Below, piece after piece: positions 1-64,000 of a DNA stretch of 64,000 nucleotides. This stretch comes from Candidatus Sericytochromatia bacterium (GTDB lineage Bacteria > Cyanobacteriota > Sericytochromatia > UBA7694), in assembly GCA_037968875.1 (NCBI GenBank), contig JBBKWI010000085.1, forward strand, positions 1,072 to 65,071, in the 5' to 3' direction. The notes beneath the pieces are model-generated. The model worked only from the letters and a program-made list of their open reading frames with translations, ran no database searches and was not told the origin of the DNA. The position numbers and the translations under genes were made by a program. Positions within the stretch are counted from its first letter, which is position 1, and the number at the start of each line of letters is the position of its first letter.

Positions 1-210
1 TTCCCGGTGCAACTTGAATTCTTAAGTTTTGAGAGCCTCAGTCATGAGAGCAGCCAGCTCACGATGCAGATTGTCTATAAGTCAGTTTTTGACAGAGACC
101 AAATGCTAAACTTGCCTTTTGCAAAGGGCTTAAATTGGGCCCATAATAGATTAGAAAGTGTGCTCAGTGCTTATGTCACAGCGAAATGAAATTAAGGAAG
201 GCAAATCAAG

Positions 211-798
211 ATGCATAAGCATAATCCAGAAGTGGATTGGTTTTTTGAGAAACCCAGAAAGTGGCAGCCAGCTTATAAACTACTGAGAGAGATTTTGCTG
301 GACTGCGGCCTGAGTGAAAATTTAAAGTGGGGGAAGCCGACTTATGGCATTGAGGACAATAATTTCTTATTGATGCATGGCTTCAAAAATTACTGTGCCC
401 TGCTCTTTTTTAAAGGGGTCTTGCTCAACGATCCAGAGGGGATCCTGGTGGCGCAAACCGAAAACGTACAGTCAGCTCGACAGATTCGTTTTACTAAGCC
501 GCAAGAGATCAACGATCTGGAGGATAGCTTGAAAGCCTATGTACAGAACGCGATTGAGATCGAGCAATCTGGCCAGCAAGTTGAATTTAAAAAAACCAGT
601 GAATTTGCCATGCCAGCAGAGTTTCAAACGAAGCTCGATTTGAATCCTGAGCTTAAGACAGCCTTTGAGTCTTTGACTCCAGGCAGGCAGCGAGCGTATC
701 TATTGTATTTTGGGGCAGCCAAGCAATCCAAAACACGCACAGCCAGAGTGGAGAAATACACGATTCAGATTCTCAAGCGCAAAGGCCTCAAGGATTAA
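211..798 (+). CDS. DUF1801 (YdhG-like) N-terminal domain fused to a YdeI/OmpD-associated C-terminal domain
   Basis: ORF of 195 aa. The N-terminal half resembles DUF1801 and the C-terminal 'TPGRQRAYLLYFGAAKQSKTRTARVEKY' resembles the YdeI family. A good SD (AAGGAAG) precedes the ATG. Confidence 0.5.
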   Translation: MHKHNPEVDWFFEKPRKWQPAYKLLREILLDCGLSENLKWGKPTYGIEDNNFLLMHGFKNYCALLFFKGVLLNDPEGILVAQTENVQSARQIRFTKPQEINDLEDSLKAYVQNAIEIEQSGQQVEFKKTSEFAMPAEFQTKLDLNPELKTAFESLTPGRQRAYLLYFGAAKQSKTRTARVEKYTIQILKRKGLKD

Positions 799-849
799 TT
801 CCTGATAGGCTTTAGGGCATCAAAAAATAGGGACGAGGACAAATACTTT

Positions 850-1215
850 ATGACGGCTTCCAAATTCGATTCAATAGAGAGCTATTTAGATTCATTAGAT
901 CATCCGATCAAAGCAAAAACACTGCAAGCCGTGATGGATTCTATACTGAGCCAATTTCCTGACTTGGAGTCTAAAATCTCCTGGAATGTGCCTCAGATCC
1001 ATCGCCAGGGAAAGTATGTCTTTGGCCTGGCCGCCTTGAAGAACCATTTGACTTTGGCGCCCTGGAGTCCCCAGCTGATCATTGACTTTCAAGAGCGATT
1101 GTCGGCCTATGTGGTCAAGAAAAATTGCTTTCAGATCCCGATCGACTGGGAAATCGATCCCAAATTACTCAGGGATCTGGTTAACGCCAGACTCGCTGAA
1201 CTGGACAAAAAGTAA
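850..1215 (+). CDS. DUF1801-domain protein, a paralog of the upstream gene
   Basis: ORF of 121 aa in tandem with the gene at 211–798, with a similar fold-family pattern. Confidence 0.4.
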   Translation: MTASKFDSIESYLDSLDHPIKAKTLQAVMDSILSQFPDLESKISWNVPQIHRQGKYVFGLAALKNHLTLAPWSPQLIIDFQERLSAYVVKKNCFQIPIDWEIDPKLLRDLVNARLAELDKK

Positions 1216-1853
1216 TGACGCTTGCCAGTGAAATCTATTTTACGCTTTTTGAGCGGCTGCGGGCTTTCTACTTTGACGATATCTTACAAAGCTTAGATCA
1301 CCAATTGGCCGTTTTGTGCCTTACCAGTTTTCATGGCTGTTATCGCTTTAGCATTGAGCAAGCCGGTGCAGATTGTTTTTATGTCGCTGAGCAGGTCGAG
1401 GCACCTTATGATTGGTTTATACGGGTTTTGAAGTTTAAGTATAGCCTCTCAGAATCTAGCCAAACGCAAGATCCTTTTCTGCTGCCTGAGTTTGAGTTGG
1501 ATGACTTTGAATATGCCCTGGAGCGCATTCAGGCGCCAGCGGGCACTTACGATACTTACTTATCTTTCGTGGCTGATCTCGAATTTACGCGACCGACAGA
1601 ACCCGCTCAGGGGCGAGATGGCGCCACATTTTTGCTCAGCAAACGTCAGTCTGCTCGCTTAGACTGCTTTTATCTGCGCACCTCGGAAGTTGATGACGTC
1701 GAGCAGATTGCCGGTATCAAGACATTTTTACTCGCTTTTCAGGGGCTGGGCCTCTCAGCCGAATCCGAGCAAGCGCTGATCAATAGCTTGTCATATCTTA
1801 ACGAAAAAGACTTTGACAGCTCAAACCATAAAAAAAACAAACGGTCGCGTTGA
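1215..1853 (+). CDS. Hypothetical protein
   Basis: ORF of 212 aa. Its start overlaps the upstream stop (TAATG). I recognise no domain. Confidence 0.4.
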   Translation: MTLASEIYFTLFERLRAFYFDDILQSLDHQLAVLCLTSFHGCYRFSIEQAGADCFYVAEQVEAPYDWFIRVLKFKYSLSESSQTQDPFLLPEFELDDFEYALERIQAPAGTYDTYLSFVADLEFTRPTEPAQGRDGATFLLSKRQSARLDCFYLRTSEVDDVEQIAGIKTFLLAFQGLGLSAESEQALINSLSYLNEKDFDSSNHKKNKRSR

Positions 1854-1913
1854 CCTGCTGAGTTAATATGACGATGCCGCCTATTAAACCTATCTCTATG
1901 AAAGTCAAAGTCA

Positions 1914-2321
1914 ATGCTGAATAAATTTACTGTCGCTGATTTGCCCGTTCACCAGTTAGTTTCAAAACATGGAGCTGAGCATTACAGTGCAAGCCAATCC
2001 CTGAGTGATGCCGCAGAGCTAACGCAATTGCTGGTGCATCGTGAAGTGATTTTGCCGGGGCAGCGGGCTTCTGCACCCCATCGACATAGTCACAAAGAAG
2101 AATTGTTTTGGGTGCTTTCGGGTATCGCCACGCTCTATTGTGGCCAGCATAACATAGCCGTTTCTGAGGGTGAGTTTATCGGTATCAAGCCTGGCCGAGA
2201 ATATCACTTTATTGCCAATCAAGGGACTGAAGCATTAATTATTTTGAGTGTAGGCAGTCACAATCAGGCTGATGTCACTGAGTTTGCTCCTCTTGAGATG
2301 CCTGCTGAGAGCGCAGAGTAA
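1914..2321 (+). CDS. Cupin-domain protein
   Basis: ORF of 135 aa with the cupin-like motifs 'HRHSHKEELFWVLSG' and 'GREYHF'. Confidence 0.5.
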   Translation: MLNKFTVADLPVHQLVSKHGAEHYSASQSLSDAAELTQLLVHREVILPGQRASAPHRHSHKEELFWVLSGIATLYCGQHNIAVSEGEFIGIKPGREYHFIANQGTEALIILSVGSHNQADVTEFAPLEMPAESAE

Positions 2322-2937
2322 ACGGTGATTTGCTGAAATGAAGCAATTTTCCGTGGTCGCTTGATCCCAATAATTCATATTGAATGACCTGATTGTTTTT
2401 GAGCTGAGGGGCGTATATGATCCGCCAGGCATTTGCGTTGGCTGCTTGCTGATGCGTTTGTTGATCGACAGTAAACTGACGGGTATCTGGATCTCCAGGG
2501 GCTTGCAGCGGGGGGCTGAAAAAGGCGGTAATACGCTTTTCGAGAGCTTGTGCATTATTTGGGTAAGCGATTCCTGCGGTGTTGTCAGCTTGCAGCATCT
2601 GATGCACTTCTCGCATATTTTGTCTCAATAAGAGATTATGAGGGCGATTGACCATATAGGCATTGCTGGGAACAATCAAAGCCAATCCTATCAGGCAGAT
2701 CAGGCTGACCGAAAAGACCGTTTTGACAGGTTTCAAAAAAGGGGCAAACTGTTGTTGGTAGATTAGCCAGGCTGTGGCCATTGTGCCGACGAGCGTCCAG
2801 ATCATGACAAAGGCATAGACCGGGAAAATAAACAGATTGACCAGATTATAAAGCAGAAACCCGATCAAAATACCTGAAAAGAGTGAACTCAGGAAGCTGA
2901 TGAGCAGCGAGAAAAACGGTTTGAGGCGTGACAACAT
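2275..2937 (-). CDS. Hypothetical membrane protein
   Basis: ORF of 220 aa with several hydrophobic segments. It overlaps the 3' end of the cupin gene. Confidence 0.35.
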   Translation of the reverse strand: MLSRLKPFFSLLISFLSSLFSGILIGFLLYNLVNLFIFPVYAFVMIWTLVGTMATAWLIYQQQFAPFLKPVKTVFSVSLICLIGLALIVPSNAYMVNRPHNLLLRQNMREVHQMLQADNTAGIAYPNNAQALEKRITAFFSPPLQAPGDPDTRQFTVDQQTHQQAANANAWRIIYAPQLKNNQVIQYELLGSSDHGKLLHFSKSPFTLRSQQASQEEQTQ

Positions 2938-3127
2938 TTGCTGGCGACCTTTGTATGTGGCTTTATTCTCGTCTAGAAAACGCTCTGAATTTTACGTTAG
3001 CATATGTTAAGTTGTCTGGCTAGGCATCGTTTTAATGAGCGCGTTGATATAGCTGCGCAGGCAGTTTTTTTACAATGCAAGGCATAAACACTGGAGTCAG
3101 CCACCCGATTTCTGCGATACTGCCTCC

Positions 3128-4354
3128 ATGAAAAGTCTGCAGCTTTTACGGGATACGCACTACCGCCGCTATTGGTTGTCCTTGTTGATTAGCAATCTGG
3201 GCAATTGGATGCAAAGTGCGGCGATGGGCTGGTTGGTGCTGAAAATTTCGGGCTCTGCTGAAGCTTTGGGTTGGGTTGTTGGCTTGCGATTTTTGCCTTC
3301 GCTCTTGTTTTCATTACATGCCGGGGCCTTAGCAGATCGTTTTTCGCGACAGCGGATCGTGCTGGTGTGCCAAAGTTTGATGATGGGCCTGGCCTTTGTG
3401 ACTGCCGCTCTGGTCACCTGGGGAGCGCTCGATTATTGGCATTTATTGGTGCTCTCTTTTGCCCAGGGCACTATACTGGCGCTCGACATGCCTGCCCGTC
3501 AGGCCCTGGTGGTAGAAATGGTCACCAAGAGTCGCTATCCCGAAGCGATGTCCCTGAATTCATTTACCTTTAATCTATCTCGTTTGCTAGGGCCTGCTCT
3601 GGCTGGGATCTGTATTGCCTCCTGGGGCATGTCGTGGGCCTTTTGGATCAATGCCATCACTTTTACTCCCCTGGTATTGACGCTGCTTTACTTGCCTATT
3701 TTGCCAGGCCAGATTCAGCAAGCGACTCAGGCTTCTGGGGCCAGGCTATTGGCTGGGGTGCATTATGTATTGGGTGATCTATTGATCCGGCGCCTCTTTT
3801 TTATGCTGGGTTGGGTTTCGATCTTTGGCGTTAATTTTTCGACTTTGATTCCTGCTTATGCCCGTCTGGAACTGGGTTTAGATGCTCAGGGTTATGGGTT
3901 TTTGTTATCGGCTTTGGGCCTGGGTGCATTGATTGGCTCGCTCTGGCAAGTCTGGTCGCCAGCAGCACGACCTGGACGCATGCTGAAGGCTGCACTGGCA
4001 CTCGCTGGCCTGCATCTCTTGCTGGGGCTGCGACTGGAGATCTGGGGGGTAGCCGCTATCTGGGTGGGCTGTGGTTTTGCGATGGTGACGATGATGATCA
4101 ATACCAATACGTCTTTGCAGACCCTGGCGCCGGATCATTTGCGAGGGCGGATCATGGCTTTGTATTCGATGGTTTTATTGGGCACGGCCCCGCTGGGATC
4201 CTGGCTAAGCGGGTATTTGTTTGATACGCTCGGGGGCCGCCAGGCTGCGGTCTGTATGGGCCTATTGACTTTTATGGGGCTGCTGCCCTTCTTCAAGGGT
4301 GCACTGCCACAAGAAATCTTAAATGAACTTAGATCACCCGCCCCTGCAGATTAA
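3128..4354 (+). CDS. MFS transporter
   Basis: ORF of 408 aa with about 12 predicted transmembrane segments, including MFS-like 'GALADRFSRQRI' (loop 2–3 motif). Confidence 0.7.
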   Translation: MKSLQLLRDTHYRRYWLSLLISNLGNWMQSAAMGWLVLKISGSAEALGWVVGLRFLPSLLFSLHAGALADRFSRQRIVLVCQSLMMGLAFVTAALVTWGALDYWHLLVLSFAQGTILALDMPARQALVVEMVTKSRYPEAMSLNSFTFNLSRLLGPALAGICIASWGMSWAFWINAITFTPLVLTLLYLPILPGQIQQATQASGARLLAGVHYVLGDLLIRRLFFMLGWVSIFGVNFSTLIPAYARLELGLDAQGYGFLLSALGLGALIGSLWQVWSPAARPGRMLKAALALAGLHLLLGLRLEIWGVAAIWVGCGFAMVTMMINTNTSLQTLAPDHLRGRIMALYSMVLLGTAPLGSWLSGYLFDTLGGRQAAVCMGLLTFMGLLPFFKGALPQEILNELRSPAPAD

Positions 4355-4366
4355 ATTGGCTGAAGC

Positions 4367-6334
4367 CTACTCAACTTCGCTCGTGATCTCTTCATAGACC
4401 TTGCTCTCTTTGAAGACCTGATACAAATCTGCGTCTAACATGCCGTCTTTGACTTCATAACCCAGGATATCCAGTGCCCGTTGTACAGGCAAGGCTTTTT
4501 TGTAAGGGCGATCAGAAGCGGTCAGGGCATCATATATATCTGCAATTGTCATCATGCGGGCCTGTACCGGGATCTCTACTGCGGGTAAGCCCAGAGGGTA
4601 GCCTCGGCCATTCAGTTTTTCGTGGTGGGCATAAGCAATTTGCGGGACATTTCTGAGTTCGCGGGTCCAGGGGATCTGGCTCAGAAAGTGAAAAGTATGG
4701 GTGACATGAGACTCAATCTCAAGCCGCTCTTCGGGGGCCAGTGTGCCTTTTTTGATTGATAAACGTGAGAGCTCGTAAGGATTTAAGAGCGTGATTTGCT
4801 CTTGATCCACATCAAAGTGTTTTTGCTCCAGCAATTTAAGATGCTCAGAGACTTCTTCATCCAGAATAGAGGGGCGATTGGCCTGAATAATCATCTGGAA
4901 ATCAAGATCGAGACTTTGCAATTGCTCTTGATAAAACCCATCGATCTCAGCAATTTCAGCTTGTCCAGCTTCGGGGCCCTGTTTGAGCAGGATATTGAGT
5001 TTATTGACATGCATCTGATTCTCTAAGCTTTTGCGGATCAAACGAAAGCGGTGTTTGATTTCATCAAATTCGTGAGTATAGAGCTTATCTGCTTTGACCA
5101 GGACATGCTCACGCACGCCGATTTTACCAAAATCATGCAGCAATGAAGCGTATTTGATTTCTTTGAGATCATTGCGCGAAAACTTGATATCAGCATAGGG
5201 CCCATCAGAAACACTGTCGATTTTTTTAGCCAGACCGACGGTTAATATGGCAACCCGTTCCGAGTGACCTGAGGTGGTTGGATCGCGTGACTCGATCGCT
5301 TGGACTGAGGCTTTGATAAAGCCCTCAAACAGAGATTGAATCGAGGTGTAGAGTCGCGCATTTTCGATCGCAACGGCTGCCTGGCTGGCCAGAGAAACCA
5401 AGAGTTCTTCGTCTTCATGTGTGAAGCTCTGAATCTGGGCTTCTAATACGGAGCTATCATTTAATGAGAGGGGCTGTTCAGGATCAATGTTTTTGTTGAT
5501 CATCTGCAGGATCCCGATCACGTCGCCTTTGGGGTTCTTCATCGGTACGGTGAGCATCGATTTGGAGCGGTAGCCAGTATTCTGGTCAAAACTTTTGTTA
5601 AATCCGTAAGGCAAGCCCGGATCCATTTCATAGACATCCTGAATGTTTAAGGGCTTCCCTTGCAGGGCGACGGCACCAGCGATACTTTGCTCATTGAGAT
5701 CAATTGTAAACTCAGAGAAATCGATCTCCAGGCTCATATTGCGTGCCCATTTGAAACGCAAATAGCGGCTTTCGAGGCCTTCTTCTTCGCGGGTCTCGAC
5801 CAGATAGAGGCTCCCAGAATCAGAGCAGGTGATGTCTGTGCTGCTGGTTAGAATTTTGTCTAATAAATGATCCAGATTGCGCTCATTGGAAAGTGCAGTC
5901 CCTATTTGATTGAGCTCATGTAAACGATCCCGCTGTACGTCCAATTGGTGTTTCAGGTTTTTGAGTTGAAAGGCTTGCAATAATTGGCTGTAAGTTCGGT
6001 TGAGTGAAAAGGTCAGACGTTCAGCGCTCGGCAGGCCATGGCTGTAATCGAGCAGATTGCTTTGGTTGAGCCAGCTTTCTGAGAGCGGGGTGTTTTCTTC
6101 GAGGTACAGAAAGCAATAAAAGGGCGCGCCGGGGAAGTGCTCTTGCAAATAGGTTAATGTGCTCTGGTCGCACAAAAATATCCAGGGAGCTTCTGCTTGA
6201 TCCAGCAATTGAGATAAATCGTTGAGATGATAGCCTTGCAAGTCAAAGCGCTCGCCAAGGAAGGGCTTTAATTTTTCGCACAGACTATCAAATATTGGCT
6301 GTAAATAGAATAACGGAAGAAGTTTCATGCGCAA
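4367..6334 (-). CDS. HD-GYP phosphodiesterase with an N-terminal domain and a GAF-like sensor region
   Basis: ORF of 655 aa. It has an HD motif ('LLHDFGKIG') and a GYP motif ('HHEKLNGRGYPLGL') at the C-terminus, with a GAF-like middle region. Confidence 0.7.
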   Translation of the reverse strand: MRMKLLPLFYLQPIFDSLCEKLKPFLGERFDLQGYHLNDLSQLLDQAEAPWIFLCDQSTLTYLQEHFPGAPFYCFLYLEENTPLSESWLNQSNLLDYSHGLPSAERLTFSLNRTYSQLLQAFQLKNLKHQLDVQRDRLHELNQIGTALSNERNLDHLLDKILTSSTDITCSDSGSLYLVETREEEGLESRYLRFKWARNMSLEIDFSEFTIDLNEQSIAGAVALQGKPLNIQDVYEMDPGLPYGFNKSFDQNTGYRSKSMLTVPMKNPKGDVIGILQMINKNIDPEQPLSLNDSSVLEAQIQSFTHEDEELLVSLASQAAVAIENARLYTSIQSLFEGFIKASVQAIESRDPTTSGHSERVAILTVGLAKKIDSVSDGPYADIKFSRNDLKEIKYASLLHDFGKIGVREHVLVKADKLYTHEFDEIKHRFRLIRKSLENQMHVNKLNILLKQGPEAGQAEIAEIDGFYQEQLQSLDLDFQMIIQANRPSILDEEVSEHLKLLEQKHFDVDQEQITLLNPYELSRLSIKKGTLAPEERLEIESHVTHTFHFLSQIPWTRELRNVPQIAYAHHEKLNGRGYPLGLPAVEIPVQARMMTIADIYDALTASDRPYKKALPVQRALDILGYEVKDGMLDADLYQVFKESKVYEEITSEVE

Positions 6335-6346
6335 GCTCTTTTTTCA

Positions 6347-7915
6347 ATGACAAGGATACGCCTATTATACCAAAAGCGAGCCCACACGGAGCAGACCTCT
6401 CAGGGGTATACTGATGGCATGGCAGCCCTACACTTTTCTGACTTGCAAGCCCTGCTTCCCGAATTGCAGAGCTTGCTTCAACAACGTCTGCAAAAAATCA
6501 AAGCGCTGGAGCTACAGTCAGGCGTAGCGGTGAAACAAAGTCCGATACTGCTCAGTTTTGAACGCCAATCGTGTCTATTGGATCTTAAAAACAGTCAGAT
6601 ATTTTTGCTGCCCAAAGACCTTGCCAGTTCGCGTTTTTCAGAGCTGCTAGTTCAGCCTGAGCAAGCGCAACAGAGTTCGCCTCCGGCCTGGGTGATGTTG
6701 TGCCGTAAGTACTTGCAGGGACACCGACTACAAAGCTTAGAGCTTGTCGCGCACGACCGTATTATTATCGGCGTCTGGGCCTCGGGCGCTCAAATGGTGA
6801 TAGAGCTTTCTGGACGCCATGCCAATGCCTTTGTACTGGACTCAGCAGCAAATCTTCTGGGTGGTTGGCGTCCGGATGCTTCCCAACGGAAGCTGACCGT
6901 GGGGCAGCCTTACCAGCAGCCTGCCCCGCACGCATTTAAGGCTGAAACCTCAGCGTTGACAAGACTTCCGTCAGATGGCGCCCGTTCAGTGGCTCTGGCT
7001 AACCAGTACTTAAGCGATCAGCTTCGGTTTGAGCAAGCTGGTTTAGTTCAATCGGCTCTCAAACAAGCCCGTAAAACCACCCAACGACAGACGCATATTT
7101 TGCAGCAATTACAACAAGACATCGATCGACTGGATCGGGCAGAGCATTGGCAGCAAATCGGGGATCTCTTACAGAGTGCCCCTGATAAAAGTCGGCGAGG
7201 TCAAACTGAAATACAAGTGCAGGATTATTATGCCTTACAGCCGAATCTGCGTACGATTCCCCTTGATCCGCGCTATAGCCTGGCAGAGCAGATAAGCAAA
7301 GCCTACAAACTTGCCAAAAAGATCGAACGCGCTGCTGAACGGGCGCTTTTGCTTTGGGAAAGTCAAAGCGAAAGCTGTCAGCAATCCCAGGCTGACTTAG
7401 CGCGTATTGAGTTGCTTTGGCAACGACATCAGGCAGGTGAAAGCTTAAGTGACACTGAGCTTGGGGAGTTCTCAAGTGAGCTTCCACGTCCTAAATTGCC
7501 ACAGACCAAAAACCTGAGCTCGGGTGCTTCTGAACCGCGACAGTTTTGCTCAAGTTCGGGTCTTACTATCTGGGTCGGCAAAAATGATCGCAGCAACCAC
7601 CACTTAAGCACACGCCTGGCCAAAGGCAATGACTATTGGTTCCATCTGCAAGATTTGCCTGGCTCCCATGTAGTCTTACGCACATCAGGCCAGCAAGTAT
7701 CTGAGCAGGATTTACTTGATGCAGCCACCCTGGCTGTTTATTATTCCAAATGGCGTGCTGAACCCCGAGTGGCTGTGAGCTATACACAGGTCAAAAATGT
7801 CAAAAGTCTCAAAGGCGGCCGTCCTGGTCAGGTGCAGTTAAAAGCTTATAAAACAATTTTGCTTGTCACGGAGCCCGAACGCTTGCAGCGCCTCAAAAAT
7901 AGCCGTAACCCGTAG
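6347..7915 (+). CDS. rqcH: RqcH/NFACT-family ribosome quality-control protein (fibronectin-binding-protein-A-like)
   Basis: ORF of 522 aa. The C-terminal NFACT-R/DUF814 signature is 'TIWVGKNDRSNHHLSTRLAKGNDYWFHLQDLPGSHVVLR...AATLAVYYSKW'. The N-terminus is NFACT-N-like, and the true start may be the ATG at ~6419. Confidence 0.6.
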   Translation: MTRIRLLYQKRAHTEQTSQGYTDGMAALHFSDLQALLPELQSLLQQRLQKIKALELQSGVAVKQSPILLSFERQSCLLDLKNSQIFLLPKDLASSRFSELLVQPEQAQQSSPPAWVMLCRKYLQGHRLQSLELVAHDRIIIGVWASGAQMVIELSGRHANAFVLDSAANLLGGWRPDASQRKLTVGQPYQQPAPHAFKAETSALTRLPSDGARSVALANQYLSDQLRFEQAGLVQSALKQARKTTQRQTHILQQLQQDIDRLDRAEHWQQIGDLLQSAPDKSRRGQTEIQVQDYYALQPNLRTIPLDPRYSLAEQISKAYKLAKKIERAAERALLLWESQSESCQQSQADLARIELLWQRHQAGESLSDTELGEFSSELPRPKLPQTKNLSSGASEPRQFCSSSGLTIWVGKNDRSNHHLSTRLAKGNDYWFHLQDLPGSHVVLRTSGQQVSEQDLLDAATLAVYYSKWRAEPRVAVSYTQVKNVKSLKGGRPGQVQLKAYKTILLVTEPERLQRLKNSRNP

Positions 7916-7937
7916 CGAAAAGGGGCCTGGCTAGCGT

Positions 7938-8774
7938 ATGGTGATGCACATGCAAATGGATATATCAAAAGATTGGACCCTCGGCGAAGCGATTGCTTTT
8001 GAAGGACATGGTCTTCACACAGGACGCCCTTCACAGGTCTTGATCAAGCCAATAGCAAAAGCTGGATTTTGGCTGCAAACCCCTCAGGGCCGCCTGTTGC
8101 TGGATACGGATCGGGTTGAACGAACGGATTGGTCTACCACAGTTGCTGGCATCCAAACGATTGAGCATGTCTTGGCTGCTGCTTACGGGCTGGGATTATC
8201 AGCGCTTTGCTTTGAGATTGACGGCCCGGAATGCCCGATTCTGGACGGCTCAGCTAAGCTTTGGGGGGAAGCAATGCTGGCGGCTGGGATTCGTCCGCTC
8301 GAGAGTAAGCGGCGTTGGCTCAAGGCTCCGGCCTGGCAAGCAGAGTGGGGGGCCGTGCGCCTGGAGCTTGAGCCAGCGGATGAGCTCTTGATCCGTTATA
8401 CGATTGATTACCGCCAACATGATCGCGATTTATATCAAAGCTATGATTATCGCTGGAGCCCAGAGAGTTTTATGGCGCAAATTGCCCCGGCCCGAACCTT
8501 TACCTTTGCTGCTGATGTTGCGCGTTTGCAAGCAGCGGGTCTGGCCCTGGGTGGCCGTCTTGAAAACGCCCTGGTTCTGGATGAGCAGGGGCAAGCGGAT
8601 GCCTCTCAAACCTTGCGTTTTGAGAACGAACCGGTGCGTCATAAGATTCTCGATTTATTGGGAGATCTGGCCTTGTCTGGGGCTCGTTTATTAGGACGGA
8701 TCACGATTTCCGGGGGCGGGCATCAGAGCCATGTTAAAATGATTCGCAGTTTAGGACAACAGGCCAGCTTATGA
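7938..8774 (+). CDS. lpxC: UDP-3-O-acyl-N-acetylglucosamine deacetylase
   Basis: ORF of 278 aa with an LpxC-like sequence throughout. It is coupled to fabZ by an ATGA overlap. Confidence 0.85.
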   Translation: MVMHMQMDISKDWTLGEAIAFEGHGLHTGRPSQVLIKPIAKAGFWLQTPQGRLLLDTDRVERTDWSTTVAGIQTIEHVLAAAYGLGLSALCFEIDGPECPILDGSAKLWGEAMLAAGIRPLESKRRWLKAPAWQAEWGAVRLELEPADELLIRYTIDYRQHDRDLYQSYDYRWSPESFMAQIAPARTFTFAADVARLQAAGLALGGRLENALVLDEQGQADASQTLRFENEPVRHKILDLLGDLALSGARLLGRITISGGGHQSHVKMIRSLGQQASL

Positions 8775-9250
8775 ATCAGAAAATGCCCCTCGATATTGCT
8801 GATATTCAGCAGATTTTACCCCATCGTTTCCCCTTTTTATTACTCGACCGGATTCTGGAATTAGAACCCGGTAAATTCGCCAAAGCTTTAAAAAACGTAA
8901 CCATTTCTGAGCCCTTCTTTCAAGGGCATTTCCCGTCTCAGGCGATCATGCCAGGAGTACTGATCATCGAAGCGATGGCGCAATTGGGAGGTGTTTTGCT
9001 TTTGCAGCAAGAGCAGGCGGCACAATTTGCCGATGGCAATCAGCATCAGACGCCGCAGTTGGCTCTCTTGACCGGGGTCGATAAAGCCCGTTTTCGTAAG
9101 CAAGTTGTGCCAGGTGATCAGTTGATTTTGGTCGCTGAGATTAAAAAAATACGGGGAAAAATGGGTAAGTTAAGCGCCAGTGCCAGTGTGGATCAGCAAC
9201 GCATTGCTGAAGCTGAACTGATGTTTTGTTTGGTGGATAGTAATGCCTGA
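8771..9250 (+). CDS. fabZ: 3-hydroxyacyl-ACP dehydratase
   Basis: ORF of 159 aa with 'HFPSQAIMPGVLIIEAMAQ' and the hot-dog fold. It sits between lpxC and lpxA. Confidence 0.85.
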   Translation: MNQKMPLDIADIQQILPHRFPFLLLDRILELEPGKFAKALKNVTISEPFFQGHFPSQAIMPGVLIIEAMAQLGGVLLLQQEQAAQFADGNQHQTPQLALLTGVDKARFRKQVVPGDQLILVAEIKKIRGKMGKLSASASVDQQRIAEAELMFCLVDSNA

Positions 9251-10055
9251 AGCACGGATTCATCCCAGTGCCAGGATCCATCCCAGTGCTGTGATTTCAG
9301 AGAATGCTGAGATTGGGGCTGACGTTCAGATTGGCCCTTATGTGGTCGTCGGTGAGCAAAGCCGTATCGCCGAAAATTGTCAGATAGGCCCTTATTCTCA
9401 GATTGGGGATTTAACTGAAATTGGCCCTGCTTGTCGAATCTCAGCCCATGCCGTTGTGGGCTCCTCTTCTCAGGATCTCAAGCACCAACAAGGGGTGGTT
9501 AGCTGGCTTAAAATCGGCGCTCGCAATCGTATTCGTGAGTTTGTGACGATCAATCGTGCCACCGATCTGGGTGACGTGACCCGCCTGGGCGATGATAATT
9601 TATTGATGGCCTATGCCCATGTAGCCCATGATTGTCAGCTAGGCAATCGGGTCGTGCTGGCCAATGGTGCGACTTTAGGTGGGCATGTGCAATTAGCTGA
9701 TGATGTCATTATCGGGGCCATGACCGGGGTGCACCAATTTGTCCAGATAGGTCGTCTGGCGATGATTGGCGCGATGTCGCGGGTCTGTAATGATGTGCCG
9801 CCCTTTATGCTCTGTTCTGGTTCGCCGCCAAAACTCTATGGTCTGAATACGGTTGGTTTACGACGCGCAGGTTTTCGGGCCAGTGTCAGGCATGAGCTCA
9901 AAAACGCATATCAGACGCTGTATCGTCAACAGCTGAGTTTGGATCAGGCTCTGTCGGCGCTCGAAAGCATGTCTAGTCAAGAAGTGATTGAATTGTTGCG
10001 CTTTTGCCAGCAAAGTCAACGGGGACTGGTCGGTTATAAGCAGAGCATTTTTTAA
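9243..10055 (+). CDS. lpxA: UDP-N-acetylglucosamine O-acyltransferase
   Basis: ORF of 270 aa with left-handed beta-helix hexapeptide repeats. It aligns with E. coli LpxA along its whole length. Confidence 0.85.
   Translation: MPEARIHPSARIHPSAVISENAEIGADVQIGPYVVVGEQSRIAENCQIGPYSQIGDLTEIGPACRISAHAVVGSSSQDLKHQQGVVSWLKIGARNRIREFVTINRATDLGDVTRLGDDNLLMAYAHVAHDCQLGNRVVLANGATLGGHVQLADDVIIGAMTGVHQFVQIGRLAMIGAMSRVCNDVPPFMLCSGSPPKLYGLNTVGLRRAGFRASVRHELKNAYQTLYRQQLSLDQALSALESMSSQEVIELLRFCQQSQRGLVGYKQSIF
9251..9286 (+). repeat. Imperfect 18-bp tandem duplication inside the lpxA 5' end
   Basis: gcacggattcatcccagt / gccaggatccatcccagt (15 of 18 identical). It encodes ARIHPS-ARIHPS, whereas canonical LpxA has a single I-H-P-[ST]-A. 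Confidence 0.6.
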
Positions 10056-10480
10056 AGGGTATAACCCAATTGCTTGAGCAAGGGGATCACCGTATGGTAG
10101 TCCATAATATAGCCCAATTTGAGCAGTTTTAAGGGTTCAACCCAGGCAAATTGACTACTTTCACGCGGGCTTAAACGCACGGGTTTAAGTGAAACTAAAT
10201 CGCATCTAAAATAGTAGCATTGCGCACTATTTAAAACCAAATCACGAATCTTGACCTCTAAGGCAGACTCCTCAAAAACTTCGCGTATGCAGGCGGCTTC
10301 GGGGCTTTCCTGGGCATTAATTCGTCCACCGGGTAGACACCATTGGCCAGGACGACTGGTATAAGCACTGCGTTGTAAAAACAGCAATTGCTGCCGATGT
10401 TCAATGAGAGCCAAAGCAGCAGCCATGGCTAGTCGCCTCCATAGATTAATAAGCGTTGCATTAGTTTGAAGCCAGACCAA
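10052..10480 (-). CDS. NUDIX hydrolase
   Basis: ORF of 142 aa with the Nudix box 'GGRINAQESPEAACIREVFEESALEV'. Confidence 0.6.
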   Translation of the reverse strand: MVWLQTNATLINLWRRLAMAAALALIEHRQQLLFLQRSAYTSRPGQWCLPGGRINAQESPEAACIREVFEESALEVKIRDLVLNSAQCYYFRCDLVSLKPVRLSPRESSQFAWVEPLKLLKLGYIMDYHTVIPLLKQLGYTL

Positions 10481-12035
10481 GGGTTACCCAGAGTGTATTT
10501 TCACCTTGCTCAATCGAGTGTTGCTGATGTATACCCAGCCCAATTTTATTCCAGTCTGATAGGGTTAAAATTTCCAGCTGTTTTTGGAGTTTGCGGATGC
10601 AATCTTCTAAATTATTGGCGCTTAAAATCAGGGTGCTCATTTTTTGGTAATAGCCCCCATTTTTTTGATAGCGTTGAGAAAAGTCCAGGCCTTCAACAGA
10701 ATATTGCAAGAGGTCTTGCCTGGCCATCAGCCGGGAATGGATCAGGGCTTGCTGTGCAAATAAATTTTCATCAATCAAACCAGGGGTGTTATCCTGGGCG
10801 CGCCAGCGATTGATTTGCTCAATGATATCCTGGCGGACTTTGGCTATATTTTGAGGGGGTTGCTTGGTTTGGAACATTTGGGTAATGTAAAATTGTTGGC
10901 CATTAAAATAAACGCCCATGCCAATGTGGGTAAAGTCGCGCTGCAATATATTTGCCCGATGGCCGGGACTTTTCATGAGTTGGTTAAAAGCGTTAGAAAT
11001 AGAAACATCAAAGGCGATATTCTCCCCGACCTGACCATAGCCGCCTTGTTTACGAAAGCGTTGATTGGGATCATCCCGATCGGGATTAACATGGGCAAAA
11101 TAATTTCGTTTAGACATATCTTCGCTATGTTTAAAAGCGACGAAATTCAGGCGTTTATCACTTGCCAGGGCCGAAAGCCCGTGCTCTTGGCGCACTTTAT
11201 TCACACGTTGCAATAAGAATTCCACTGCCTGTCCAGTATCTTCAAAGCGATTGACCTGATTGGACTTGAGCTCACCTTTTAAAGGGTATGGCTGCCCGAC
11301 AAATAGAGGTAAAATTGTTGCTACACGTGGTCCCTGACGTGCTTGATTGACCAAAAGCTCAACTGTATATTCACCCGTTCGCGTAAAAGGAATAGCGAAA
11401 GTATATTGATTCCCCTGATGGCTCTGTGGTTTAAAAGTCGTCACATGACCATCAGGGAAAGTCACTGGCATGCGAGGTGTTTTAAAACCGGGTCTGAGCT
11501 GGGTATTGACTTTGAGGGTTTGAGCGCGAGGCAACGTACGCGGTAAGCTTTTGATTTCAGCGAGATATTCGAGCAGGATCACCGTTGCCCAGAGGGCTTT
11601 GCCAGATTTGGGATGATTCCCTGTTTTGAGACCGATAGCAATATGGGTTGCTTCTTTAGAAATGAGAGCAGGATTGCTTTTTAATTGATCAAAGATATCT
11701 TGTGGCGTATAACCGATGGCGATAAAGCGGTGCTGGGCGCGGCCAGAGACGCGGGCGTAACCCAGTTGATAGTCCAGACTACCGCGTTGAGGAGAGTCTA
11801 AATCAAAGAATTGATTTTTCTCCATGTCCTGGCTATGTTGCCTGGCCACTTGCTGTGCGGCTGAGTCCAATTGCAAAGTGGCTATGTTTTGGCTGCGACG
11901 GTAACGATTAACGAGATTAATCAATTGAAATTCAAGAGTTTGATTCTCAATTTGCGCACTGGCGGGCAGTGCAAAACATAATATAAGTAATAGTGGCAGG
12001 AAAATTCGCATCAGACCGGTTATTCGCTCCAGCAA
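10461..12035 (-). CDS. Secreted protein with three CAP (SCP/PR-1/YkwD-like) domains
   Basis: ORF of 524 aa with a signal peptide. CAP-like modules recur three times; the clearest is 'HSEDMSKRNYFAHVNP...GENIA...SPGHRANIL...FTHIGMG'. Confidence 0.6.
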   Translation of the reverse strand: MLERITGLMRIFLPLLLILCFALPASAQIENQTLEFQLINLVNRYRRSQNIATLQLDSAAQQVARQHSQDMEKNQFFDLDSPQRGSLDYQLGYARVSGRAQHRFIAIGYTPQDIFDQLKSNPALISKEATHIAIGLKTGNHPKSGKALWATVILLEYLAEIKSLPRTLPRAQTLKVNTQLRPGFKTPRMPVTFPDGHVTTFKPQSHQGNQYTFAIPFTRTGEYTVELLVNQARQGPRVATILPLFVGQPYPLKGELKSNQVNRFEDTGQAVEFLLQRVNKVRQEHGLSALASDKRLNFVAFKHSEDMSKRNYFAHVNPDRDDPNQRFRKQGGYGQVGENIAFDVSISNAFNQLMKSPGHRANILQRDFTHIGMGVYFNGQQFYITQMFQTKQPPQNIAKVRQDIIEQINRWRAQDNTPGLIDENLFAQQALIHSRLMARQDLLQYSVEGLDFSQRYQKNGGYYQKMSTLILSANNLEDCIRKLQKQLEILTLSDWNKIGLGIHQQHSIEQGENTLWVTLGLASN

Positions 12036-12142
12036 AACAGCGTTACTAGGCCGATTATATCAGACCTTCAACCCTCGATAAAAGATAGATAGGGGGTTTT
12101 TTAGAAGGGCTGTCCAAAGATAAGATAGTTTAAGAGTCCAAA

Positions 12143-12763
12143 TTGATGCAAAAGGAAGAGCTTTTAATGAAACAAATTCAATGGCAGCGAATTGCCCCGA
12201 TTTCACTTGCGGGAGGAGTGCTTGCCGGGATCTGGTTTTATAAGTCTAGCCGGGCGCGTGCCCAGCAGGAGTCTCAAGAAATTGTTGACCACGTTGATTT
12301 GCGACGCCTGATGGGAACCTGGTATGAAATTGCACGTTTCCCGAATCTATTTCAAAAAGAGGACTGGGTCGGGGCAACAGATAATTATTATCCCCAGGAG
12401 AACGGAGAGATTGAAGTGATCTACCGTTACCATGAAAAACAGTTTGATGCCCCGCTAAAAGAAATCAAAGCAAAAATGTGGCGTGAGCCCAAAGATGCGC
12501 CAAGTGGCAAATTTAAGTATCAGGCTTTGTGGCCCTTTACTGTAGATTATTGGGTGATTGAATTGGGTACGGAATATGAGTATCTGGTGATTGGCTATCC
12601 CAACCACAATATGCTATGGATTATGTCTCGCACTCCGAGTCTGGACGAAGGCACTTACCGAGGCATTTTAGAGCGTGTAGCTAATCAAGGCTATGATGTG
12701 TCTAAACTGATCAAAGTCCCCCAGCCCAGTCATGCCAGAGCGATTTTAGCTCCTACGCCTTAG
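12143..12763 (+). CDS. blc: Bacterial lipocalin (Blc-like)
   Basis: ORF of 206 aa with 'LRRLMGTWYEIARFPN', the structurally conserved lipocalin region. Confidence 0.7.
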   Translation: MMQKEELLMKQIQWQRIAPISLAGGVLAGIWFYKSSRARAQQESQEIVDHVDLRRLMGTWYEIARFPNLFQKEDWVGATDNYYPQENGEIEVIYRYHEKQFDAPLKEIKAKMWREPKDAPSGKFKYQALWPFTVDYWVIELGTEYEYLVIGYPNHNMLWIMSRTPSLDEGTYRGILERVANQGYDVSKLIKVPQPSHARAILAPTP

Positions 12764-13809
12764 TAACGCAGGATCTGTAAATTGAGTAAACGCTGGTAAT
12801 AGGCATCTTGCTCTGGCGGGCTCAATAAAAGCACTGTTGAGATCGCGTCTGCCTGCGTCGCCGTCGGCGCAATCACCGTTATCTGATTTGCTGGATTGGC
12901 AGGGTAACCGGTTCGGGGATCGATAATATGACCATAGACCTGGCCTGCTATTTCAAAAGATTGTTCTACTTGGTTGGAGCTTGAGATGGCCTGATTCTGG
13001 AGCCAGAAAATTTTGTCTATAGTCTCAAGTTCCCTGGCGGGATTGTCAGGGGAAACTCTGAGACGAACGGGCCAACCCTGATTTGATATTGAACGGTTTA
13101 ACTGGGGTGGAGAGCCCCAAAATATCTGAGTAGATCCGCCAGCGTCAATGGCGGCATATGCCACTCCCTGCGCTTTGATCCAGTGCATGGCAGCATCGAG
13201 AGCAAGGCCTTTGCCAATCGCTCCAAAGTCCAGCCGTGTTCCTGAACGCAATAAGCGAAACTGGCAGGGTTGGCTTTTGTTGGTAAGCAAAGGGGCTCGC
13301 AGTTCAAAGGGGCTGGGGTGGATTTTTTGCAAAGCTTGTTTAATTTCTGCTGATGTCGGGAGCCGGTAGTCACGGCTTTTAAATCCCCAAATTTGCATCA
13401 GCGGTTCCAGGCCAATATTAAAGGCTCCTGCTGAAACATGTTGATAATATCTAGATTCAATCAGGGCCTGACACAGGATCGGCGAGATTGCTACGGATTG
13501 CTGAGGATCATCAGCAATGGTTTCAGCCTTTGCCAGCACGCGATTGAGTTCACTTGTCTCTAGATAATCGCTGAGCGCCTGATCATAAGCCCGCAAACGC
13601 TCAAAAACAGTGGTGAAGAGATTGCTATTGGCAGCTGGCAGCTGTACCGTAAACAGGGTTCCCATAATATACTCTGCCCGTTGTAGCGGTCTGGCTGGGG
13701 GTTCTGGCATGGCAAAAGCCGCCGAGCTAGAGCAAATAAACAGGCAATAGTATAGCCAAAGCTTAATGGGAGTAGGCAGGTATTTGATCAATGGTATAGA
13801 GATTTTCAA
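12760..13809 (-). CDS. apbE: FAD:protein FMN transferase (ApbE family)
   Basis: ORF of 349 aa with a signal peptide or lipobox. The ApbE-like core includes 'DFGAIGKG' and 'AIDAGGS'. Confidence 0.65.
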   Translation of the reverse strand: MKISIPLIKYLPTPIKLWLYYCLFICSSSAAFAMPEPPARPLQRAEYIMGTLFTVQLPAANSNLFTTVFERLRAYDQALSDYLETSELNRVLAKAETIADDPQQSVAISPILCQALIESRYYQHVSAGAFNIGLEPLMQIWGFKSRDYRLPTSAEIKQALQKIHPSPFELRAPLLTNKSQPCQFRLLRSGTRLDFGAIGKGLALDAAMHWIKAQGVAYAAIDAGGSTQIFWGSPPQLNRSISNQGWPVRLRVSPDNPARELETIDKIFWLQNQAISSSNQVEQSFEIAGQVYGHIIDPRTGYPANPANQITVIAPTATQADAISTVLLLSPPEQDAYYQRLLNLQILRY

Positions 13810-15202
13810 TTTTGATACAGTCGAATTCGGCCTGATAAACGCGTTCCAATAAAGACACGATCATTTGATGGCTAATGCCTTGTTCCTGAGGATGCAAAAA
13901 ACGGCAGTGCCAGCGATCGGTGCGCCGGGTTTCAGCAAAGCCATTTGGCCAGACAATGACACCCAGATTGGTTATCAATTTCAAGCGCAATTCTGTATCA
14001 GAAAGTTCTAGCATACTGGCAGCCAGGGCCTCAGCATCTTCTGAACGCCAATCAAAAAAGAGATCGACTCCCACCAATTCTTTTTCGACCTGAGGGATTT
14101 GATACTGAAATGGCTGTTGTTTATGGGCATTGGAACCCTTTGGGTAGGTGACGAGGGCTAAGCATTGTGGGTTTTGCCCCAGGCGTTCAATGACCGCATT
14201 GGCAAAAGCCTGAGTACCGACCCGTTGCTGTGAAAGCCCTTCTCGGTAGACGTCTACAGTATGGTAGCCCTCTTCTAAGGTTCTTAAGAGGGCGTTATGC
14301 ACCTTCTGAGCGATGGTACCCTGACCAATCTGAACCAACATCATCACAGCGGCTAAAAGTAAGCCACTGGGGTTAGCCAGATCCTGTTCAGCTAAACCGG
14401 GTGCTGAGCCATGAATCGCTTCAAACATGACACCCCGATCTCCAAAATTTGCAGCTCCCCCCAGGCCTTTTGAACCGGTGGTAATCTGGGCCACGACATC
14501 AGATAAAATATCGCCATAGAGATTGGGAATCACAATCACATCGTAATCTTGAGGTCTTTCTGTTAAGCGAGCTGTGCCGGTATCCAAACTCTGATGTTCA
14601 CAGTCGATCTCCGGATAGTCCTGAGCAATTTCACGAAAAATTTGATGAAAAAAACCATCGGTGAATTCCATCACCTTGTCTTTGGTAAAGGCCGAGACTT
14701 TTTTGCGATTATTGTGTCGGGCGTATTCAAAAGCATAGCGGATGATTTTTTCGCAGCCAGGGCGTGAGATCAGTTTTAGACATTGCACGACGTCTGTGGT
14801 CTGGCGATGCTCAATGCCCCCGTAGAGATCTTCTTCATTCTCCCGGATAATCACGACATCCAGGTGGGGATGTCGTGAGGGTATATAAGGGTGAAAAGAA
14901 ATACAGGGTCGAATATTGGCGTAGAGGCCCAGAGATTTACGAATCGTGACATTTAGATTCTTATACTGACTGCCCTGGGGTGTAGTCACCGGTGCTTTTA
15001 AGAAGACCTGGGTTCGCCGAATGCTTTCCCAGGCTGCTTCACGAATACCGGCAAGCTCGCCCTCACGATAGATTTTTTCGCCAATTTCGATCACTTCAGG
15101 CTGGAGCGCGGCGCCAGCAGAATCCAGAATGCGCAGGACCGCAGACATGATTTCAGGGCCGATACCGTCTCCATAGGCCACCGTGATGGGCTGTGGCTGC
15201 AT
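13763..15202 (-). CDS. Isocitrate/isopropylmalate dehydrogenase-family protein with a ~130-aa C-terminal extension
   Basis: ORF of 479 aa with 'YGDGIGPEI', 'SLNVTIRK', 'NLYGDILSD' and 'HGSAPGLA'. The canonical fold ends at about residue 345. Confidence 0.65.
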   Translation of the reverse strand: MQPQPITVAYGDGIGPEIMSAVLRILDSAGAALQPEVIEIGEKIYREGELAGIREAAWESIRRTQVFLKAPVTTPQGSQYKNLNVTIRKSLGLYANIRPCISFHPYIPSRHPHLDVVIIRENEEDLYGGIEHRQTTDVVQCLKLISRPGCEKIIRYAFEYARHNNRKKVSAFTKDKVMEFTDGFFHQIFREIAQDYPEIDCEHQSLDTGTARLTERPQDYDVIVIPNLYGDILSDVVAQITTGSKGLGGAANFGDRGVMFEAIHGSAPGLAEQDLANPSGLLLAAVMMLVQIGQGTIAQKVHNALLRTLEEGYHTVDVYREGLSQQRVGTQAFANAVIERLGQNPQCLALVTYPKGSNAHKQQPFQYQIPQVEKELVGVDLFFDWRSEDAEALAASMLELSDTELRLKLITNLGVIVWPNGFAETRRTDRWHCRFLHPQEQGISHQMIVSLLERVYQAEFDCIKIENLYTIDQIPAYSH

Positions 15203-16774
15203 TTATTCTTGTCCTTTAAGTGCAAAGACCGGAATAATGCCCCCTCCAGCACCGACATTAATCACTTTGGACTCAGAGATGCGTCCGAGGCAGCCGACAT
15301 ATTTACCATTAAAGACATAGGGGTTTAAGTTCAGGTTCTTTTTCTCGAGCTTAACCTGACTGTCTTTGATTAATGGAAACTCATACTCTGGAATATCTAC
15401 GGCTTCTTGTACAATCCACCAGGGGCAGCCCATTGCATTTTCAATGACAGAGGCCCATTTGTCTTTTTCGGTAAACTTACCGACATAGACTTCATAGCCG
15501 CCAGCGGCCCAGGTGGGTTTCAGGACCAATTCGTCTTGCTGCTTGACCGCATATTCATGTAGAGAAATATCTTCTCCATCTTTTGAGATCGTAATGGATT
15601 CATCCATTTTACGGGTCCAGGGCAAATGATCCCGCAGGCACTGGGCTTCTTTTTGACTAAAGTAATGGTGGTTTTCTTCGTTGCTTAAAAAGGACAGCAT
15701 TTCTTTTTGTGAGCCCAGGGAGGCTCTGAAATGATTCACAGTACACACGGCTCCATCGGCGAGGGCCTGGTGAAAGTCACGCATTTCACGTGGAAAGCGC
15801 TTAAAGAAAGTGAAGCGCAGGCAGATATTGATAATATCAAAGCTGACATTGCCTGAGTAAAGCTTGCCATTGCGATATTCAAAGTCGCGCGGATCAATAA
15901 AGTTGGCTTCGATCCCATGTTCTATTAAAAAGTCGCGAATGATCTCATTGTCAGAGCCAGCCAATAATTCTTTAAAAGAAACCAGAGCCACACGGGGATT
16001 TTTTTTGGTGCCGCCCCATTCTTTATAGCAATTTAAAAGCGCATCTTTTAAGGCATAAAGCATAGGCCGATCGGGCACTCTGCAATATTTGGCAATCAGA
16101 TCTTTGTACAAAGGTGAATGAATGGCCAGATCTTCAAAGGTATCGACCCAGCCTCGGCCTCCCGGGTTATCAGTATTGAACTCAATAAATTTGAGGTTTT
16201 TACCGTCATAAAGGGCGTCATGGCGGCTGAGTATGGTGGGTTTGCTATATTTGGGGTCCCAGTTGATCCATTCCAGGGGGATATCTGGGTAAGGGAAATA
16301 AGAACGGACATACTCATCTTTAAAATAGAGCTTAATCGCTTTGTCCAGAATCTTATCGAGATCTTCGGCTGCTTTGGCAATGCGATCCAAAGAACTGGCT
16401 TTCAAAAACATCGGTGCCAGGGTGACGGGTAGAATTCCGCCACCACTGCCGTAATGACAGCGGCGTTTTAGCAATTGCGACATAAAGTGCTGGCGATGCT
16501 TCATGACTTCACGGGGGTGTTCGATCATCCAATCTGTCAGGGCTTTTTCGGCAGCTTCAAAATTTTGCTCAATCGTGGGATTGACGGAAGGGGGCTCCAA
16601 AAGCTCTTGTCCAGGCAGTATATCTTTGCTATGACTTGCTGATTGAGCGACTGTTTTAACTTTTTTTGTACTTTTGCTAGTGACTTTACTAACTTTGGCA
16701 GTGGCTGAGGTCTTTTGTTCAGTTTTGACAGACTTTTTTGGCATGCATGCTCTCCTGAAGAATCGTGCTAACAC
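15203..16774 (-). CDS. ATP-grasp-like protein (glutathionylspermidine synthase / circularly permuted ATP-grasp family), K-rich N-terminus
   Basis: ORF of 523 aa that abuts the IDH-like gene. Family membership is uncertain and based on general resemblance. Confidence 0.35.
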   Translation of the reverse strand: MLARFFRRACMPKKSVKTEQKTSATAKVSKVTSKSTKKVKTVAQSASHSKDILPGQELLEPPSVNPTIEQNFEAAEKALTDWMIEHPREVMKHRQHFMSQLLKRRCHYGSGGGILPVTLAPMFLKASSLDRIAKAAEDLDKILDKAIKLYFKDEYVRSYFPYPDIPLEWINWDPKYSKPTILSRHDALYDGKNLKFIEFNTDNPGGRGWVDTFEDLAIHSPLYKDLIAKYCRVPDRPMLYALKDALLNCYKEWGGTKKNPRVALVSFKELLAGSDNEIIRDFLIEHGIEANFIDPRDFEYRNGKLYSGNVSFDIINICLRFTFFKRFPREMRDFHQALADGAVCTVNHFRASLGSQKEMLSFLSNEENHHYFSQKEAQCLRDHLPWTRKMDESITISKDGEDISLHEYAVKQQDELVLKPTWAAGGYEVYVGKFTEKDKWASVIENAMGCPWWIVQEAVDIPEYEFPLIKDSQVKLEKKNLNLNPYVFNGKYVGCLGRISESKVINVGAGGGIIPVFALKGQE

Positions 16775-16907
16775 TTTAGCATGGATCCGACTGAATACAG
16801 AGCCAGATTTGGACTTTAGAATGACGATTTCAGCTCAAGAAAAACTTCTATTGAAAGTAGTGATGGGCACCTGTTTCCACTTAGCTAGTGCTCAGTAAGT
16901 GACTGGA

Positions 16908-17645
16908 CTAGTTTTCTGAACCGGATTGATCTTCTTTGCGCTCTTCAGTAGAGTTATCGACAAAAGGCATATTTGCTTGAACCGGGTTTTCGCGATAAGT
17001 ATAGCTATAATCACTCTCGTTTTCGAGACTTAAATTATCGTCGGCGGGATTGGTTTGAGACCCCTGGCCTGTGGGGTTCGTTTGTGGGTCCTCAGGCGCA
17101 GTTGTGTTTGCTGTGGGATCGACCTGAGGCTCATCTTTTTCTTTTTTTTCGGGGATTTGAAAGCTATTGGGTTCAAAATTCGCGATATTTCGACTTGCAA
17201 CCAGAGTTTTGAAATGATCTTGAGATCCAACGCCCAGAGAATTTATCGAACGCGTGATACCGGCCATCATCCCCGTATTTTCCACGACATTCATAGAAGA
17301 ATTGATGGCATTAAAGAATTGCTTGGCTGCACGTGAGCCAGATTGATCGACGCGTTTGCGAATGACCTGCATTTCTGAGTTTTCTAGCTTATCGTTGTTT
17401 AGAAAGCCTTTGTCAGTAAAGTTGAAGACGCTATCCATTATCTGCCGAACAGCTTCAATATCTTTTTCGGGAAGTCCGCTTTGCTTGAGCCCAGTGAGTA
17501 TGGTTTTATAATCTTCGCGGCTAAACTGATTGTCTTTGGTGAGCGCTTTGACTTGATTAATTAATTCATCACTTAAAGGGTTGCGCGGAGCCGTCTGGCT
17601 GGGCTGCGTTTGTGCTGCTGGGTTCGGAGTTCCTGAAACGTTCAT
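16908..17645 (-). CDS. Hypothetical low-complexity protein rich in Q, P, N and E
   Basis: ORF of 245 aa, probably disordered. It is the last gene of the FHA/HD-GYP operon. Confidence 0.35.
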   Translation of the reverse strand: MNVSGTPNPAAQTQPSQTAPRNPLSDELINQVKALTKDNQFSREDYKTILTGLKQSGLPEKDIEAVRQIMDSVFNFTDKGFLNNDKLENSEMQVIRKRVDQSGSRAAKQFFNAINSSMNVVENTGMMAGITRSINSLGVGSQDHFKTLVASRNIANFEPNSFQIPEKKEKDEPQVDPTANTTAPEDPQTNPTGQGSQTNPADDNLSLENESDYSYTYRENPVQANMPFVDNSTEERKEDQSGSEN

Positions 17646-17706
17646 CGATGATGCCCCTTAGCTAATGATCTCTGTTTATTATACCCAGATTTTGAAATCG
17701 AAAACA

Positions 17707-19068
17707 TCAAAAAAGGTTTTGGGAGATTTGGATGTCTGCTGTGGACTGTAGAAACAAGCTCTGAATGTGATCTGCTGGCAAGGTTAAAAAAGCCTCGACG
17801 ACTTCTGGGTCGTACATTTTACCGCTGTATTTGATAATTTCTTCACGGGCAATTTTATCGGGCAAACCTTTGCGATAAGAGCGGTCCGAAGTCATTGCAT
17901 CATAGGTATCTGCGACGGCTAAAATGCGGCTGCCAATCGGTATGTTTTCGCCTTTGAGGCGGTCTGGGTAGCCATTGCCATCAAATCGTTCATGGTGATG
18001 ACGAACCATAGGTGCATGATCCTCGAGACACTTAACGGATTTCAAAAGGGCTGCAGACATCCCCGGGTGGGCTTTAATTCGATTGTATTCAAGATCGGTC
18101 AGTGGGCCTGGTTTGTCCAGAATGCAGCGCGGAATACCCACTTTGCCTGCATCATGCAAAAAACCAGCGCGTTCGCAGCGATCAGCAACCTCTTCACTAT
18201 AAGACATGGCGCCAGCAATCGCTTTGGCCAAGATGCCGACCCGTAAAGAGTGTCCTTGTGTGTATTTATGCTTGGTATCAATCACGTGTGAAAAAACCTT
18301 CAGAGTGAGATCAAAATAATCGACTTCAACATCCATTAGCATCGCCAGGTCAACGGCGTCGATGCCCAATAAATTCCACTCTTCAGTATTAAAATTACGT
18401 GCGCCCCAGATCTCTGTTTCGGCTAATAATTTGCTAAAAGCGGCTAAGATATCAGGCGAGAAACGCCCTTTTAGGGCTGGCGCCAAACGGCGCTTCATTT
18501 CGTTGCGATCATGATAGATACTGGCGGCAACATCAAAGATATCACAGAGCCCAATGATTTGTGCACCGAGGGGAATATTGTCGCCTTTTAGACCATCTGG
18601 ATAGCCACTGCCGTCCCAGGCTTCGTGGTGCCAACGAATCAGTTGAGCACTGGATTGTAGGGTGGGTAATTGGGCTACAATCGCTGCACCGACTGCCGGG
18701 TGGGGTTTGATAAACGGATCAAATTGCCATTCAAAAAAATCACAATCCTGATTTTCTTTGGGATAGCCAACTTCACCCACGTCATGCAATAAACCAGCAT
18801 AAAAAAGCTCTCTGAGTTCTGGGGGCTTCATACCAATGTATTTACCCAGTTGAACGGCACTCAGGGCAACATTATAGCCATGCTGAGCATCATAACCTTC
18901 GGCTAAATCGATGACCAGGGCGAGCGTCTTGATAATATCTTTGAATTGCCGGCGCTCTTCTCCCTGAATAAACTGAGAAATGATAGCGTTTGAACGGGCC
19001 ATTTTGTGCTCACTTTGACTTCGGAATAAACCCATCTTAACATGTGCCGATTCTATCAATCTATACAA
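17707..19068 (-). CDS. Protein with two tandem HD-GYP domains
   Basis: ORF of 453 aa with two complete HD plus GYP sets: 'LLHDVGEVG...HHEAWDGSGYPDGLKG' and 'FLHDAGKVG...HHERFDGNGYPDRLKG'. Confidence 0.7.
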   Translation of the reverse strand: MYRLIESAHVKMGLFRSQSEHKMARSNAIISQFIQGEERRQFKDIIKTLALVIDLAEGYDAQHGYNVALSAVQLGKYIGMKPPELRELFYAGLLHDVGEVGYPKENQDCDFFEWQFDPFIKPHPAVGAAIVAQLPTLQSSAQLIRWHHEAWDGSGYPDGLKGDNIPLGAQIIGLCDIFDVAASIYHDRNEMKRRLAPALKGRFSPDILAAFSKLLAETEIWGARNFNTEEWNLLGIDAVDLAMLMDVEVDYFDLTLKVFSHVIDTKHKYTQGHSLRVGILAKAIAGAMSYSEEVADRCERAGFLHDAGKVGIPRCILDKPGPLTDLEYNRIKAHPGMSAALLKSVKCLEDHAPMVRHHHERFDGNGYPDRLKGENIPIGSRILAVADTYDAMTSDRSYRKGLPDKIAREEIIKYSGKMYDPEVVEAFLTLPADHIQSLFLQSTADIQISQNLF

Positions 19069-19095
19069 TTCAGCACATGTTATTACAGATAAGAC

Positions 19096-19554
19096 TTAAG
19101 CGTCGTCTGAGTTTGTTTCGGCTTCAACCTGCGATTCTTCTAGTTCTGACTGGGTTTGAGCAGATTCTGAAGCGGGTAATATTTCAAAGCGAAAAAAAGT
19201 TTTCCCCATAATCACTTCATCGCCATCTTTAATTTCGTGGGTTTCGCCAGGGACGAGTCGAGGGCCCCGGTTAATATAGGTGCCATTCAGGCTGCCCATA
19301 TCTTCCAGCATATACGCTTGCTCCACAAATTGGATGCGGGCATGCTTACGCGAAATTTTAGCTTCTATATCGTCATTGGTCAAATCAATTTCGGGGAAAG
19401 CTCCTCCGTCAGGATCCCAACGCCCAATAGACGTGGATTCCGTATCAAGTGTGAAAATTTTACCCTGGGTTCCACCCCGTAGTATGACCAGTTTTCCCTG
19501 GGGTTGTACTGACTTGTCGCTCAAGATTATGTCCTGCCTTCTCAACGTAAACAA
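19096..19554 (-). CDS. FHA-domain protein
   Basis: ORF of 152 aa with the FHA signature 'GR...D..L.....SR.HA.I......Y.L.D.GS.NGT..N'. Confidence 0.7.
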   Translation of the reverse strand: MFTLRRQDIILSDKSVQPQGKLVILRGGTQGKIFTLDTESTSIGRWDPDGGAFPEIDLTNDDIEAKISRKHARIQFVEQAYMLEDMGSLNGTYINRGPRLVPGETHEIKDGDEVIMGKTFFRFEILPASESAQTQSELEESQVEAETNSDDA

Positions 19555-19814
19555 ATTTGACCCATCTATTTTAACACGAAGTATAGGTGGCGTGGCGCAT
19601 GCCTATTGACAAAATTCTAAAATGGTTTTGTGAGCAAGTTAACATCTGCTTGCCGATCTCGACTATTATGTTTTAAACTCGGTTTATATAGCATTAAGGT
19701 TATATTAAATAATCATAATGCTTTTTTAGGGTGTTTGATACATGCTGAACAAGTTCAGGTGTATTAGAACAACCCTCACTAGATTAAAATGTTTACATAA
19801 AGGAGGACAAAAGC

Positions 19815-20546
19815 ATGAAACTAAGAAATCTATTTGTTTGCAGTCTGCTTTTGGCCCACTTAACGGTTTCTGCCAGTGCCAAACCCCAGGCGGTTTTTGG
19901 CTATACTTCGACCCCTCAGCAAGTGAGTCTCACACAAAATGGTTATGACTCTCTCAGCTTTAAGCAAGTTCCGACGAGCTTATCTCCGCTTTTAAGTGCC
20001 GATTTGGCAACCTTGTCTCGTCGTTTAAACCAGCTTCAATCTCAGCGCTTTGAGCCGCAATACCTTCAGCCAGTACTGGTTGCAGGTAAATTGCAGATAC
20101 GCTATCAGGATCAAGTCATGCTTGAGCCTAACCCGGCCTGGGCTCACTATTTTAATAAATCTGAATTAACGACCACCTTACTCTTAAACAATCGCTTGCG
20201 TCGTCACTTTGGGGTGGCTCCGTTACGGACCTACACATTCCTGAGTAATTCAAATGCTGATCAGGTTGGCTTTGCTTCCTGGTATGGTGAATTCTTTCAT
20301 GGGCGTCTAACTGCTAATGGTGAACGCTATGATGTCAATCAATTGACTGCAGCGCACAAACAACTGCCCTTTGGAACCCGAGTATTGGTGACTAACCTGG
20401 TCAGTAAAAAATCAGTTGTGGTTAAAATTAACGATCGTGGCCCCTTTAAAGCCAAACGTATCATTGATTTATCGCCAGCAGCCTTTAAGCAGATTGGTTA
20501 TTTGGGCACAGGGGTGATGCAAGTGAAACTGACGGTTTTATCTTAA
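19815..20546 (+). CDS. rlpA: Septal ring lytic transglycosylase RlpA-family lipoprotein (DPBB domain)
   Basis: ORF of 243 aa with '[18 protein letters not shown]....TAAHK.LPFGT.V.VTNL...[13 protein letters not shown]'. A strong SD (AAGGAGG) precedes the ATG. Confidence 0.75.
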
Positions 20547-20600
20547 ATTAACGAAATAGGGCAACACTTTTTTCAGTTCTCGCTATAATAGTGTCAGAAC

Positions 20601-21173
20601 ATGATTCAGAAAGACGGAACTGTGACCCGATATCGGCCCGTACCTCGAACTTTGTCAGATATAATGAAGCGCTTGCCTCCGCGTCGGCGGAATGCGCCTG
20701 AATTGATTTCTCCTGAAGAGCTAAGGCAAAGCAAGGCCTCGCTGTTGGAGCCTGAAGCATTGTTTAAAAGCGTCACAGCCAGACCTTCTCATTCAGAGCA
20801 GACCCGTCAGGAAATCGGCCAACAAGGGATGCGCCAACCGGGTCAGTTGTTTGGGCCATTACAATTGGCGACGCCAGGCCAAAAATTAAGCAGCCCACAA
20901 GAGCTAGACCTCTTGCCAGGATTATCTTTAGCTAAAGTGGTTTTTGAGCCCTTACCAGAGCCAGCTGAAATTTTTAAAGATTTGCCAACCACAGACAGTC
21001 AAGCAGCTGATCCTAAATCTGAATTAAAACCCAATCAGCCGGCGCTACAGAAACCAATGAAGCGCTCTCCAACCGCCCCTTTGCCCCCTGAGCCGGGCCC
21101 ACGCTACAAACGACGTCCGCCTCCCCCTGGGCCTGAGCGTACTCCTCCCAATAATCAGAGTTCAACCCGTTAG
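20601..21173 (+). CDS. Hypothetical proline-rich protein
   Basis: ORF of 190 aa with low complexity, ending in 'PPPPGPERTPP'. Its stop abuts the start of the HDAC-like gene. Confidence 0.35.
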   Translation: MIQKDGTVTRYRPVPRTLSDIMKRLPPRRRNAPELISPEELRQSKASLLEPEALFKSVTARPSHSEQTRQEIGQQGMRQPGQLFGPLQLATPGQKLSSPQELDLLPGLSLAKVVFEPLPEPAEIFKDLPTTDSQAADPKSELKPNQPALQKPMKRSPTAPLPPEPGPRYKRRPPPPGPERTPPNNQSSTR

Positions 21174-22241
21174 ATGTCTGCGCCATTTATTTTTTATTCG
21201 GCTGATTTTCTCGAACATTTGACTGCGGGTCACCCTGAGTCGCCTTTGCGGCTGAGTCAAATCTTAAAGCAATTGGATCGTGACCGCTTAAGTCAGAAAT
21301 TGCGTTTTTATGAGCCCCGACCTGCAGAGTTGGATTTTATTCAACGGATACATGCTGAGCACTATCTGACTCAGGTCGCAGCATTTTGCCAGACAGCAGG
21401 GACTGGTCGACGGATAGATGAGGACACTGTGGTTTCGGTTGGGACGTTTCCGGCGGCTCGCAAAGCAGCAGGTGCAGCTATTGATATGGTTGAAGCCCTG
21501 ACTCAAGATCGCTGTGACAGTGCTTTTTGTCTGGTACGCCCCCCTGGGCATCATGCTATGCCGCATCATTTGATGGGCTTTTGCTTCTTTAATAATCTGG
21601 CGCTTGCCGCACTTTATGCGATCGAACAGCTTGGCTTAAAACGGGTGGCTATATTGGACTGGGATGCCCATCATGGCAATGGCACAGAAACCATTTTTTA
21701 TCGTGATCCCCGTGTCTTAACGGTTTCCTGGCATCAAGACCCCAATTGGCCGGGTACAGGTAAGATAGAAGACTGGGGCACAGGGGCTGGCTTAGGCTAT
21801 AGTCTGAATATCCCCTTGCCTGCACGTTATGGCGTGTCGGCTTTTCTGGAAACCTATCAACATGTCGTTGCGCCCGCTTTGGAGCGTTTTCAACCCGAAT
21901 TGGTGCTGGTGGCTGCTGGTTATGATGCGCATCACGCTGATATCTTGACCGATATGGGCATGACAGCTACTGGCTTTGCTCAATTGACAGAATTAATTAT
22001 GGGACATCTGGGCAAAATTGGAGTCACTAAAATTGGCTTTAGTTTAGAGGGCGGCTATCATCAAGAGGCCCTTGCAAACTCAGTGTCGGCGACGATTAAA
22101 ACATTGTTAAAACAACAGGCCAAAGCTTATAAAGAGACCTTTGCGGCCCCGCCAGAAGTCGATTTGATGGCTTTACCAACCTTGATTGAGCGCTTAAAAA
22201 GCTTGCATCCTTTATTACAAGCTGACAAAATTATAAGCTGA
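21174..22241 (+). CDS. Histone-deacetylase-family amidohydrolase (AcuC/acetylpolyamine-amidohydrolase-like)
   Basis: ORF of 355 aa with 'RPPGHHA', 'DWDAHHGNGTE' and 'GYDAHHAD'. Confidence 0.7.
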   Translation: MSAPFIFYSADFLEHLTAGHPESPLRLSQILKQLDRDRLSQKLRFYEPRPAELDFIQRIHAEHYLTQVAAFCQTAGTGRRIDEDTVVSVGTFPAARKAAGAAIDMVEALTQDRCDSAFCLVRPPGHHAMPHHLMGFCFFNNLALAALYAIEQLGLKRVAILDWDAHHGNGTETIFYRDPRVLTVSWHQDPNWPGTGKIEDWGTGAGLGYSLNIPLPARYGVSAFLETYQHVVAPALERFQPELVLVAAGYDAHHADILTDMGMTATGFAQLTELIMGHLGKIGVTKIGFSLEGGYHQEALANSVSATIKTLLKQQAKAYKETFAAPPEVDLMALPTLIERLKSLHPLLQADKIIS

Positions 22242-22286
22242 TATTTTAGAAAATAAAATTTGAATCAACCCATACAAGAGGCAGAT

Positions 22287-23309
22287 ATGAAAAAAATCCT
22301 GGTTTTGACAAGTGGCGGCGATGCGCCAGGTATGAATACCGCTTTGCGCGGGGTTGTGCGTGAAGCCCGTTTTCATGATATTCAGGTCTATGCAGCTTAT
22401 GATGGCTTTAAAGGTTTAACAGAAGGCAATATCTTGCCCCTAACCAATCATGATATTGCAGGCACCTTACAATTGGGGGGTACGATTCTGGGGACGGCGC
22501 GTTATCCACAATTTCAAGAAAAGCCCTATAGGATGAAAGCCTTTCGCAATTTAAAACATTGTGAGATCGATGGCATGATCGTGATTGGTGGCAACGGTTC
22601 TTTGACCGGGGGGCACCGACTCTTTGAAGAAACAGGTATGCCGGTGGTCGGGATCCCAGCTTCAATTGATAATGATATCCATGGTACAGACATGTGCATC
22701 GGGGTCGATACGGCCTTAAATACGATTGTCTATAATGTCGATAAAATTCGCGATACCGCTTCATCTCATAGCCGGCTGTTTGTGATTGAAGTGATGGGCC
22801 GAGATTGTGGTTATCTGGCGCTGAATTCGGCCATATCGTGTGGTGCCCTGGCGGTTTTGATTCCTGAATTGCAGGCTGATTTTTCAGCTGATGAATTTGG
22901 CAATTTGATTTACAAGGCATTTTTGCGTTCTAAAAAGCATGCGATCGTGATCAAAGCTGAAGGCTTTACGCGTCATTCGGATCAAGAGATCAAAATGCTT
23001 CTGGGTGATTATTTGTCTGCTCGCGGTATTGAGAAAGTCTCTATGCGCTTTACCAATCTGGGGCATATTCAGCGCGGCGGAGCGCCGACTTCCTTTGATC
23101 GTATTCTGGCTAGTAAATTGGGAATTCATGCGGTGCGTCAACTTTTGTCTGGGCAAACGGACGTGATGGTGGCTCTGGTCAAAAATGTAATCACAGCCTC
23201 TCCACTGGTTGATTGTTCCAAAGGCAAATATGAGCGGGTGATGGCACTCTATCAGGAATATATCCATCAAGAAATTATGATGTCAAAAAAAATGACCCCG
23301 GATTTATAA
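22287..23309 (+). CDS. pfkA: ATP-dependent 6-phosphofructokinase
   Basis: 'MKKILVLTSGGDAPGMNTALRGVV', 'GGNGS' and 'GIPASIDNDI'. The ORF track begins at 22260, but the SD (AAGAGG) supports an ATG start at 22287. Confidence 0.8.
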   Translation: MKKILVLTSGGDAPGMNTALRGVVREARFHDIQVYAAYDGFKGLTEGNILPLTNHDIAGTLQLGGTILGTARYPQFQEKPYRMKAFRNLKHCEIDGMIVIGGNGSLTGGHRLFEETGMPVVGIPASIDNDIHGTDMCIGVDTALNTIVYNVDKIRDTASSHSRLFVIEVMGRDCGYLALNSAISCGALAVLIPELQADFSADEFGNLIYKAFLRSKKHAIVIKAEGFTRHSDQEIKMLLGDYLSARGIEKVSMRFTNLGHIQRGGAPTSFDRILASKLGIHAVRQLLSGQTDVMVALVKNVITASPLVDCSKGKYERVMALYQEYIHQEIMMSKKMTPDL

Positions 23310-23320
23310 GGAGAACTTGG

Positions 23321-23701
23321 ATGAAGCAAATTCTTATTTTAACTAGCCTCTTTTGTTGCTTGGTATTACCGGTAACAGCAGCCAGTGATGCAGAGCTTTG
23401 CAAAGATCCTCAAACCCAGACCGATATGAATATCTGTGCTTCCCAGGCTTATCAACGCGCCGATAAAATCCTCAATCAGCTTTTTCAGCAAATCAAGCGC
23501 AAGTATCGCTCTCAGGATTTTAAAAAACTACAGCAGGTTCAGTTTGACTGGCTTAAGTTCAGAGATAGTCATTGCAAATTCGAAGCCTCGTTTTATGAAG
23601 GCGGAACTTTACAGCCCCTGATTCATGGGAAATGTATGGAAACACTGACTTTAGAGCGCAATCTCCATTTTAAAGCTTTACTGGATGGCCCGCCCTATTA
23701 A
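23321..23701 (+). CDS. DUF1311 / lysozyme-inhibitor-LprI-like periplasmic protein
   Basis: ORF of 126 aa with a signal peptide and a conserved Cys pattern ('NICASQAY...DSHC'). Confidence 0.5.
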   Translation: MKQILILTSLFCCLVLPVTAASDAELCKDPQTQTDMNICASQAYQRADKILNQLFQQIKRKYRSQDFKKLQQVQFDWLKFRDSHCKFEASFYEGGTLQPLIHGKCMETLTLERNLHFKALLDGPPY

Positions 23702-23712
23702 AAAGAGAAGGC

Positions 23713-24351
23713 TCAGCCGATTTTCTCTAAGCGCTGCTCCAGGGCCTCACAAAATGTATCAAAATCTGGTCCAACCAGATCTTTTTGACAGACGTCAACG
23801 GCCAGAAAAGGGATCGTCGTGGGACCACGCTGCAAGCGCTTGAGCCAGGAGCCATAGAGCGTATTGATTTCGGCCAAATAATCCAAATCAATTTTTTGTT
23901 CGTATTCACGCCCACGCTGTTTGATCTGCTCTTGTAAGCGTTCAGTTGTGGCGTGTAAATAGAGAATTAAATCTGGGGGATGCAGCAAGTCAGTCACGGT
24001 AAAAAACAAACGGCGATAGTTTTCGTACTGGCGACTATTGATATAACCCCGCTGGTATTGATGCTGAGTAAAAATATGAAAATCTTCATAGATTGAGCGA
24101 TCGTGAATCACATTGGTGCCGGACTTGATGATCTTTTCGATTTCTTTTTGCTGAGCCACTCTTTGACCCAAAAAATAAACCTGCATCTCAAAACAGATTT
24201 CAGGACCTTTGCCAGCGTAATAATCGGCCAAATAGGGATTGTCATCGAGGTGTTCATAAAAAGCGTGGAAATGGTATTTATCCCCCAGGCGGCGCGTTAA
24301 AGTAGACTTTCCGACCCCGGTGGTACCGGCCAAAACAATATAGAGTGACAT
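23713..24351 (-). CDS. Deoxynucleoside kinase
   Basis: ORF of 212 aa with the P-loop 'LAGTTGVGKSTL' and a dNK-family body. Confidence 0.7.
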   Translation of the reverse strand: MSLYIVLAGTTGVGKSTLTRRLGDKYHFHAFYEHLDDNPYLADYYAGKGPEICFEMQVYFLGQRVAQQKEIEKIIKSGTNVIHDRSIYEDFHIFTQHQYQRGYINSRQYENYRRLFFTVTDLLHPPDLILYLHATTERLQEQIKQRGREYEQKIDLDYLAEINTLYGSWLKRLQRGPTTIPFLAVDVCQKDLVGPDFDTFCEALEQRLEKIG

Positions 24352-24543
24352 GGCATGCTCCTGTGTAGTGGGAGTATCAAAACAAATATTTTTTGACCTG
24401 TCAAGCGCGAGACTTTAAGCGCAAAAATCTGGGTTTAAGTATTTATGTAGACTAAGGAGACTTCAGGTTAAGGCCAAAGCGCAGATGCCCTGCAAGCGCT
24501 TTGCAGAAAGCTGTTTTGCTAGCTACAATACTAGCAACAGACC

Positions 24544-25731
24544 ATGATTGGATACCCTGGAGGGCATAAATCAGCAATGCGCATCATTCTTTACACAGGC
24601 AAAGGCGGCGTCGGCAAAACGACGCTCTCAGCCGCTACTGCCTTAAAATCAGCCCAAATGGGTCACCGTACCCTGGTGATCAGTACTGACCCGGCCCATT
24701 CACTCTCAGATTCTTTTGATCAAGCGATCGAAGCCGAGCCCACGTTATTGGCTCCCAATCTCTGGGGGCAAGAAATCAATGTCTTGAAAGATATTCAGCA
24801 TTATTGGGGCGAATTGCAAACCTCATTGTCGGCCTTACTCGTGACACGGGGGTTTGATAATGTAGTCGCTGACGAATTAGCTGTCATGCCCGGTATGGAA
24901 GAAGTTGCGGCCTTGCTGCATGTCGATGAAAAAGCCGAATCGGGTGACTATGACGTCATCATTTTAGACTGTGCTCCCACGGGAGAAACGATTCGCTTGA
25001 TCAGTATGCCTGATGTGATTGATTGGTATTTGGAGCATTTGTTTAAAATGTCTTTCAAGCAAGCCGGAATTTTTGAACCCGTGATTAAAACGGCCCTGGC
25101 GCTCCCAACCCAGGCGATCTCAAAATCTTTTGAAACGCTCTTTGCTGGAGTCGCGCGCGTCCAAAAACGATTGCAAGACCCAGCCCAAAGCTCGATCAGA
25201 GTGGTGATGACTCCCGAAAAAATGGTGCTCAAAGAAGCTTTGCGGTCTTTTAGCTATTTCTCACTGTTTGGCTATAATGTCGATGCTGTGTTGCTCAATC
25301 GGGTGGTCAAAAATGTAGAAGACTCCCAGTTCCTGCGGACGATGCAAGAAATGCAAAAAGATTATATTGCCCAGGCCCAAACTAGCTTTAGCCCGGTGCC
25401 GATGATAGAATTGCCGTTAATCGCGGGTGAAATTGTCGGCATAGACGATTTAAGAATCGTGGGCAATACCGCTTTTGCTGAGCATGACCCGACCGATATT
25501 TTGTTTGCGGGCCAGGTACAAGAAGTGATTAAGCTCGACAAAGGCTATCTCTTGCGCCGGCGCTTTCCCAAATTCGAAATTGAAAAGTTTGATTTACGCA
25601 AAAAAGGCGACGAGCTGATTCTGACTGTTAATAATGTGCGCCGTTCGATTATTTTGCCCAATACCCTTTCGCAATTGGAGCCCAGTGGAGCCGTTTTTAA
25701 AGATGGAGCACTTGAGATCCGCTTTGAATAA
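24544..25731 (+). CDS. ArsA/Get3-family ATPase (single-domain)
   Basis: ORF of 395 aa with the deviant Walker A 'TGKGGVGKTT' and 'VISTDPAHSL'. The likely true start is the ATG at ~24580. Confidence 0.7.
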   Translation: MIGYPGGHKSAMRIILYTGKGGVGKTTLSAATALKSAQMGHRTLVISTDPAHSLSDSFDQAIEAEPTLLAPNLWGQEINVLKDIQHYWGELQTSLSALLVTRGFDNVVADELAVMPGMEEVAALLHVDEKAESGDYDVIILDCAPTGETIRLISMPDVIDWYLEHLFKMSFKQAGIFEPVIKTALALPTQAISKSFETLFAGVARVQKRLQDPAQSSIRVVMTPEKMVLKEALRSFSYFSLFGYNVDAVLLNRVVKNVEDSQFLRTMQEMQKDYIAQAQTSFSPVPMIELPLIAGEIVGIDDLRIVGNTAFAEHDPTDILFAGQVQEVIKLDKGYLLRRRFPKFEIEKFDLRKKGDELILTVNNVRRSIILPNTLSQLEPSGAVFKDGALEIRFE

Positions 25732-25796
25732 GTGCCAATTGACAGCAACTTGACTCACAGGTTTTGATCTAAGGTAAGAGATTCATCAAAAGGAAA

Positions 25797-26204
25797 ATGC
25801 ATATGCCAGATAAGATTCAAAAATCCGAGCAGGAATGGAAACAAGAACTGAGCCCTGAGCAATTTAAAATATTGCGCGAAAAAGGGACGGAGCAGGCTTT
25901 TACGGGTAAACTCACAGATAACAAAGCCGAAGGCACTTATATCTGCGCCGGCTGTGGACAGTCCTTGTTTGATTCAGAGAGCAAGTATGACTCGGGCTCA
26001 GGTTGGCCCAGCTTTTATCAAGCCAGCAGTGACGAGGCTGTCGCTACCGAGTCTGATAACAGTCTGCTGATGAAGCGTACGGAAGTGCTTTGCTCACAGT
26101 GTAATGGCCACCTGGGGCACGTTTTTCCAGATGGTCCGCAACCCACGGGTCAGCGCTATTGCATCAACTCAGCGTCCCTGGATTTTAAGCCGAAAGCGGA
26201 ATAA
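25797..26204 (+). CDS. msrB: Peptide-methionine (R)-S-oxide reductase
   Basis: ORF of 135 aa with 'CAGCG' and '[12 protein letters not shown]', the zinc CxxC pairs of MsrB, plus the catalytic Cys. Confidence 0.85.
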
Positions 26205-26401
26205 TTCACTTCGCTCGATTTTAAGATTTATCCAGAGTAGTTTTTGCTAGCAAAGACCTCTGGATTGTCTATTTTTTGTACTAATAATTTTAACTAAAAT
26301 CATAAAATTAGAATAAAAACCCTATTAAAAGCCGAATATACCCCTAGCTTTTATAAGCGACTCTCGCCTATGCTAAAAGCATCACAACAAGGGGATTATT
26401 T

Positions 26402-27058
26402 ATGACAACACCAAACTCAGATCAACTAGAGAACCGTCTTTACCGCTGGTATCGTCGTGGCATGTATGGCTTTGGCGTTGTCGTTGGCGCAGCCATTATT
26501 TCAGGCACCTGGCTGGGTTTGCAGATGGTTCAAAAACATGACCAGGTTCACCGACCTCAGACGCAAGTCAAGGTTTCTGAGCGTGGGGAAAATAGCGCTA
26601 ACCCTTTTCAGGAAGCACGTACAGTTGAATTTAAGCTGCCTTATATGCATGGCGCAAATGCCTATACCCTGCGCTATATGAGCCAATTGGCACAAAACCC
26701 TAAAACGACTAATAAAAATGGCTTTGTTGTTGAAGCTGAGTACCGCTCAGGCAGTATCAAACAGAAAATTGATTTAAACTTATCTTGTGAACATGCCCTG
26801 TGTGAAATGAGCTTTAAAATGCCTTCGCGACTGGTGTTGACTCCACGCTATGACGGGCGACGCTTTGTTTATCCCCAACGGGAATTTGAAGTTCATGCCC
26901 AGGATATCGTTTTCGAAGTTGAGAAGTCCAAGCTGGTCGGTATTGCTAAAAATGATGCCAAAGAGATGGCTCTTTTTGATTCTGAGCTCAATTTAAAGCC
27001 CTATTACAAAGAGTTTTACTTTGACCGGGAGGGTAAATGGCTTAAAGCCAAAGGCTAA
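26402..27058 (+). CDS. Hypothetical membrane-anchored protein
   Basis: ORF of 218 aa with one N-terminal transmembrane segment. I recognise no domain. Confidence 0.35.
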   Translation: MTTPNSDQLENRLYRWYRRGMYGFGVVVGAAIISGTWLGLQMVQKHDQVHRPQTQVKVSERGENSANPFQEARTVEFKLPYMHGANAYTLRYMSQLAQNPKTTNKNGFVVEAEYRSGSIKQKIDLNLSCEHALCEMSFKMPSRLVLTPRYDGRRFVYPQREFEVHAQDIVFEVEKSKLVGIAKNDAKEMALFDSELNLKPYYKEFYFDREGKWLKAKG

Positions 27059-27091
27059 GCTTTTTACCTGGAAACACGGGCAAAGCGCAGT

Positions 27092-27862
27092 TTAGGACTG
27101 TGGCTTTGTCCATTCGCTTAAGACGCCTGTTGATTCAAACTTAATCCATTTGCCATAGAAAAAAGTGAGCTCTTCGTAGAGCTTGACCATGCCCACACCC
27201 GGCGCGTACCAATAATAGAGATAGTCTTCTTTGCCGTTAGCATATTGTTTATGGTGCTCGACTTTGATCGTTTCAAAACGTCCAGCGGGAGTCTCCAAAC
27301 TTTCAGGGCCGACGACACGAATCGTCTCTGTGCCGCCCTGAAAAACACGACCTTCCCAGGGTTTACCAGGGTCAAAGGGAGATTTTAAGACCGTGACATA
27401 TCGGTAGTCAGACCCTTCACTCAGGCTTTGATCTTGCTCGAGTCCAAAAGCAGACACGACAGTTTCTTGATAATGAGAGAGTTCAACGCGATCGCCGTAA
27501 CGTCTGACGAGAGTTGGCTTGGGCATGATTGTGGAGTCTGGATAAGAGCGACGCAATACAGCCTGGATGACGGGTCCTTCATTGGGTAACGCTTCGGCCC
27601 GCATTTGCATGCTGCGAAACTTGGTTTTGGGCTCACCATTTTGACGCTGCTCTAAGCTATATGTCCAACTACGCCCAGGCTCTACAGGATAGTAGCTTGC
27701 CAGGAGGTCTGCACTGGAGAGTTGTTGCAGAGCAGGACTCTGAATCGGCTGGCGGGCAGTATTTGACTGATGTTGCTGTTGACAAGCGCTGATGCTTAAC
27801 AGCAGGGCAGTGGCGATTGAGATCTTTAAGCTTTTCATAATTACCTTATCCTTGGTTGCCAT
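27092..27862 (-). CDS. Hypothetical lipoprotein
   Basis: ORF of 256 aa with a signal peptide and the lipobox 'LLLSISAC'. Its start overlaps the 3' end of the upstream oxygenase-like gene. Confidence 0.4.
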   Translation of the reverse strand: MATKDKVIMKSLKISIATALLLSISACQQQHQSNTARQPIQSPALQQLSSADLLASYYPVEPGRSWTYSLEQRQNGEPKTKFRSMQMRAEALPNEGPVIQAVLRRSYPDSTIMPKPTLVRRYGDRVELSHYQETVVSAFGLEQDQSLSEGSDYRYVTVLKSPFDPGKPWEGRVFQGGTETIRVVGPESLETPAGRFETIKVEHHKQYANGKEDYLYYWYAPGVGMVKLYEELTFFYGKWIKFESTGVLSEWTKPQS

Positions 27863-28607
27863 AAACTTCTCGGGCGGGTCTGAACAAGACCCAGGAGGTC
27901 AATATATATTTATCATTTGACAAAGGAATATGTCCTTTGTGGGTATGGGTAAACCCTGAAGGAGCAAAGACCAGGCGACCCCGGTTTGGTTTTAAGAGGC
28001 GCTGCTGATAGTAAAACTCAGTTTCTCCGCCTTCACGCACGTCATTCAGATAGTACATAAACAAGAGTACCCGGTGCAAGGAATCACAATCGGGATCATG
28101 CATCGCAGGGTAATTCTCAGAATGAAAGTGGTGATAGCCCCCCTGGCGGCGATCGTATTTTTGCAGATTGATCGTGCCCAGTCGATAGACTTTTTGCATC
28201 AATTGTTGCAAAGTGCGATCCGGCAAGCTTTGAATCACTGCCTGGGTAATGGGCATTTGCTGACCCGTTTGCGGATCCGGGACCGACATCGCAATCGCGC
28301 CGGTTAATAAATGGGGGTATTCACGGATGTATTTCACCAGCATCTGCTCGGTGAGGTCTGCAATCTTAGCTGCTTCGTTTGCCCAGTCAGAGTCTGATGA
28401 GATATTAATGTCTTGACTGTCTTTGGCGCTGGGGTTGTGACCATGGCCGGTTACGCCTGCTTTTTTTTGGCGACTGCGTTCAAATTTTTTGATCAGCTGC
28501 TTACAGTCTTCTGCTGCTAAAACCTGATCATAAAGCCCAATAAAATCCTGCACCATGACAACCTTTGCCTGAAATCTCTGGGAAGCCTGTCTGAAACAGA
28601 TCCTCAT
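27846..28607 (-). CDS. 2OG-Fe(II)-oxygenase-like protein (tentative)
   Basis: ORF of 253 aa. 'HHFHSE', a distal 'THTHKGH' and 'RGRLVF' resemble the HxD/E...H...R triad of 2OG oxygenases. The start codon overlaps the stop of the radical-SAM gene (ATG/TAA sharing 1 nt). Confidence 0.4.
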   Translation of the reverse strand: MRICFRQASQRFQAKVVMVQDFIGLYDQVLAAEDCKQLIKKFERSRQKKAGVTGHGHNPSAKDSQDINISSDSDWANEAAKIADLTEQMLVKYIREYPHLLTGAIAMSVPDPQTGQQMPITQAVIQSLPDRTLQQLMQKVYRLGTINLQKYDRRQGGYHHFHSENYPAMHDPDCDSLHRVLLFMYYLNDVREGGETEFYYQQRLLKPNRGRLVFAPSGFTHTHKGHIPLSNDKYILTSWVLFRPAREVYGNQG

Positions 28608-30493
28608 TAATTAGACGTATTGTACACCGAAACGACATGATCGTAAGGCAAGCCGCGCCAATCTCTGACCAGATCTCTGGGCCCGTTTTGTAGGGGGACA
28701 TTTTTTTCAAGTAATGCCCCCTGATAGACTTCCCATAAATTTGAATTCACAGTCAAACGAAAATGCTGGTCATCCAACACTGCTTGTTGTATTTTTTTGG
28801 ACAAGAGCAAGCTGTCTTTGAGTATATTTGTGGGCAGACTTTTGTGATTCTGAGCTAAAAGATTTTCAAAAGCCGTTTGTACCTCAGAGAAAAACTGTTG
28901 CCAGGCACCACTTTCTTGTAAGCCAGCGGTCAAAAAGTCCTCGACAGCCATCCACGAAAGTTGCCCTTTAAAAGGAGCGGGGCAAAACTCTGCTTCCCCA
29001 GATTGAATCCGCACGGATTTGTTTTTGATAAATGACTGAATATCTTGGAGCAGGGGTTGAGCTTGGAAATTAGCCCGCATAAAAAACAGAAATATATCTG
29101 TATAAGATATGTTTGCAAATTGTCGAATCAAGACAATCGGTATCTGTAAAAGTTTACGATTGAAGTAAATAAACACTGACCACCAAACGATTTCGCGACA
29201 GAGACTCCAGTCGGATACACTGAGTGTGTCTGTGCTGATGACCATTTCGATACTCTCAGCAATCTCAGATTCTACCGGGCCAAGGGGCTCTATACAAAGG
29301 GTTTGTACCGTTTTTATACCGTGTTCTTTGCGGTATTGGGGTTGTGCCATGGCGGCATTGGGTAGCAAAAAGACATTGTAAAAACGGATCTGATGATGTT
29401 GGCCTTCTTCGATGACCTGATTTATACCTTCACAAAAACTTTTGAAAGTTTCTCCAGGTAAGGCAATCAGAATATCGGTATAGGTCCTGACCTGGTCATT
29501 CCGAAAACGCAGTTGTAATTCTCGATAGCTTTCCAAAGAAATATTATCGCGCAAAATATTTTTAAGAACCACAGGATTAACCGATTGCAGCGAGAGGGTC
29601 ACAGCCCGATTTAAACCAGATTGAGCAAGCTGCGTTTGAATTTGATAGGCTCTTTCGGTCATGTTTTTGGTATTTTGAATATTAAACTCTAACGGAGCAT
29701 GGTGCTCTTTGTTAATCGTGACAATTCGATCTGTAATCTCTAAATCACGCGGTAGCATCCCGAAATTCGCATCACAACAAAATATCTGGTTGATTTTATT
29801 TTTGCCAAACCATTCAATTTCTTGGGTCAGCCGCTCCAGTCCAAAGCGATTCACCTTTGCGGCAATCGCGGAGCCCCAATCACAGTAAGCGCAAGAAAAG
29901 GGACAGCCCCGATTGGTTTCCCAGAGCGCTGACCACTGCGTTCCAGGACGTTTTTTCAAGATCGGTTCAAAAAGACCCAATAAATAAGGGGAGGGAATCT
30001 GGTCTAAATCACGTAGTCGCTGGCGCGGAGCTAGACTTTGAAATTGGCCTTCTAAATCAATCCACGAGACGCCTGCGATTCCCTCTGGTGAGTCTGGCCA
30101 GGCTTCGAGCATTTCCAAAAATGCAACTTCACCTTCACCCTGACAAACCCAGTTGACCCAGGGGTGTTTGCGTAAGAAAGATTCAGCCTGGTCTGGTATC
30201 TGCGGGCCCCCCATGATAATCAAGGTTTCAGGGCGGTTTTTTTTGATTTCCTGAGCTAAACTTAAGGCATAGTTGATGTTCCAGACATAACAGGAAAAAG
30301 CGACGATATCAGCGAGTCGTGTTTGTGGCAAGACTTCAGCTATAGGGTCCCGCTCAAAAATAGTGGGCATAAAGGTAAATTTGGTGCTGTCGATAGCATG
30401 GCGTAAGACATAAGCTTGTAATAGACCAGCAGCATAAGGCAAATAATTTCGTTGTAACAAGGGCTGGTTGATCTGCACCAACTGTACAATCAT
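28607..30493 (-). CDS. B12-binding-domain radical SAM protein with a C-terminal DUF4080-like region
   Basis: ORF of 628 aa with an N-terminal cobalamin-binding Rossmann-like region, the radical-SAM cluster motif 'GCPFSCAYCDW' and a tail of about 250 aa. Confidence 0.7.
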   Translation of the reverse strand: MIVQLVQINQPLLQRNYLPYAAGLLQAYVLRHAIDSTKFTFMPTIFERDPIAEVLPQTRLADIVAFSCYVWNINYALSLAQEIKKNRPETLIIMGGPQIPDQAESFLRKHPWVNWVCQGEGEVAFLEMLEAWPDSPEGIAGVSWIDLEGQFQSLAPRQRLRDLDQIPSPYLLGLFEPILKKRPGTQWSALWETNRGCPFSCAYCDWGSAIAAKVNRFGLERLTQEIEWFGKNKINQIFCCDANFGMLPRDLEITDRIVTINKEHHAPLEFNIQNTKNMTERAYQIQTQLAQSGLNRAVTLSLQSVNPVVLKNILRDNISLESYRELQLRFRNDQVRTYTDILIALPGETFKSFCEGINQVIEEGQHHQIRFYNVFLLPNAAMAQPQYRKEHGIKTVQTLCIEPLGPVESEIAESIEMVISTDTLSVSDWSLCREIVWWSVFIYFNRKLLQIPIVLIRQFANISYTDIFLFFMRANFQAQPLLQDIQSFIKNKSVRIQSGEAEFCPAPFKGQLSWMAVEDFLTAGLQESGAWQQFFSEVQTAFENLLAQNHKSLPTNILKDSLLLSKKIQQAVLDDQHFRLTVNSNLWEVYQGALLEKNVPLQNGPRDLVRDWRGLPYDHVVSVYNTSN

Positions 30494-30715
30494 GGCGAAC
30501 CTTTCTGATACTGGGTTAAGCTCATTGTAATCTTTAGTCTACGATATTCCAAACCCAAAGTCGGCCATTTCATGTGGAATCAAGATAATTCGCTACAAAG
30601 TAATTAAAATAGACTAAGCAATTTGGCTTGAAACTGTATTGGCAATGCTTGAGATCAAGACCGTAACTGTGTTATAGTCAGTTCATTAATTTTGCAAGGA
30701 GAATGATTTTTTAAC

Positions 30716-32047
30716 TTGGACCCTGACAGTAGTGGCCAATTGGGTGGCATCATCGTAACCCTCGTTCTTTCGATTTTTTTCTCAGGCTTAATTTCAGCCT
30801 ATGAAGCAGCTCTTTCTCATTTATCTAGCATTCGACTAGAAAAACGAGCAGATGATGGCGATCAGAAATCAGCCTATTTGCTTGAACTCATTCAATCCCC
30901 CCATCAAACCCTGGTGACCCTGATGATATCAGATTGGTTGGCAGATGTAACCGTCCTGGTTCTGGGCTCCTGGTTGATGTTTCATTATGTCGATGCCTGG
31001 TGGAGTGTGCCCCTGGCAATCCTGATCTTAACGCCCAGCCTCTTGATTATGGGCGAAATTATTCCCAAAACTATCGCCACTCATTTTGGTGAGCGCTTTG
31101 TTTATGCCTGGCTACCGCTGCTTAAACTCTTATTGATGGTCTTTTCTTTGCCTGTGCGCTCGTTGTCTTTTATTACCCGGCCTTTATTGGAATCGGTGGG
31201 CTCAGGTCTGGGGCAGATTGTGCCTGATTTCACCGAAGATGAGATTCTGCAAATGGTCAATATGAGTGGTAATACAGGATTGCTGGATAAAGACGAAACT
31301 GAGTTGGTACAACATGCTTTAACCTTTGATGATACGCCCGCTAGCGCTGTCTTAAGCCCTCGCGTGGATATGGTCTGTGTCGAAGATACGGCCTCTCTCA
31401 AAGATGCCCTTGAAATCATGGCTGGCGTTGAAGGCTATTCACGATTGCCCGTCTACCGTGACAATCTCGATAATATTGTGGGTCTGGTCTATATCAAAGA
31501 TTTGGTGCGGATCCAACAAATGCAGCCGGAGCGTATTTCAGAGCCTGTCAGTGCCCATTTAAGAAAGGTACATCACATCCATGAATACCAATCGATTGAT
31601 GTGGTACTCAAAGAGATGCAAGCGCGTCGTATGTCGCTCTTTATGGTGACGGACGAATATGGTGGCACGGTTGGCTTGATCACGATGGAAGACTTGCTCG
31701 AAGAAATTGTAGGCGAGATCCATGACGAGTTTGATCATGATGAAGAAGAGCCGATCCAAACCATTGACAACCATACTTTATTGGTAGATGCGCGGGTGAC
31801 CGTGACCGAAGTGAATGAATTGCTGGATTTAAATTTACCCAATTCGCAATCAATTGCTGGTTTGGTTTTTAGTACTTTAGGCGAAGCTCCCAAAGCAGAC
31901 CAGATCCTTCAAATTGATCAGGTGCAATTGCATGTGGTTGAAATGGATGGCATTCGAATCATGCGGGTTCGTATTCATAAACTGACCGAAGCTGAGTGCA
32001 AAGCACTGGACCAGGAATTAGATACTAGTCCCCAGAGCTTAAGTTAA
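30716..32047 (+). CDS. CNNM/HlyC-family transporter-associated protein (DUF21 – CBS pair – CorC_HlyC)
   Basis: ORF of 443 aa with N-terminal transmembrane segments, tandem CBS domains and a C-terminal CorC/HlyC domain. The start is a TTG with AAGGAG upstream. Confidence 0.7.
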
Positions 32048-32158
32048 CCCCCCTTTTACTAGTGTTCTAACTTGCCACAATCATTGGCAACGAATGTTTG
32101 AACCCGGAGACTGACTCTGGGTTATACTGCCAGTATTATTAACATTTGAGGTAAGACA

Positions 32159-33076
32159 ATGCAAAAAGGACAAACGGTTTCAATTATCGGTGCGCCTTTA
32201 GATTTGGGCGCAGGCCACCGGGGCGTGGATGCAGGGCCTTCTGCTTTTCGGATTGCCGGTCTCGAGCAAGCGATCACAGCAATGGGTTACCCTGTGATTG
32301 ACGAGGGCAATATTGCGGTCGATATTCCTGAGTCATTGCATGTTGGTGAAAGCAATGCCAAGTTTTTAGAAGAAATTACCAAGGCTTGTGATGCTCAGGC
32401 CAGAAAAGTTGCTGAAGTCCTGGCCCAGGGACATTTCCCTCTGGTACTGGGAGGCGATCACAGTATTGCAATCGGTACGATTGCGGGCATGAGCCAGCAT
32501 TACCGCGAGCAGAACCAGAGCATAGGCGTGATTTGGGTTGATGCCCATGCGGATATGAATACCCCGGATACTACCAAAAGTGGCAATATTCACGGGATGC
32601 CCTTGAGTGTTTGTCTGGGCTATGGGGCAGAATCTCTGATCAATCTGGCGGGATTTACGCCCAAAATTAAAGCCGAAAACGTGGTTTTAATTGGGATCCG
32701 AGATCTGGACCTGGAAGAAAAAAAACTAGTCAAAGAAACGGGTGTGAAAACCTTTACCATGACTGATATCGATGAACTGGGCATGCCTGCCGTGATTAAA
32801 GAAGCGATTGCGATTGCTAACACGGGCACCGCAGGTATTCATTTATCATTTGATTTTGATGGCCTCGATCCTGAGGTCGCCCCCGGCGTAGGAACGCCTG
32901 TTAAAGGGGGGATACGTTATCGCGAAGCCCATTTGATTATGGAGAAAATTGCCTTAACGGGTCGACTGATTGGTTTGGAGATGGTGGAACTCAATCCGAT
33001 CTTGGATGTGCGCAACAAAACCGCAGAATTGGGTGTTGGCTTAATTGAGTCTGCTTTTGGTAAACGTATTCTATAA
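32159..33076 (+). CDS. rocF: Arginase (ureohydrolase family)
   Basis: ORF of 305 aa with 'GGDHSIAIG', 'DAHADMNTP' and 'SFDFDGLDP', which are Mn-binding motifs. Confidence 0.8.
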   Translation: MQKGQTVSIIGAPLDLGAGHRGVDAGPSAFRIAGLEQAITAMGYPVIDEGNIAVDIPESLHVGESNAKFLEEITKACDAQARKVAEVLAQGHFPLVLGGDHSIAIGTIAGMSQHYREQNQSIGVIWVDAHADMNTPDTTKSGNIHGMPLSVCLGYGAESLINLAGFTPKIKAENVVLIGIRDLDLEEKKLVKETGVKTFTMTDIDELGMPAVIKEAIAIANTGTAGIHLSFDFDGLDPEVAPGVGTPVKGGIRYREAHLIMEKIALTGRLIGLEMVELNPILDVRNKTAELGVGLIESAFGKRIL

Positions 33077-33102
33077 GCTTTAAGTGTTTTAGACAAAACA
33101 AA

Positions 33103-33132
33103 GAGGCCCTGACTCAAGTGAGTCAGGGCCTC
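33103..33132. terminator. Bidirectional intrinsic terminator between convergent genes
   Basis: Perfect 12-bp stem GAGGCCCTGACT / AGTCAGGGCCTC with a 6-nt loop. It is T-rich downstream on the minus-strand reading (TTTGTTTTGTCT) and weaker on the plus strand. Confidence 0.5.
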
Positions 33133-33154
33133 TTCAATTATCTGTTATTTAGGT

Positions 33155-33766
33155 TTAAGCTTTAGAGAACTTCAGGGTGGTGCTGCCACGATCCTGTAAT
33201 TCTTGTTGCAGGCTGGGCTGAACGACGTCGACTTCAAAGTAGCCAGAGCTGCCGGCACGCACGGTGAGTTTTTCAACTTCTCCGCCCTTACCCATTTCAA
33301 AGACGGTGGTAGTACCTGACTGAGTATAGGTGCCAATAACTTCTACAGTACGATTATTTTTAAAATCTATTGTTTTGAAGCTAACGCGATTGGCATCAAG
33401 ACGAATGGCTTCGACAATCAGGTGATGAGAAGCAATTGCAAATTCGAGTTTGAAAGCATCTGGGGTGATATTGTGGACCATGCCGTCACCTTTATACCAG
33501 AGGGGGCCTTTGACTTTCAGTTTGTCGCCATTTTTGAAGCCAGAGACTGCAACCAGTGGGGCCGTTGCGCGAGGGGCGTTAAAGGCTTGCAGGGGGCCAG
33601 CAGGGCCACGGTTTGCCAAAATGGGAGTGGACTGACAAGCACTCAATAATAAAGCAGAACCTATAGTGAATAAAGCAAGTGTTTTTGACTGACGCATAAC
33701 GAACCTCTTATCTGAATTTAAACCAATCTTAATCTTTATGTTATCCTTTAGCAGCGCTGTTGTCAA
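33155..33766 (-). CDS. Hypothetical lipoprotein
   Basis: ORF of 203 aa with a signal peptide and the lipobox 'LLLSAC'. Confidence 0.4.
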   Translation of the reverse strand: MTTALLKDNIKIKIGLNSDKRFVMRQSKTLALFTIGSALLLSACQSTPILANRGPAGPLQAFNAPRATAPLVAVSGFKNGDKLKVKGPLWYKGDGMVHNITPDAFKLEFAIASHHLIVEAIRLDANRVSFKTIDFKNNRTVEVIGTYTQSGTTTVFEMGKGGEVEKLTVRAGSSGYFEVDVVQPSLQQELQDRGSTTLKFSKA

Positions 33767-33856
33767 TCCCCGCTCAGGTTATTTTGGCTGTAAATGATCG
33801 AAATTGAACGATAATAGCACTCGAAAATAAGGCTTTAGCCCAGAAAGTGGTCCATC

Positions 33857-35488
33857 ATGAACGATGCTTATCAATATCAGAATGGTTTTCATGTGCTTAA
33901 ATTGCAAGGCTCAGAAACAGAAATGGGCTATCAACATGGCAAACTCTTACGCACAGCGATTCAGGCCGGTGCGATTCCTTATTTTAAAGAATACCTGCCG
34001 CGTGTTTTGCAGCCCAGCCTGGGCAAACAAGGAGCTAAAGCATTACAGCAAATGCTTTATCAAACGACGGGTAAGCGTCTTTTAAAGGCCTTTCCAGACT
34101 ATTTTCGCGAACATATGCGGGCCCTGGCTGAAGGCGCAGATCTCAAAGAGCAAGATGTCGCTCAGGCCTTTGTTTTGCCTGATCTGTTTCTGTGGCTTGT
34201 CTCCAAAAGCAATGGCCGCCATTTAGATTTAGCCCCAACCCTGGGCTGTTCGACAGCTTTTGCTCAGGGAGAAGCTAGCCAGGGCACAATGTTACATGCT
34301 CGTAATCTGGACTATATGGGTGTCGGACATTGGGATGCACAACAGGCGATTCTTTTCCACAAACCCGATCAGGGCATGCCTTTTGTCTCTATTAGTAGTG
34401 CCGGTGTGCCACTCGGTGGCATTACTTCGATGAATCAGGCCGGTTTGACTTTGGCGGTGCATCAGCATTTGTCTTGCTTAAATATCAAATTGGGGGGGAC
34501 GCCGATTGGGATCGCGGGAGATCAGGTCATGCGCTATGCCAGCACCCTGGCAGAAGCCGTTCAGATTTTAGATCGCTACCCGCCCAATGTTTGCTGGACC
34601 TATCTGATTGCTTCAGCTGAAGAAAATGCCCTGCTGTGTTATGAAACCACAGGCACTGCTTCTCGTTGGTTTATTGAGCGTGGCGAACGCTTTGCCTATA
34701 CCAATTTTTATCTTGATCCCGAATTACAAGCTCAGGAAACCCATCTCTACCCCAGTCAGTGGCGCTCAAATTTGGGGCGTTACCAGACGATTTGCCAGAC
34801 CCTTGAAAGCCAATCCGGTCAGATTGATGCCAATACAATGGCGAGTGTCCTGGCCAGTCCGGGGCACAAAAATTGCCGTCTGGCACAGCCCTTATCGATG
34901 TTATTTACGGTCTCGTCTGTGGTGTTTGAGCCTCAGGCTCGCCGTTTTTATGTGGCAAATGGACCCGCACCGACTTCTCAGCGGCTCTATTGGGGCTTTG
35001 ACCTGGCCACAGAGTCTGCACTCGATCTTCCCGCTCTGACGGGGGGGCTGGCTGACCCAGAAGCGGATCGGGCCTTCTCAGCTTATCGTCAGGCCTATAT
35101 TTATTGGTTTGAGCAGCGTAATAAGGTCCAGGCTCTGCTGGCAATGGAGCAAGCTGCGGAACTGGCACCGCGAGAGTCGATTTATGCTTATATGGCGGGT
35201 TTAATAGCTTTAGATAAACAGTCGCCTGACCTGGCCATTCATTGGCTCAACAAAGCACTTAACCTCGGCCACCCGGATCCCCAACGCTGTAGTGCTTTTC
35301 GTTTGTGGCGGGCCCGCGCTTATGATTTATTGGGCTTGCGCAAACAAGCGCGAGCGGATTATCAGCAGATCAGCGGGCAAACAGCGGATATACGTGTCAG
35401 TAAAGCTGCTCAAAAAGGCCTGGCTCAGGCCTGGCGCTGGCGTGCGCTTAGTATTGAATTTAACTATGCCGACCTGATGGCTGCCTGA
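33857..35488 (+). CDS. C45-family (acyl-CoA:6-APA acyltransferase-like) N-terminal nucleophile hydrolase with C-terminal TPR-like repeats
   Basis: ORF of 543 aa. 'TLGCSTAFAQG' resembles the autoproteolytic Gly-Cys site, and the C-terminal helical repeats look TPR-like. Confidence 0.5.
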   Translation: MNDAYQYQNGFHVLKLQGSETEMGYQHGKLLRTAIQAGAIPYFKEYLPRVLQPSLGKQGAKALQQMLYQTTGKRLLKAFPDYFREHMRALAEGADLKEQDVAQAFVLPDLFLWLVSKSNGRHLDLAPTLGCSTAFAQGEASQGTMLHARNLDYMGVGHWDAQQAILFHKPDQGMPFVSISSAGVPLGGITSMNQAGLTLAVHQHLSCLNIKLGGTPIGIAGDQVMRYASTLAEAVQILDRYPPNVCWTYLIASAEENALLCYETTGTASRWFIERGERFAYTNFYLDPELQAQETHLYPSQWRSNLGRYQTICQTLESQSGQIDANTMASVLASPGHKNCRLAQPLSMLFTVSSVVFEPQARRFYVANGPAPTSQRLYWGFDLATESALDLPALTGGLADPEADRAFSAYRQAYIYWFEQRNKVQALLAMEQAAELAPRESIYAYMAGLIALDKQSPDLAIHWLNKALNLGHPDPQRCSAFRLWRARAYDLLGLRKQARADYQQISGQTADIRVSKAAQKGLAQAWRWRALSIEFNYADLMAA

Positions 35489-35561
35489 TCTGAGTTTAGG
35501 TTTTATAGTATCGTCGCCTCAGACGCGCGTTGATTTCAGTACGCGTCTGAGTGATTGGCTG

Positions 35562-35933
35562 CTAGTTGCCGGTGTCGTAGAAAAACTCTTCACGAACGAT
35601 CTTGCCATTACTAACGGTAAACAGACCCATTTCGTCCATGGTCATTCTGTTTCCTGAAGGCTTGTGCGTGACATCATAATTGAAGCCAACGATGAAATTG
35701 TCTCCATTGGGCCAGGGGCCGGTCACAGAAGCCGAATGAATTTCGTGATTGGCAAACCACCACTCACCTTTTGCTTTGAGGGCAGCGAGTCCTTTGGCTT
35801 CTTGCTCTGCACCAGGCATTGCCATGGCTTCTATACTGATGGCATCTTCCGCATATAGAGTGTTTAATGCTTCATCATTTTTGCCTTGTTGACAAAGTTC
35901 CACCAGTTGTTTTGCAATTTCCATTGTCGTCAT
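35562..35933 (-). CDS. SnoaL/NTF2-like small protein
   Basis: ORF of 123 aa. Its size and pattern are compatible with an NTF2 fold, but this is weak. Confidence 0.4.
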   Translation of the reverse strand: MTTMEIAKQLVELCQQGKNDEALNTLYAEDAISIEAMAMPGAEQEAKGLAALKAKGEWWFANHEIHSASVTGPWPNGDNFIVGFNYDVTHKPSGNRMTMDEMGLFTVSNGKIVREEFFYDTGN

Positions 35934-36085
35934 AAGAATTTCCTCTAGGTATTTATGTATGCAGGCGTATGCCTGACATTCACTTTACAGTACCTGTAAC
36001 GATTCAGCAAGGTCTAAGTTGAAAAGCCAAATAAGATTAGATAAACACGTATTTGCGTCAATAAACCGCCGAATTTTGAGCTGAA

Positions 36086-37780
36086 TTAAGTTTCAAGGGT
36101 GTCGGTGGTTAATTTGGTGTCCATTAAGACATAAATTACGGTGGCGGCGGCTTCGCGCAGATTAATCGTTTTGATGCCCAGGTTCTCAAAGACTTCTCGG
36201 CCCTTGACATCATTGATAACAGAAATCATCTGAATTTCGGGCTTCATGCGTTTTACAATCTGACAAACGCGTAAATTCAACCAATCATCGTCTGAGGTCG
36301 CAATGATTGTGGAAATATGTTGGGCATGATTCAGTTTGGTCTTATAAATATTTTCGTTGCGGGCATCCGCTTTGATAATGTAGACGCCTTCATGAGCCAG
36401 GGGCTGCAATTCTTCAACAGTTTTTTCGTCATTGTCGATCACAATAATGCCTTCGGTTTGGCTGTCTTTGAGTTGGTAAATTAATTTTTTACCGATCGTG
36501 CCCGCGCCTATAATCAAGACTGAGTCGGGGGCGATATCCAATAATTCTGCCATATAACGTGCTCCAGATCCTTGTATTACTACGGTCATTAAAATAGTCA
36601 TGAACACCAGACCGCGAATGGTATTGCTGCCGTCGATACCGAGGGTGTCCATCTCCAGGGCAAAAAAGGTCGCAGCAGACGCGGCGACAATCCCACGTGG
36701 CCCCAAAGAGGCGATGAAGACCCGCTCCCGCCAGGAGATTTTATCAAATAAGGTCGATAAAAAGACGCCGATGGGTCGAATCACGACCATCAATAATAAG
36801 ACGCATATAGCACCATTGATGCCAATACTGGCCAGGTATTTGATATCCAAACTGGCTGAAAGCAATAAGAAGACGACCGTTATCGAAAGGAGAGTCAGAT
36901 CCCCTTTGAATTCTTTGATCGAATGTTTGTGCGGAAAGTCTGTATTGCCAATAATAAAACCGGCGACAGCAACAGCGGCAATGCCGCCTTCATGAACCAG
37001 GAATTCGCCGAGGGTATACGCTGACAGGGTCGTAGCCAAGACCAGTAGGCGGGTGACTTCACCTCGGGGGGAGTAGAGTTTAACAATTTGGCGTGCGCCC
37101 CAGGCACAAATGCCTCCGGATACGCCGCCTTTAACCAGGGCCAATAAGATATTGCCAAAGATATCCATATTGGCGGCATCAAAGTTGGCTTGCTCTGTGG
37201 CGACGACATAATTAAAAATACTGACGGCGACGATCACGCCAATGGCGTCGACCAGAACCGCTTCGGTTTCGAGAATGGCTTTGACTTTTTGTCGGACTTG
37301 AATGCGTCGTAAAATCGGTGAAATAACTGTCGGACCTGTGACCGAAACCAGGCTTGCATAGAGCAGTGAGATTTTCCATTCCACCCCGACAATATGGAAG
37401 GTGACCCAGGCGGTGCCCAGGATGGTTACAAAGACATTGACGGTACCCAGACCTAAGACCGTGACCCAGTTTTGCTTAAAGAGCTTAATATCAATTAATA
37501 AGCCTCCTTCAAAAACAACGATGGCCACGGCCACTGCTATGATCGCCCTGAGCCCGTTGGACCCATAGATATCCGGGTTAATTAAGTTGAGTCCGTATTT
37601 ACCTAGCAAGGAGCCAAACAACAGCAAAAATATAATTGCTGGAATTGAGGTGCGATCCGAAAGGATTTGGGCGACCAGACCCACCATAAATAGGAGCGCT
37701 GTTGTGAGAACCAGAAGCAATGCTGGATAATGATGAAACTTATCGCTGAGCATTTCTCCGATGAGTGTAATGATTTCCAT
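36086..37780 (-). CDS. CPA1-family Na+/H+ (cation/proton) antiporter with a C-terminal TrkA-N (RCK) domain
   Basis: ORF of 564 aa with about 12 transmembrane segments, followed by 'VLIIGAGTIGKKL', a Rossmann NAD-binding RCK domain. Confidence 0.75.
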   Translation of the reverse strand: MEIITLIGEMLSDKFHHYPALLLVLTTALLFMVGLVAQILSDRTSIPAIIFLLLFGSLLGKYGLNLINPDIYGSNGLRAIIAVAVAIVVFEGGLLIDIKLFKQNWVTVLGLGTVNVFVTILGTAWVTFHIVGVEWKISLLYASLVSVTGPTVISPILRRIQVRQKVKAILETEAVLVDAIGVIVAVSIFNYVVATEQANFDAANMDIFGNILLALVKGGVSGGICAWGARQIVKLYSPRGEVTRLLVLATTLSAYTLGEFLVHEGGIAAVAVAGFIIGNTDFPHKHSIKEFKGDLTLLSITVVFLLLSASLDIKYLASIGINGAICVLLLMVVIRPIGVFLSTLFDKISWRERVFIASLGPRGIVAASAATFFALEMDTLGIDGSNTIRGLVFMTILMTVVIQGSGARYMAELLDIAPDSVLIIGAGTIGKKLIYQLKDSQTEGIIVIDNDEKTVEELQPLAHEGVYIIKADARNENIYKTKLNHAQHISTIIATSDDDWLNLRVCQIVKRMKPEIQMISVINDVKGREVFENLGIKTINLREAAATVIYVLMDTKLTTDTLET

Positions 37781-38038
37781 AGGCCTGTTTGTTCAATTTG
37801 ATTAAGTTTGCTAACAGTATTACATGTGAATAGTGCTTGCAGAACAGTTTGGCAGCTATTTTTAGCGAAAATTAAATGTGATCTGTCGTCTGGCTTGGGG
37901 TCAAATTTCTTTTAATATTGTAATTTTGGTTATTGAAGGGTCATCTTCCCTTCATAAAGCTATGTTACAAATAGAATAGACCAGATAGCTACTCAAGGAT
38001 TTATTTAAATCCACTGGTTAGCCCATCAAAACTCTAGC

Positions 38039-38067
38039 AAGGCCCTTGTGGCCTTTTTTCTTTTTTT
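38039..38067 (+). terminator. Plus-strand intrinsic-terminator-like hairpin in a 320-bp intergenic region
   Basis: AAGGCC-CTTGT-GGCCTT followed by TTTTCTTTTTTT. There is no plus-strand ORF upstream. Confidence 0.35.
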
Positions 38068-38099
38068 GGTTTTTTCGCCACGCGCTTGCGTCTGCAAGT

Positions 38100-40049
38100 T
38101 CAGCTTGAGGGCGCTTCTGTGACTGAGACCGGGGCTGCCGCTGAGGCTGCCGGTCGGACCATGGCACGATAGCGCTTGATCTCGCGGTCAGTTACTTTAT
38201 TTCCACGTGAGGCGACAGATTTCAATCTCATTTTCGAAAAATCCACCAATTGCTCATTGACCCTTGCCCGTGCCTTGGGCTCGAAAGTGAGCTTAACCAG
38301 CGGTTCGGCTTCAGTAGAGAAAAACAAGAGTTTGCAGCCTTCAGGAATAAAGCGATAATCTTTGTTGAGAATAAATTTATTGACCACAAAGCGCTTCATA
38401 TAGAGGATATCTTGTTCGTCATAGTAGAGCACAGAGGCTTCTGGCAATGCAGATTGCTTGTCCACTTCTAGTAATTTTTCAGAAACAAAGAGCTTTTCCG
38501 GGATTTCTATGACGCGATAAGCACCGCTTGCTAAAAAGAGCAGTAATTTATCAAAGCTGGAGCAGAGAATCGGCGTCTCGCTGCGAATACTGCTACCTAA
38601 GTATTGGTTCTCAGCATTAAATCCGACTTTGAGATCTTGTACGGCGACTTCTGTCACATCGACGGTGTCAAAGGCTTTAAGCGTCGTACGTCGTGGATAA
38701 AGTGATCCGTATTTTTTGATCAATTGCTTCAGATAGCGCACGGCGTATTCGGTCAACTGATTTAAATGCTTACGCAATTCGTCCATTTGCTCTGACAATT
38801 GCGCCAGTTCAGCCTGGGCTTTTTTGGAGTCAAAGCGAGTCAGGCGCCGAATCGGGATATTGAGAAGTTTGTCCAGGCTGGCATCTGGGATGGGGGTGAA
38901 TTGTTCATCTAGCATCGGCTCCAGCGTCTGAATTAGCATGGCCTTGAGGGATGGTAAATCATCAGCTTCTTCGAGCAATTGATAGATTTTGTTTTCGATA
39001 AAAATCTGAGCCAGCACCAGATCGCGGTACTTGCGCAGCAGTTTTGCGAGCTTCATGTTTAGCTCGTTCTCTAAGGTGGTCTTGAGCTGAATCGTATTGG
39101 CTTCCAGAATCTGGTGCACAGACATTTCGCGCGGTTGCTGCTCAAAAATAACCATTGGGTTGAGCACCATCGAGGTTTCGCAGTCCGTATACAAGAAGAG
39201 TCTGGGCAGAATGTCTTCGGCCTGGGTACCATGGCCCAGCTTTAGCTCGATTTCGACAAATTCGGTGGTGTAATCATTGATCGAGGCAATCTTGAGCTTG
39301 CCTTTGTGGATCGCATTTTCAATCGACGTAATCAGGGTCTCGGTATTGGTTCCATACGGGGTTTCTTGAATCAACAGCGTTTTATTGTCTTTGATCTCGA
39401 TTTGGGCGCGAATCCGCACCCGGCCTTTGCCTTGCTGATAGGTCGAGACGTCCAATTGGCCGCCTTGCAAAAAGTCAGGGAAAATTTCGAAATCCTGGCC
39501 TTTGAGGATCGCGATCTGGGCTTCGAGCAATTCCACGAAATTATGGGGCAAGATCTTAGTGGAGAGCCCAACGGCGATGCCTTCGACACCGGTCATTAAG
39601 AGCAGCGGCAGCTTATTGGGCAAATAGACCGGCTCGCGGTTACGGCCGTCATAAGAATCAACGAACTCTGTAATTTCTGCGTCAAAGAGGGTTTCGCGAG
39701 CCAAGGGGCTCAAACGACACTCAATATATCGGGCCGCAGAGGCCGGGTCGCCGGTCAGAATATTACCGAAATTGCCCTGCTGATCGATTAAGTAGGTTTT
39801 TTGGGCCATATTGACCAGAGCGGATTCAATACTGGCGTCACCGTGAGGGTGGTAGCGCATGGTGTGGCCGACAATATTGGCGACCTTGTGAAACTTGCCG
39901 TCATCGACTTCGTGTAAGGTGTGCAAAATGCGGCGTTGAACCGGTTTCAGTCCGTCTTCGACAAAGGGAATCGCCCGGTCTTTGATAACATACGAGGCGT
40001 ATTCGATAAAATTGGAATCCATGAGTTGTTTAAGTGCGGTTTCAGTCAT
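38100..40049 (-). CDS. parC: Type IIA topoisomerase subunit A (ParC/GyrA-like; short form)
   Basis: ORF of 649 aa with 'DGLKPVQRRIL', 'HPHGD' and the catalytic 'AARYIECRL' region. It lacks the long C-terminal beta-pinwheel of canonical GyrA. Confidence 0.7.
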   Translation of the reverse strand: MTETALKQLMDSNFIEYASYVIKDRAIPFVEDGLKPVQRRILHTLHEVDDGKFHKVANIVGHTMRYHPHGDASIESALVNMAQKTYLIDQQGNFGNILTGDPASAARYIECRLSPLARETLFDAEITEFVDSYDGRNREPVYLPNKLPLLLMTGVEGIAVGLSTKILPHNFVELLEAQIAILKGQDFEIFPDFLQGGQLDVSTYQQGKGRVRIRAQIEIKDNKTLLIQETPYGTNTETLITSIENAIHKGKLKIASINDYTTEFVEIELKLGHGTQAEDILPRLFLYTDCETSMVLNPMVIFEQQPREMSVHQILEANTIQLKTTLENELNMKLAKLLRKYRDLVLAQIFIENKIYQLLEEADDLPSLKAMLIQTLEPMLDEQFTPIPDASLDKLLNIPIRRLTRFDSKKAQAELAQLSEQMDELRKHLNQLTEYAVRYLKQLIKKYGSLYPRRTTLKAFDTVDVTEVAVQDLKVGFNAENQYLGSSIRSETPILCSSFDKLLLFLASGAYRVIEIPEKLFVSEKLLEVDKQSALPEASVLYYDEQDILYMKRFVVNKFILNKDYRFIPEGCKLLFFSTEAEPLVKLTFEPKARARVNEQLVDFSKMRLKSVASRGNKVTDREIKRYRAMVRPAASAAAPVSVTEAPSS

Positions 40050-40304
40050 GCTTTAAATTATACACCATCATACGGTTTGCTTAAAATGAAAGGTCCCCAG
40101 TTCTTTGTTTTAAAGACCAGATAACGAGAACTGAGGACCAATTAGCTTGGCCTATTGTAACTCAGTCAGTGGGCCGACCCCAATGTGATCCAGCAAAATC
40201 GATTTAAATTCGATTGCTTACGCTCTCTGCGCCGAATGTTATACTGTGCTCACGCTTTCAGTCTGAGCGTATCCACCCCATTTATTTTTAATGTGAGCGA
40301 CCCC

Positions 40305-40943
40305 ATGAAAAAGTTTAAGATCACTGCCGAAAAACGAGATATTGAAGATCTACAGCTCAAGGCAATTTTGTCAGATAAAAATCTGCTGCATAATGTCTTA
40401 CTGCGTTATGTACACTTGCCTCTGGGCTTGCTTGTGGCTGCCCTGAGCCTCTTGGCGATTCAATTTGCCTATGGTAGCGTACTTATTCCTGAAACGGTCT
40501 TGTTTTGTTTCCAAAGCATTGCCGGGGTGGCCTTTTTCTATAGCTATAAAAATTACCGTTCCTTTCAGGAGCACCGCCATCAATTGCATGACGTCATCAA
40601 TGGCTTTGTGGGCTTAGGGGTCTTTCCGGTTATGTTTCTGATGCTCTTTCTTTACGTCGCTTTGCCTCTGGGCATGCTCGATATCAGCTTAAGCCTGGCC
40701 TTTGTGTTTTTAACGGTTGTGCATCATCTCAAGGTCAGCCGCCAAAGCCAACATGGCCCGATGGATGCCCTGGCCTATAGCCTCTGCCTAACCATCCTGG
40801 TGAGCCTGCCTTTGTTTGGTCCCAATGCAGTCCTGGCCTGGCCAGGTGCACTGGTGATGGCGATTTCAGGCGTGGGCTTTGCAGCCCTGGCGATGATCTT
40901 TAAAAAAGAGTTGTACTTGAAAGACAATACGCTGCACGCTTAG
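40305..40943 (+). CDS. Hypothetical polytopic membrane protein
   Basis: The ORF track begins at 40185; the ATG at 40305 ('MKKFKI') is the more plausible start. It has about 6 transmembrane segments. Confidence 0.35.
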   Translation: MKKFKITAEKRDIEDLQLKAILSDKNLLHNVLLRYVHLPLGLLVAALSLLAIQFAYGSVLIPETVLFCFQSIAGVAFFYSYKNYRSFQEHRHQLHDVINGFVGLGVFPVMFLMLFLYVALPLGMLDISLSLAFVFLTVVHHLKVSRQSQHGPMDALAYSLCLTILVSLPLFGPNAVLAWPGALVMAISGVGFAALAMIFKKELYLKDNTLHA

Positions 40944-41015
40944 TTAAGCCCGCGATCCAAGCTTGAATGGCTTGTTACAACGCTTCAACTTATAAAAAGA
41001 ATAAGAGATGCGCTT

Positions 41016-41528
41016 ATGAATTCAATCGAAGACACAAAATCATACAAAAGTGCCTGGCAGTCTGTCGGCTGTATAATGGGGCCCTTTTTCTTGATTGGGC
41101 TCTTGTATCTTTTTGTGCAGGTTCGTGATACCTATCAATATATTCAACAGTCTTCAGCGATTGTGGGGACCATCGAAAAATGGGAGCCGCAGATGGTTTT
41201 CGATGAAGATGGGGGTTATCATGTTTACGTTGTCCATGTCAGGTTTCAGGATACTAGTGGCAGTACCCTGACTAAAAAAATGCCTAGCGATTTTGATATG
41301 GATGTTTCAGAGCTACAGGTTGGCCTTCAGCCTGATTTACCGGCGACAGGAACCCAGGTTGATATTCTCTATAATCCCACGAAGAGCCCCCCTGAGATTC
41401 GTTTAAACCATTGGGCATCCATCTGGAAAAGCACTCTGATCGCTGGGGTGCTCCTGTTGATCATCTTAATGGTGGCTGTATGGATGATGAGTCTGGAAAC
41501 CAAAAAATCACAGGCTAAAGCGACTTAA
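41016..41528 (+). CDS. DUF3592-like membrane protein
   Basis: ORF of 170 aa with an N-terminal transmembrane segment, a beta-rich middle and a C-terminal transmembrane segment. Confidence 0.4.
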   Translation: MNSIEDTKSYKSAWQSVGCIMGPFFLIGLLYLFVQVRDTYQYIQQSSAIVGTIEKWEPQMVFDEDGGYHVYVVHVRFQDTSGSTLTKKMPSDFDMDVSELQVGLQPDLPATGTQVDILYNPTKSPPEIRLNHWASIWKSTLIAGVLLLIILMVAVWMMSLETKKSQAKAT

Positions 41529-41567
41529 TTCACTCTGGCTACACTTTCAGGACTTCTATATTGCCCG

Positions 41568-43049
41568 TTATGGTATTGCCACTTCAATCAACTCAGATAT
41601 TTTTGCCAGGGGATTACCTGCTGGATCCAGAACGGTATTGGCGATCTTGAGAGTGATTTTGTCGCCAGCTTGCAGGGTGTTTGCTGACAAATCTTTGAGA
41701 ATGACGATGTGTGGATCGCCAGTAAACAGCGCTTCCCCACCTAAGCTGGCCCAGCTGACGTTTTGCAATTCAGGCACAGGCTGGCCGTTGCGTTGCACGG
41801 AGATACTGTAATTGGCGGCAGCGGCTTGTGGGGTGACTGAGCCATGACCAGCGGGGGCGTGTGCAGCGTTTCCGTTGAGTCCGCCAGCAATTGCCAGAGA
41901 GCGAGTGCGCAGGATCATGGGCTCAGAAAACTGCAAGTGAATCGTTTGGCCGATAAGTTTAGCTTCTGTCAGTTTAGGTGCAATCGTGTCGGGGTGGACT
42001 TGAAATTTAACGCTGGGTTCAAATCTACCGTTAATGACTAACTTAAAATGATCCGCCGCTTGATCGTTCCCTGCCAGGTCTCGCAAAATACCGTCTTTTG
42101 CATGCAGGACAACTTGATAAGTGGGGACATTTTCATGATCTTGATCCGACGGCAATCGCAAACCGGGTTTGAGACTGAGTTGAACCTGGGTTTGCTCAGC
42201 ATTCCAGCTGAAGCTAAAGTCATTTGCTGAAAATATAGGTGTACCCGTCAAATTGTCTGTTGACTCGGAACCCATTAAGGTGAGTTGTTGGGTTGGTTGT
42301 GTCACACTGAGAATTTCTGAAGAAAAGGCTCGGATTTGGATATTGCTTTCAAAACTGTGTTTGATAACGGGTTCAGAAAAGTCAAAGGTGAAATTCGTTT
42401 CGGTAGACACATTTTTTTGGTTGCGGTTGGGTGTCATACGTGTGATTTCAGGTAGAGCAGAGAGGGCAAAAATGTTAGTTCTTCTCTGCTCTACCACATC
42501 TTCTGGGTTAGCACCGATTCGCACCCTGGGTGGGGGAGACCCAAAGTTATAATTATTCAAATCGGGTGGGTATCCCGTTCCTCTTACAACGACTACCCGT
42601 TTACGCGTCGCGTAACCTGGCTTGCTGACTGTAATTTCAATCGGTATGCCAGCAGGCACACTATCTATCTTGAATTTTCCTTCGGCTAACGCGATAAATT
42701 CCTTATCAAAAGGAATCAGCTCATTGAGGGATTTTAAGCGAATCGTGGCGCCATGAAGCCCGCGATAATTTTGATCATAAACCGAGCCGAAAACAGAGTT
42801 TAATTCGATCTGCGAGGCATCAAATTCGGTGGGTGTATAAGAATATACGGGCGAAGGCGACGGGCTAGGAGTCGGAAAGTATGTTGACGATGGAAATGGA
42901 GTTGGCATGATGGCTTGCTCAGTTTGGACAGGTTGGCATGCAAGTAACAGGCTAAGACCCAGTAAATATTTATAGTTTTGCATGACAAACAACCCCCATT
43001 TATATACCTGACGCATAAAATAGGTATCAGGTTCCTTCAAAAAAATCAA
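41568..43049 (-). CDS. Secreted protein with a carboxypeptidase-regulatory-like domain and Ig-like beta domains
   Basis: ORF of 493 aa with a signal peptide and a PSP-rich linker. 'GATIRLKSL...KFKIDSVPAGIPIEITVSKPGYATRKRVVVV' is CarbopepD_reg-like. Confidence 0.4.
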   Translation of the reverse strand: MIFLKEPDTYFMRQVYKWGLFVMQNYKYLLGLSLLLACQPVQTEQAIMPTPFPSSTYFPTPSPSPSPVYSYTPTEFDASQIELNSVFGSVYDQNYRGLHGATIRLKSLNELIPFDKEFIALAEGKFKIDSVPAGIPIEITVSKPGYATRKRVVVVRGTGYPPDLNNYNFGSPPPRVRIGANPEDVVEQRRTNIFALSALPEITRMTPNRNQKNVSTETNFTFDFSEPVIKHSFESNIQIRAFSSEILSVTQPTQQLTLMGSESTDNLTGTPIFSANDFSFSWNAEQTQVQLSLKPGLRLPSDQDHENVPTYQVVLHAKDGILRDLAGNDQAADHFKLVINGRFEPSVKFQVHPDTIAPKLTEAKLIGQTIHLQFSEPMILRTRSLAIAGGLNGNAAHAPAGHGSVTPQAAAANYSISVQRNGQPVPELQNVSWASLGGEALFTGDPHIVILKDLSANTLQAGDKITLKIANTVLDPAGNPLAKISELIEVAIP

Positions 43050-43135
43050 GAACTTAGATAAAAATTAACGCACCGCATACAAAAGGGCTATTGCACCTGT
43101 TAAAATAAGGGCAAGTAAGATTTTCAGAAAGAAGA

Positions 43136-43336
43136 TTGACAATGTGCAATAAAAAAGTATGGATGTATTTTGGTATTGGACTCTCTTTGGGTCTGGGCCT
43201 GGGCTTTGGAATTGGTGTTTTTGAAGCGCCCGACAGTGGTGAACGCACCCGTCGTAAATTTATGAAAAAAGCCGATCGCCTGAAAAATACAATGGCCAAA
43301 TCAATCAAAAAATCCAAAAAAAGTGTTGAAGCTTAA
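43136..43336 (+). CDS. YtxH-like small membrane protein
   Basis: ORF of 66 aa with the Gly-zipper 'GLSLGLGLGFGIG' and 'APDSGERTR', followed by a Lys-rich tail. It is followed by a terminator. Confidence 0.45.
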   Translation: MTMCNKKVWMYFGIGLSLGLGLGFGIGVFEAPDSGERTRRKFMKKADRLKNTMAKSIKKSKKSVEA

Positions 43337-43362
43337 AAGCTGAAGACCTTGATTTACATTAA

Positions 43363-43388
43363 AGAGCCCACTAAGAGGCTCTTTTTTA
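43363..43388 (+). terminator. Intrinsic terminator after the ytxH-like gene
   Basis: Stem AGAGCC/GGCTCT with an 8-nt loop, followed by TTTTTT. Confidence 0.5.
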
Positions 43389-43534
43389 ATGGAAGCTAGG
43401 GCAGATTTGTGAGCATTCAGGCCGGCGCTTAAGCTGGCTGGATTTGCCTTCAAATCACTGCTTGAGCGGGCAGAACAGAAAATATCCTACTTAATCTCTG
43501 CTTAATCTGCTGTCTCTAGCGCCCCGAAAACCGG

Positions 43535-43540
43535 TATAAT
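43535..43540 (+). promoter_or_regulatory. Candidate -10 box (TATAAT) for the miaB operon
   Basis: A perfect TATAAT lies 30 nt upstream of the miaB ATG. The SD GAGGAG sits 12 nt before the ATG. Confidence 0.3.
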
Positions 43541-43569
43541 GCCTGCAGTATCCGAGGAGAAAATTCCTA

Positions 43570-44925
43570 ATGTCAACTGTTTTAGAAACACCCACCCCCA
43601 CCGAAGTCGGCACCCAAACGGTTCATATTGAGACCCTGGGTTGTCAGATGAACAAATCTGACTCCGAGAAAATGATGGGTCTGCTGGCCAAAGATGGCTA
43701 TAGCTGGACCGATGAACTTGAGACTGCTGATTTGATTCTAATCAATTCGTGCAGCATTCGTGAAAACGCCGTTAATCGCTTGATCGGTCATCTGGGCCGT
43801 TTAAAAGGGCTCAAAAAAGCGAGACCCGAATTGATTATTGGTGTTGGCGGCTGTGTGCCCCAACACGAAAAAGAAAACCTGCTCAAGCGCGTACCGCATT
43901 TGGATCTGGTTTTTGGTACCCATACCTTTCACCAATTGCCTGAGCTGGTCAAAGAATTCAAAGAGACCCAGCGTCCGATTGTCTCGATTGTGCGTCAATT
44001 AGAAGATTACCCCGAAGATATCCCCGTGATTCGGGAAGGCAAACATCACGCCTGGATCACCGTGCAACATGGCTGCTCGGCCTTTTGTACTTTTTGCATT
44101 GTGCCCTATACCCGTGGCCAACAGCAAAGCCGTACCATGGAAGCAATCGCAGAAGAAGTTCGCAAAGTAGCCGCCGAGGGTTTTCAGGAGATTACCTTAC
44201 TGGGCCAGAATATCAATACCTACGGTTGGGATCTCGACGAAGCCAGCTCACTGGGTCAATTACTGCATTATATCCATGACATTGATGGCATCAAGCGCAT
44301 TCGTTTCTTGACCTCGCATCCGATCAATATGCGCGATGACCTGATCGACGCAATTGCTGACTTGCCCAAGGTTTGCGAGTTTTTACACTTGCCCTTACAA
44401 GCAGGCCACGATGCTGTTCTCAAACGCATGCGTCGCAATCACACCGTAGAATACTATGCTGAATGGGTCGAGAAAATTCGCGCCAGAATCCCAGACATTG
44501 TGCTGACCTCAGACTTTATCGTCGGTTATCCCGGTGAGACCGAAGAGCAGTTTCAGGGCACGATTGACTGTGTCAAACGCTTTCGCTTTGATACGGCCAT
44601 GACAGCAGCTTATTCTCCGCGTCCCCGCACCCCAGCGGCGATGTTTACGGATCAGGTCCCTGATGAAGATAAAAGTCGCCGTTTGCAAGAGCTGAATGTG
44701 GTTGTTAAAGATATGTCTTTACAACAGAATCGCCGCCACTTGAGTTGCGTTGAAGAAGTCATGGTAGAATCTTATGACCCCAAACGGGAGCGTCTGAAAG
44801 GGCGGACCCGTGGCAATAAAATTGTCCATTTTGAAGGGAATCCCCGTTTGGTGGGTGAATTTCTGGACGTAAAAATTATGGATGCCACCCCGCAAACCCT
44901 GCGCGGTCGCATCATAGTTACTTAA
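43570..44925 (+). CDS. miaB: tRNA-i6A37 methylthiotransferase
   Basis: ORF of 451 aa with the MTTase N-terminus 'ETLGCQMN', the radical-SAM 'CSAFCTFC' and a TRAM domain. Confidence 0.85.
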
Positions 44926-44936
44926 GGAGAAATCAG

Positions 44937-45674
44937 ATGGTTAAACAATCGATTCTTGCAGGAACATTGGCTCTGAGCCTGCTTGCATGTTCAGAGCGCC
45001 AGGAAAATGCTGGCAGCAATAGTACTGAAAATTATTCTGCTACCGAGTCACAGACCGGCAGCAGTTCACATAGCAATGAAGGAAATGTAATTACAATGAC
45101 AGATAAAGTTAAAGAAGTCGTCGTCACCGAAAAAGGTGTTAAAGAAATGTATGCCATGATGGAAACAAGTCTTGGTATGATTAAAATCAAGCTGTATCAC
45201 AAACGTGCGCCCAAAACTGTGGCGAACTTTACGGGCTTGGCTGAAGGCACCAAAGAATATATCGACCCCAAAACTGGTGATAAAACCAAAGGCAAATTTT
45301 ACGACGGTATTATTTTTCACCGCGTGATTCCTGACTTCATGATTCAAGGTGGAGATCCTTTAGGCAAAGGAACTGGCGGCCCTGGCTATCAGTTCGAAGA
45401 TGAGTTCCATAAAGAGCTGAAGCACAGCAAAGCCGGTATTTTATCTATGGCAAACTCTGGCCCCAATACCAATGGCAGCCAGTTCTTTATTACTGATGCC
45501 CCCACACCTCACCTGGATAACCGTCATTCGGTTTTTGGTGAAGTGGTTGAAGGCATGGACGTGGTAAATAAAATTGCCCAGGCCAAAAAAGATTCGATGG
45601 ACAAACCCAAAGAAGAAATCATGATCAAACACCTGACAATCGAACGTGTCATGGACGACGCAACCAAAAAATAA
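44937..45674 (+). CDS. ppiB: Cyclophilin-type peptidyl-prolyl isomerase, lipoprotein
   Basis: ORF of 245 aa with the lipobox 'LLAC' and '[15 protein letters not shown]...[17 protein letters not shown]'. Confidence 0.8.
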
Positions 45675-46291
45675 TGGCAGATCTGGAGCAAGAACACAGA
45701 CTCTGGCAACAGGGCCTGCAGCAGATTGCTGGCGTCGATGAAGTGGGTCGCGGCCCTCTTGCTGGCCCGGTACTCGCTGCTGCTGTTGTTTTTGCTCCAG
45801 ACTTTGATCCGACTCCCTTACAGGGCTTGACGGATTCCAAAAAATTGAGCTCGCGTCAACGGGAACACTTAGCACCGCTAATACAAGCCCACGCCCTGGC
45901 CTATGGGATTGGGATTGTCAGTGCCCCTGTGATTGACCGTATCAATATCTTGCAAGCGACCTTTTTAGCGATGCGCCGAGCGCTGGCGCATTTACCGGCC
46001 CTGGATCATGTGCTGGTGGATGGCAATAAAGCGATTCCCTATTTAGATCTCCCCCAAACCCCTATCATCAAAGGCGATTTGCATTCACTCAGTATTGCCG
46101 CCGCCTCGGTACTAGCCAAAACGGCCCGAGATGCCTTGATGTGTGCCCTGGCTCAGTATTACCCAGACTATGGCCTGGAGCGGCACATGGGTTATCCAAC
46201 GGCGTTTCACCGTGCCCAGGTTCAGCAATTGGGCCTGAGTCCTCAGCACCGACGCAGTTTTTGTCGCAAAATTTTGGAGGTCAGTCTATGA
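45674..46291 (+). CDS. rnhB: Ribonuclease HII
   Basis: ORF of 205 aa with 'GVDEVGRGPLAGPV' and 'DSKKLS'. Confidence 0.8.
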   Translation: MADLEQEHRLWQQGLQQIAGVDEVGRGPLAGPVLAAAVVFAPDFDPTPLQGLTDSKKLSSRQREHLAPLIQAHALAYGIGIVSAPVIDRINILQATFLAMRRALAHLPALDHVLVDGNKAIPYLDLPQTPIIKGDLHSLSIAAASVLAKTARDALMCALAQYYPDYGLERHMGYPTAFHRAQVQQLGLSPQHRRSFCRKILEVSL

Positions 46292-47124
46292 ACCCTCCCT
46301 CAGGTCCCAAACCGGCTCCCAAACCGGGTCCCAAATCCGGCCCCGCAGGCAAACCACGCAAGCGTTTGCCGACTGGCAATATTCCGGCTGAACCCCTCGA
46401 AATTTTTGATCCGCCCCCACGTACGCTTTGGCAGCGCCTGCAGTATCCTTTGCGTTGGTTAGGCATTGCCAGTTTGATCAGTGTTGCGATCTGGGCCTTT
46501 CGTTATTATGGGCTCAATCAATATATTGATCAAGAAGCCCTGCAAGCGATGATCGTCCCGCTCGGCCCCTGGGCACCTGTCGCTTTTATTGCCCTGTTTA
46601 CGGTGGCGATGCTGCTGGTGATCGTGCCTTATTCCTGGTTAGCGATTTTCTCGGCGCTGGTCTTTGGCCCGATCTGGGGCACGCTCTGGACCGTATTGGG
46701 TGGAACCAGCGGAGCTGTTGCTATGTTTTTAATGACTCGCCGTCTGGGTCGAAACATGATGGCCCGCCGGGCTGAGAACCCCCGTTGGAAAAATCTCAAT
46801 CAGCGCCTGGAGCAAGATGGCCTCTATTATTTATTGCTGCTGCGTACGCTCTCGATTGTGCCTTTTAATCTCTTGAATGCTGCTGCCGCCATGACCTCAA
46901 TTCGGCTAAGAGATTTTGTGATTGCCAATCTGGTCGGCATCATCCCATCGGCCTTTTTCTATGGTTATGGCACCAAAATTTTGCTAGACCCCAATGCCTC
47001 TAAATCGACTTTGTTTGCCATAGTCGGGCTGGGTGTCTTGATCCTGGTGACGCCACTGGTGTTTCGGCAGGCCCTCAAAGGCCGCCGCCGTCGGTTACAA
47101 CGGCACGCCCAGAAAACATTTTGA
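46288..47124 (+). CDS. DedA/TVP38-family membrane protein with a Pro-rich N-terminal extension
   Basis: The ATG at 46288 overlaps the rnhB stop (ATGA). The body has multiple transmembrane segments in a DedA-like arrangement. The ORF-track start at 46141 is rejected. Confidence 0.65.
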   Translation: MNPPSGPKPAPKPGPKSGPAGKPRKRLPTGNIPAEPLEIFDPPPRTLWQRLQYPLRWLGIASLISVAIWAFRYYGLNQYIDQEALQAMIVPLGPWAPVAFIALFTVAMLLVIVPYSWLAIFSALVFGPIWGTLWTVLGGTSGAVAMFLMTRRLGRNMMARRAENPRWKNLNQRLEQDGLYYLLLLRTLSIVPFNLLNAAAAMTSIRLRDFVIANLVGIIPSAFFYGYGTKILLDPNASKSTLFAIVGLGVLILVTPLVFRQALKGRRRRLQRHAQKTF

Positions 47125-48347
47125 AAGTCGTTCAAAGTGGGTTACGAGCTTTTATCTCTAGCTGCTTGATCAGCGTGTCTTTGTTGTCGTCTGCTCTCGC
47201 TGAGTCTCAGACTTTCTCAAAGGGAACCTATCAGGAACCGCTACTCAGTTTTGACTGCCCCCAGGATCAACAGGAGTACGGTCTGAGCTATCAGGGGGAT
47301 TATGAAGCTGCCACGCATTATTGTGGTCAGGATGCACCTGCTGGATACTGGGTTTATCAGGCGCCACGCTGGACGATTTACCGTCGTCTGAAACGACGGT
47401 CGGCCCTGGAGCAAGCTCGCATGGGCGGCAAGTACAAGAACCTGGTACTAAAAACGAGTTGTCCGGCTGAATTGGCTTCTGAAAAGCAAAGTCTGGGCTC
47501 TTTTTCGGATTATGGCTGGGAAGGTGTCAGCGAATATTGTGGCAAAAAACAGCCATCTGGCTATTGGGTCTGGGTTGCCCCCAATTGGTTTTTGTGGCGC
47601 GAAAAAGACCTGAAAGCGATTGGCTTTGCGGAGCAAGAGATAACGATCCCACTGAAGCAGCCCCTGAAAGTGCAGATCGAATACCAGCAAGATAACAAAG
47701 TCTGGGCGGATACGACTGTCTTCAATTTCAAGCTGGGGGTGCTGGCGCTGGAGGCCTGGAGCCAGATTCCTTTCCCGGGCCGACGGCCCTATCTGATCGA
47801 AGAACGGCCCCATTTTGAATTGCTGGGCTCAGCTGGACGCCATAAAATGACTCTGGCCTCGCCGCCCCGTGGCACACCCTGGACGCTCTTTCATGAGATG
47901 ATCCACATCTGGAATGTCAATGTCACGCCAAGCTGGTTCAACGAAGGTCAGGCCAATTTCATTTCTTATTTGTTGGTCAAAGATTTTCACTTGCCTTTCG
48001 CTGAGCCTGAAACCTGGCTGGCGTATCAACAGGCCTGGGAAGCCATTCAAGACAGCGATCTGGATTTGCCTTTGCAAGGCAATTATTCTCAATTACCTCA
48101 GGGCAAAGCAATGGCTTTTTGGCGGCTAATGTTTGAGCTCGGCGGACCTGCTTTGATCAAAGAAAGCTTTCGCTATAGCATGCAAAACGATCAGGTTTCA
48201 CTGATGGACTTCCAGGCCATCATGGACAAACACCTGGGCCAGTACCCCTTCAGTTCAGATCAGTTTTTATCTGGTTGGGTGCTGCCCGGCCCGTACTATA
48301 TCAAGCAAGCCAAAGAGTTGGGCCCCGTGCGTTACCCTTTGCCCTGA
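47121..48347 (+). CDS. Secreted gluzincin (M1-like) metallopeptidase-like protein with duplicated N-terminal Cys modules
   Basis: ORF of 408 aa with a signal peptide and an internal repeat ('...YCGQDAPAGYWVYQAPRW' / '...YCGKKQPSGYWVWVAPNW'). 'HEMIHIW...WFNEG' matches the M1 pattern HExxHxW...WxNEG. The start overlaps the dedA stop. Confidence 0.5.
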   Translation: MKVVQSGLRAFISSCLISVSLLSSALAESQTFSKGTYQEPLLSFDCPQDQQEYGLSYQGDYEAATHYCGQDAPAGYWVYQAPRWTIYRRLKRRSALEQARMGGKYKNLVLKTSCPAELASEKQSLGSFSDYGWEGVSEYCGKKQPSGYWVWVAPNWFLWREKDLKAIGFAEQEITIPLKQPLKVQIEYQQDNKVWADTTVFNFKLGVLALEAWSQIPFPGRRPYLIEERPHFELLGSAGRHKMTLASPPRGTPWTLFHEMIHIWNVNVTPSWFNEGQANFISYLLVKDFHLPFAEPETWLAYQQAWEAIQDSDLDLPLQGNYSQLPQGKAMAFWRLMFELGGPALIKESFRYSMQNDQVSLMDFQAIMDKHLGQYPFSSDQFLSGWVLPGPYYIKQAKELGPVRYPLP

Positions 48348-48522
48348 TCAATGAACCCGACCTTGATGTCTAGCTGCATACAAAGCAATGCGAGCTACTT
48401 GGCACTGCTATAAGCAGAAAATCGTGTAGAAACCGGTGATGCACTTCCTGAGTCCATCATCGGTTGCACGCAGGATGAAATTGAATTTAGAACGCTTATC
48501 TCAAGATTCAGCTGCCATTGAC

Positions 48523-50133
48523 TTACAATCTAAGGCCTGTGTAAGCCACTCCAGACAAATGTGCCATTTCGCGATCTAAGGTTCCCAGATCATCCAGACA
48601 AAATTGATTCAGATGATCATGACCACAGGCTCTGGCCATTACTTGCATCAATTCCACGCTGGCTTCAAAAAAGTTTTTAAGGCGCACGGCTGATTTTTGA
48701 ATATCCAGTCGGGCCCGTAAACTTTCTTTTTGAGTGGCAATTCCGACCGGGCAATAATCGGTGTGGCAGGCGCGCATCGCCTGACAGCCAATTGCCTGGA
48801 GTGCAGAGTTCGAGACCGCAATCGCATCGGCACCTAATGCCAGGGCTTTAATGAAGTCCGGGGCCGTGCGTAAGCCGCCGGTGATCACGAGGGTGACGTC
48901 TAAGCGGCCCAGACGATTAAGATGTTGGCGAGCTCTGGCCAAAGCAGCAATCGTAGGGACTGAAATATGGTTTCTAAAAATCAGTGGAGCAGCACCGGTT
49001 CCACCGCCCCGTCCATCGAGAATAAGATAGTCCACACCGATTTCTAAGGCTGCGTCTATATCGGCTTCGATGTGATTGGCTGAGAGTTTAAAGCCAATCG
49101 GGATGCCTCCACTGACAGAACGCACCTCTTCAGCCAGGCCTGTAAAGTCTGCTAACGAATGCATATCCGGGAAGGTTGCCGGTGAAATGGCCGGTTCTCC
49201 AGCAGGAATCCCACGTACTTCTGAGATTCTACCTTTGTTTTTGTGGCCAGGTAAATGACCACCGGTCCCTGTTTTTGCGCCCTGTCCACCTTTGAAGTGG
49301 AAAGCCTGTACCTGCGAGAGTAATTCCATTTTAAAGCCAAAGCGGGCCGAGGCCAATTCATAAAAATAGCGCTTGTTTTCAGCTTGCTCTTCAGGTAACA
49401 TGCCGCCTTCGCCTGAGCAAATACCGGTCCCGGCCATTTCTGCACCCCGGGCCAAAGCGATCTTTGACTCTTCCGACAGCGAGCCAAAGCTCATGTCAGA
49501 GACAAATAAGGGGATTTCAAGTATTAAAGGTTTTTTTGCTTTCGGTCCGATCACGACCTGGGTGCCCACAGGGGCTTCATCTAAGAGCGGGCGGCGCATC
49601 AATTGTGCCGGCAAGATTTGGATACTGTCCCAGGCGGGCAATTCATTGCGCCCCACACCCATGGCGGCGACGGGCCCATGGTGCCCCACTTTGCTTAAGC
49701 CATCTTTGGCTAGAGCCTGAATATCTGCCATTGTGTCTTCTTCAGGGGTCGGGGCGGTGGCTACAAAATTCCCCAGGTATTCGTCGCGCTTGAGCATGTG
49801 CGGATTCGCTTTGGCATATGCCTTGACTTCATCAGCATCGACCCAGACCTGATCCCCGTCTCGACCGGCACTAAATTTGTGCAAGACTTCAGCGTTATTG
49901 TATTGACTGACACCGGTATCCAGGCGATAGTCCCAGTTGTGTACACCACAGATTAGATTGTCACCCTCAACATAGCCATCAGCCATCAATGCACCGCGAT
50001 GTAAGCAGCGACCATAATAGACAGCAATCGTGTCATCAATGCGAAGCACCACCAGATCAATTTGTTGGGCCAGGGCATATGCGGGCTGACGATCTGCGAG
50101 ATCGTTCCAGCTATAAATGTTCTGCTTGTTCAT
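48523..50133 (-). CDS. Rieske [2Fe-2S] domain fused to a glutamate-synthase-like FMN-binding domain
   Basis: ORF of 536 aa. The N-terminus has 'CLH...(17)...CGVH', a Rieske CxH...CxxH motif. The C-terminus is a GltS-central-domain-like TIM barrel ('GEGGMLPEE', 'DGRGGGTGAAP'). Confidence 0.65.
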   Translation of the reverse strand: MNKQNIYSWNDLADRQPAYALAQQIDLVVLRIDDTIAVYYGRCLHRGALMADGYVEGDNLICGVHNWDYRLDTGVSQYNNAEVLHKFSAGRDGDQVWVDADEVKAYAKANPHMLKRDEYLGNFVATAPTPEEDTMADIQALAKDGLSKVGHHGPVAAMGVGRNELPAWDSIQILPAQLMRRPLLDEAPVGTQVVIGPKAKKPLILEIPLFVSDMSFGSLSEESKIALARGAEMAGTGICSGEGGMLPEEQAENKRYFYELASARFGFKMELLSQVQAFHFKGGQGAKTGTGGHLPGHKNKGRISEVRGIPAGEPAISPATFPDMHSLADFTGLAEEVRSVSGGIPIGFKLSANHIEADIDAALEIGVDYLILDGRGGGTGAAPLIFRNHISVPTIAALARARQHLNRLGRLDVTLVITGGLRTAPDFIKALALGADAIAVSNSALQAIGCQAMRACHTDYCPVGIATQKESLRARLDIQKSAVRLKNFFEASVELMQVMARACGHDHLNQFCLDDLGTLDREMAHLSGVAYTGLRL

Positions 50134-50145
50134 GGGTGAAGCTCC

Positions 50146-51009
50146 TTAGTGTGTGTGTACGATGTTTTGGCAGGCACGGGTCGCAGTCCTTAAAAAATGC
50201 TGACTATCTGCGAGTAAGTCAGCATGCTGAACCAGCTCTGAGCTTTTGAGAATAGCCCCAAACCAGCCGTCGGTCCGCCAAAAACCGCCTGCTGGCAATG
50301 CGGGTAGTGTATCAGGATTCAGGTTTTCGAGCTCTGGATGCGGCCAGGGTGTCACGTAAAAATAAGGCTCGTCATAATGACTGTCACCCGGTGAAAACCC
50401 GGCATTGACCTCGCCGGCTTTGACTTCGGGGTATTTTTGTAAGCTGGCCATGTCAAAATGATGAGGCCAACAGACCAATGGGGGCTGATCTGGAAATGAT
50501 TGTTGCACAACAGTTAAGGCTGTATGAGCGAGTTGAAACCATTGCTGCAAACATTTGAGTTTGTCTGGCTCCGGTGTAAAGGCTGCTCCTGCTTGTACTC
50601 CATGCTCAGGCATTTCGTGGGGGATCTCTTTGAGCGGATTCGTCGTTGGATCCGTGAGATTTAATTTTTCAGATAACCAGTTTTGAATCTCCGCCTGGGT
50701 GATGCCCTGGAGCTGGAGCTCTGGCGAATCTGTTTGTCTTGCGTGTGGGCGCAAAACGAAGCGAAATGGCTCAAAATGCAGTTCAAGCTCGCTGTAACCA
50801 TGGGCTGGAAGCGTTTGCAGTGGCTGGGTTTTAAAGCACTGAGACTCGGGATCCCAAGACATGGCATAGTGTAGCCAATCTTCATGAGAGACTCCATAAG
50901 TCAGTCCCCATTGTCCCAGCGCTTGTACTGCCCAATGCACTTGCAAACGGCTATCGATGAGTTGTGTCGTGTCATGATTTTTCAGGGTTTGGATATCTAT
51001 CTGAACCAT
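50146..51009 (-). CDS. Hypothetical protein (first gene of the Rieske-GltS operon)
   Basis: The ORF track extends to a TTG at 51060, but the ATG at ~51009 has a good SD (AAGAGAAAGAGG). I recognise no domain. Confidence 0.35.
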   Translation of the reverse strand: MVQIDIQTLKNHDTTQLIDSRLQVHWAVQALGQWGLTYGVSHEDWLHYAMSWDPESQCFKTQPLQTLPAHGYSELELHFEPFRFVLRPHARQTDSPELQLQGITQAEIQNWLSEKLNLTDPTTNPLKEIPHEMPEHGVQAGAAFTPEPDKLKCLQQWFQLAHTALTVVQQSFPDQPPLVCWPHHFDMASLQKYPEVKAGEVNAGFSPGDSHYDEPYFYVTPWPHPELENLNPDTLPALPAGGFWRTDGWFGAILKSSELVQHADLLADSQHFLRTATRACQNIVHTH

Positions 51010-51070
51010 ATCAGGCCTCTTTCTCTTGTCGATGATAGGTTTATCCTGACATAGGTTCAACTAGAGATGC

Positions 51071-51086
51071 TGTCACCTGCGTGACA
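51071..51086. promoter_or_regulatory. Candidate Crp/Fnr-family operator: TGTCA-CCTGCG-TGACA (perfect dyad)
   Basis: The site lies in the divergent intergenic region about 62 bp upstream of the ATG at 51009. It is one of six copies of this dyad found between 51 and 64 kb. Confidence 0.5.
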
Positions 51087-51128
51087 AAGTGTTTAAGTTA
51101 AATATGCTTAATTCTTAGTAAGCTAGAT

Positions 51129-51224
51129 TTAGTTTAAAAGTGAGGGGGCGGGATTCAGCCGAGTCATTTTGCGTTTTTGCATGCGGATCTTGGCCGGATC
51201 TCTGGGCAAATTGACAAGCTGAAA
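51129..51224 (-). pseudogene. Remnant 3' fragment of a Crp/Fnr-family regulator gene, paralogous to the 63603 gene
   Basis: The minus-strand reading frame gives '...LVNLPRDPAKIRMQKRKMTRLNPAPSLLN*'. The regulator C-terminus is '...LLKRLQDQGKIRMQKRKIIWLSPVSSLLS*'. The two share a ~30-nt core at about 88% identity (TTTTnCGTTTTTGCATGCGrATCTTGsCC), and an in-frame stop lies 32 codons upstream. Confidence 0.55.
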
Positions 51225-51348
51225 TTAATTGTCATTTACCAGACAGAATTCTTTTCCTTTTATGCTCTATACTTCCGCTAAATGCTCAGTTGAAGGGCCG
51301 TCAATGGCTTGCCGTTAGCAAAATCAACCCAAAGAGGACTCAGATTTA

Positions 51349-52854
51349 ATGCATATTGTTGAACCCCGTGATGCCCATAATATCGAATTGTTGAAGCAGG
51401 TGCACCCTGAAAACTGGAAAAACCCCCGACCAGACGGACCTTATAACCTGGTGGTAATTGGCGGCGGAACCGCCGGACTGGTTTCGGCTGCCGGTGCGGC
51501 AGGCCTCGGGGCCAAAGTTGCTTTAATTGAGCGCAGCTTAATGGGCGGAGACTGTCTCAATACAGGTTGCGTACCGTCCAAAGCCCTGATTCGCTCAGGA
51601 CGGGCCGCCCATGATATTCGTGAAGCTGCTCAATTTGGCATTCACAGTGAAATTCAGGAGATTGACTTTGCTGCCGCCATGGGCCGCATGCGCCAGGTGC
51701 GCGCACATATCAGCCATCATGATTCATTTGAGCGTTTTAAAAATCTAGGCATTGATGTTTATATGGGTTCCGCCCAGTTTATCAATGACCGTCAGATTCA
51801 GGTCGGAGACCAGATCCTGGACTTTAAAAAAGCGGTGATCGCCACGGGTGCACGGGCCCGTGTGCCAGATCTCCCCGGCTTGCAAGATGTCGGTTATTTA
51901 ACCAATGAAAATGTCTTTAATTTGACGGAGCTGCCCAAACGTCTGGTTTGTATCGGTGGGGGCCCGATTGGCTGCGAGCTAGCTCAGGCTTTTCATCGCC
52001 TGGGTGCCAAGGTCACGCTGATTCATAACAGTGATCATTTGCTCAACCGCGAAGATCCCGACGCCGCTGCAATTGTGCAGGACCAGTTTATCAATGAGGG
52101 AATTGAACTGATACTCAATGCTGAATTGACTGGCGTGAGTCAGTCGACAGAAGGTAAAGTCATTAATTATACGGTGCAAGGGCAGACCCGTCAGGTCCAT
52201 GCCGATGCTATTTTGCTGGCCACTGGCCGTCAGCCCAATGTCGATAATCTGGGACTCAAAGAAGCTGGGGTGCGCTTTAAGCCCCAGGGTGTGGATGTGA
52301 ACGATTTTTTACAGACCAGCAATCCCCGCATTTTTGCTGCCGGGGATGTCTGTATGCGTTGGCAATTTACCCATGCAGCAGATTTCGCGGCCCGGATTGT
52401 TTTGCAGAATGCTCTGTTTATGGGGCGTAAAAAATTATCGGGCTTGCTAATGCCCTGGTGCACCTATACGGATCCAGAAGTAGCACATGTGGGACTCTAT
52501 GCTCATGAGGCCAAAGCTCAGAATATTGCCGTGGATATTTATCAGAAACCCTTTTCAGAAGTCGATCGGGCGCTGGCGGACGGTGAAACCGAAGGCTTTG
52601 TCAAAGTGATCACAGCCAAAGGCAGCGATCGCATTCTGGGAGCGACCGTGGTGGCCCGTCATGCCGGGGATATGCTGGGCGAACTGACCCTGGCCATGCA
52701 GCACAAGATCGGTCTGGGCAAGATCGCTTCGGTGATTCATCCTTATCCAACTCAGGCAGAAGCAATCCGGCATTTGGGAGATCAATACAACCGCACCCGC
52801 CTGAAGCCCTGGGTCAAAAACCTGTTTAATACCTGGCTGCGTATGCGTCGTTAA
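51349..52854 (+). CDS. FAD-dependent pyridine-nucleotide-disulfide oxidoreductase (glutathione-reductase / dihydrolipoamide-dehydrogenase family)
   Basis: ORF of 501 aa with the redox-active 'GGDCLNTGCVPSK', two Rossmann GxGxxG motifs and a C-terminal dimerisation-domain 'HPYPTQAE'-type His-Pro. Confidence 0.8.
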   Translation: MHIVEPRDAHNIELLKQVHPENWKNPRPDGPYNLVVIGGGTAGLVSAAGAAGLGAKVALIERSLMGGDCLNTGCVPSKALIRSGRAAHDIREAAQFGIHSEIQEIDFAAAMGRMRQVRAHISHHDSFERFKNLGIDVYMGSAQFINDRQIQVGDQILDFKKAVIATGARARVPDLPGLQDVGYLTNENVFNLTELPKRLVCIGGGPIGCELAQAFHRLGAKVTLIHNSDHLLNREDPDAAAIVQDQFINEGIELILNAELTGVSQSTEGKVINYTVQGQTRQVHADAILLATGRQPNVDNLGLKEAGVRFKPQGVDVNDFLQTSNPRIFAAGDVCMRWQFTHAADFAARIVLQNALFMGRKKLSGLLMPWCTYTDPEVAHVGLYAHEAKAQNIAVDIYQKPFSEVDRALADGETEGFVKVITAKGSDRILGATVVARHAGDMLGELTLAMQHKIGLGKIASVIHPYPTQAEAIRHLGDQYNRTRLKPWVKNLFNTWLRMRR

Positions 52855-52879
52855 GCTGATAGCTATCAAAGGAGAACCT

Positions 52880-53239
52880 GTGAAGATCTTTAGCCTGTTT
52901 GAAAAACTCTGGCAGCGGCTACAGCCAGCCGTAAACGCCAGCCGTTTTGCGGGCTTTGATCTGGATAAGCCCCCTACAGAATTGGTGTTATACAAGTTTA
53001 ATAGCTGTATTTTTTGCCAGCGAGTGATGGGCTTTATCGACCAGCACCAGCTGCCGGTGAGCTATCGGGATTTGCGAGAGCATTCAGAGTATCGCCAGGA
53101 ACTGCTGGCTCTCACTGGCCGGAGCCAGGTGCCCTGTTTGTTGATCGACGGCCAGCCTATGCTAGAGTCGGCAGATATTGTGGCCTATCTGCATCATGTT
53201 TTTGTCTCAGGAGGAAAGAGCAATGCCGAAATACTTTAA
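52880..53239 (+). CDS. Glutaredoxin-like thioredoxin-fold protein (CxxC)
   Basis: ORF of 119 aa with 'YKFNSCIFCQRV' as the active site and a Grx-like 'VPCLLIDGQ'. It has a GTG start with AAGGAG 7 nt upstream. Confidence 0.55.
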   Translation: MKIFSLFEKLWQRLQPAVNASRFAGFDLDKPPTELVLYKFNSCIFCQRVMGFIDQHQLPVSYRDLREHSEYRQELLALTGRSQVPCLLIDGQPMLESADIVAYLHHVFVSGGKSNAEIL

Positions 53240-53284
53240 AAGCATGGCTTAAACCCCCACCTTTTTTATAAATGGCAATGTTTT

Positions 53285-53300
53285 TGTTAGCTGGCTGACA
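53285..53300. promoter_or_regulatory. Candidate Crp/Fnr-family operator: TGTTA-GCTGGC-TGACA (1 mismatch)
   Basis: The site lies about 91 bp upstream of the peroxiredoxin-like ATG at 53384. Confidence 0.4.
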
Positions 53301-53383
53301 GAATAGGATAGCCCCTATTGTTTAATCTAAATATACCGGGCAGACCTGATCTGCACGAATCAGTACGAATATAGGAGTGTGAC

Positions 53384-54028
53384 ATGTCTCTCAATACCGA
53401 ACTCAAAGCCTTTAACCAGCAGGGTTTAGCCCAGATGCCCGCCGAGATGGTTGATACGATTCAGCAAGGGCTCAAAGAGCTGCAGGCCAGTAGCCTGGAA
53501 GCGCAAGCGCTAAGACGGGGGCGCTTTCCTGATTTTGACTTACCCAATGCCCTGGGACAAACGATTCGTTTAAGCGACATTTTGCAAAAGGGCCCGGCAG
53601 TCATCAGCTTTTATCGCGGCAGTTGGTGTCCGTACTGCAATATTGAGCTACGAGCGCACCAACAGCTGTTGCCAGAGCTTCAGGCTCTGGGTGCCCAATT
53701 GATAGCTATTTCACCAGAACAACCGGATTACAGCCTGAACCTCAAAGAAAAGAAAAACCTTGCCTTTGAAGTACTCAGTGATACCGACAACCAGCTGGCC
53801 AAACAACTGGGCCTGGTGGCTGATCTGAGCCAGGCACTGGATCAACTCTATCAGAAGGTGCTGCAGGCCAATGTGGCTGAGCGCAACGGCACACCATCCC
53901 CCCAGCTGCCCATCCCCGCAACGTACGTACTCAATAGCGACGGAGAAATTCTGTTGGCCCATGTTCAGGTGGATTATACCCAGCGACTGGAGCCTGCTGA
54001 GATTCTTGAGACGCTCAAGCAAATCTGA
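53384..54028 (+). CDS. Peroxiredoxin-like (AhpC/TSA / redoxin family) protein
   Basis: ORF of 214 aa with 'FYRGSWCPYCN', a thioredoxin-fold CxxC, in a Prx-like context. Confidence 0.55.
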   Translation: MSLNTELKAFNQQGLAQMPAEMVDTIQQGLKELQASSLEAQALRRGRFPDFDLPNALGQTIRLSDILQKGPAVISFYRGSWCPYCNIELRAHQQLLPELQALGAQLIAISPEQPDYSLNLKEKKNLAFEVLSDTDNQLAKQLGLVADLSQALDQLYQKVLQANVAERNGTPSPQLPIPATYVLNSDGEILLAHVQVDYTQRLEPAEILETLKQI

Positions 54029-54089
54029 ATTTTTTTCCACTGTGTTAGGCCATTTGACTGGCCTTGCCCGCCCAGGCGTGACACAATCT

Positions 54090-54512
54090 TCAGTCTTGTA
54101 GGTCTCGTTCTTGTAGACGATTCTGAAACTGGTGCTGCTTGATCTCAATGGCCCGTGAAGCGAAAACAATCAAGAGCACCAGTGCAATTAGCCAGGCTAA
54201 AATACCCAGGCAGAGGCCCCAGCGGCTAAACCCACTGAGATTTTCAAACAGTGAGCTGATCGCAACCAGTAAAAAAGAGCCTGCGCTAGCATAAAGACAG
54301 AACAAGCTTTGGCTTAGCCGCTTAAGTTGCTGTATTTTTTGGCGTGTCAATTGCTGATCCAGCGGATTTTGCTGCAGCAAGGTGTGGATCTCCTGACTTA
54401 AATAAACCGATAGGTTGACCGTTGACATAATCACCAGCCCGACTCCGGGCATCAGGCTGAGAGGCAATATAGCTTGTTCTAAAAGATTCATTGAAAATAG
54501 GCCTGTCTTCAT
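54090..54512 (-). CDS. Small membrane protein (3–4 transmembrane segments)
   Basis: ORF of 140 aa. It is the last gene of the operon containing the Met-rich protein and cytochrome c. The true start may be the second ATG ('MNLLEQ'), just after the hairpin. Confidence 0.4.
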   Translation of the reverse strand: MKTGLFSMNLLEQAILPLSLMPGVGLVIMSTVNLSVYLSQEIHTLLQQNPLDQQLTRQKIQQLKRLSQSLFCLYASAGSFLLVAISSLFENLSGFSRWGLCLGILAWLIALVLLIVFASRAIEIKQHQFQNRLQERDLQD

Positions 54513-54524
54513 TTAGACAGGCCT
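54499..54524 (-). terminator. Strong 10-bp GC-rich hairpin between cytochrome c and the membrane-protein gene
   Basis: AGGCCTGTCT-tcattt-AGACAGGCCT. On the minus-strand mRNA it is followed by AUUUUCA, then an AUG. The annotated first AUG sits in the loop. Confidence 0.35.
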
Positions 54525-54533
54525 AACTCCTTT

Positions 54534-54896
54534 TTATTTCTTTTTCAGGGTGTGTATATAGGCAACAACATCCTGAATTTGCGTATCAGACAGGGTCGTT
54601 CCCCAGGCCGGCATCGCCCCTTTGCCCTTCTTGATAAAGGCCAGCATTCCAGCATCATTTTTGCTGTACTTAAAATCCCCTATCGAAAAATTCCGTGGGG
54701 GTGGCTTCAGGGCTTTGCCCGTTGGGCCGTCCGCCTTGCCGGTTTTGCCATGACAGGCAGAACAGTTTTGGGCATAGATTTTTTTACCCTTGCTGGCATT
54801 GCCTGCCGCAGCTTCAGCGGGTGGGCTGCTTTGCCATAGAGCAGCATAAGACATGCCTCCGCTAACAGCTATAATCAGAGCTAATTTTTTAAACAT
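54534..54896 (-). CDS. Class I c-type cytochrome (c6/c553-like), secreted
   Basis: ORF of 120 aa with a signal peptide, the single heme-binding 'CSACHG' and a distal Met ligand region 'GAMPAWG'. Confidence 0.75.
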   Translation of the reverse strand: MFKKLALIIAVSGGMSYAALWQSSPPAEAAAGNASKGKKIYAQNCSACHGKTGKADGPTGKALKPPPRNFSIGDFKYSKNDAGMLAFIKKGKGAMPAWGTTLSDTQIQDVVAYIHTLKKK

Positions 54897-54918
54897 TTCT
54901 GAACTCCTTTTTTATGAT

Positions 54919-56787
54919 TTACTTTAGTTTGAGGGTAATGCTACTGCGAACCACAGGAGCGGTCCCATACTTGCCCCCGGCAAACATGGGATTAGGTACA
55001 CCATCTTCATCGGTATCACGCATTTCCATCATCATTTTCATGCGTTGGTCTTGCGGCATTGTCATTAACTTTTTCATCTGCAGGGTCATTTTCGCCATTT
55101 CAATTTCGTCCTCGGGAAGATCTTCACCGGATTGCCCCATTTCAGCCAATTGCAGTCCCTGGCCATCTTCGCGTCTAACGGTGTGGTTGAAAAAGAGCGT
55201 CATGTGTTTGACTGCATCAGCCTGCAGCGGTTCTGAAGCCAGGGCCAGGTCGCGCAAAGCACCCAGTGTTGCAGCCACCGTCGCAGGGCTAAAAGTAGTC
55301 TGGTGTTGATCGTTGCGCTGGGCTTTAAACAATTGATTGGATTCAGACCAGAATTGTTGCTTCAGAGCCTGGTACCCTTTGCTAGCTGCACTCAGGTAAC
55401 GGGCATCTTTTGTGGTTTTATAAGCCAGAGTCAGTGTTCTGATGGCCTGGGTCTGGGCTTCCAGGTTAGGGTTAGTCAAATCAGCTTGTTGACGATTCAA
55501 GTCATAACCGTTGGCAAAACTGCCATCTTTTTGTTGCAGCTGATTCAGTACAAAATCAGCTTGCTGGGTTAAAAAATCTCGGGCCATTTTTTGAATCATG
55601 GGCTCATTATGAAAAGCCCGCACACTGTTTTCAAGCGCAACGGCCAGGACGCCCAGTTCAGCGGTGTCGGCGTAAGTGCCTGCTTTACCCGGTTCAGCAC
55701 GGCTGGCCATCACCTGATGCTGTGAGTTTTGATGCATGGCCATCAAATTTTTGAGAATCACCGCCGAAATACCCTTGCTTAACATATGGGGATCTTGAGG
55801 AAAGAGGGCACCTTTGCTTTCGTCGCCAAAGATAGCATCATAGCTGTCTTTGACTGTGGGGTCTGAATAGTGGTAAAACTCACTGCTGGCCCAGAGTAAA
55901 GAAGCCTGATCATAAAGGTGACTGCTTTTATCCAGGACATCAAAGCCAGCCAGCATGGGGGGCATACCTGGCATCATCGACTTCAGTTGGGGTTTGACGG
56001 CGTGTGGAAAATACTTCAGGCCTTGCATGGGATCGTAAGTCATGGGATTGACGGCACCCAGATTTTTCCCATCAAACGCCAGTTGATCTTTAAAGGTCAT
56101 CAGACTGTTGAGTGCCAAAGCGGTCAGGACGCCGCCACGAAAACCATCAAAAGCATCTCTGCCCAGGAGATTGCCGCGATGCGATGAGAAAAAGTCTTCG
56201 GCCCAGAGGATTTGTTTGGTGGCTGTTTGACCGATGGCTGCTGGGGTCAGGGTTTGATCGGCCTGCCCAGGGTCCCAGCGCATGGTGCCAAAGTCAAAGG
56301 GGTTGGGGCTTTGGGTAAATTGGGGATTGCCTTCAGCAAAGGGTAAATAGATCGGGTAGGGATTTTTGGGCATCTCTTGTAGCCCGGAGCGCATCATAAA
56401 TTGCTTCATTTTGTGCATCATAAAATCCTGGGGTTTGGCAAATTTGTCAGGATTCATTTTAGACATTTGCTGTCCCACTGGGCCATTGACCATATGCACA
56501 CCCATGCCGGAGTTCATCACCAGGCTGCCCATATTGTAAACGCTATACCAATAGGCATCTGAATTGATGCTGGAGCCCAGTGATTTATACGGCAGGCCGC
56601 AGGAAAAAATTAGAATTTCTTCATTGGCCAGCTGCATTGCTGCCGCGGTATTAAAGCGCGGGGCCTTGTGCTTGTCAGCCATCATCATGTCCTGTTCAGC
56701 TGCCAGAGCCGAAGTCGGAACCAGCTGCACAAACAACACGGAGGCTGCTGTCAGGTTCAGTATTTTGGACGGTAAGGATAATTTCAT
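54919..56787 (-). CDS. Secreted Met-rich protein of unknown function
   Basis: ORF of 622 aa with a signal peptide. It has Met clusters at both ends ('EQDMMMADKH', 'FMMHKMKQFMMR', 'MKMMMEMR'). It contains no CxxCH motif. Confidence 0.4.
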   Translation of the reverse strand: MKLSLPSKILNLTAASVLFVQLVPTSALAAEQDMMMADKHKAPRFNTAAAMQLANEEILIFSCGLPYKSLGSSINSDAYWYSVYNMGSLVMNSGMGVHMVNGPVGQQMSKMNPDKFAKPQDFMMHKMKQFMMRSGLQEMPKNPYPIYLPFAEGNPQFTQSPNPFDFGTMRWDPGQADQTLTPAAIGQTATKQILWAEDFFSSHRGNLLGRDAFDGFRGGVLTALALNSLMTFKDQLAFDGKNLGAVNPMTYDPMQGLKYFPHAVKPQLKSMMPGMPPMLAGFDVLDKSSHLYDQASLLWASSEFYHYSDPTVKDSYDAIFGDESKGALFPQDPHMLSKGISAVILKNLMAMHQNSQHQVMASRAEPGKAGTYADTAELGVLAVALENSVRAFHNEPMIQKMARDFLTQQADFVLNQLQQKDGSFANGYDLNRQQADLTNPNLEAQTQAIRTLTLAYKTTKDARYLSAASKGYQALKQQFWSESNQLFKAQRNDQHQTTFSPATVAATLGALRDLALASEPLQADAVKHMTLFFNHTVRREDGQGLQLAEMGQSGEDLPEDEIEMAKMTLQMKKLMTMPQDQRMKMMMEMRDTDEDGVPNPMFAGGKYGTAPVVRSSITLKLK

Positions 56788-56849
56788 GGTGCCTCTTCAA
56801 TTTTTTTTCGAGAATAGGTTTAGTATTAAACAAATGAGTCTGGATATAC

Positions 56850-56865
56850 TGTCAGCCAGATGACG
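56850..56865. promoter_or_regulatory. Candidate Crp/Fnr-family operator: TGTCA-GCCAGA-TGACG (1 mismatch)
   Basis: The site lies about 65–80 bp upstream of the Met-rich protein ATG at 56787. Confidence 0.4.
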
Positions 56866-57023
56866 AATTGAATTTTTGCAGCAGAGATACCGCATATTTT
56901 AAACGGAAGACCTGTCTGGCTGCTGGAAAATTGCCACATGGAGTGCTCAGTCCGGGTGAGTGCTCAGCATGGCGGGGAGCCGGCAAAGCATGTATCAGCA
57001 CAGTCAAAAGGACTAAGGAGCTG

Positions 57024-57707
57024 TTAGAGGCAGTGTTGGTAAAATGCTGGCCAAAGCTCCAACCGAATATCCGGGTAAGCTGCAAGTATCTGTTGCAGGG
57101 TTGTCAAATCAGCTGCAAAGGGGTCCAGAAGAGGAGCAAAGGGGTGTAAGGGTTCAGACAGGGGCTTGCTAAAATCATCCCAGTGCACAGCCACAACGCG
57201 CTGAACACCCCGACCCGCAATCAAGGCCTGTGCAAAGGCCTGTTGCTCCGCCAGGCTCAGGCGATGCAGCCCCGGTGTGCTGACAAAGAGAGTCTGCCAT
57301 CGACCCGGCCATTGTGCCATGGCGGGTGTTAGGCGGGTGCCGTGTAGCAAACTATTACCTCGTGGGTGTTGAATCAAAATATTGTATGTTCCTCCTTCGC
57401 GGTAATGAAGCATATGTGCCGGTTGGGTGACAGGTGAGTGGATCTCGCCATCCAGGCCTAGCCAATGGGCCAGCGGACCGAGTGACATATGCTGACCCGG
57501 AGCCATGGTGATCTCAAAATCTCCCAGCTGATAGCGAGCGCCTGGTATCGCTATCATCATTTGGGATTCAGGCAAACCCGCCCCGCAATGTTCAGATAGT
57601 GTTGCGGGCATCCACTGGGCATAGCTGGCCGGATCGGGTGGTTGCAATGCCACACAAGAGCTCAGACTGATCAGCAGCGCGCTGAAAAAAGGCAATAGAC
57701 GAATCAT
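57024..57707 (-). CDS. Hypothetical lipoprotein
   Basis: ORF of 227 aa with a signal peptide and the lipobox 'ISLSSC'. Confidence 0.35.
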   Translation of the reverse strand: MIRLLPFFSALLISLSSCVALQPPDPASYAQWMPATLSEHCGAGLPESQMMIAIPGARYQLGDFEITMAPGQHMSLGPLAHWLGLDGEIHSPVTQPAHMLHYREGGTYNILIQHPRGNSLLHGTRLTPAMAQWPGRWQTLFVSTPGLHRLSLAEQQAFAQALIAGRGVQRVVAVHWDDFSKPLSEPLHPFAPLLDPFAADLTTLQQILAAYPDIRLELWPAFYQHCL

Positions 57708-57741
57708 AATCTTCAGTGTAAAGACAAAAGGATGCTGAAAC

Positions 57742-57757
57742 TGTCAGGGGGATGACA
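57742..57757. promoter_or_regulatory. Candidate Crp/Fnr-family operator: TGTCA-GGGGGA-TGACA (perfect dyad)
   Basis: The site is central in the divergent 57708–57811 intergenic region, 62 bp before the DUF4344 ATG and 42 bp before the minus-strand gene start. Confidence 0.5.
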
Positions 57758-57811
57758 GTCTCAATGCCCTACGAGAGGGTATGCTGAAAGCAAATCAAAA
57801 GAGGGTTCACC

Positions 57812-58555
57812 ATGCGTTTACAATATATGCTTTGGCTCTGCCTGTTGCTCCTGTCAGCCTGTGGCTCGATACACCCGCTGGATCAAGGAGTCCGTGAGAC
57901 CAGCAATCAAGCCTTTCGGATTCAATTGGCTGAAGAGCTCCGTTCGGAGACAATGCGCTTTGCACCTGTTCTGGCACGTTTTGAGCGCACCCTTGAGGCC
58001 TTGCCGCTGGCGCTGCAGCAGCAAATCACCGTTGAGATCCGTAACTGTGCACAGCCCAGCGCTTTTTATCAGCCTGCTGAGCGTTTGATTGTGATGTGTC
58101 CTGGCTTATTGGAGACCCTGATCCAACGTTTTGATGAGACACAAGCTCAGGAGGTTTTTCATTTTGTGATGCTGCATGAATTGTCTCATGCCCTGATTGA
58201 TCAATTGAATTTGCCGATTCTGGGCAGTGAAGAGGATGCTGCCGATGCCATGGCGACTGTGCTTTTGCTGGAGCAGGATCATTCGCCGCTGGGAGCGATT
58301 CTGGCGGGCATTGATTTTTACGAGCAGTTTCGCCGGGGTTTTGCGACCCCCTGGGCCGGGGTGCACGCTATTGGACCTCAACGCATGTTTAATCTTGTCT
58401 GCTGGGCTGTTGGCGGTCAGCCTGAGCTGCTTTCAGACCCCCTCATTCGGCGTCTGCATGGTGAAATGCAGACGCTAAACCGCCACTGTAGCCAGGAGTA
58501 CGACCAGCAATTGCAGGCCGTGAATCACCTGCTGGCACTGGACTCACGAAGATAG
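57812..58555 (+). CDS. DUF4344-like putative secreted zinc metallopeptidase
   Basis: ORF of 247 aa with a signal peptide and 'MLHELSHALID', an HExxH motif. Confidence 0.5.
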   Translation: MRLQYMLWLCLLLLSACGSIHPLDQGVRETSNQAFRIQLAEELRSETMRFAPVLARFERTLEALPLALQQQITVEIRNCAQPSAFYQPAERLIVMCPGLLETLIQRFDETQAQEVFHFVMLHELSHALIDQLNLPILGSEEDAADAMATVLLLEQDHSPLGAILAGIDFYEQFRRGFATPWAGVHAIGPQRMFNLVCWAVGGQPELLSDPLIRRLHGEMQTLNRHCSQEYDQQLQAVNHLLALDSRR

Positions 58556-58594
58556 CGTATTGGATCGTTTTTCTGATGGGTTTGTTTCTCCTAT

Positions 58595-59719
58595 TTACTC
58601 GGCTGAATAGATGCTGCTGTCAGGTCGAAAGACCAACCAGGCAAAGGCAAAATAATCGCCATAAGGCAAAAGCTTCAATTGTTGACCCTGCAACGGGCCT
58701 GTCAGGGCTTGACCCGTTGCGCTCCAGACCGATCCGGTTTGCTGATCACGCACCTGTCCGGCCTGCCATTCAAAGCTTAATACTTTACCCTGCACCACAG
58801 GATCAAAAACCCCTGTAGTGCCCGCCTGCTGTGAGTCAGCAATCTTGCTGGCATCCAGTGCTGAAACGGCACCATCCAGATGAAAAACCACCAAATCCTG
58901 AGTGCCCACCCGATCCTGAATGACGCGCTGCTGCCGGGTCAGACGGTAGGGATATGCTTTGCTCTGATCTGAAAAATGGACACCCAAGACCTTTTCCATG
59001 GGCGGCAGGCGCGGATCGGTTTCACCGTCAAAGCGAAAAGGCCGCTGAGAAATATCGTCGTAACCTCGGTAAGGATTATGGCCATAATCGCGCTCATAAC
59101 CCGTTTCACGTGAGAGAACCTGGCCTTCAGGGTGCTGGGCCTGAAACTGTTCAAAAGAAATAATCTGTGAAGGCCTGACTTTCAGCTGGGCTCCGGTCAG
59201 ATTGCCGACCACAGCTTCACCGGTAAATTGTTGCCAGAGACTCTCAGTTTGCCGGTCATACATGATCATATCTGAATGGCGCAACATGCCCGAAACGCCA
59301 AACTCCAGAGTCTTTGAGCCCACGATGCGTTCAAAAACCAGTGCGCTGTAGCAGAGCGGGCAAAAGGTGATCAGTACCGGTTGGCCTTCAAAGATATCAT
59401 TCACCATTTCATGCCAGATCAGAATTTGCAGCGGATAGGCCCGGGCTTCCTGGCTACCCGCCAGTGCAATTACGGGCTCCTGGGGCTTGAGCCATTGACT
59501 GGCCGCTGCTAAAGTAATAAATCGAGGGTGATCAATGCTAGGAATACCGTCTTTTGGCGGTCCGCCGGGCAAAAGCTCCTGCAGGGGGATACTACTTTTA
59601 CTTAAATCAGTCTCAAATCCACTGATAGGCAATGCGAGTGAAGAACTTGAATCAGACATAATGGCTCCTGTGTGTGTATTTAGTGCAGTGAGTGCGGCAG
59701 AGAGCTGGAACGGCTGCAA
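58595..59719 (-). CDS. DUF3179-family protein
   Basis: ORF of 374 aa with 'HEMVNDIFEG.PVLITFCPLCYSALVF...FGVSGMLRHSDMIMYDRQTESLWQQ'. Confidence 0.45.
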   Translation of the reverse strand: MQPFQLSAALTALNTHTGAIMSDSSSSLALPISGFETDLSKSSIPLQELLPGGPPKDGIPSIDHPRFITLAAASQWLKPQEPVIALAGSQEARAYPLQILIWHEMVNDIFEGQPVLITFCPLCYSALVFERIVGSKTLEFGVSGMLRHSDMIMYDRQTESLWQQFTGEAVVGNLTGAQLKVRPSQIISFEQFQAQHPEGQVLSRETGYERDYGHNPYRGYDDISQRPFRFDGETDPRLPPMEKVLGVHFSDQSKAYPYRLTRQQRVIQDRVGTQDLVVFHLDGAVSALDASKIADSQQAGTTGVFDPVVQGKVLSFEWQAGQVRDQQTGSVWSATGQALTGPLQGQQLKLLPYGDYFAFAWLVFRPDSSIYSAE

Positions 59720-59766
59720 GAATATGCTGCAATAAATTCATACTATAGGAAACAAAATCTTTTGAA

Positions 59767-59782
59767 TGTCAGATAGCTGACA
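59767..59782. promoter_or_regulatory. Candidate Crp/Fnr-family operator: TGTCA-GATAGC-TGACA (perfect dyad)
   Basis: The site lies in the divergent region, 55 bp before the DUF3179 start and about 123 bp before the ALS-like ATG. Confidence 0.5.
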
Positions 59783-59897
59783 TGCGTTAAGATATTCAAA
59801 ATGATATGCTCAAATTCAGAATCATAATTAAAATTCAGATTTTTTCTGCTATTTACTTAAATTTATTTGATTTACTAAGAATAGGATCACACATATC

Positions 59898-61538
59898 ATG
59901 AAGGCATCTGATTTATTTATAAAAGCACTAGAAAACGAAGGCGTTGAGTATATCTTTGGTATTCCGGGTGAAGAGAATCTGGATTTTTTGGATTCATTAA
60001 AGAATTCCTCAATCAAACTGATTTTGACTCGCCATGAGCAGGGAGCCGGTTTTATGGCTGCAACTTATGGTCGCTTAACAGGCAAAGTAGGTGTTTGTCT
60101 TTCAACCTTAGGCCCGGGTGCAACAAATTTAGTCACTCCAGCAGCTTATGCCAATTTAGGGGCCATGCCCATGCTGATGATCACAGGCCAAAAGCCCATT
60201 AAGAAAAGCAAACAAGGACGTTTTCAAATCATCGATACGGTCAATATGATGCGCCCACTCACCAAATACAGCGAGCAGATCGTGAATGGAAACAATATTC
60301 CTGCGATGACCCGAGAGGCGATACGACTGGCAATAGAAGAGCGTCCCGGAGCCGTACATTTAGAGCTTCCTGAAGATATCGCAGCAGAAGCCTGTGAGGA
60401 TCGTGTCTTTGCAGTGGTGGGACATCGTCGACCCGATGCCGATGAACAAGCCATATTAGAAGCTGTCGCCATGATTGAAAAAGCCAAGATGCCGCTGATT
60501 TTAATTGGAGCAGGTGCCAATCGAAAACCCACCAGCAAGGCATTGAATAAACTGATTGAAAAAACCAATATTCCTTTTTTCAATACCCAATTGGGCAAAG
60601 GGGTTGTAGATGAAAGACACCCTCGATTTTTAGGGACAGCAGCCTTATCAGACCATGATTTTCTTCATTGCGCTGTCAATAGAGCCGATCTGATCATTAA
60701 CGTGGGTCACGATGTCATCGAAAAACCGCCCTTTTTTATGGACCAAATCAAAAAAGTCATTCATCTGAACTTTTTCCCTGCTGAGGTTGATGAAGTCTAT
60801 TTCCCTCAGCTCAACGTGGTCGGAGATATCGCGACCTCACTTGAACATATTGCCGATCATATCAAAGAAAAATCTGAAAATTGGGATTTCTCCTATTTTG
60901 AACGGATTAAAACAGAAGTCGAATCCCATTTATCAAAATACGAAAAGGATCAGCGTTTTCCGATACTGCCTCAAAGACTGGTTAAAATAGTGAGAGAGCA
61001 TTTGCCAGAAGATGGCATTGTGACTCTGGATAATGGTGTGTATAAAATTTGGTTTGCTCGAAATTTCCCATCTTATCAACCCAATACCCTTTTATTGGAC
61101 AATGCCCTGGCAACGATGGGGGCTGGACTACCATCAGCTATCGCCGCAAAAATAGTTTTCCCAGAACGCAAAGTTATCTCTGTTTGCGGAGACGGTGGGT
61201 TTATGATGAATTCCCAGGAACTAGAAACAGCCGTTCGTTTGGGCTTGGATTTGGTCGTCATTGTTTTAAATGACCGTTCATATGGCATGATCAAATGGAA
61301 GCAAGAAGCCATGGGCTTTGCTAATTTCGGATTAGAATATCAAAACCCTGATTTTGTTAAATATGCTGAAAGTTATGGGGCCGTCGGGCATCGCCCCCAA
61401 AGCACCCAGGAATTCACTCAAATTTTAGATCAAACGCTTAATGCTAAAGGGATTCACTTGATTGATTTAGCAGTGGATTACAGCCTGAATCATCGTATTT
61501 TAAATGTCTTACTTAAAGAAAAAACCTGTGTTTTATAA
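59898..61538 (+). CDS. Thiamine-pyrophosphate enzyme, acetolactate-synthase (catabolic AlsS)-like
   Basis: ORF of 546 aa with the TPP-binding 'GDGGFMMNSQELETA' and ALS-family N- and middle domains. Confidence 0.75.
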   Translation: MKASDLFIKALENEGVEYIFGIPGEENLDFLDSLKNSSIKLILTRHEQGAGFMAATYGRLTGKVGVCLSTLGPGATNLVTPAAYANLGAMPMLMITGQKPIKKSKQGRFQIIDTVNMMRPLTKYSEQIVNGNNIPAMTREAIRLAIEERPGAVHLELPEDIAAEACEDRVFAVVGHRRPDADEQAILEAVAMIEKAKMPLILIGAGANRKPTSKALNKLIEKTNIPFFNTQLGKGVVDERHPRFLGTAALSDHDFLHCAVNRADLIINVGHDVIEKPPFFMDQIKKVIHLNFFPAEVDEVYFPQLNVVGDIATSLEHIADHIKEKSENWDFSYFERIKTEVESHLSKYEKDQRFPILPQRLVKIVREHLPEDGIVTLDNGVYKIWFARNFPSYQPNTLLLDNALATMGAGLPSAIAAKIVFPERKVISVCGDGGFMMNSQELETAVRLGLDLVVIVLNDRSYGMIKWKQEAMGFANFGLEYQNPDFVKYAESYGAVGHRPQSTQEFTQILDQTLNAKGIHLIDLAVDYSLNHRILNVLLKEKTCVL

Positions 61539-61559
61539 AAACTGAAAGCGGTTCAAACA

Positions 61560-62951
61560 ATGAAAACATTAAATGTATACGCACCCCATGATCAAAGTCT
61601 GATTCAAGAGATTGCTCTGATGGGAGCAGCTGAATTAGAACATATGATTAACAAAGCCCATCAGCTATTTCAAAACCCTGATCAAGCCTTGCCTGCTTAT
61701 GAACGGGTCGATATTTTGGAAAGAGTGGTTCATATTATGAATCAACAAGTCGAACGCCTAACCAAAATAGCCGCAGAAGAAGGGGGGAAACCTTATCAAG
61801 ACTCAAAAGTAGAGGTCCTGAGAGCGATCAATGGGGTGAAATTGGCGATTGAACATATCAGCCAGTTAAAAGGGGAACAAATCCCAATGGGGCACACTCG
61901 CTCTTCAGCTCAACGCCTGGCTTTTACAACCAGAGAACCGATTGGATTGGTCGCCTCTGTTAGCGCTTTTAATCATCCTTTGAATCTGATTATTCATCAA
62001 ACCATACCTGCGATTGCTGTTGGTTCGCCCGTGATTGTGAAACCGGCTGGGACAACCCCGCTTTCTTGCCTGGCTTTCATGGATATATTAAAAGAAGCCG
62101 GCTTGCCTGAAGGGTGGTGTAGCGCCTTTATTGGCAATCGAGAATTGGCTGAGAAATTAGTCACAGATTCTCGGGTGAACTATTTCTCTTTTATTGGCTC
62201 AGGGGGTGTGGGCTGGTCTTTACGTTCAAAACTCTCTCCAGGGACTCGCTGTGCTCTTGAACATGGCGGGGTTGCACCGGTCATTGTAGAGCCTGATGCA
62301 GATATAGAAAGCATGTTGCCGGCTTTACTTAAGGGCGGCTTTTATCATGCGGGTCAGGTCTGTGTCTCTGTGCAACGTATTTATGTACACCAAAAAATTT
62401 GTACACAAGTGGCCCAACAATTGGCCGAAATGGCAGAAAAACTAGTCGTTGGAAACCCTCTGAACGAAGATACAGAAGTGGGACCCTTAATTCTACCCAA
62501 AGAAGTAGACCGGGTCGAAAGCTGGGTCAATGAGGCTATCGAATTGGGTGCGACTGTATTGTGTGGTGGCAAACGTTTGTCTGATACTTACTATGCACCC
62601 ACAGTGCTGCTGAATCCACCTGATACGGCCAAAATTTCTAGCCAAGAAGTTTTTGGCCCCGTCGTTTGTGTTTATAGTTATGCTGACAGAGCTGAAGCCA
62701 TCAAAAGAGCCAATGCTTTACCTTATGCTTTTCAAGCCGCTATTTTCACCAATGATCTCAATGTGAGTTTGGAACTGGTTAAGCAACTCAATGCCACAGC
62801 AGTGATGGTGAATGACCATACTGCCTTCAGAGTCGATTGGATGCCTTTTGGGGGTCGAGATGTTTCAGGTATTGGTATGGGCGGCATTCCCTATTCTATG
62901 CATGAAATGACCCGCACAAAAATGATGGTGATTAAGTATAAAAATGGATAG
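61560..62951 (+). CDS. NAD(P)-dependent aldehyde dehydrogenase
   Basis: ORF of 463 aa with 'ALEHGG' (the catalytic Glu region), 'FYHAGQVCVSVQR' (the catalytic Cys) and 'FIGSGGVG'. Confidence 0.8.
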   Translation: MKTLNVYAPHDQSLIQEIALMGAAELEHMINKAHQLFQNPDQALPAYERVDILERVVHIMNQQVERLTKIAAEEGGKPYQDSKVEVLRAINGVKLAIEHISQLKGEQIPMGHTRSSAQRLAFTTREPIGLVASVSAFNHPLNLIIHQTIPAIAVGSPVIVKPAGTTPLSCLAFMDILKEAGLPEGWCSAFIGNRELAEKLVTDSRVNYFSFIGSGGVGWSLRSKLSPGTRCALEHGGVAPVIVEPDADIESMLPALLKGGFYHAGQVCVSVQRIYVHQKICTQVAQQLAEMAEKLVVGNPLNEDTEVGPLILPKEVDRVESWVNEAIELGATVLCGGKRLSDTYYAPTVLLNPPDTAKISSQEVFGPVVCVYSYADRAEAIKRANALPYAFQAAIFTNDLNVSLELVKQLNATAVMVNDHTAFRVDWMPFGGRDVSGIGMGGIPYSMHEMTRTKMMVIKYKNG

Positions 62952-62968
62952 GGATTTGCGTCAAGGTC

Positions 62969-63427
62969 TTAGTCAGTTTTAGATTTTGGCTCTTTTAATA
63001 CCCATAAAGTATCAAAATCTCTGAGTAAAAAGAGTGAGATGCAAGCGGCAAGCATAGGCCAGGCAGCAAAAAACAAGAGGCTTTTCCAGGGATTTAAGTA
63101 TTGCTTATAAGAACTAAAGGTAGATACACTATGCATCAATAAGATAAGTCCATAAGTATATTTTTTCTTAAATCCAATAACAAAGGCAAAAACCACAGCC
63201 AATTGAAGTGAGGCAATAAGGGACAGAACTTGTGAACTCATATCAGGAAGCGCATAAAAGTTTTTAAAAATCATTGTGGCATGATTGGGATTGATCAATT
63301 TATCCAAACTCCACATAAGCATGACCAAAAATATGCTCAACCGCAATAGAGTTAAGGAAATAGCCAGTTTTTCTTTAAGACTTTTAATTTCAAAATCCTG
63401 CATTTGAGAAGCTGCCTTCAGTTTCAA
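62969..63427 (-). CDS. Small membrane protein (4 transmembrane segments)
   Basis: ORF of 152 aa. It lies downstream of the 63512 dyad. Confidence 0.4.
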   Translation of the reverse strand: MKLKAASQMQDFEIKSLKEKLAISLTLLRLSIFLVMLMWSLDKLINPNHATMIFKNFYALPDMSSQVLSLIASLQLAVVFAFVIGFKKKYTYGLILLMHSVSTFSSYKQYLNPWKSLLFFAAWPMLAACISLFLLRDFDTLWVLKEPKSKTD

Positions 63428-63511
63428 TAAAATTCGTCACTTTTAGATGGACACTAAATTTTAGAGCAAATATACTCTTATAAAAGGTTAACATACGAAA
63501 ATAAATAGAGC

Positions 63512-63527
63512 TGTCATCTACCTGACA
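63512..63527. promoter_or_regulatory. Candidate Crp/Fnr-family operator: TGTCA-TCTACC-TGACA (perfect dyad)
   Basis: The site lies about 85–92 bp upstream of the membrane-protein start at 63427 and about 80 bp past the regulator stop. Confidence 0.5.
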
Positions 63528-63602
63528 TTTTTTCGTCCATACATGCTTAGATTGAGCAGAGTCAAACGAACACAAAATAGAGCTATTTTATAGCATGTGG
63601 GT

Positions 63603-64000
63603 CTAGCTTAAAAGCGAACTGACGGGACTCAACCAGATGATTTTTCGTTTTTGCATGCGAATCTTGCCCTGGTCTTGCAGGCGCTTGAGCAAATCCGTGA
63701 CCGTGGGCCGGGCCAGGTTGGTCAACTCGCCCAGATCCTGATGGGTCAGGGGTAAATTGATCAGCGTACCGTCTGGCAAGGATTCACCGTGCTCTTTGCT
63801 GAGGTATTTTAAGACACTTTCAATCCGCTGCTCAGCAGTTTTAAAGACCAGATCCTGCACGCGGCTTGTGACCTGGCGCAGGCGTAAACCCATTAGCTTG
63901 GTGACTTTGAGATTGAGTTGGGGGTGACTTTCTAAAAAGGATTCAAAGTCATTTTTATGTACGATGCAGAGCAAGGTTTCTTCCAGGGCTTCAGCCATGC
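63603..64000 (-). CDS. Crp/Fnr-family transcriptional regulator (3' part; the gene continues beyond the window end)
   Basis: It shows cNMP-binding-like and HTH_Crp C-terminal regions ('THQDLGELTNLARPTVTDLLKRL'). The N-terminus lies outside the window. Confidence 0.65.
   Translation of the reverse strand, partial: MAEALEETLLCIVHKNDFESFLESHPQLNLKVTKLMGLRLRQVTSRVQDLVFKTAEQRIESVLKYLSKEHGESLPDGTLINLPLTHQDLGELTNLARPTVTDLLKRLQDQGKIRMQKRKIIWLSPVSSLLS

Follow-up and report, generated by a model that had tools for sequence, protein, structure and literature searches.

A lineage-specific pair of genes for a predicted cobalamin-dependent radical-SAM enzyme and a prolyl-4-hydroxylase-like oxygenase in Sericytochromatia

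Gene order and start codons at the locus

Three genes on the minus strand of the window (the whole stretch of 64,000 nucleotides that was analysed) encode a radical-SAM protein, an Fe(II)/2-oxoglutarate (2OG) oxygenase and a lipoprotein, and a divergent CNNM gene lies upstream of them (Table 1).

Table 1. Features of the locus, with start codons as corrected in this study
Feature	Position	Strand	Description or basis
Radical-SAM gene	28607..30493	-	predicted cobalamin-dependent (class B), 628 aa, TokK/CysS/KedN5-type three-domain architecture
Untranslated spacer, 50 nt, with oxygenase ribosome-binding site GGCAAAGG	28557..28606	-	junction comparison
Fe(II)/2-oxoglutarate oxygenase gene, 236 aa (corrected start)	27846..28556	-	homologue N-termini, PF13640
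DUF3108-like lipoprotein gene, 248 aa (corrected start)	27092..27838	-	PF21347, L081 homologue start
Promoter-like site TTGGAA-17 nt-TACAAT	30524..30552	-	consensus scan only; putative operon promoter
CNNM/CorC-family transporter gene, divergent	30716..32047	+	Pfam CNNM, CBS, CorC_HlyC

The three open reading frames of the initial annotation are present as the longest ORFs of the minus strand, at 28607-30493 (628 aa), 27846-28607 (253 aa) and 27092-27862 (256 aa). Read in this way, the first two have nucleotide 28607 in common and there is a 17-nt overlap between the second and the third; co-translation had been argued from these overlaps. The homologues speak for other start codons. All oxygenase homologues are about 235 aa long with the N-terminus M(x)DFI, the database copy of the window gene has 236 aa, and a GCAAAGG-type ribosome-binding site is conserved 5' of every homologue start (the radical-SAM/oxygenase junctions compared were those of the window, L081, L082, L170, L171, L001 and L002, the L numbers denoting related loci). 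We therefore place the oxygenase start at ATG 28556, 50 nt past the radical-SAM stop. As the lipoprotein homologue of L081 has 248 aa and begins with MKTLKI, the lipoprotein start is placed at ATG 27838, 7 nt past the oxygenase stop; AAGGATAAGG is found upstream of it. Judging from these comparisons, both overlaps are start-codon artefacts of taking the longest ORFs. Translational coupling via overlap was rejected, as the homologue N-termini and the conserved ribosome-binding sites shift both starts.

The genes are still closely packed on the same strand after the correction. A site scan detected no terminator-like site at either junction and neither a promoter- nor a terminator-like site in the 50-nt spacer. 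The only promoter-like site upstream of the radical-SAM gene lies in the 222-nt spacer to the CNNM gene, so transcription of the operon may start from a region common to both directions. Between 24000 and 34000, there is no credible Rfam family or riboswitch, including a cobalamin riboswitch 5' of the radical-SAM gene. A small-ORF search and the junction comparison gave no conserved precursor-peptide candidate, in agreement with the initial annotation; the sole candidate for a leader or precursor peptide near the locus, a 27-aa ORF at 30490-30573, has no conserved counterpart in L081.

Enzyme classes and catalytic residues

Pfam searches with a reporting threshold of E<=0.01 upheld the domain architecture expected for all three proteins: B12-binding (PF02310, 1.1e-10, residues 60-127) and Radical_SAM (PF04055, 4.1e-9) in the first, 2OG-FeII_Oxy_3 (PF13640, 1.9e-9) in the second, and DUF3108_like together with a lipobox in the third. 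The radical-SAM protein had been labelled DUF4080-like. At this threshold, B12-binding and Radical_SAM are its only matches, and as the C-terminal DUF4080 domain is missing from them, we dropped its membership in the DUF4080-containing radical-SAM proteins.

The closest characterised relatives are methylases of antibiotic pathways. A sequence search matched the protein to TokK (PDB 7kdx, E=1.5e-94, residues 15-468) and to CysS (8.5e-56), and Foldseek comparison of its AF2 model (pLDDT 86), C-terminal domain included, gave a TM of 0.83 to TokK and of about 0.73 to CysS. The best NCBIfam match is the KedN5 C-methyltransferase family NF033712 (289.9 bits, model positions 3-463 of 624), with a score that is far under the 700-bit cut-off and leaves the protein outside this family. 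As in TokK/ThnK (PDB 7kdx, 7kdy; carbapenem C6 alkylation), an N-terminal Rossmann-type cobalamin-binding domain, which in the model superposes on the Cbl domain of TokK, is combined with a radical-SAM core and a large C-terminal domain. The CxxxCxxC motif for the [4Fe-4S] cluster (C197-x3-C201-x2-C204) is invariant in 13 relatives, across which CDANFG, SLQS, GLPGE and the Trp of SCYVWN (W71) are also conserved. W71 is the equivalent of the lower-axial Trp76 of TokK, and W206 that of TokK W215. Identity to TokK amounts to about 27-28% over the structural alignment. While the catalytic core is intact, substrate contacts of TokK/ThnK (the carboxylate-binding Arg280 and Tyr410/Tyr652) are replaced: N271 stands in the place of Arg280 and C400 in that of Tyr410, and the C-terminal region is not alignable by sequence.

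Together, the sequence and structure matches suggest a cobalamin-dependent radical-SAM enzyme of the class B methylase clade, whose characterised members TokK, CysS and KedN5 C-methylate unactivated carbons (CysS and KedN5 by iterative methoxy methylation, for cystobactamid and kedarcidin). They bear out the methylase-type assignment of the initial annotation, with methyl transfer itself proposed by analogy. Class B methylases transfer the methyl group via methylcobalamin and generate 5'-deoxyadenosine and S-adenosylhomocysteine in each turnover; the B12 radical-SAM enzymes OxsB, ThnL and BchE are non-methylases.

That TokK, CysS and KedN5 belong to antibiotic pathways might suggest a secondary-metabolite gene cluster, and matches of the radical-SAM protein to the PADLOC candidate PDC-M51A (1.1e-33) and of the oxygenase to a generic "CAS-associated 2OG" model might suggest anti-phage defence. 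The PADLOC matches, however, reflect generic domains and fall short of the scores for TokK and KedN5. The flanking genes are housekeeping genes without pathway context (PFK, dNK, ArsA, MsrB, arginase, CNNM, topoisomerase), no NRPS, PKS, carrier protein, resistance, carbapenem or other defence genes and no enediyne context were found around the locus, and the locus is syntenic across its clade rather than island-like. We consider both possibilities highly improbable. A second radical-SAM gene in the window (43570-44925) is of the MiaB/RimO type.

The oxygenase had been called tentatively, and the call proved correct. Its AF2 model is confident (pLDDT 92.4, pTM 0.90) and folds as a double-stranded beta-helix. 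The top Foldseek matches are prolyl-4-hydroxylases (P4Hs) and their relatives, namely PBCV-1 vCPH, the Bacillus anthracis and Chlamydomonas P4Hs, Pseudomonas PPHD and human PHD2 (TM 0.5-0.63; probability 1.0 to many P4H structures), with which the model also shares the N-terminal helical extension; PDB sequence matches to P4Hs are at about 1e-3, and phrog_61 is matched at 4.3e-34. H145-x-E147, H204/H206 and K216 are invariant in an alignment of 48 sequences and align with the metal/2OG region of the B. anthracis P4H, providing the His-x-Asp/Glu...His facial triad and the basic residue for the 2OG C5-carboxylate; the window protein has H-x-E where the B. anthracis enzyme has H-x-D. No NCBIfam family was assigned. 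The protein is thus predicted to be a P4H-like Fe(II)/2OG enzyme, with a kinship to P4Hs that does not go beyond the superfamily (13-20% identity). A phage origin was rejected despite the phrog_61 match, since there are only three viral relatives (two at 27-28% identity, one partial).

Conservation of the pair and its neighbours

The radical-SAM and oxygenase genes are adjacent on the same strand in seven inspected lineages (the window, L081, L001, L002, L082/83, L170 and L171), with gaps of about 4-76 nt, and four further matches hint at additional paired loci. On the tree, the paired radical-SAM proteins form one Sericytochromatia clade that has diverged to about 50% identity, and the pair is kept where the upstream flank differs (L002, L171). 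The initial annotation had asked whether the radical-SAM gene always occurs alone in relatives: it is paired in these seven lineages, but alone in the syntenic sister clade (L003-L007), in L176 and in all 73 more distant genome loci, none of which has the oxygenase. Within the paired clade, L175 is an exception: a GT41 gene comes after its tandem radical-SAM genes, and the oxygenase is missing. Conversely, of 79 metagenome loci that carry the oxygenase and are more distant, none has the radical-SAM gene nearby. Real but confined to one lineage, the adjacency has a single evolutionary origin on the tree and so counts as one observation that was retained by descent. The most conserved neighbour of the radical-SAM clade is the CNNM gene, adjacent and divergent in L081, L001, L003-L007, L082, L170 and L175; it serves as a synteny marker, functional partnership aside.

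Both families extend well beyond the pair. The radical-SAM family is present in at least 557 species genomes; distant members lie in nucleotide-sugar-type clusters, and TPR-GT41 genes precede the radical-SAM genes in L013 and L017. A literature search for links between B12 radical-SAM enzymes and nucleotide-sugar or LPS clusters found nothing relevant. In the wider radical-SAM family, 10 of 80 loci contain a gene of PhyH, a 2OG oxygenase family different from that of the window protein; ThnQ of the thienamycin pathway is also of PhyH type, in contrast to the P4H-type oxygenase of the window. The latter has at least 598 relatives, which usually stand alone, for example those of Simiduia, Hyella and one further Sericytochromatia genome. 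It is solitary in the 79 metagenome loci as well, where no conserved partner emerged and the recurring features are housekeeping genes syntenic within a lineage and tandem duplications.

The lipoprotein is not supported as a member of the functional unit that had been proposed. It resembles DUF3108/DUF3108-like exported proteins in its PF21347 match (1.3e-7), which covers its C-terminal third only, in weak PDB matches (4fvs, 3fzx) and in a lipoprotein signal peptide with the lipobox ISAC at residues 16-19 (MKSLKISIATALLLSISAC). It adjoins the pair only in the window and L081, and a MOSC gene fills its position in L001, L002, L082, L170 and L171, so that the three-gene arrangement does not recur in relatives beyond L081. 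The roughly 50 homologues, of which the named ones are from Sericytochromatia, Blackallbacteria or Cyanobacteriota, have unrelated contexts elsewhere (the one inspected lies beside DUF420 and GT2 genes). Given this non-conserved linkage, the lipoprotein was rejected as a partner of the enzymes; it is a recent, lineage-specific neighbour that is probably co-transcribed with them.

Within Sericytochromatia, MOSC is the steadier partner of the oxygenase, with the window and its nearest relative alone having the lipoprotein instead; there is no MOSC gene elsewhere in the window. Oxygenase and MOSC genes are translationally coupled, with overlaps of 1-20 nt, and in L084/85/89 and L169 they occur without the radical-SAM gene. 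The gene upstream of them may encode a GT41 or a TPR protein, with GT41 directly upstream in Blackallbacteria. In other lineages, the surroundings of the radical-SAM/oxygenase/MOSC arrangement repeatedly include genes for GT41 glycosyltransferases, WD40 proteins and amine oxidases. A longer operon as in L082 (PALP, DUF512 radical-SAM, DOT1 methyltransferase) was rejected, since neither the window nor L001 or L002 has these genes.

The GT41 genes and the P4H fold raise the question of protein modification: the oxygenase would hydroxylate a protein residue, and the radical-SAM enzyme (elsewhere GT41) would modify the same protein further. The best structural matches to the oxygenase are without exception protein prolyl hydroxylases, and GT41 genes accompany either enzyme in Blackallbacteria, L175, L013 and L017. 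The GT41 enzymes characterised to date are, as far as is known, all protein-modifying. The likeness to P4Hs is, however, confined to the superfamily level, and the close radical-SAM relatives use small molecules. RiPP methylase models reach at most 68 bits (as against 290 for KedN5), no precursor gene lies beside the radical-SAM gene as in a RiPP maturation cluster, and neither a conserved small ORF nor an obvious target gene is found nearby. We judge this explanation to be quite unlikely.

Possible joint function of the two enzymes

Neither gene depends on the other: sister and distant radical-SAM loci lack the oxygenase, and the metagenome oxygenases lack the radical-SAM gene. A two-step function shared by both enzymes, as originally suggested, is therefore plausible for the paired clade only. 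Within this scope, we favour a lineage-specific operon of two tailoring enzymes for C-methylation and subsequent hydroxylation of one non-peptide molecule, with a probability of roughly 0.45.

Alternatively, the two genes may be neighbours by descent: the radical-SAM gene (with CNNM) and the oxygenase-MOSC genes would be separate units with substrates of their own, juxtaposed once. The single origin of the adjacency fits this account, as do the retention of CNNM without the oxygenase in L003-L007 and L175, the coupled oxygenase-MOSC genes without the radical-SAM gene, and the solitary state of most oxygenase relatives. Yet the pair has outlasted sequence divergence (down to about 50% identity), a changed flank on the upstream side (L002, L171) and the swap from MOSC to lipoprotein, and what separates the two genes is a short gap in which no terminator- or promoter-like site was detected. 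Moreover, the logic of methylase followed by oxygenase is established in the closest characterised pathway, that of thienamycin, where a B12 radical-SAM methylase, ThnK, builds the C6 ethyl group and an Fe/2OG oxygenase encoded with it, ThnQ, hydroxylates it (PMC6097109). Descent alone is an explanation to be taken seriously, although we would not call it probable.

In a joint pathway of methylation and hydroxylation, SAM would be cleaved reductively at the [4Fe-4S] cluster, by analogy with the relatives, to give a 5'-deoxyadenosyl radical. This would take a hydrogen off an sp3 carbon, and the resulting substrate radical would pick up a methyl group from methylcobalamin in the Rossmann domain. 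The methylation may be iterative, as it is for TokK, CysS and KedN5. The oxygenase would then hydroxylate the same molecule, with ThnK and ThnQ as precedent for the order of steps. Both crystallised radical-SAM homologues bind pantetheinylated substrates, and the substrate is most likely a small molecule linked to pantetheine or a nucleotide, or else a glycan unit, produced elsewhere in the genome; it is neither a carbapenam nor a precursor peptide. The ancestral gene order would have been radical-SAM, oxygenase, MOSC, with the lipoprotein gene having taken the MOSC position as a bystander in the window lineage.

A bolder proposal, which we regard as rather unlikely, is that the cassette of radical-SAM, P4H-like oxygenase and MOSC genes carries out an undescribed Sericytochromatia modification outside classical clusters. 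It would place a hydroxy-alkyl branch, made by iterative C-methylation and hydroxylation, on an envelope glycan or on a primary metabolite linked to pantetheine or a nucleotide, or produce a methylated and hydroxylated (elsewhere glycosylated) protein residue.

At present, the locus is an ordinary example of two tailoring enzymes, both uncharacterised, whose linkage is restricted to one lineage. All characterised TokK/CysS/KedN5-type methylases that we know of come from actinomycete and myxobacterial antibiotic pathways, and here a relative of TokK type is encoded among housekeeping genes in a cyanobacterium that is non-photosynthetic. If the pair forms one pathway, it would offer a compact two-gene handle for heterologous expression, toward the role of the family outside secondary metabolism. 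Should the cassette proposal be true, a TokK/CysS-type methylase would for the first time have a physiological role outside antibiotic production.

Gene starts and packing

The initial annotation had described an overlapping operon of a radical-SAM gene (gene 1), an oxygenase gene (gene 2) and a lipoprotein gene (gene 3), and an ORF listing of 24000-34000 reproduced the three reading frames exactly. As longest ORFs, genes 1 and 2 have one nucleotide in common and genes 2 and 3 overlap by 17 nt, but both overlaps vanish when homologs are used to fix the starts. The oxygenase is 236 aa long in the database copy, its homologs have about 230-245 aa (120 of 120 among the matches listed), its N-terminus is M-x-DFI in an alignment of 48 sequences, and a GCAAAGG-like ribosome-binding site is kept upstream of this start in the window and in the related loci L081, L082, L170, L171, L001 and L002. 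Homolog length, alignment start and conserved ribosome-binding site together place the start at 28556, 50 nt past the radical-SAM stop. For the lipoprotein, the homolog in the nearest relative (L081) has 248 aa and the N-terminus MKTLKI, which places the start at 27838, 7 nt past the oxygenase stop; with this start, the protein carries MKSLKISIATALLLSISAC, a standard lipobox. Close packing on one strand persists after the correction. Neither junction contains a terminator-like site, a single promoter-like site lies upstream of the radical-SAM gene, and no Rfam elements were found near the locus. Elsewhere in the window, 151 nt are shared by the longest ORFs of RNase HII and a VTT-domain membrane protein, probably through start-codon over-extension as in the oxygenase and lipoprotein genes.

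Coordinates of features in the window and in homologous loci (L-numbers)
Locus	Feature	Position	Strand	Remark
window	radical-SAM gene, longest ORF	28607-30493	-	628 aa
window	oxygenase gene, longest ORF	27846-28607	-	253 aa
window	lipoprotein gene, longest ORF	27092-27862	-	256 aa
window	promoter-like site	30552-30524	-	
window	PADLOC match PDC-M51A	28607-30493	-	1.1e-33, 115 bits
window	CNNM/CorC-type gene	30716-32047	+	divergent
window	218-aa protein	26402-27058	+	convergent to lipoprotein gene
window	ArsA/Get3-like ATPase	24544-25731	+	adjoins MsrB
window	RNase HII / VTT-domain protein	45674-46291 / 46141-47124	+	
L082	oxygenase-MOSC pair	8001-9517		
L084	oxygenase-MOSC pair	8001-9559		
L169	oxygenase-MOSC pair	6001-7528		
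L170	oxygenase-MOSC pair	6001-7572		
L171	oxygenase-MOSC pair	6001-7504		
L084	GT41 gene	6405-7964		
L175	GT41 gene	10427-12526		
L175	tandem radical-SAM paralogs	5100-8935		

The two enzymes

The radical-SAM protein matches only B12-binding and Radical_SAM in Pfam; the DUF4080 label first attached to it found no match there and is wrong. In NCBIfam it scores best against the KedN5 family (methylcobalamin-dependent C-methyltransferases), where 290 bits against a cut-off of 700 make it a relative rather than a member. Among solved structures it is closest to the antibiotic-pathway methylases TokK (E=1.5e-94, residues 15-468) and CysS (8.5e-56). Its AlphaFold model (pLDDT 86, poor only in the cluster loop and the C-terminal tail) fits TokK with a TM of 0.83 over about 650 columns, including the C-terminal domain, which in the TokK authors' account differs from its counterparts in TsrM and OxsB; the TM is about 0.73 for CysS and about 0.5 for OxsB and TsrM. 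C197/C201/C204, W71 and W206 are invariant among relatives, and W71 corresponds to the lower-axial Trp76 of TokK, in an SCYVWN context common to both. However, the alignment replaces the carboxylate-anchoring Arg280 of TokK with N271 and Tyr410 with C400. The shared fold and invariant residues, taken with these replacements, argue for TokK-like catalytic machinery acting on a substrate other than a carbapenam.

The assignment of gene 2 to the 2OG oxygenases, at first tentative, was confirmed. The protein belongs to PF13640 and is modelled as a double-stranded beta-helix (pLDDT 92.4), with prolyl 4-hydroxylases as top structural matches (vCPH, B. anthracis P4H, Chlamydomonas P4H, PPHD and PHD2; TM 0.5-0.63, 13-20% identity). 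Its invariant residues, H145-x-E147, H204/H206 and K216, correspond in the alignment to the part of B. anthracis P4H that binds the metal and 2OG, and the active sites of both enzymes are intact.

Gene neighbourhoods

The nearest named homologs of all three proteins come from Candidatus Sericytochromatia, Melainabacteria or Blackallbacteria. Gene order is conserved: L081 (72% identity) matches the window, lipoprotein included, the oxygenase lies directly downstream of the radical-SAM gene in L001 and L002, the closest relatives in our genome scan, and contig look-ups gave the same order in L082/83, L170 and L171. The radical-SAM proteins with a linked oxygenase group as a single clade in a neighbour-joining tree, and L175 is the sole unlinked member of this clade; L176 and the syntenic sister group L003-L007 branch outside. 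Oxygenase genes are absent from L175, where tandem radical-SAM genes are followed by a hypothetical gene and a GT41 gene, and from L176, where a WD40 gene and an amine-oxidase gene precede the radical-SAM gene. The sister group (48-49% identity) has divergent CNNM and dNK neighbours as in the window, and no oxygenase within 3-10 kb downstream of the radical-SAM gene (L004 being uninformative). Because the linked proteins form one clade, the adjacency must have arisen once, and it has been retained despite protein divergence to about 50% identity and a change of both flanks.

What stands of the proposed three-gene unit is thus a real, clade-restricted pairing of radical-SAM gene and oxygenase, without the lipoprotein. 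This DUF3108-like protein occupies its position, elsewhere that of a MOSC gene, only in the window and L081; its approximately 50 homologs lie on other contigs (named sources: Sericytochromatia, Blackallbacteria or Cyanobacteriota), and one inspected homolog adjoins DUF420 and GT2 genes. It is a recent neighbour, outside any conserved unit. The 218-aa protein encoded 33 nt from its gene has no match in Pfam, NCBIfam or PADLOC, and L081 alone among the loci compared encodes a homolog (84% identity).

Within Sericytochromatia, the steadiest partner of the oxygenase is a MOSC_N+MOSC gene directly downstream (L001, L002, L082, L084/85/89, L169, L170, L171), often with an overlap of 1-20 nt. The oxygenase keeps this partner more faithfully than it keeps the radical-SAM gene. 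The window has no MOSC gene. We know of no function on record for the combination of a 2OG oxygenase and a MOSC protein. The gene upstream of the oxygenase varies (radical-SAM gene, GT41 gene in Blackallbacteria, or TPR protein in L169), and the oxygenase stands alone in Simiduia, in Hyella and in another Sericytochromatia genome. The family has at least 598 metagenome relatives, and none of the 79 more distant loci examined (42-51% identity) has a radical-SAM, MOSC or GT41 gene nearby. The main rival explanation is synteny without shared function: sister lineages make it plain that neither gene needs the other, the oxygenase is bound more tightly to MOSC, and the adjacency goes back to a single evolutionary event.

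Several metagenome contigs (L101, L104, L107, L110, L138, L142, L145, L147, L157) carry two to three oxygenase copies, adjacent or nearly so, in several cases near dxs, ispA and glycolate-oxidase-like genes. GT41 (O-GlcNAc-transferase-like) genes recur beside the oxygenase-MOSC pair or radical-SAM paralogs (also in L013, L017, L022, L034, L040 and L064), and a WD40 gene paired with an amine-oxidase gene lies beside oxygenase-MOSC in L084 and beside a radical-SAM paralog in L176. These recurrences may be traces of ancestral synteny, or they may mark a functional set that is dispersed. Modification of a protein by the two enzymes would fit the P4H fold of the oxygenase and the repeated occurrence of GT41 genes near both, but we consider its probability low.

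The most conserved neighbour of the cobalamin-dependent enzyme is the CNNM/CorC-type gene (Mg/Co efflux family; window, L081, L001, L003-L007, L082, L170, L175), and in L169 a HupE/UreJ gene (Ni/Co transporter family) lies between CNNM gene and oxygenase; a cobalt link to the enzyme is speculative. The remaining flanks are housekeeping genes (PFK, deacetylase, dNK, ArsA-like ATPase, MsrB, arginase-family enzyme, Na/H exchanger, topoisomerase subunit, MiaB/RimO-type enzyme), and these surroundings contain no NRPS, PKS, carrier-protein or sugar-nucleotide gene. The ArsA-like ATPase has a C-terminal HSP20-like domain (ArsA_HSP20), and its pairing with MsrB is syntenic in L081. A defence or antibiotic cluster is disfavoured by this housekeeping and syntenic context, and the PADLOC hits are generic. 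The radical-SAM protein matches the PADLOC "phage defence candidate" PDC-M51A; as the locus has no defence context, we judge the match to be generic B12 radical-SAM similarity.

The radical-SAM family reaches many phyla, with relatives in at least 557 species-representative genomes, of which 80 loci were analysed. The 73 loci at 38-44% identity (Proteobacteria, Elusimicrobia, Nitrospirae, Planctomycetes, Verrucomicrobia and others) are mostly nucleotide-sugar-type clusters. Neighbours among the 80 include NAD epimerase/dehydratase (43), transketolase-like enzymes (31), GHMP kinase (29), nucleotidyltransferase and E1 thiamine enzymes (22 each), DegT aminotransferase (16), PhyH dioxygenase, a different 2OG oxygenase family (10), and TPR-GT41 (6). 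An aldo/keto reductase lies directly downstream in 29, in what looks like an uncharacterised conserved pair among L010-L080. Radical-SAM paralogs are tandem or clustered in L175, L029 and L032 (both on contig CAJYHH010000625.1), L024, L025, L027 and L077, and the Sericytochromatia MAG JADMKE has at least three copies on separate contigs.

Proposed function

Of the possible readings, the one with the best support is an operon, specific to this lineage, that encodes a pair of tailoring enzymes; the genes would be co-transcribed and the enzymes would share a substrate. As in its relatives, the radical-SAM enzyme would use a 5'-deoxyadenosyl radical to take hydrogen from an sp3 carbon, with methylcobalamin giving a methyl group to the substrate, possibly repeatedly; iterative methylation is a hallmark of TokK, ThnK, CysS and KedN5. 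Hydroxylation of this product by the oxygenase would follow. A precedent for such alkylation followed by hydroxylation is thienamycin biosynthesis, where the C6 ethyl built by ThnK is hydroxylated by the 2OG oxygenase ThnQ (PMC6097109). Because both crystallised homologs bind pantetheinylated substrates and the wider family is associated with nucleotide-sugar genes, the putative substrate that we favour is a small molecule linked to pantetheine or to a nucleotide, or else a glycan unit. A peptide is disfavoured, since the scores against RiPP methylase models reach only 68 bits and, in agreement with the initial annotation, no precursor ORF is conserved nearby.

Each protein is an uncharacterised addition to a well-known enzyme class, and their pairing has precedent. 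The locus is chiefly of value because it gives compact access to the large family of TokK-like enzymes outside antibiotic pathways.

Follow-up and report, generated by a model that had tools for sequence, protein, structure and literature searches.

Glutamate synthases (GltS) and related Fe-S flavoenzymes serve as textbook examples of intramolecular electron transfer and, to our knowledge, all characterised members of the GltS type are assimilatory, being dependent on glutamine or on ferredoxin/NAD(P)H. In archaeal glutamate synthases the FMN domain forms a protein of its own, with an Fe-S module at its N-terminus (ferredoxin-GltB). Fusions of a CDGSH [2Fe-2S] module to a Glu_synthase domain, which follow the same design as the protein described here (a small N-terminal Fe-S module on a stand-alone PF01645 domain), are on record (PMC5859297). 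These CDGSH and archaeal fusions are either uncharacterised or work with separate amidotransferase and GXGXG subunits, and MgsC of N-methylglutamate synthase acts with MgsA (amidotransferase-like) and MgsB (GXGXG), encoded alongside it. RGltS, the protein that we analyse here, differs in carrying a Rieske domain with 2Cys-2His ligands as its Fe-S module, and no genes for amidotransferase or GXGXG partners were found beside it in the window (the whole 64,000-nt stretch of DNA analysed, from a Candidatus Sericytochromatia bacterium) or at the 80 RGltS loci surveyed.

The Rieske-GltS fusion protein

A preliminary description of this DNA had recognised two ORFs, which do lie on the minus strand where it placed them, and a Rieske domain fused to a GltS-type FMN/Fe-S barrel, which is borne out by Pfam matches to Rieske PF00355 (residues 9–76; 40.3 bits, the cut-off being 20.3) and Glu_synthase PF01645 (residues 198–504; 297 bits, E 2.4e-88) in one 536-aa ORF (Table 1). 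The Rieske motif that it read as CLH-17-CGVH stands, but with a different spacing, CXH-X16-CXXH, and the barrel that it likened to the GltS central domain is instead the FMN (synthase) domain, PF04898 giving no match. Nor is the fusion a product of a frameshift or of misassembly, since the best 120 database relatives cover 97–100% of RGltS at lengths of 528–565 aa, with both domains in all except one 487-aa fragment. Relatives that align over the full length are 67–82% identical.

Table 1. Coordinates in the window of the RGltS operon, its domains and the associated regulatory features.
Feature	Position	Strand	Evidence
RGltS gene ("glutamate synthase-related protein"), 536 aa, Rieske-[3Fe-4S]-FMN	48523..50133	-	ORF, Pfam, end-to-end relatives, Foldseek
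N-terminal ferredoxin-type Rieske [2Fe-2S] domain, residues 1–105	49819..50133	-	PF00355, PDB sequence matches, motif, AF2
Conserved family-specific linker, residues 106–195	49549..49818	-	invariant columns in 18 sequences
GltS-type FMN (synthase) TIM-barrel, residues 196–536	48526..49548	-	PF01645, PDB GltS alignments
[3Fe-4S]-type cysteine motif C450-X5-C456-X4-C461	48751..48786	-	translation, GltS alignment
DUF5996-like protein gene, 287 aa, soluble, predicted Rieske-domain partner	50146..51009	-	ORF, start/RBS, PF19459, AF2, neighbourhoods
Palindrome TGTCA-N6-TGACA, putative CRP/FNR-family operator	51071..51086	.	perfect copy, intergenic
Second palindrome copy, one mismatch, same divergent intergenic region	51230..51245	.	
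CRP/FNR-family regulator gene, 3' part, cut by window end	63603..64000	-	HTH_Crp_2, Crp profiles

The N-terminus of RGltS is a ferredoxin-type Rieske domain, predicted to bind a cluster through the motif C43-L-H45-X16-C62-G-V-H65 (translated as CLHRGALMADGYVEGDNLICGVH), whose four ligands, C43, H45, C62 and H65, encoded at 49939–50007, are invariant in 18 relatives. Its sequence matches in the PDB are Rieske ferredoxins of dioxygenases (2i7f, T4moC and TodB, over residues 11–102), and with 2i7f, T4moC (1vm9), TodB (3dqy) and BphF (1fqt) it has in common the domain size and the CXH-X16-CXXH ligands. Like these ferredoxins of ring-hydroxylating oxygenases, to which the matches extend over the whole domain, it shows in its sequence none of the additional cysteines that form a disulfide in high-potential Rieske proteins, but in RGltS the ferredoxin is joined to a flavoenzyme. 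The operon encodes neither a catalytic subunit of a Rieske oxygenase nor an NAD(P)H reductase, and Pfam finds no RHO_alpha_C/SRPBCC oxygenase catalytic domain in RGltS or the DUF5996-like protein. In the AF2 model, which is moderate for RGltS as a whole (pLDDT 75, pTM 0.66), residues 3–99 are all-beta, with pLDDT 87–91 in most blocks and 60–79 round the cluster loops. A Foldseek search with the whole model, a check proposed in the preliminary description along with domain annotation, gave GltS structures (1ofd, 7mfm, 6s6s) as best matches and, being dominated by the FMN domain, says little about the Rieske fold. The linker that follows has no Pfam model over residues 106–195 and AF2 pLDDT below 50 at residues 121–162, and its invariant residues in 18 sequences include R116, Y119, E132 and G150-H-H-G153. 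When the first 195 residues served as query, most of the matches were gene fragments, and no new architecture came to light.

The FMN TIM-barrel is common to RGltS and the GOGAT alpha subunit/Fd-GltS (PDB 1ofd, 1ea0, 7mfm), with 27–29% identity and a Foldseek E of 1e-16, as is the CX5CX4C [3Fe-4S] motif, which in RGltS translates as CQAMRACHTDYC, is invariant in 18 relatives and aligns with GCIMVRQCHSNTC of Azospirillum GltS. Compared with Synechocystis Fd-GltS, four residues are kept and invariant among 18 relatives (E242=E903, Q284=Q969, K287=K972 and R307=R992; the catalytic loop Q284...R307 is encoded at 49213–49284) and two are changed and fixed across the family (E975 to T290, Q978 to H293); the true substrate could be something other than glutamate or 2-oxoglutarate. 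In GltS, E903, Q969, K972, Q978 and R992 are catalytic and 2-oxoglutarate-site residues. That RGltS is not a true glutamate synthase, as the preliminary description held, is upheld by what the protein lacks: at 536 aa, against about 1500 aa for GltS, it has a Rieske domain in place of the class II (Ntn) glutamine amidotransferase domain (none found by Pfam or NCBIfam) and ends with the FMN domain, without the PF04898 central or PF01493 C-terminal GXGXG domains (Pfam, E <= 0.01), a beta subunit or an ammonia tunnel. It reaches 144.2 bits with the NCBIfam GltB equivalog NF008730, far below the cut-off of 1047.

The fusion had been thought unusual, yet at least 586 confirmed matches were found among species-representative genomes of many phyla, and the databases already name it; a survey of its phyletic distribution and conserved neighbours, also proposed earlier, did reveal a broad spread and recurrent neighbours. 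Species with an RGltS-type fusion number several hundred at the least and belong to more than 10 phyla; most are aquatic bacteria, and identity ranges from 63 to 82%. They are annotated as "glutamate synthase-related protein" or, automatically by JGI, as "methylamine-glutamate N-methyltransferase subunit C" (MgsC), although neither MgsA nor MgsB was found in the window or among the recurrent neighbours of the 80 RGltS loci. Searches of the literature on the Rieske-GltS fusion, DUF5996 and PF01645/COG0069 found no characterisation of family members; the family is thus common yet never studied. That a free-standing FMN/[3Fe-4S] core equipped with its own Rieske port is conserved at about 70% identity across hundreds of bacteria points to an unstudied, probably central redox reaction of amino-acid/2-oxo-acid metabolism.

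The DUF5996-like protein and its Rieske neighbours

The ORF upstream of RGltS encodes 304 aa if read from TTG 51060 and 287 aa from ATG 51009. The latter is almost certainly the true start, because an AAGAGG ribosome-binding site precedes it and homologues and the public annotation begin there. It is separated from RGltS by 12 nt containing a GGAG ribosome-binding site and no terminator-like site, and gene order and gap are the same in the relative L088; co-transcription of the two genes, as proposed earlier, is very likely. The preliminary description could not place this protein, which we assign to a divergent branch of Pfam DUF5996 (PF19459), a family of similar length (about 280–300 aa) without known function, structure or literature. 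The match is weak (32.3–32.7 bits against a gathering threshold of 25) and is confined to the C-terminal 80 residues (residues 201–280, profile positions 209–283 of 296), and 96 of 101 relatives of the protein also match PF19459 (best E 1.5e-12). Invariant motifs (WPHHFD, SPGD and EPYFYV-PWP) and an invariant His/His/Asp/Tyr cluster are present, and no cysteine motif or recognisable cofactor motif was found. Its AF2 model is confident (pLDDT 94.3) and has no fold or sequence match in the PDB (best Foldseek E 0.017, TM 0.11). A diverged SRPBCC domain of a Rieske oxygenase was considered and ruled out, there being no Foldseek or profile matches; many Rieske oxygenases are present in the PDB, yet the confident model matched none.

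We surveyed the neighbourhoods of RGltS in 80 genomes with a Rieske HMM built from these same families and hence tuned to this subtype; the neighbours counted here all lie on the same strand as RGltS. A Rieske-fused TPP enzyme (best models pyruvate oxidase, PoxB) lies beside RGltS in 35 of the 80, and a Rieske fusion of a ferric-reductase/MsrQ-like membrane domain in 30. A DUF5996-like gene is found in 15, always within 0–2 kb; these 15 span at least seven phyla or classes and are dispersed through the RGltS tree. The gene is absent from the other 65, the two closest relatives included. Among RGltS loci, DUF5996-like genes and the membrane ferric-reductase-Rieske gene looked like mutually exclusive acceptors (Fisher p = 0.007), an idea that we rejected on finding them as immediate neighbours in 10 or more metagenome loci. 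Other contexts of RGltS include a Na+/H+ exchanger, an MFS transporter and a bestrophin with an LCIB-type carbonic anhydrase.

In the reverse survey of 80 DUF5996-like loci, with the same HMM, 43 had an adjoining Rieske-domain gene; of the loci flanked on each side by 400 bp or more, only 10 had none. The adjacency is on the same strand, often with gaps of 0–40 nt, in many lineages, and involves four types of Rieske fusion: GltS-FMN, PoxB-like TPP, ferric-reductase membrane domain and FMN_red. No other recurrent neighbour emerged at these 80 loci, and no Rieske ORFs occurred in 409 kb of control flanks. Recurrence beside four fusions with none in the control flanks makes pure chance unlikely, and since the four enzymes are unrelated, the link appears to be with the Rieske domain and not with one pathway. 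Being missing from 65 of 80 RGltS loci and sometimes lacking a nearby Rieske gene, the DUF5996-like protein would be a facultative partner. These neighbourhoods provide a first functional handle on DUF5996-like proteins, as they co-travel with Rieske domains, and define the four Rieske-fusion enzymes as a set that can be tested together.

Proposed electron transfer and its alternatives

The reading that we favour, and to which we give an even chance, is that of a modular electron-transfer pair, with RGltS as a dehydrogenase of the glutamate/2-oxoglutarate type, its Rieske domain as electron port and the DUF5996-like protein as the port's partner. A substrate such as 2-oxoglutarate/L-glutamate, in keeping with the retained E242, Q284, K287 and R307, would occupy the GltS-like FMN site, and two electrons would pass between FMN and the adjacent [3Fe-4S] cluster and then singly to or from the presumably low-potential Rieske [2Fe-2S] cluster. 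The Rieske domain would take over from the beta subunit, or from the ferredoxin, on which real glutamate synthases rely, and would be where a partner docks. With no glutamine amidotransferase, central or GXGXG domain, RGltS would be unable to use glutamine and would most likely perform the "synthase half-reaction" alone. We lean towards oxidation, in which an amino acid is converted through the imino acid to a 2-oxo acid and NH4+ while the Rieske domain carries the electrons away, since PoxB-type enzymes and dehydrogenases release electrons. From the genes next to RGltS in other genomes, an exit of electrons through the Rieske domain looks no less likely than an entry. The co-translated DUF5996-like protein may then act as redox acceptor or adaptor. 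If it is indeed a common acceptor, a new modular electron-transfer system would emerge.

Operating reductively, RGltS would be an ammonia-dependent, glutamine-independent glutamate synthase converting 2-oxoglutarate and NH3 to L-glutamate, with electrons running from a donor through Rieske and [3Fe-4S] to FMN; the external donor might act via the DUF5996-like protein or via a Rieske-TPP enzyme oxidising a 2-oxo acid. This corresponds to the "FMN oxidoreductase fed by a Rieske cluster" of the preliminary description. A low-potential Rieske cluster could, on thermodynamic grounds, reduce the FMN site, which counts for this reading, as do the retained equivalents of E903, Q969, K972 and R992, the [3Fe-4S] site and the archaeal and CDGSH precedents mentioned above. 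We nevertheless consider it rather improbable, given the lack of amidotransferase/GXGXG partner genes, the conserved neighbours, which are electron-releasing PoxB-like TPP enzymes and a transmembrane haem module, and the apparent co-regulation (see below) with a 2-oxoglutarate-consuming OgdA/SsaD-like pair and not with assimilation genes. The fixed T290 and H293 changes, the MgsC name given by JGI and the varied contexts with transporters, bestrophin and carbonic anhydrase would also suit an enzyme acting on another C-N/C=N substrate (another amino acid, an N-alkyl amino acid, an opine-like compound or an osmolyte), with the DUF5996-like protein perhaps a second enzyme of the pathway. This we think unlikely: the carboxylate-binding R307 and K287 are retained, the cross-phylum identity would fit a universal metabolite better than a niche compound, and DUF5996-like genes accompany the Rieske domains of four unrelated enzymes instead of one pathway.

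The part assigned to the DUF5996-like protein would also be wrong if it were a maturation, repair or chaperone factor for this Rieske subtype or if its adjacency had no functional meaning. It has no recognisable cofactor motif or structural relative, most RGltS loci do without it and some copies have no Rieske neighbour; an adjacency without meaning is, however, at odds with its same-strand recurrence beside four Rieske fusions and the empty control flanks, and we judge this pair of possibilities quite unlikely. A bolder extension of the electron-transfer pair, which we doubt, would make DUF5996-like proteins an unrecognised terminal redox class with a new fold, accepting (or donating) electrons through Rieske ports fused independently to at least four input modules: the GltS-type FMN/[3Fe-4S] dehydrogenase, a PoxB-like TPP oxidative decarboxylase, an NAD(P)H-FMN_red/iron-sulfur flavoprotein and a transmembrane dihaem ferric-reductase domain. 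RGltS would then be a respiratory-type glutamate dehydrogenase that works independently of NAD(P) and supplies a bypass from 2-oxoglutarate to succinate.

A palindrome upstream of the operon and elsewhere in the window

The dyad noted earlier at 51071 is real and belongs to a recurring operator-like motif that is over-represented in the window. Written out as TGTCAC-N4-GTGACA, it lies ~70 nt upstream of ATG 51009, and its core and position are kept in L088 amid otherwise diverged DNA. In its first test, with 6-nt arms and up to two mismatches allowed, the dyad fell short of significance, its count being reached in 5 of 100 shuffles; clear significance arose only after recasting it as TGTCA-N6-TGACA, of which the window has four perfect copies, all intergenic, where 0.05 would be expected. 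One of these, at 63512, is just downstream of a CRP-family regulator gene (HTH_Crp_2 E 3.5e-12, Crp E 9e-6; best NCBIfam models PtrA, CRP and NtcA, all below cut-offs), and we regard its product as a candidate factor for the putative operator. The window adds one more member to the RGltS family, with a clear candidate operator and regulator. Scans of 48200–51500 for sigma-70 promoters (nine promoter-like matches against 3.3 expected) and terminators (four sites where 3.2 would be expected, with no site in the gap between the genes or past the end of the operon) were uninformative, and no Rfam RNA genes occur in the window.

A CRP/FNR-family regulator acting at TGTCA-N6-TGACA probably controls the operon, and the same regulator would cover the neighbouring thiol-peroxidase operon and the OgdA/SsaD-like pair. 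The latter, at 59898–62951, has the palindrome upstream as in the RGltS operon and consists of an ALS-like TPP enzyme followed by an aldehyde dehydrogenase whose best PDB match is ALDH21, presumably itself a succinic-semialdehyde dehydrogenase. In the literature ALDH21 figures as a GABA-shunt-associated enzyme, alongside succinic semialdehyde. The residues with which cyanobacterial KGD contacts alpha-ketoglutarate (K386, K471, Y465 and M410) are kept in the ALS-like enzyme (PMC10418658), and in gene order and enzyme families the pair resembles the cyanobacterial ogdA-ssaD operon (PMC5160925, PMC10418658), which is the basis for its putative OgdA/SsaD identity. As part of the putative regulon, the pair offers a lead to the substrate of RGltS and speaks for the favoured reading. 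It lies 9 kb from the RGltS operon and outside it; in other genomes the Rieske-fused PoxB-like TPP enzyme holds the position beside RGltS instead. The divergent FAD disulfide reductase was considered as a Rieske-ferredoxin reductase and ruled out by its CLNTGC redox disulfide and Pyr_redox_dim domain; its gene is followed by those for a glutaredoxin and a peroxiredoxin.

Domain organization and catalytic site of RGltS

ORF calling placed RGltS, a Rieske-[3Fe-4S]-FMN protein of 536 aa, downstream of a DUF5996-like gene in a pair of consecutive ORFs. Pfam recognised a Rieske [2Fe-2S] domain at residues 9–76 (40.3 bits against a cut-off of 20.3) and PF01645, 'conserved region in glutamate synthase', at residues 198–504 (E 2.4e-88), which, with the cluster motifs present, confirms the fusion of a Rieske domain to a glutamate synthase (GltS)-like FMN/Fe-S domain reported in the preliminary description. 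The Rieske ligands read C43-L-H45-X16-C62-G-V-H65, a spacing of 16 residues rather than the 17 given there, and the [3Fe-4S] motif CX5CX4C comprises C450, C456 and C461. The N-terminal part resembles dioxygenase ferredoxin subunits and NirD in NCBIfam and, among solved structures, the first 110 residues match the Rieske ferredoxins 2i7f, T4moC, TodB and BphF over the whole domain. Because of these matches, and because RGltS, as read from its sequence, lacks both of the extra disulfide-forming cysteines of high-potential Rieske proteins, we take its Rieske domain to belong to the low-potential, ferredoxin-type class of established family knowledge.

Features discussed in the text, by window position
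Feature	Position	Strand	Remarks
Secreted-looking protein, 408 aa	47121-48347	+	HEMIH (HEXXH) zinc-peptidase-like motif; convergent with RGltS gene
RGltS ORF	48523-50133	-	ORF calling
DUF5996-like ORF	50146-51060	-	ORF calling
Perfect palindrome	51071-51086		intergenic, upstream of gene
One-mismatch palindrome	51230		same intergenic region as 51071 copy
Class I FAD disulfide reductase, glutaredoxin, peroxiredoxin	51349-54028	+	divergent operon
One-mismatch palindrome	53285		upstream of peroxiredoxin gene
Signal-peptide protein, 622 aa	54534-56787	-	Met-rich N- and C-terminal stretches (MMMADKH..., MKMMMEMRD)
One-mismatch palindrome	56850		intergenic, upstream of Met-rich protein gene
Perfect palindrome	57742-57757		intergenic, upstream of gene
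Perfect palindrome	59767-59782		intergenic, upstream of gene
ALS-like TPP enzyme	59898-61538	+	NF006187, 872 bits
Aldehyde dehydrogenase	61560-62951	+	best solved (PDB) relative, ALDH21
Perfect palindrome	63512-63527		intergenic, upstream of gene
CRP/FNR-family regulator gene, C-terminal part	63603-64000	-	HTH_Crp_2, E 3.5e-12; runs past window end

In an AlphaFold2 model (mean pLDDT 75, pTM 0.66), an all-beta segment (residues 3–99) precedes a TIM barrel, and the top PDB matches are the glutamate synthases 1ofd, 7mfm and 6s6s (E ~1e-16), with the glycolate oxidase/flavocytochrome b2 family coming next. The 90-residue linker (106–195) is strongly conserved, poorly modelled and without a match to any Pfam model. 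In GltS terms, the C-terminal domain is the FMN 'synthase' domain and not the 'central domain' to which it had been likened. The earlier view of an FMN oxidoreductase rather than a true glutamate synthase holds: the C-terminal part scores 144 bits with the NCBIfam model for GltB (the GltS large subunit), far under the equivalog cut-off of 1047, and Pfam found no amidotransferase, central or GXGXG domain in RGltS. Because these domains are missing, glutamine cannot be its nitrogen donor; the ammonia tunnel is absent.

Alignment with Synechocystis Fd-GltS (1llw/1ofd) showed E903, Q969, K972 and R992 to be kept as E242, Q284, K287 and R307, and E975 and Q978 to be changed to T290 and H293, all six positions being invariant in 18 diverse RGltS family members. 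From the GltS structural literature, we take the six GltS residues to have roles in binding 2-oxoglutarate and 2-iminoglutarate. On the basis of these catalytic-site residues, the chemistry of RGltS would be that of the GltS synthase site, and its substrate is probably, though not certainly, glutamate/2-oxoglutarate or something close.

Distribution of the fusion and its genomic neighbours

A database search with RGltS returned at least 8000 scored relatives, the best 120 of which share 67–82% identity with it over 97–100% of the query, stem from Planctomycetota, Calditrichia, Alphaproteobacteria, Anaerolineae, Thermoanaerobaculia and others, and carry names such as 'glutamate synthase-related protein'. 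Both the Rieske and Glu_synthase domains occur in 119 of these 120, the exception being a 487-aa fragment. Moreover, family-specific peptide patterns, run against species-representative genomes, yielded at least 586 confirmed relatives, the best 80 spanning more than 10 phyla. With so many cross-phylum relatives bearing both domains, the fusion is therefore not unusual, as the preliminary description had called it, and the assembly artefact that it had considered is impossible. Since the N-terminal module collapses to only 78 clusters at 50% identity (E <= 1e-30), the family is compact in sequence, and it is phylogenetically wide. Our literature search found no paper characterising a Rieske + Glu_synthase fusion; analogous CDGSH-Glu_synthase fusions are mentioned in a paper on CDGSH domains (PMC5859297). 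The RGltS family, to which the window adds one member, is a large, conserved, uncharacterised variant of the GltS-type Fe-S flavoenzymes in which a Rieske port is built in. In two independent Nitrospirales assemblies (L083:4328-5936 and L084:1479-3087), RGltS is split into two overlapping ORFs (322 and 230 aa) adjoining a DUF5996-like gene, which may reflect a frameshift, a pseudogene or a recurrent sequencing error.

ORFs were called in 80 genome loci containing RGltS and clustered, and HMMs were built. All the recurrent neighbours lie on the RGltS strand: a Rieske-fused TPP enzyme of ~657 aa (35 loci; best NCBIfam models, pyruvate oxidase and ubiquinone-dependent pyruvate dehydrogenase), a ~350-aa protein with a ferric-reductase/MsrQ-like membrane domain and a C-terminal Rieske domain (30 loci), its companion, a 125-aa membrane protein (31 loci), a 253-aa Cys-rich anchored protein with the same pattern as the latter (29 loci), a Na+/H+ exchanger upstream of RGltS (23 loci) and the DUF5996-like protein, always 0–2 kb away (15 loci); 20 loci have none of these. 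The 125-aa protein is missing beside the ferric-reductase-Rieske protein only at contig ends and in one locus (L008) is present without it. Adjacency of DUF5996-like and RGltS genes was found in Bacteroidota, Bdellovibrionota, Nitrospirota, Myxococcota, Gammaproteobacteria and several alphaproteobacterial families and is scattered across the RGltS NJ tree; the window protein's two nearest relatives have no DUF5996-like gene alongside. The DUF5996-like protein is a recurrent but facultative partner of RGltS.

Marine Alphaproteobacteria share a conserved cluster (L005, L006, L009, L015, L034, L039 and others; for example L034:8567-15892) in the order Na+/H+ exchanger, RGltS, PoxB-like Rieske-TPP enzyme, 125-aa membrane protein, ferric-reductase-Rieske protein and 253-aa Cys-rich anchored protein, which brings together three Rieske-fusion proteins, all uncharacterised. 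At the locus of the closest RGltS relative (82% identity; L086:6186-9626), which has no DUF5996-like gene, bestrophin-type channel and LCIB-type carbonic-anhydrase-like genes precede RGltS on the same strand.

The DUF5996-like protein and its Rieske-containing neighbours

For the upstream ORF, ATG 51009 is the most likely start, giving 287 aa: an AAGAGG site lies in front of this codon, and the public protein P0127 and P0128 (73% identical) start at the same position. A gap of 12 nt separates its stop from the start of RGltS, where a GGAG site is present, and a terminator scan found no terminator-like site between the genes; a related ENA contig (L088) has the identical gene order and 12-nt gap. 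Co-transcription is very likely on account of this spacing, the lack of a terminator and the like arrangement in L088. The protein has a weak match to Pfam DUF5996, a trait shared by 96 of 101 relatives; neither NCBIfam nor a PDB profile search gave a hit, and nothing on it was found in the literature. Its AlphaFold2 model, two helix-plus-sheet halves, is very confident (pLDDT 94.3, pTM 0.92), and Foldseek found no relative in the PDB (best match E 0.017, TM 0.11); a fold predicted with high confidence and unmatched among solved structures is new here. Invariant residues (H25, W181, H183, H184, D186, G204, G208, D209, P215, Y216, Y218, P223, P225 and W244) form the motifs WPHHFD, SPGD and EPYFYV-PWP, and no cysteine is conserved among the relatives.

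In the reverse view, a metagenome scan started from the DUF5996-like family gave 80 loci, in 43 of which a Rieske-domain gene adjoins the DUF5996-like gene. The neighbour is RGltS, the Rieske-TPP enzyme, the ferric-reductase-Rieske protein or a fourth type of ~365 aa, a fusion of Rieske + FMN_red that contains a Cys-rich insert. A Rieske neighbour is absent from only 10 of the loci whose flanks both reach 400 bp or more, and some family members likewise have none; no further neighbour recurs at the 80 loci, and a Rieske HMM had no matches in 409 kb of control flanks. The common denominator of these neighbourhoods is the Rieske domain, not a single enzyme, so that DUF5996-like proteins emerge as partners, at the genomic level, of the Rieske ports found on four kinds of redox enzyme, an association new here. 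Because the Rieske domain is common to all four, we infer a working link between it and the DUF5996-like protein. The most economical model is that of a redox partner shared by several electron-input modules, but it may instead be a maturation factor. The Rieske + FMN_red (flavodoxin-like) fusions, whose insert reads CEGYYSKS-x-x-CTWPC, are mostly from soil metagenomes (L090:278-1387(-), L097:4968-6119, L149:1621-2739, L157:194-1324(-) and ~10 more loci), their genes being adjacent or divergent to DUF5996-like genes.

Candidate regulon and metabolic context

The palindrome at 51071 singled out in the preliminary description proved real and relevant: its core, TGTCA-N6-TGACA, has four perfect copies in the window against 0.05 expected, with no shuffle giving more than one. 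The longer form TGTCAC-N4-GTGACA, with mismatches allowed, does not reach significance. Of six one-mismatch copies, three, like all the perfect ones, lie between genes and upstream of a gene. Elsewhere the palindrome was found in just one of 168 loci, that of the close relative L088, at the equivalent position upstream of its DUF5996-like gene and in diverged surrounding DNA. The CRP/FNR-family regulator is closest to the NCBIfam models PtrA, CRP and NtcA, each below cut-off. Its recognition helix, RPTVTD where CRP has RETVGR, would suit a half-site different from TGTGA, and regulator and palindrome plausibly form a regulator-operator pair. The putative regulon so marked over the window's final 13 kb would include the DUF5996-like/RGltS operon (a local CRP-type setting new here), the divergent disulfide reductase-glutaredoxin operon with the peroxiredoxin gene, the genes for the Met-rich secreted protein and a cytochrome c, and the ALS-like TPP enzyme followed by the aldehyde dehydrogenase.

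ALDH21, the relative of that dehydrogenase, is itself a succinic semialdehyde dehydrogenase. In the literature, ALDH21 is linked to the GABA shunt and succinic semialdehyde. After a three-residue register shift, the TPP enzyme retains K386, K471, Y465 and M410 of Microcystis alpha-ketoglutarate decarboxylase, which contact alpha-ketoglutarate (PMC10418658), and the gene pair is similar to ogdA-ssaD, a cyanobacterial operon for the conversion of 2-oxoglutarate into succinate (PMC5160925). In other genomes, the PoxB-like Rieske-TPP gene adjoins RGltS. Given these two contexts, RGltS would fit as the first, oxidative step of a route from an amino acid (glutamate) through a 2-oxo acid to a decarboxylated product. 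We consider the chances of the overall mechanism proposed for RGltS and its partner evenly balanced, with function and direction suggested by context.

The 408-aa protein gene convergent with RGltS has no Pfam match, and a gene for a cbb3-type mono-haem cytochrome c comes after that of the Met-rich protein. The disulfide reductase has a CLNTGC motif (PRK06370.1-3, 802 bits); in L088, the DUF5996-like gene is immediately preceded on its own strand by the peroxiredoxin gene, which has an in-frame TAG (coverage 2.4x).

Follow-up and report, generated by a model that had tools for sequence, protein, structure and literature searches.

The window, by which we mean the whole 64-kb stretch of DNA analysed here, closes with a cluster in which genes for predicted thiol-redox and envelope proteins are interspersed with short palindromes of the form TGTCA-N6-TGACA, and the gene of a Crp/Fnr-family regulator crosses the window end. 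The genes of the cluster are as follows.

48523-51060, minus strand: candidate target operon of a DUF5996 protein (50146-51060) and a Rieske/glutamate-synthase-FMN-domain protein (48523-50133), named from Pfam matches, the two genes 12 bp apart
51129-51201, minus strand: relic of the 3' end of a copy of the regulator gene, encoding a peptide that ends in AKIRMQKRKMTRLNPAPSLLN and a stop, against GKIRMQKRKIIWLSPVSSLLS and a stop in the intact gene
51349-53239, plus strand: predicted target operon of a MerA-like class I flavoprotein disulfide reductase (NF004991; 51349-52854) followed by a CxxC protein resembling glutaredoxin (52880-53239)
53384-54028, plus strand: predicted target gene for an AhpC/TSA (redoxin) family protein with a WCPYC motif
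54090-56787, minus strand: predicted target operon of a 622-aa Met-rich secreted protein (54919-56787), a cytochrome c (54534-54896) and a 140-aa membrane protein (54090-54512)
57024-58555, both strands: predicted divergent targets, a 227-aa lipoprotein (57024-57707, minus) and a DUF4344 putative metallopeptidase (57812-58555, plus)
58595-62951, both strands: predicted divergent targets, on the minus strand a CPLC-containing DUF3179 protein (58595-59719), and on the plus strand an acetolactate-synthase-like ThDP enzyme (59898-61538) followed by an aldehyde dehydrogenase (61560-62951)
62969-63427, minus strand: predicted target gene for a 152-aa membrane protein that weakly matches the MauE/DoxX clan
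63603-64000, minus strand: C-terminal 131 codons of the Crp/Fnr-family regulator gene (Pfam HTH_Crp_2 and Crp), which crosses the window end

The 140-aa membrane protein has a weak DUF2721 match, and the match of the 152-aa protein to MauE (E 0.0024) is under the Pfam cut-off; in one related locus (L023) a clear DoxX gene lies 3' of the dyad. Some members of the DUF3179 family are selenoproteins with a UxxC motif (PMC9312934). Pfam and NCBIfam annotation of the window found no nitrogen-assimilation gene among the targets, Pfam annotation found no LysR gene in the island, and coo genes are absent from both the window and the related loci. The original prediction had called the controlled genes a coherent set of oxidoreductases and periplasmic proteins; the set is better named as thiol/disulfide (CxxC) and envelope proteins.

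Seven strong dyads lie among these genes. Each consists of two inverted 5-bp half-sites placed 6 bp apart, 16 bp in total, and is given below with the -10-like hexamers found beside it.

51071-51086, either strand: exact dyad TGTCACCTGCGTGACA, upstream of the DUF5996-GltS/Rieske operon; TATGCT at 51103-51108, gap 16 (plus), and TATCAT at 51032-51037, gap 33 (minus)
51230-51245, plus strand: dyad TGTCATTTACCAGACA with one mismatch, predicted promoter site of the MerA-like disulfide reductase and glutaredoxin operon; TATACT at 51268-51273, gap 22
53285-53300, plus strand: one-mismatch dyad TGTTAGCTGGCTGACA, upstream of the peroxiredoxin-like gene of AhpC/TSA type (WCPYC); TAATCT at 53323-53328, gap 22
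56850-56865, minus strand: dyad reading CGTCATCTGGCTGACA on that strand, with one mismatch, upstream of the 622-aa Met-rich protein/cytochrome c/DUF2721-like operon; AATACT at 56822-56827, gap 22
57742-57757, either strand: exact dyad TGTCAGGGGGATGACA, common to two divergent promoters; TATGCT at 57780-57785, gap 22, toward the DUF4344 gene (plus), and TACACT at 57715-57720, gap 21, toward the 227-aa lipoprotein gene (minus)
59767-59782, either strand: exact dyad TGTCAGATAGCTGACA, common to two divergent promoters; TATGCT at 59805-59810, gap 22, toward the ThDP enzyme and aldehyde dehydrogenase genes (plus), and TAGTAT at 59740-59745, gap 21, toward the DUF3179 gene (minus)
63512-63527, minus strand: exact dyad TGTCATCTACCTGACA, downstream of the regulator's stop codon (75 nt) and upstream of the 152-aa membrane-protein gene (84 nt); TAACCT at 63485-63490, gap 21

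A count of the motif across the window gives four exact dyads against 0.05 expected, a number reached in none of 100 dinucleotide-preserving shuffles, and ten dyads with at most one mismatch against 1.9 expected. All seven strong dyads are intergenic and fall within 51.0-63.6 kb, while the one-mismatch matches at 20333, 45086 and 52599 lie within long ORFs and score low. The seven dyads score 18-24 bits with a weight matrix and the runner-up position in the 64 kb scores 10.7, although these scores are partly circular, the matrix having been trained on the same sites. These results reproduce the exact dyads first reported at 51071, 57742, 59767 and 63512, the one-mismatch copies at 53285 (TGTTA...) and 56850 (...TGACG), their intergenic placement and their spacers, no two of which are alike; the chance estimate given earlier was about 0.06 dyads in 64 kb. 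The six sites first described are thus all real, but a seventh, at 51230, had been overlooked. The distance to start codons, put earlier at about 40-125 bp, is 34-115 bp at six sites; the dyad at 51071 deviates, since the DUF5996 ORF has its mechanical TTG start just 10 bp away and a likelier ATG, at 51009, about 62 bp away.

The regulator gene extends beyond the window and would end near 64289 in the same 68,299-bp contig, from which the full protein of 228 aa (P0149) was obtained. Its fragment matches Pfam HTH_Crp_2 (E 3.5e-12) as well as Crp, a near-identical protein (P0001) carries precomputed PF00027 and PF13545 assignments, and the regulator matches over 100 Crp/Fnr chains in the PDB. 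It belongs to the Crp/Fnr superfamily, with a beta-barrel of the cNMP-binding type followed by a C-terminal HTH_Crp_2 winged helix. Among the best 60 of 103 PDB matches, NtcA is the nearest solved relative (E 1.5e-22); it is also the best match of the DNA-binding domain among 42 matches at E <= 1. Translation of 63603-63998 on the minus strand confirms the recognition helix ARPTVTD reported for the gene at the window edge. The relic upstream of the disulfide reductase operon is a 72-nt direct repeat, 76% identical to 63604-63675, a kinship that alignment and translation also show, and the dyad at 51071 lies 44 nt 3' of its stop codon.

Comparison with characterised members of the family gives insight into how this protein might read its site. 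E. coli CRP has the same domain architecture and the same 5-6-5 format of dyad, but its site is TGTGA-N6-TCACA, read by Glu181 where the regulator has Pro, and the Arg82/Ser83 pair through which CRP binds cAMP is replaced by His-Glu/Asp in an ungapped manual alignment. These substitutions, and a score of 85.9 bits against a cut-off of 266 for the CRP equivalog, led us to reject the regulator as a CRP. In FNR a [4Fe-4S] centre is held by a cluster of N-terminal Cys residues, and the site is TTGAT-N4-ATCAA; P0149 has no Cys before residue 97 and its motif differs, and this assignment was also rejected.

Cmr of Mycobacterium tuberculosis (Rv1675c) is a redox- and NO-responsive Crp/Fnr regulator that loses DNA binding when nitrosated or oxidised. 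SELEX, footprinting and ChIP-seq show that it binds TGTCA-N6-[C/T]GACA, with positions 4 and 13 discriminating against CRP sites, and its helix QRPSINK has in Pro209 the same Glu-to-Pro change (PMC4705688, PMC5758884). Cmr and the window's regulator are therefore alike both in the operator (the Cmr palindrome is TGTCAGCGTGCTGACA) and in having Arg-Pro in place of Arg-Glu, which supports the proposal that a helix without the CRP Glu specifies C instead of G at half-site position 4. The likeness does not extend to the remainder of the protein, since Cmr has an N-terminal extension, an Arg-rich loop and two sensing cysteines, C36 and C131, and the regulators of the type found here have a single invariant Cys. 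Although a crystal structure of Cmr has been reported (PMC5758884), neither the best 60 of 103 PDB matches listed for the full regulator nor the 42 found with its DNA-binding domain at E <= 1 include a chain described as Cmr or Rv1675c. Judged from these match descriptions, by which Cmr was compared, the regulator shows no detectable kinship to Cmr beyond that to the rest of the family; we reject orthology and regard the common Arg-Pro as analogy.

A TGTC-type half-site is also found for CooA, a class II-type activator and CO-sensing haem protein for the coo (CO dehydrogenase/hydrogenase) operons. The predicted CooA consensus for Desulfovibrio and Rhodospirillum rubrum is TGTCGGCNNGCCGACA (PMC545781), and the authors of the Cmr work note that their motif is almost the same as the CooA site of R. 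rubrum (PMC4705688). We reject the regulator as a CooA on the absence of coo genes from the window and related loci and on a PDB match (E 2.5e-12) weaker than that to NtcA. The original prediction of an undescribed regulon therefore has to be limited to the regulator clade and its regulon, for which our literature search found no published description; the half-site specificity is already known from Cmr and CooA.

The position of the dyads relative to the putative promoters is nearly constant. A TAnnnT hexamer at a gap of 21-22 nt is found in 7 of the 9 gene-directed orientations in the window (chance about 1e-8 before correction for the choice of gap), and a -10-like hexamer lies 21-22 nt downstream of the dyad at six of the seven sites. 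Only 51071 departs from this, with atypical gaps, and the DUF5996 operon is for this reason the weakest of the target assignments. The same spacing recurs at nearly all sites in eleven of the related loci (L001, L007, L009, L023, L027, L029, L030, L090, L091, L092 and L095). With transcription starts in the window placed from the -10-like hexamers, the dyad centre would fall near -41.5/-42.5, which suggests the geometry of a class II activator. E. coli CRP activates from -41.5, and some divergent promoters share CRP sites. The canonical NtcA promoters described in PMC3898017 have their site centred at -41.5.

The same protein and sites could alternatively serve repression, the promoter-proximal TGACA being part of a -35 element (xTGACA) that the dimer blocks from RNA polymerase until a stress signal arrives. 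A promoter scan does pair GTGACA-16-TATGCT at 51081, ATGACA-16-TATGTT at 63517 (minus) and CTGACA-17-AATGAT at 59777; nitrosated or oxidised Cmr likewise loses DNA binding; and Cmr is a dual regulator that represses dosR (PMC5499769). However, the pairings at 16-17 nt exist at three sites only (51071 on the plus, 63512 on the minus and 59767 on the plus strand) and are missing from the orthologous promoters, and what does recur, from site to site and from genome to genome, is the TAnnnT 21-22 nt from the dyad, a spacer too long for a promoter of the sigma-70 type if TGACA were the -35 element. While the role of Cmr over the DosR regulon is mainly repressive or dual, the promoter geometry in the window points to activation, and we consider repression unlikely.

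To place the proposed pairing of activator and operator in a wider context, we consider the related loci. Five of these encode regulators with the same A-R-P-T-V helix, 57-91% identical over the 131-residue fragment, and in all five the dyad adjoins the regulator gene. The dyads at these loci neighbour a MerA-like disulfide reductase gene or a thioredoxin-CcdA operon.

L001: dyad at 2716, between the thioredoxin-CcdA and SDR genes
L007: dyads at 9754 and 9895, between the reductase and the regulator
L009: dyads at 3505 and 3833
L093: dyads at 281, 5534, 6992 and 7332
L095: dyad at 7253, between the regulator stop and the reductase

In L007 and L095 the genes for the disulfide reductase and the regulator are adjacent; in L009 and L093 the two share a cluster. 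Across 89 related loci, exact dyads number five in 193 kb where the helix is of the R-P or R-Q class, against none in 480 kb where it is R-E. Homologues with the R-Q helix in other phyla have a dyad 10-100 bp past the regulator stop, before genes for Grx/Trx-like, DoxX and VTT-fused reductase proteins; in the DNA scanned at each R-Q locus, 7 of 14 lack any dyad with at most one mismatch, and the dyad is beside the regulator gene in only 5 of 14. The order of regulator stop, dyad and next gene seen at 63512 is also found in L003, L023, L027, L029, L030 and L095.

The dyad is kept in orthologous promoters of two other Sericytochromatia genomes. The ortholog of 51230 in L007 (site 9895, minus strand) shares the imperfect half-site AGACA and 5 of 6 spacer bases, and also has TATACT at gap 22. 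In L091, the ortholog of 53285 (site 6775) matches the dyad exactly, carries the identical spacer and again has a hexamer at gap 22, and that of 56850 (site 3134, GGTCATCTGGCTGACA) has the same spacer, the same mismatch position and TATGCT at gap 21. The ortholog of 57742 in L090 (site 8004) retains 10 of 10 half-site bases and 0 of 6 spacer bases, with hexamers at gap 21 on both sides, and the divergent DUF4344/227-aa lipoprotein pair is itself conserved there. The DUF3179 operons of L090 and L092 likewise have exact dyads upstream (sites 3111 and 5358, respectively), and L092 has five dyad sites in 22 kb; AhpC/TSA orthologs in L091 and L092 have a dyad upstream, and both loci keep the synteny of the Met-rich protein, cytochrome c and membrane-protein genes. 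The presence of the dyad upstream of orthologous genes in relatives, a check named when the motif was first reported, is thus borne out in L090, L091 and L092. The sites are real and conserved, they co-occur with this type of regulator, and their spacing is constant.

Another transcription factor encoded elsewhere, either a Crp/Fnr paralogue or a LysR-type regulator, could in principle be the true binder, as our view of the genome is limited to 64 kb, paralogous R-Q regulators occur two each in L002 and L003, and LysR genes stand beside the orthologous islands in L091 (624-1517) and L092 (4453-5349, ending 9 bp before the dyad at 5358). This seems improbable to us: the island in the window is without a LysR gene, the 5-6-5 dyad is of Crp/Fnr format and lacks the T-N11-A core of LysR sites, the dyad adjoins the regulator gene at every other scanned locus with this helix, and the Arg-Pro helix has been matched experimentally to this exact motif in Cmr (PMC4705688, PMC5758884).

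The kinship to NtcA raises the question of whether the dyads might be NtcA boxes (GTA-N8-TAC) and the island under nitrogen control. NtcA, which targets nitrogen-assimilation genes and responds to 2-oxoglutarate together with PipX, comes from the same phylum, is the nearest relative of known structure, shares the outer G-T...A-C of the site and has the same promoter architecture, with a dyad at about -41.5 in place of the -35 element and upstream of a TAN3T -10 box, a layout that for the regulator is deduced from the DNA. However, the window's sites read GTC-N8-GAC, with 13 of 14 half-sites GTC/GAC and not GTA/TAC; ARPTVTD aligns to TRVTVTR of NtcA, setting R-P-T-V-T-D against R-V-T-V-T-R; the score against the NtcA equivalog TIGR03697 (NCBIfam) is 86.5 bits for a cut-off of 244.95; and the targets include no nitrogen-assimilation gene. 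We reject the regulator as an NtcA on score, operator and helix, and a nitrogen-control role for the dyads is very hard to sustain. Nothing but the shortness of the motif favours chance matches or a short dispersed repeat with no regulatory role, a reading to which we give almost no weight given the shuffles, the differing spacers and flanks, the persistence of sites in orthologous promoters whose spacers diverge, and a search of the window that found no longer repeat enclosing the dyads, so that they are not copies of a dispersed element and the initial view of a protein-binding motif is upheld.

Taken together, the Cmr parallel, the co-localisation, the contrast between helix classes and the orthologous promoters support the original prediction that the neighbouring Crp/Fnr protein uses the dyads as its operators, and we consider it likely that all seven serve the adjacent 228-aa regulator as an activator of a thiol-redox/envelope regulon. 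We infer both binding and activation, as follows. A regulator dimer would recognise TGTCA-N6-TGACA by a helix beginning with Arg-Pro, in contrast to Arg-Glu in CRP. Bound near -41.5/-42.5, it would replace the -35 element and recruit RNA polymerase by class II activation, as at NtcA-dependent cyanobacterial promoters. The dyads at 57742 and 59767 are equidistant from -10 hexamers on both strands, so that in each case one dimer could activate transcription in both directions. The predicted regulon would comprise conserved CxxC and envelope genes: the MerA-like disulfide reductase with glutaredoxin, the peroxiredoxin-like protein, DUF3179, DUF4344, the Met-rich protein with cytochrome c, the DoxX/MauE-like protein, and the ThDP enzyme with aldehyde dehydrogenase; in relatives it may also take in thioredoxin-CcdA.

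The signal is the weakest step of this proposal. One Cys is invariant among these regulators, which makes a thiol or redox signal plausible, and the structure model (pLDDT 49) is too poor for placing this residue; thiol-reactive, oxidative or thiophilic-metal stress is a possible but doubtful assignment. The regulon would represent a fairly ordinary type of switch in a little-studied lineage, governing a thiol-redox/envelope cluster of about 13 kb in an uncultured, non-photosynthetic cyanobacterium.

A pattern scan of the 64-kb window finds exact copies of the TGTCA-N6-TGACA dyad at 51071, 57742, 59767 and 63512, where dinucleotide-preserving shuffles of the window give a mean of 0.05 and a maximum of one per shuffle. 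With up to one mismatch, 10 dyads are observed against 1.9 expected in the same 64 kb; these include the sites at 53285 and 56850, which with the exact copies made up the original prediction and are confirmed here, together with an overlooked seventh site, also intergenic, at 51230, which slightly extends the set. All seven are located in intergenic gaps and score 18-24 bits with a weight matrix, the next-best position in 64 kb scoring 10.7; this separation, though wide, is partly circular, since the matrix was trained on the window and orthologous sites. The one-mismatch matches at 20333, 45086 and 52599 were set aside, being within long ORFs and having low weight-matrix scores. The last of them (52599-52614) is a hybrid dyad, TGTCAAAGTGATCACA, within the reductase coding region, with one half-site of the type bound by Cmr (Rv1675c of M. 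tuberculosis) and one of CRP type, and is probably a product of chance. A dispersed-repeat origin of the dyads is ruled out, as no extended repeat contains them; their spacers and flanks differ between the window sites. Identity with NtcA boxes was rejected from an exact-motif scan and the NtcA family profile score, and direct reading of the dyad reveals no LysR T-N11-A core. A scan of positions 1-64000 found no tRNA genes and no Rfam families at gathering threshold.

Annotation with Pfam and NCBIfam places the following genes beside the dyads.

DUF5996 and Rieske/FMN (glutamate-synthase-domain) operon, preceded by a dyad
Class I flavoprotein disulfide reductase (MerA-like, NF004991), then a glutaredoxin-like CxxC protein, preceded by a dyad
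AhpC/TSA-family protein with WCPYC, preceded by a dyad
Operon of a 622-aa Met-rich secreted protein, cytochrome c and a small membrane protein, preceded by a dyad
Divergent pair of a 227-aa lipoprotein and DUF4344, dyad between
Divergent pair of DUF3179 (CPLC) and a ThDP enzyme with aldehyde dehydrogenase, dyad between
152-aa membrane protein with a weak MauE/DoxX-clan match, preceded by a dyad

What these genes share is a connection to the cell envelope and to CxxC/thiol chemistry. DUF3179 is marked as a redox- or thiophile-active family by the occurrence of selenoprotein members with UxxC (PMC9312934), and the MerA-like reductase is also found as a VTT/DedA-domain fusion in other phyla. The 622-aa protein (54919-56787, minus strand), which is secreted and carries the Met clusters MMMADKHK and MKMMMEMRD, matches no Pfam family convincingly, and just 13 homologues can be detected in a set of 5.8 billion clustered proteins; those whose source is named are all from Sericytochromatia, Blackallbacteria or Melainabacteria. 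A cytochrome c gene always comes after that of the 622-aa protein, which may bind metals or scavenge oxidants. Within the operon, a perfect 11-bp-stem hairpin, TAGGCCTGTCT...AGACAGGCCTA (54498-54525), spans the junction of the cytochrome c and 140-aa membrane-protein genes and may serve as a signal for RNA processing or as an internal attenuator.

The candidate regulator of these sites is a Crp/Fnr-family protein whose gene lies on the minus strand at 63603 and extends past the window end; the full-length protein (P0149, 228 aa, same 68,299-bp contig) was retrieved by cluster membership. It comprises a cNMP-binding-like domain and HTH_Crp_2, and scores far under the family cut-offs of NtcA, CRP, PtrA and FNR. 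Its nearest solved structures are NtcA proteins (E 1.5e-22), which are the top match both for the full regulator among the PDB matches listed (best 60 of 103) and for its DNA-binding domain (42 matches at E <= 1). In an ungapped manual alignment the cAMP ligands of CRP are lacking, the phosphate ligands Arg82-Ser83 being replaced by His-Glu/Asp. The sequence contains no N-terminal Cys cluster; Cys108 does not vary across 12 aligned sequences, which reach down to 32% identity. P0149 has a second cysteine at residue 97 (EHDCMAEA), ten residues before Cys108, a position occupied in the other regulators of the alignment by Ser, Asn, Glu or Asp and never by Cys. An AlphaFold2 model built on an 8-sequence alignment has a mean pLDDT of 49, and its sensor domain is unusable. 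For the regulator as for the target proteins, the nearest relatives are found in MAGs of Sericytochromatia (including 'Blackallbacteria') and Vampirovibrionales/Melainabacteria, which assigns the window to a non-photosynthetic member of the Cyanobacteriota.

The recognition helix of the regulator reads A-R-P-T-V-T-D, against T-R-V-T-V-T-R for NtcA in the PDB match alignment; that of CRP is S-R-E-T-V-G-R. The helix of Cmr is QRPSINK, with Pro209 in place of the CRP glutamate, and its operator was defined by SELEX, footprinting and ChIP-seq as TGTCA-N6-[C/T]GACA, positions 4 (C) and 13 (G) distinguishing Cmr from CRP sites (PMC4705688; PMC5758884). Cmr therefore supplies a direct precedent, established by experiment and with residue and motif alike, for the proposal that loss of the glutamate alters specificity at half-site position 4. 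The half-site code of the window dyads is already known from Cmr and from CooA, whose site is nearly identical to the Cmr motif according to the Cmr authors (PMC4705688). Although helix proline and operator are alike, Cmr is not a close homologue, and no chain described as Cmr or Rv1675c is among the PDB matches listed for the regulator (best 60 of 103) or for its DNA-binding domain (42 at E <= 1); the regulator is NtcA-like in sequence and Cmr-like in its helix.

The linkage of regulator and dyad recurs elsewhere. Five further loci encode regulators with an A-R-P-T-V helix that share 57-91% identity with the 131-residue fragment in the window; in all five a dyad adjoins the regulator gene, which itself adjoins a MerA-like reductase and/or a thioredoxin-CcdA operon. 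We also collected 80 more distant relatives from metagenomes and grouped the loci according to which residue follows the conserved Arg: exact dyads number 5 in 193 kb of R-P and R-Q loci versus 0 in 480 kb of R-E loci. The dyads in these loci are as follows.

L001, A-R-P-T-V helix: 2716
L007, A-R-P-T-V helix: 9754 and 9895
L009, A-R-P-T-V helix: 3505 and 3833
L093, A-R-P-T-V helix: 281, 5534, 6992 and 7332
L095, A-R-P-T-V helix: 7253
L003 (Pontibacter), R-Q-T helix: 10497
L023, metagenome contig, R-Q-T helix: 6685
L027, metagenome contig, R-Q-T helix: 4823
L029, metagenome contig, R-Q-T helix: 6717
L030, metagenome contig, R-Q-T helix: 6729

In each of these R-Q-T loci the dyad lies 10-100 bp past the regulator stop codon, and the next genes are small Grx/Trx-like genes, DoxX, AhpD-like or a 709-aa VTT(DedA)-disulfide-reductase fusion; some R-Q loci are without any dyad. 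These arrangements suggest a module conserved across phyla. The L007 dyad at 9754-9769, TGTCAGGCTACTGAAA, has one mismatch and follows the predicted reductase promoter, past the probable start of transcription and ahead of the reductase start codon. It may have arisen by chance or may serve as a second site, perhaps a negative one.

Orthologous target promoters retain the sites. In a Sericytochromatia MAG (JACYMC01), one island (L090) has exact dyads at the VTT-DUF3179 operon and the DUF4344/227-aa pair (3111 and 8004), and another (L091) has an exact dyad at the peroxiredoxin-like gene, with a spacer identical to that of the window site, and a dyad at the 622-aa gene with the window's spacer and a mismatch at the same position. 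Comparison of window and MAG shows that the DUF4344/227-aa pair keeps both half-sites unchanged and differs in all six spacer bases, a signature of selection on protein contacts. In a more distant genome (L092; 622-aa protein 59% identical) five dyads occur in 22 kb, preceding the DUF3179 operon, the peroxiredoxin-like gene, thioredoxin-CcdA, a 615-aa homologue and an S8 peptidase. The 51230 site shares even its imperfect AGACA half-site with the orthologous site in L007. LysR-family genes adjoin two of these islands (L091, 624-1517; L092, 4453-5349), the latter ending 9 bp ahead of a dyad; the window's island contains no LysR gene.

The dyads stand at a regular distance from -10-like TAnnnT hexamers, measured toward the downstream gene.

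51230: TATACT, gap 21 or 22 nt, gene-directed
53285: TAATCT, gap 21 or 22 nt, gene-directed
57742: TATGCT and TACACT, both strands, gap 21 or 22 nt
59767: TATGCT and TAGTAT, both strands, gap 21 or 22 nt
63512: TAACCT, gap 21 or 22 nt, gene-directed
56850: AATACT (not TAnnnT), gap 22 nt
51071: exception, hexamers at gaps 16 and 33

A TAnnnT hexamer at a gap of 21-22 is present in seven of nine orientations (P ~1e-8 from the intergenic TAnnnT frequency, uncorrected for gap choice), and the same gap is seen at nearly all sites in L001, L007, L009, L023, L027, L029, L030, L090, L091, L092 and L095. Placing the predicted -10 hexamer at -12 to -7 puts the dyad centre at -41.5/-42.5, the class II position. 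NtcA-activated promoters of the canonical type have the same layout, with GTA-N8-TAC centred near -41.5 (PMC3898017). Such a predicted geometry favours activation by the regulator, and a single dimer at 57742, and likewise at 59767, would serve two back-to-back promoters. The promoter-proximal TGACA could itself act as a -35 element at three sites, so repression is possible at some promoters; activation remains the favoured reading.

The irregular site at 51071 lies beside a relic of the regulator gene. The segment 51129-51201 (minus strand) matches the 3' end of that gene (63604-63675) at 76% identity; its approximately 21 codons encode AKIRMQKRKMTRLNPAPSLLN and a stop, where the intact gene encodes GKIRMQKRKIIWLSPVSSLLS and a stop. 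The relic sits between the dyads at 51071 and 51230 and is oriented away from the reductase gene, which implies that a regulator copy once stood divergently beside the reductase and was then mostly deleted; the divergent arrangement persists in L007. The dyad at 51071 lies 44 nt past the relic's stop, and that at 63512 lies 75 nt past the stop of the intact gene. This history probably accounts for the 288-bp gap with two dyads and for the odd geometry of 51071.

Our best guess for the signal, which we infer tentatively and would expect to be wrong more often than right, is a thiol-reactive, oxidative or thiophilic-metal stimulus. It is prompted by the richness of the regulon in CxxC proteins, by the one invariant cysteine of the regulators and, by analogy, by Cmr, whose cysteines serve to sense oxidation and nitrosation and which switches on a neighbouring peroxiredoxin-like gene (PMC5499769).

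Taken together, we regard the predicted Crp/Fnr-type regulon with its class II layout as real and well supported in silico, and as not mechanistically surprising; the new elements are the regulator clade, the conserved thiol/envelope regulon and the lineage. In the full-text literature searched, with the motif in several spellings and with Sericytochromatia and Crp, no earlier description of clade or regulon was found. A joint reading, which we consider rather unlikely, is that the R-P and R-Q proteins form an unrecognised NtcA-related multi-phylum clade, with Cys108 as a thiol-stress sensor, activating a thiol regulon from -41.5. The clade may include Sericytochromatia, Vampirovibrionales, Bacteroidota and others, and the regulon, serving envelope thiol homeostasis, may comprise the MerA-like reductase with Grx, Trx-CcdA, DUF3179, DoxX and VTT/DedA, and also the lineage-specific Met-rich protein with cytochrome c. 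If true, this would give several domains of unknown function their first physiological context, and NtcA would possibly derive from a stress-regulator family older than oxygenic photosynthesis.

The finding reveals no new mechanism; it helps to annotate several DUFs, and it ties the uncharacterised DUF3179, DUF4344, DUF5996, 622-aa Met-rich protein and MerA-like reductase to thiol/disulfide chemistry. It also offers a natural example in which the recognition-helix residue (Glu, Val, Pro or Gln) tracks with half-site position 4. Almost nothing is known of how the non-photosynthetic sister lineages of cyanobacteria regulate their genes, and for these the finding provides a concrete, testable triplet of regulator, operator and regulon, with an operator code validated in Cmr.
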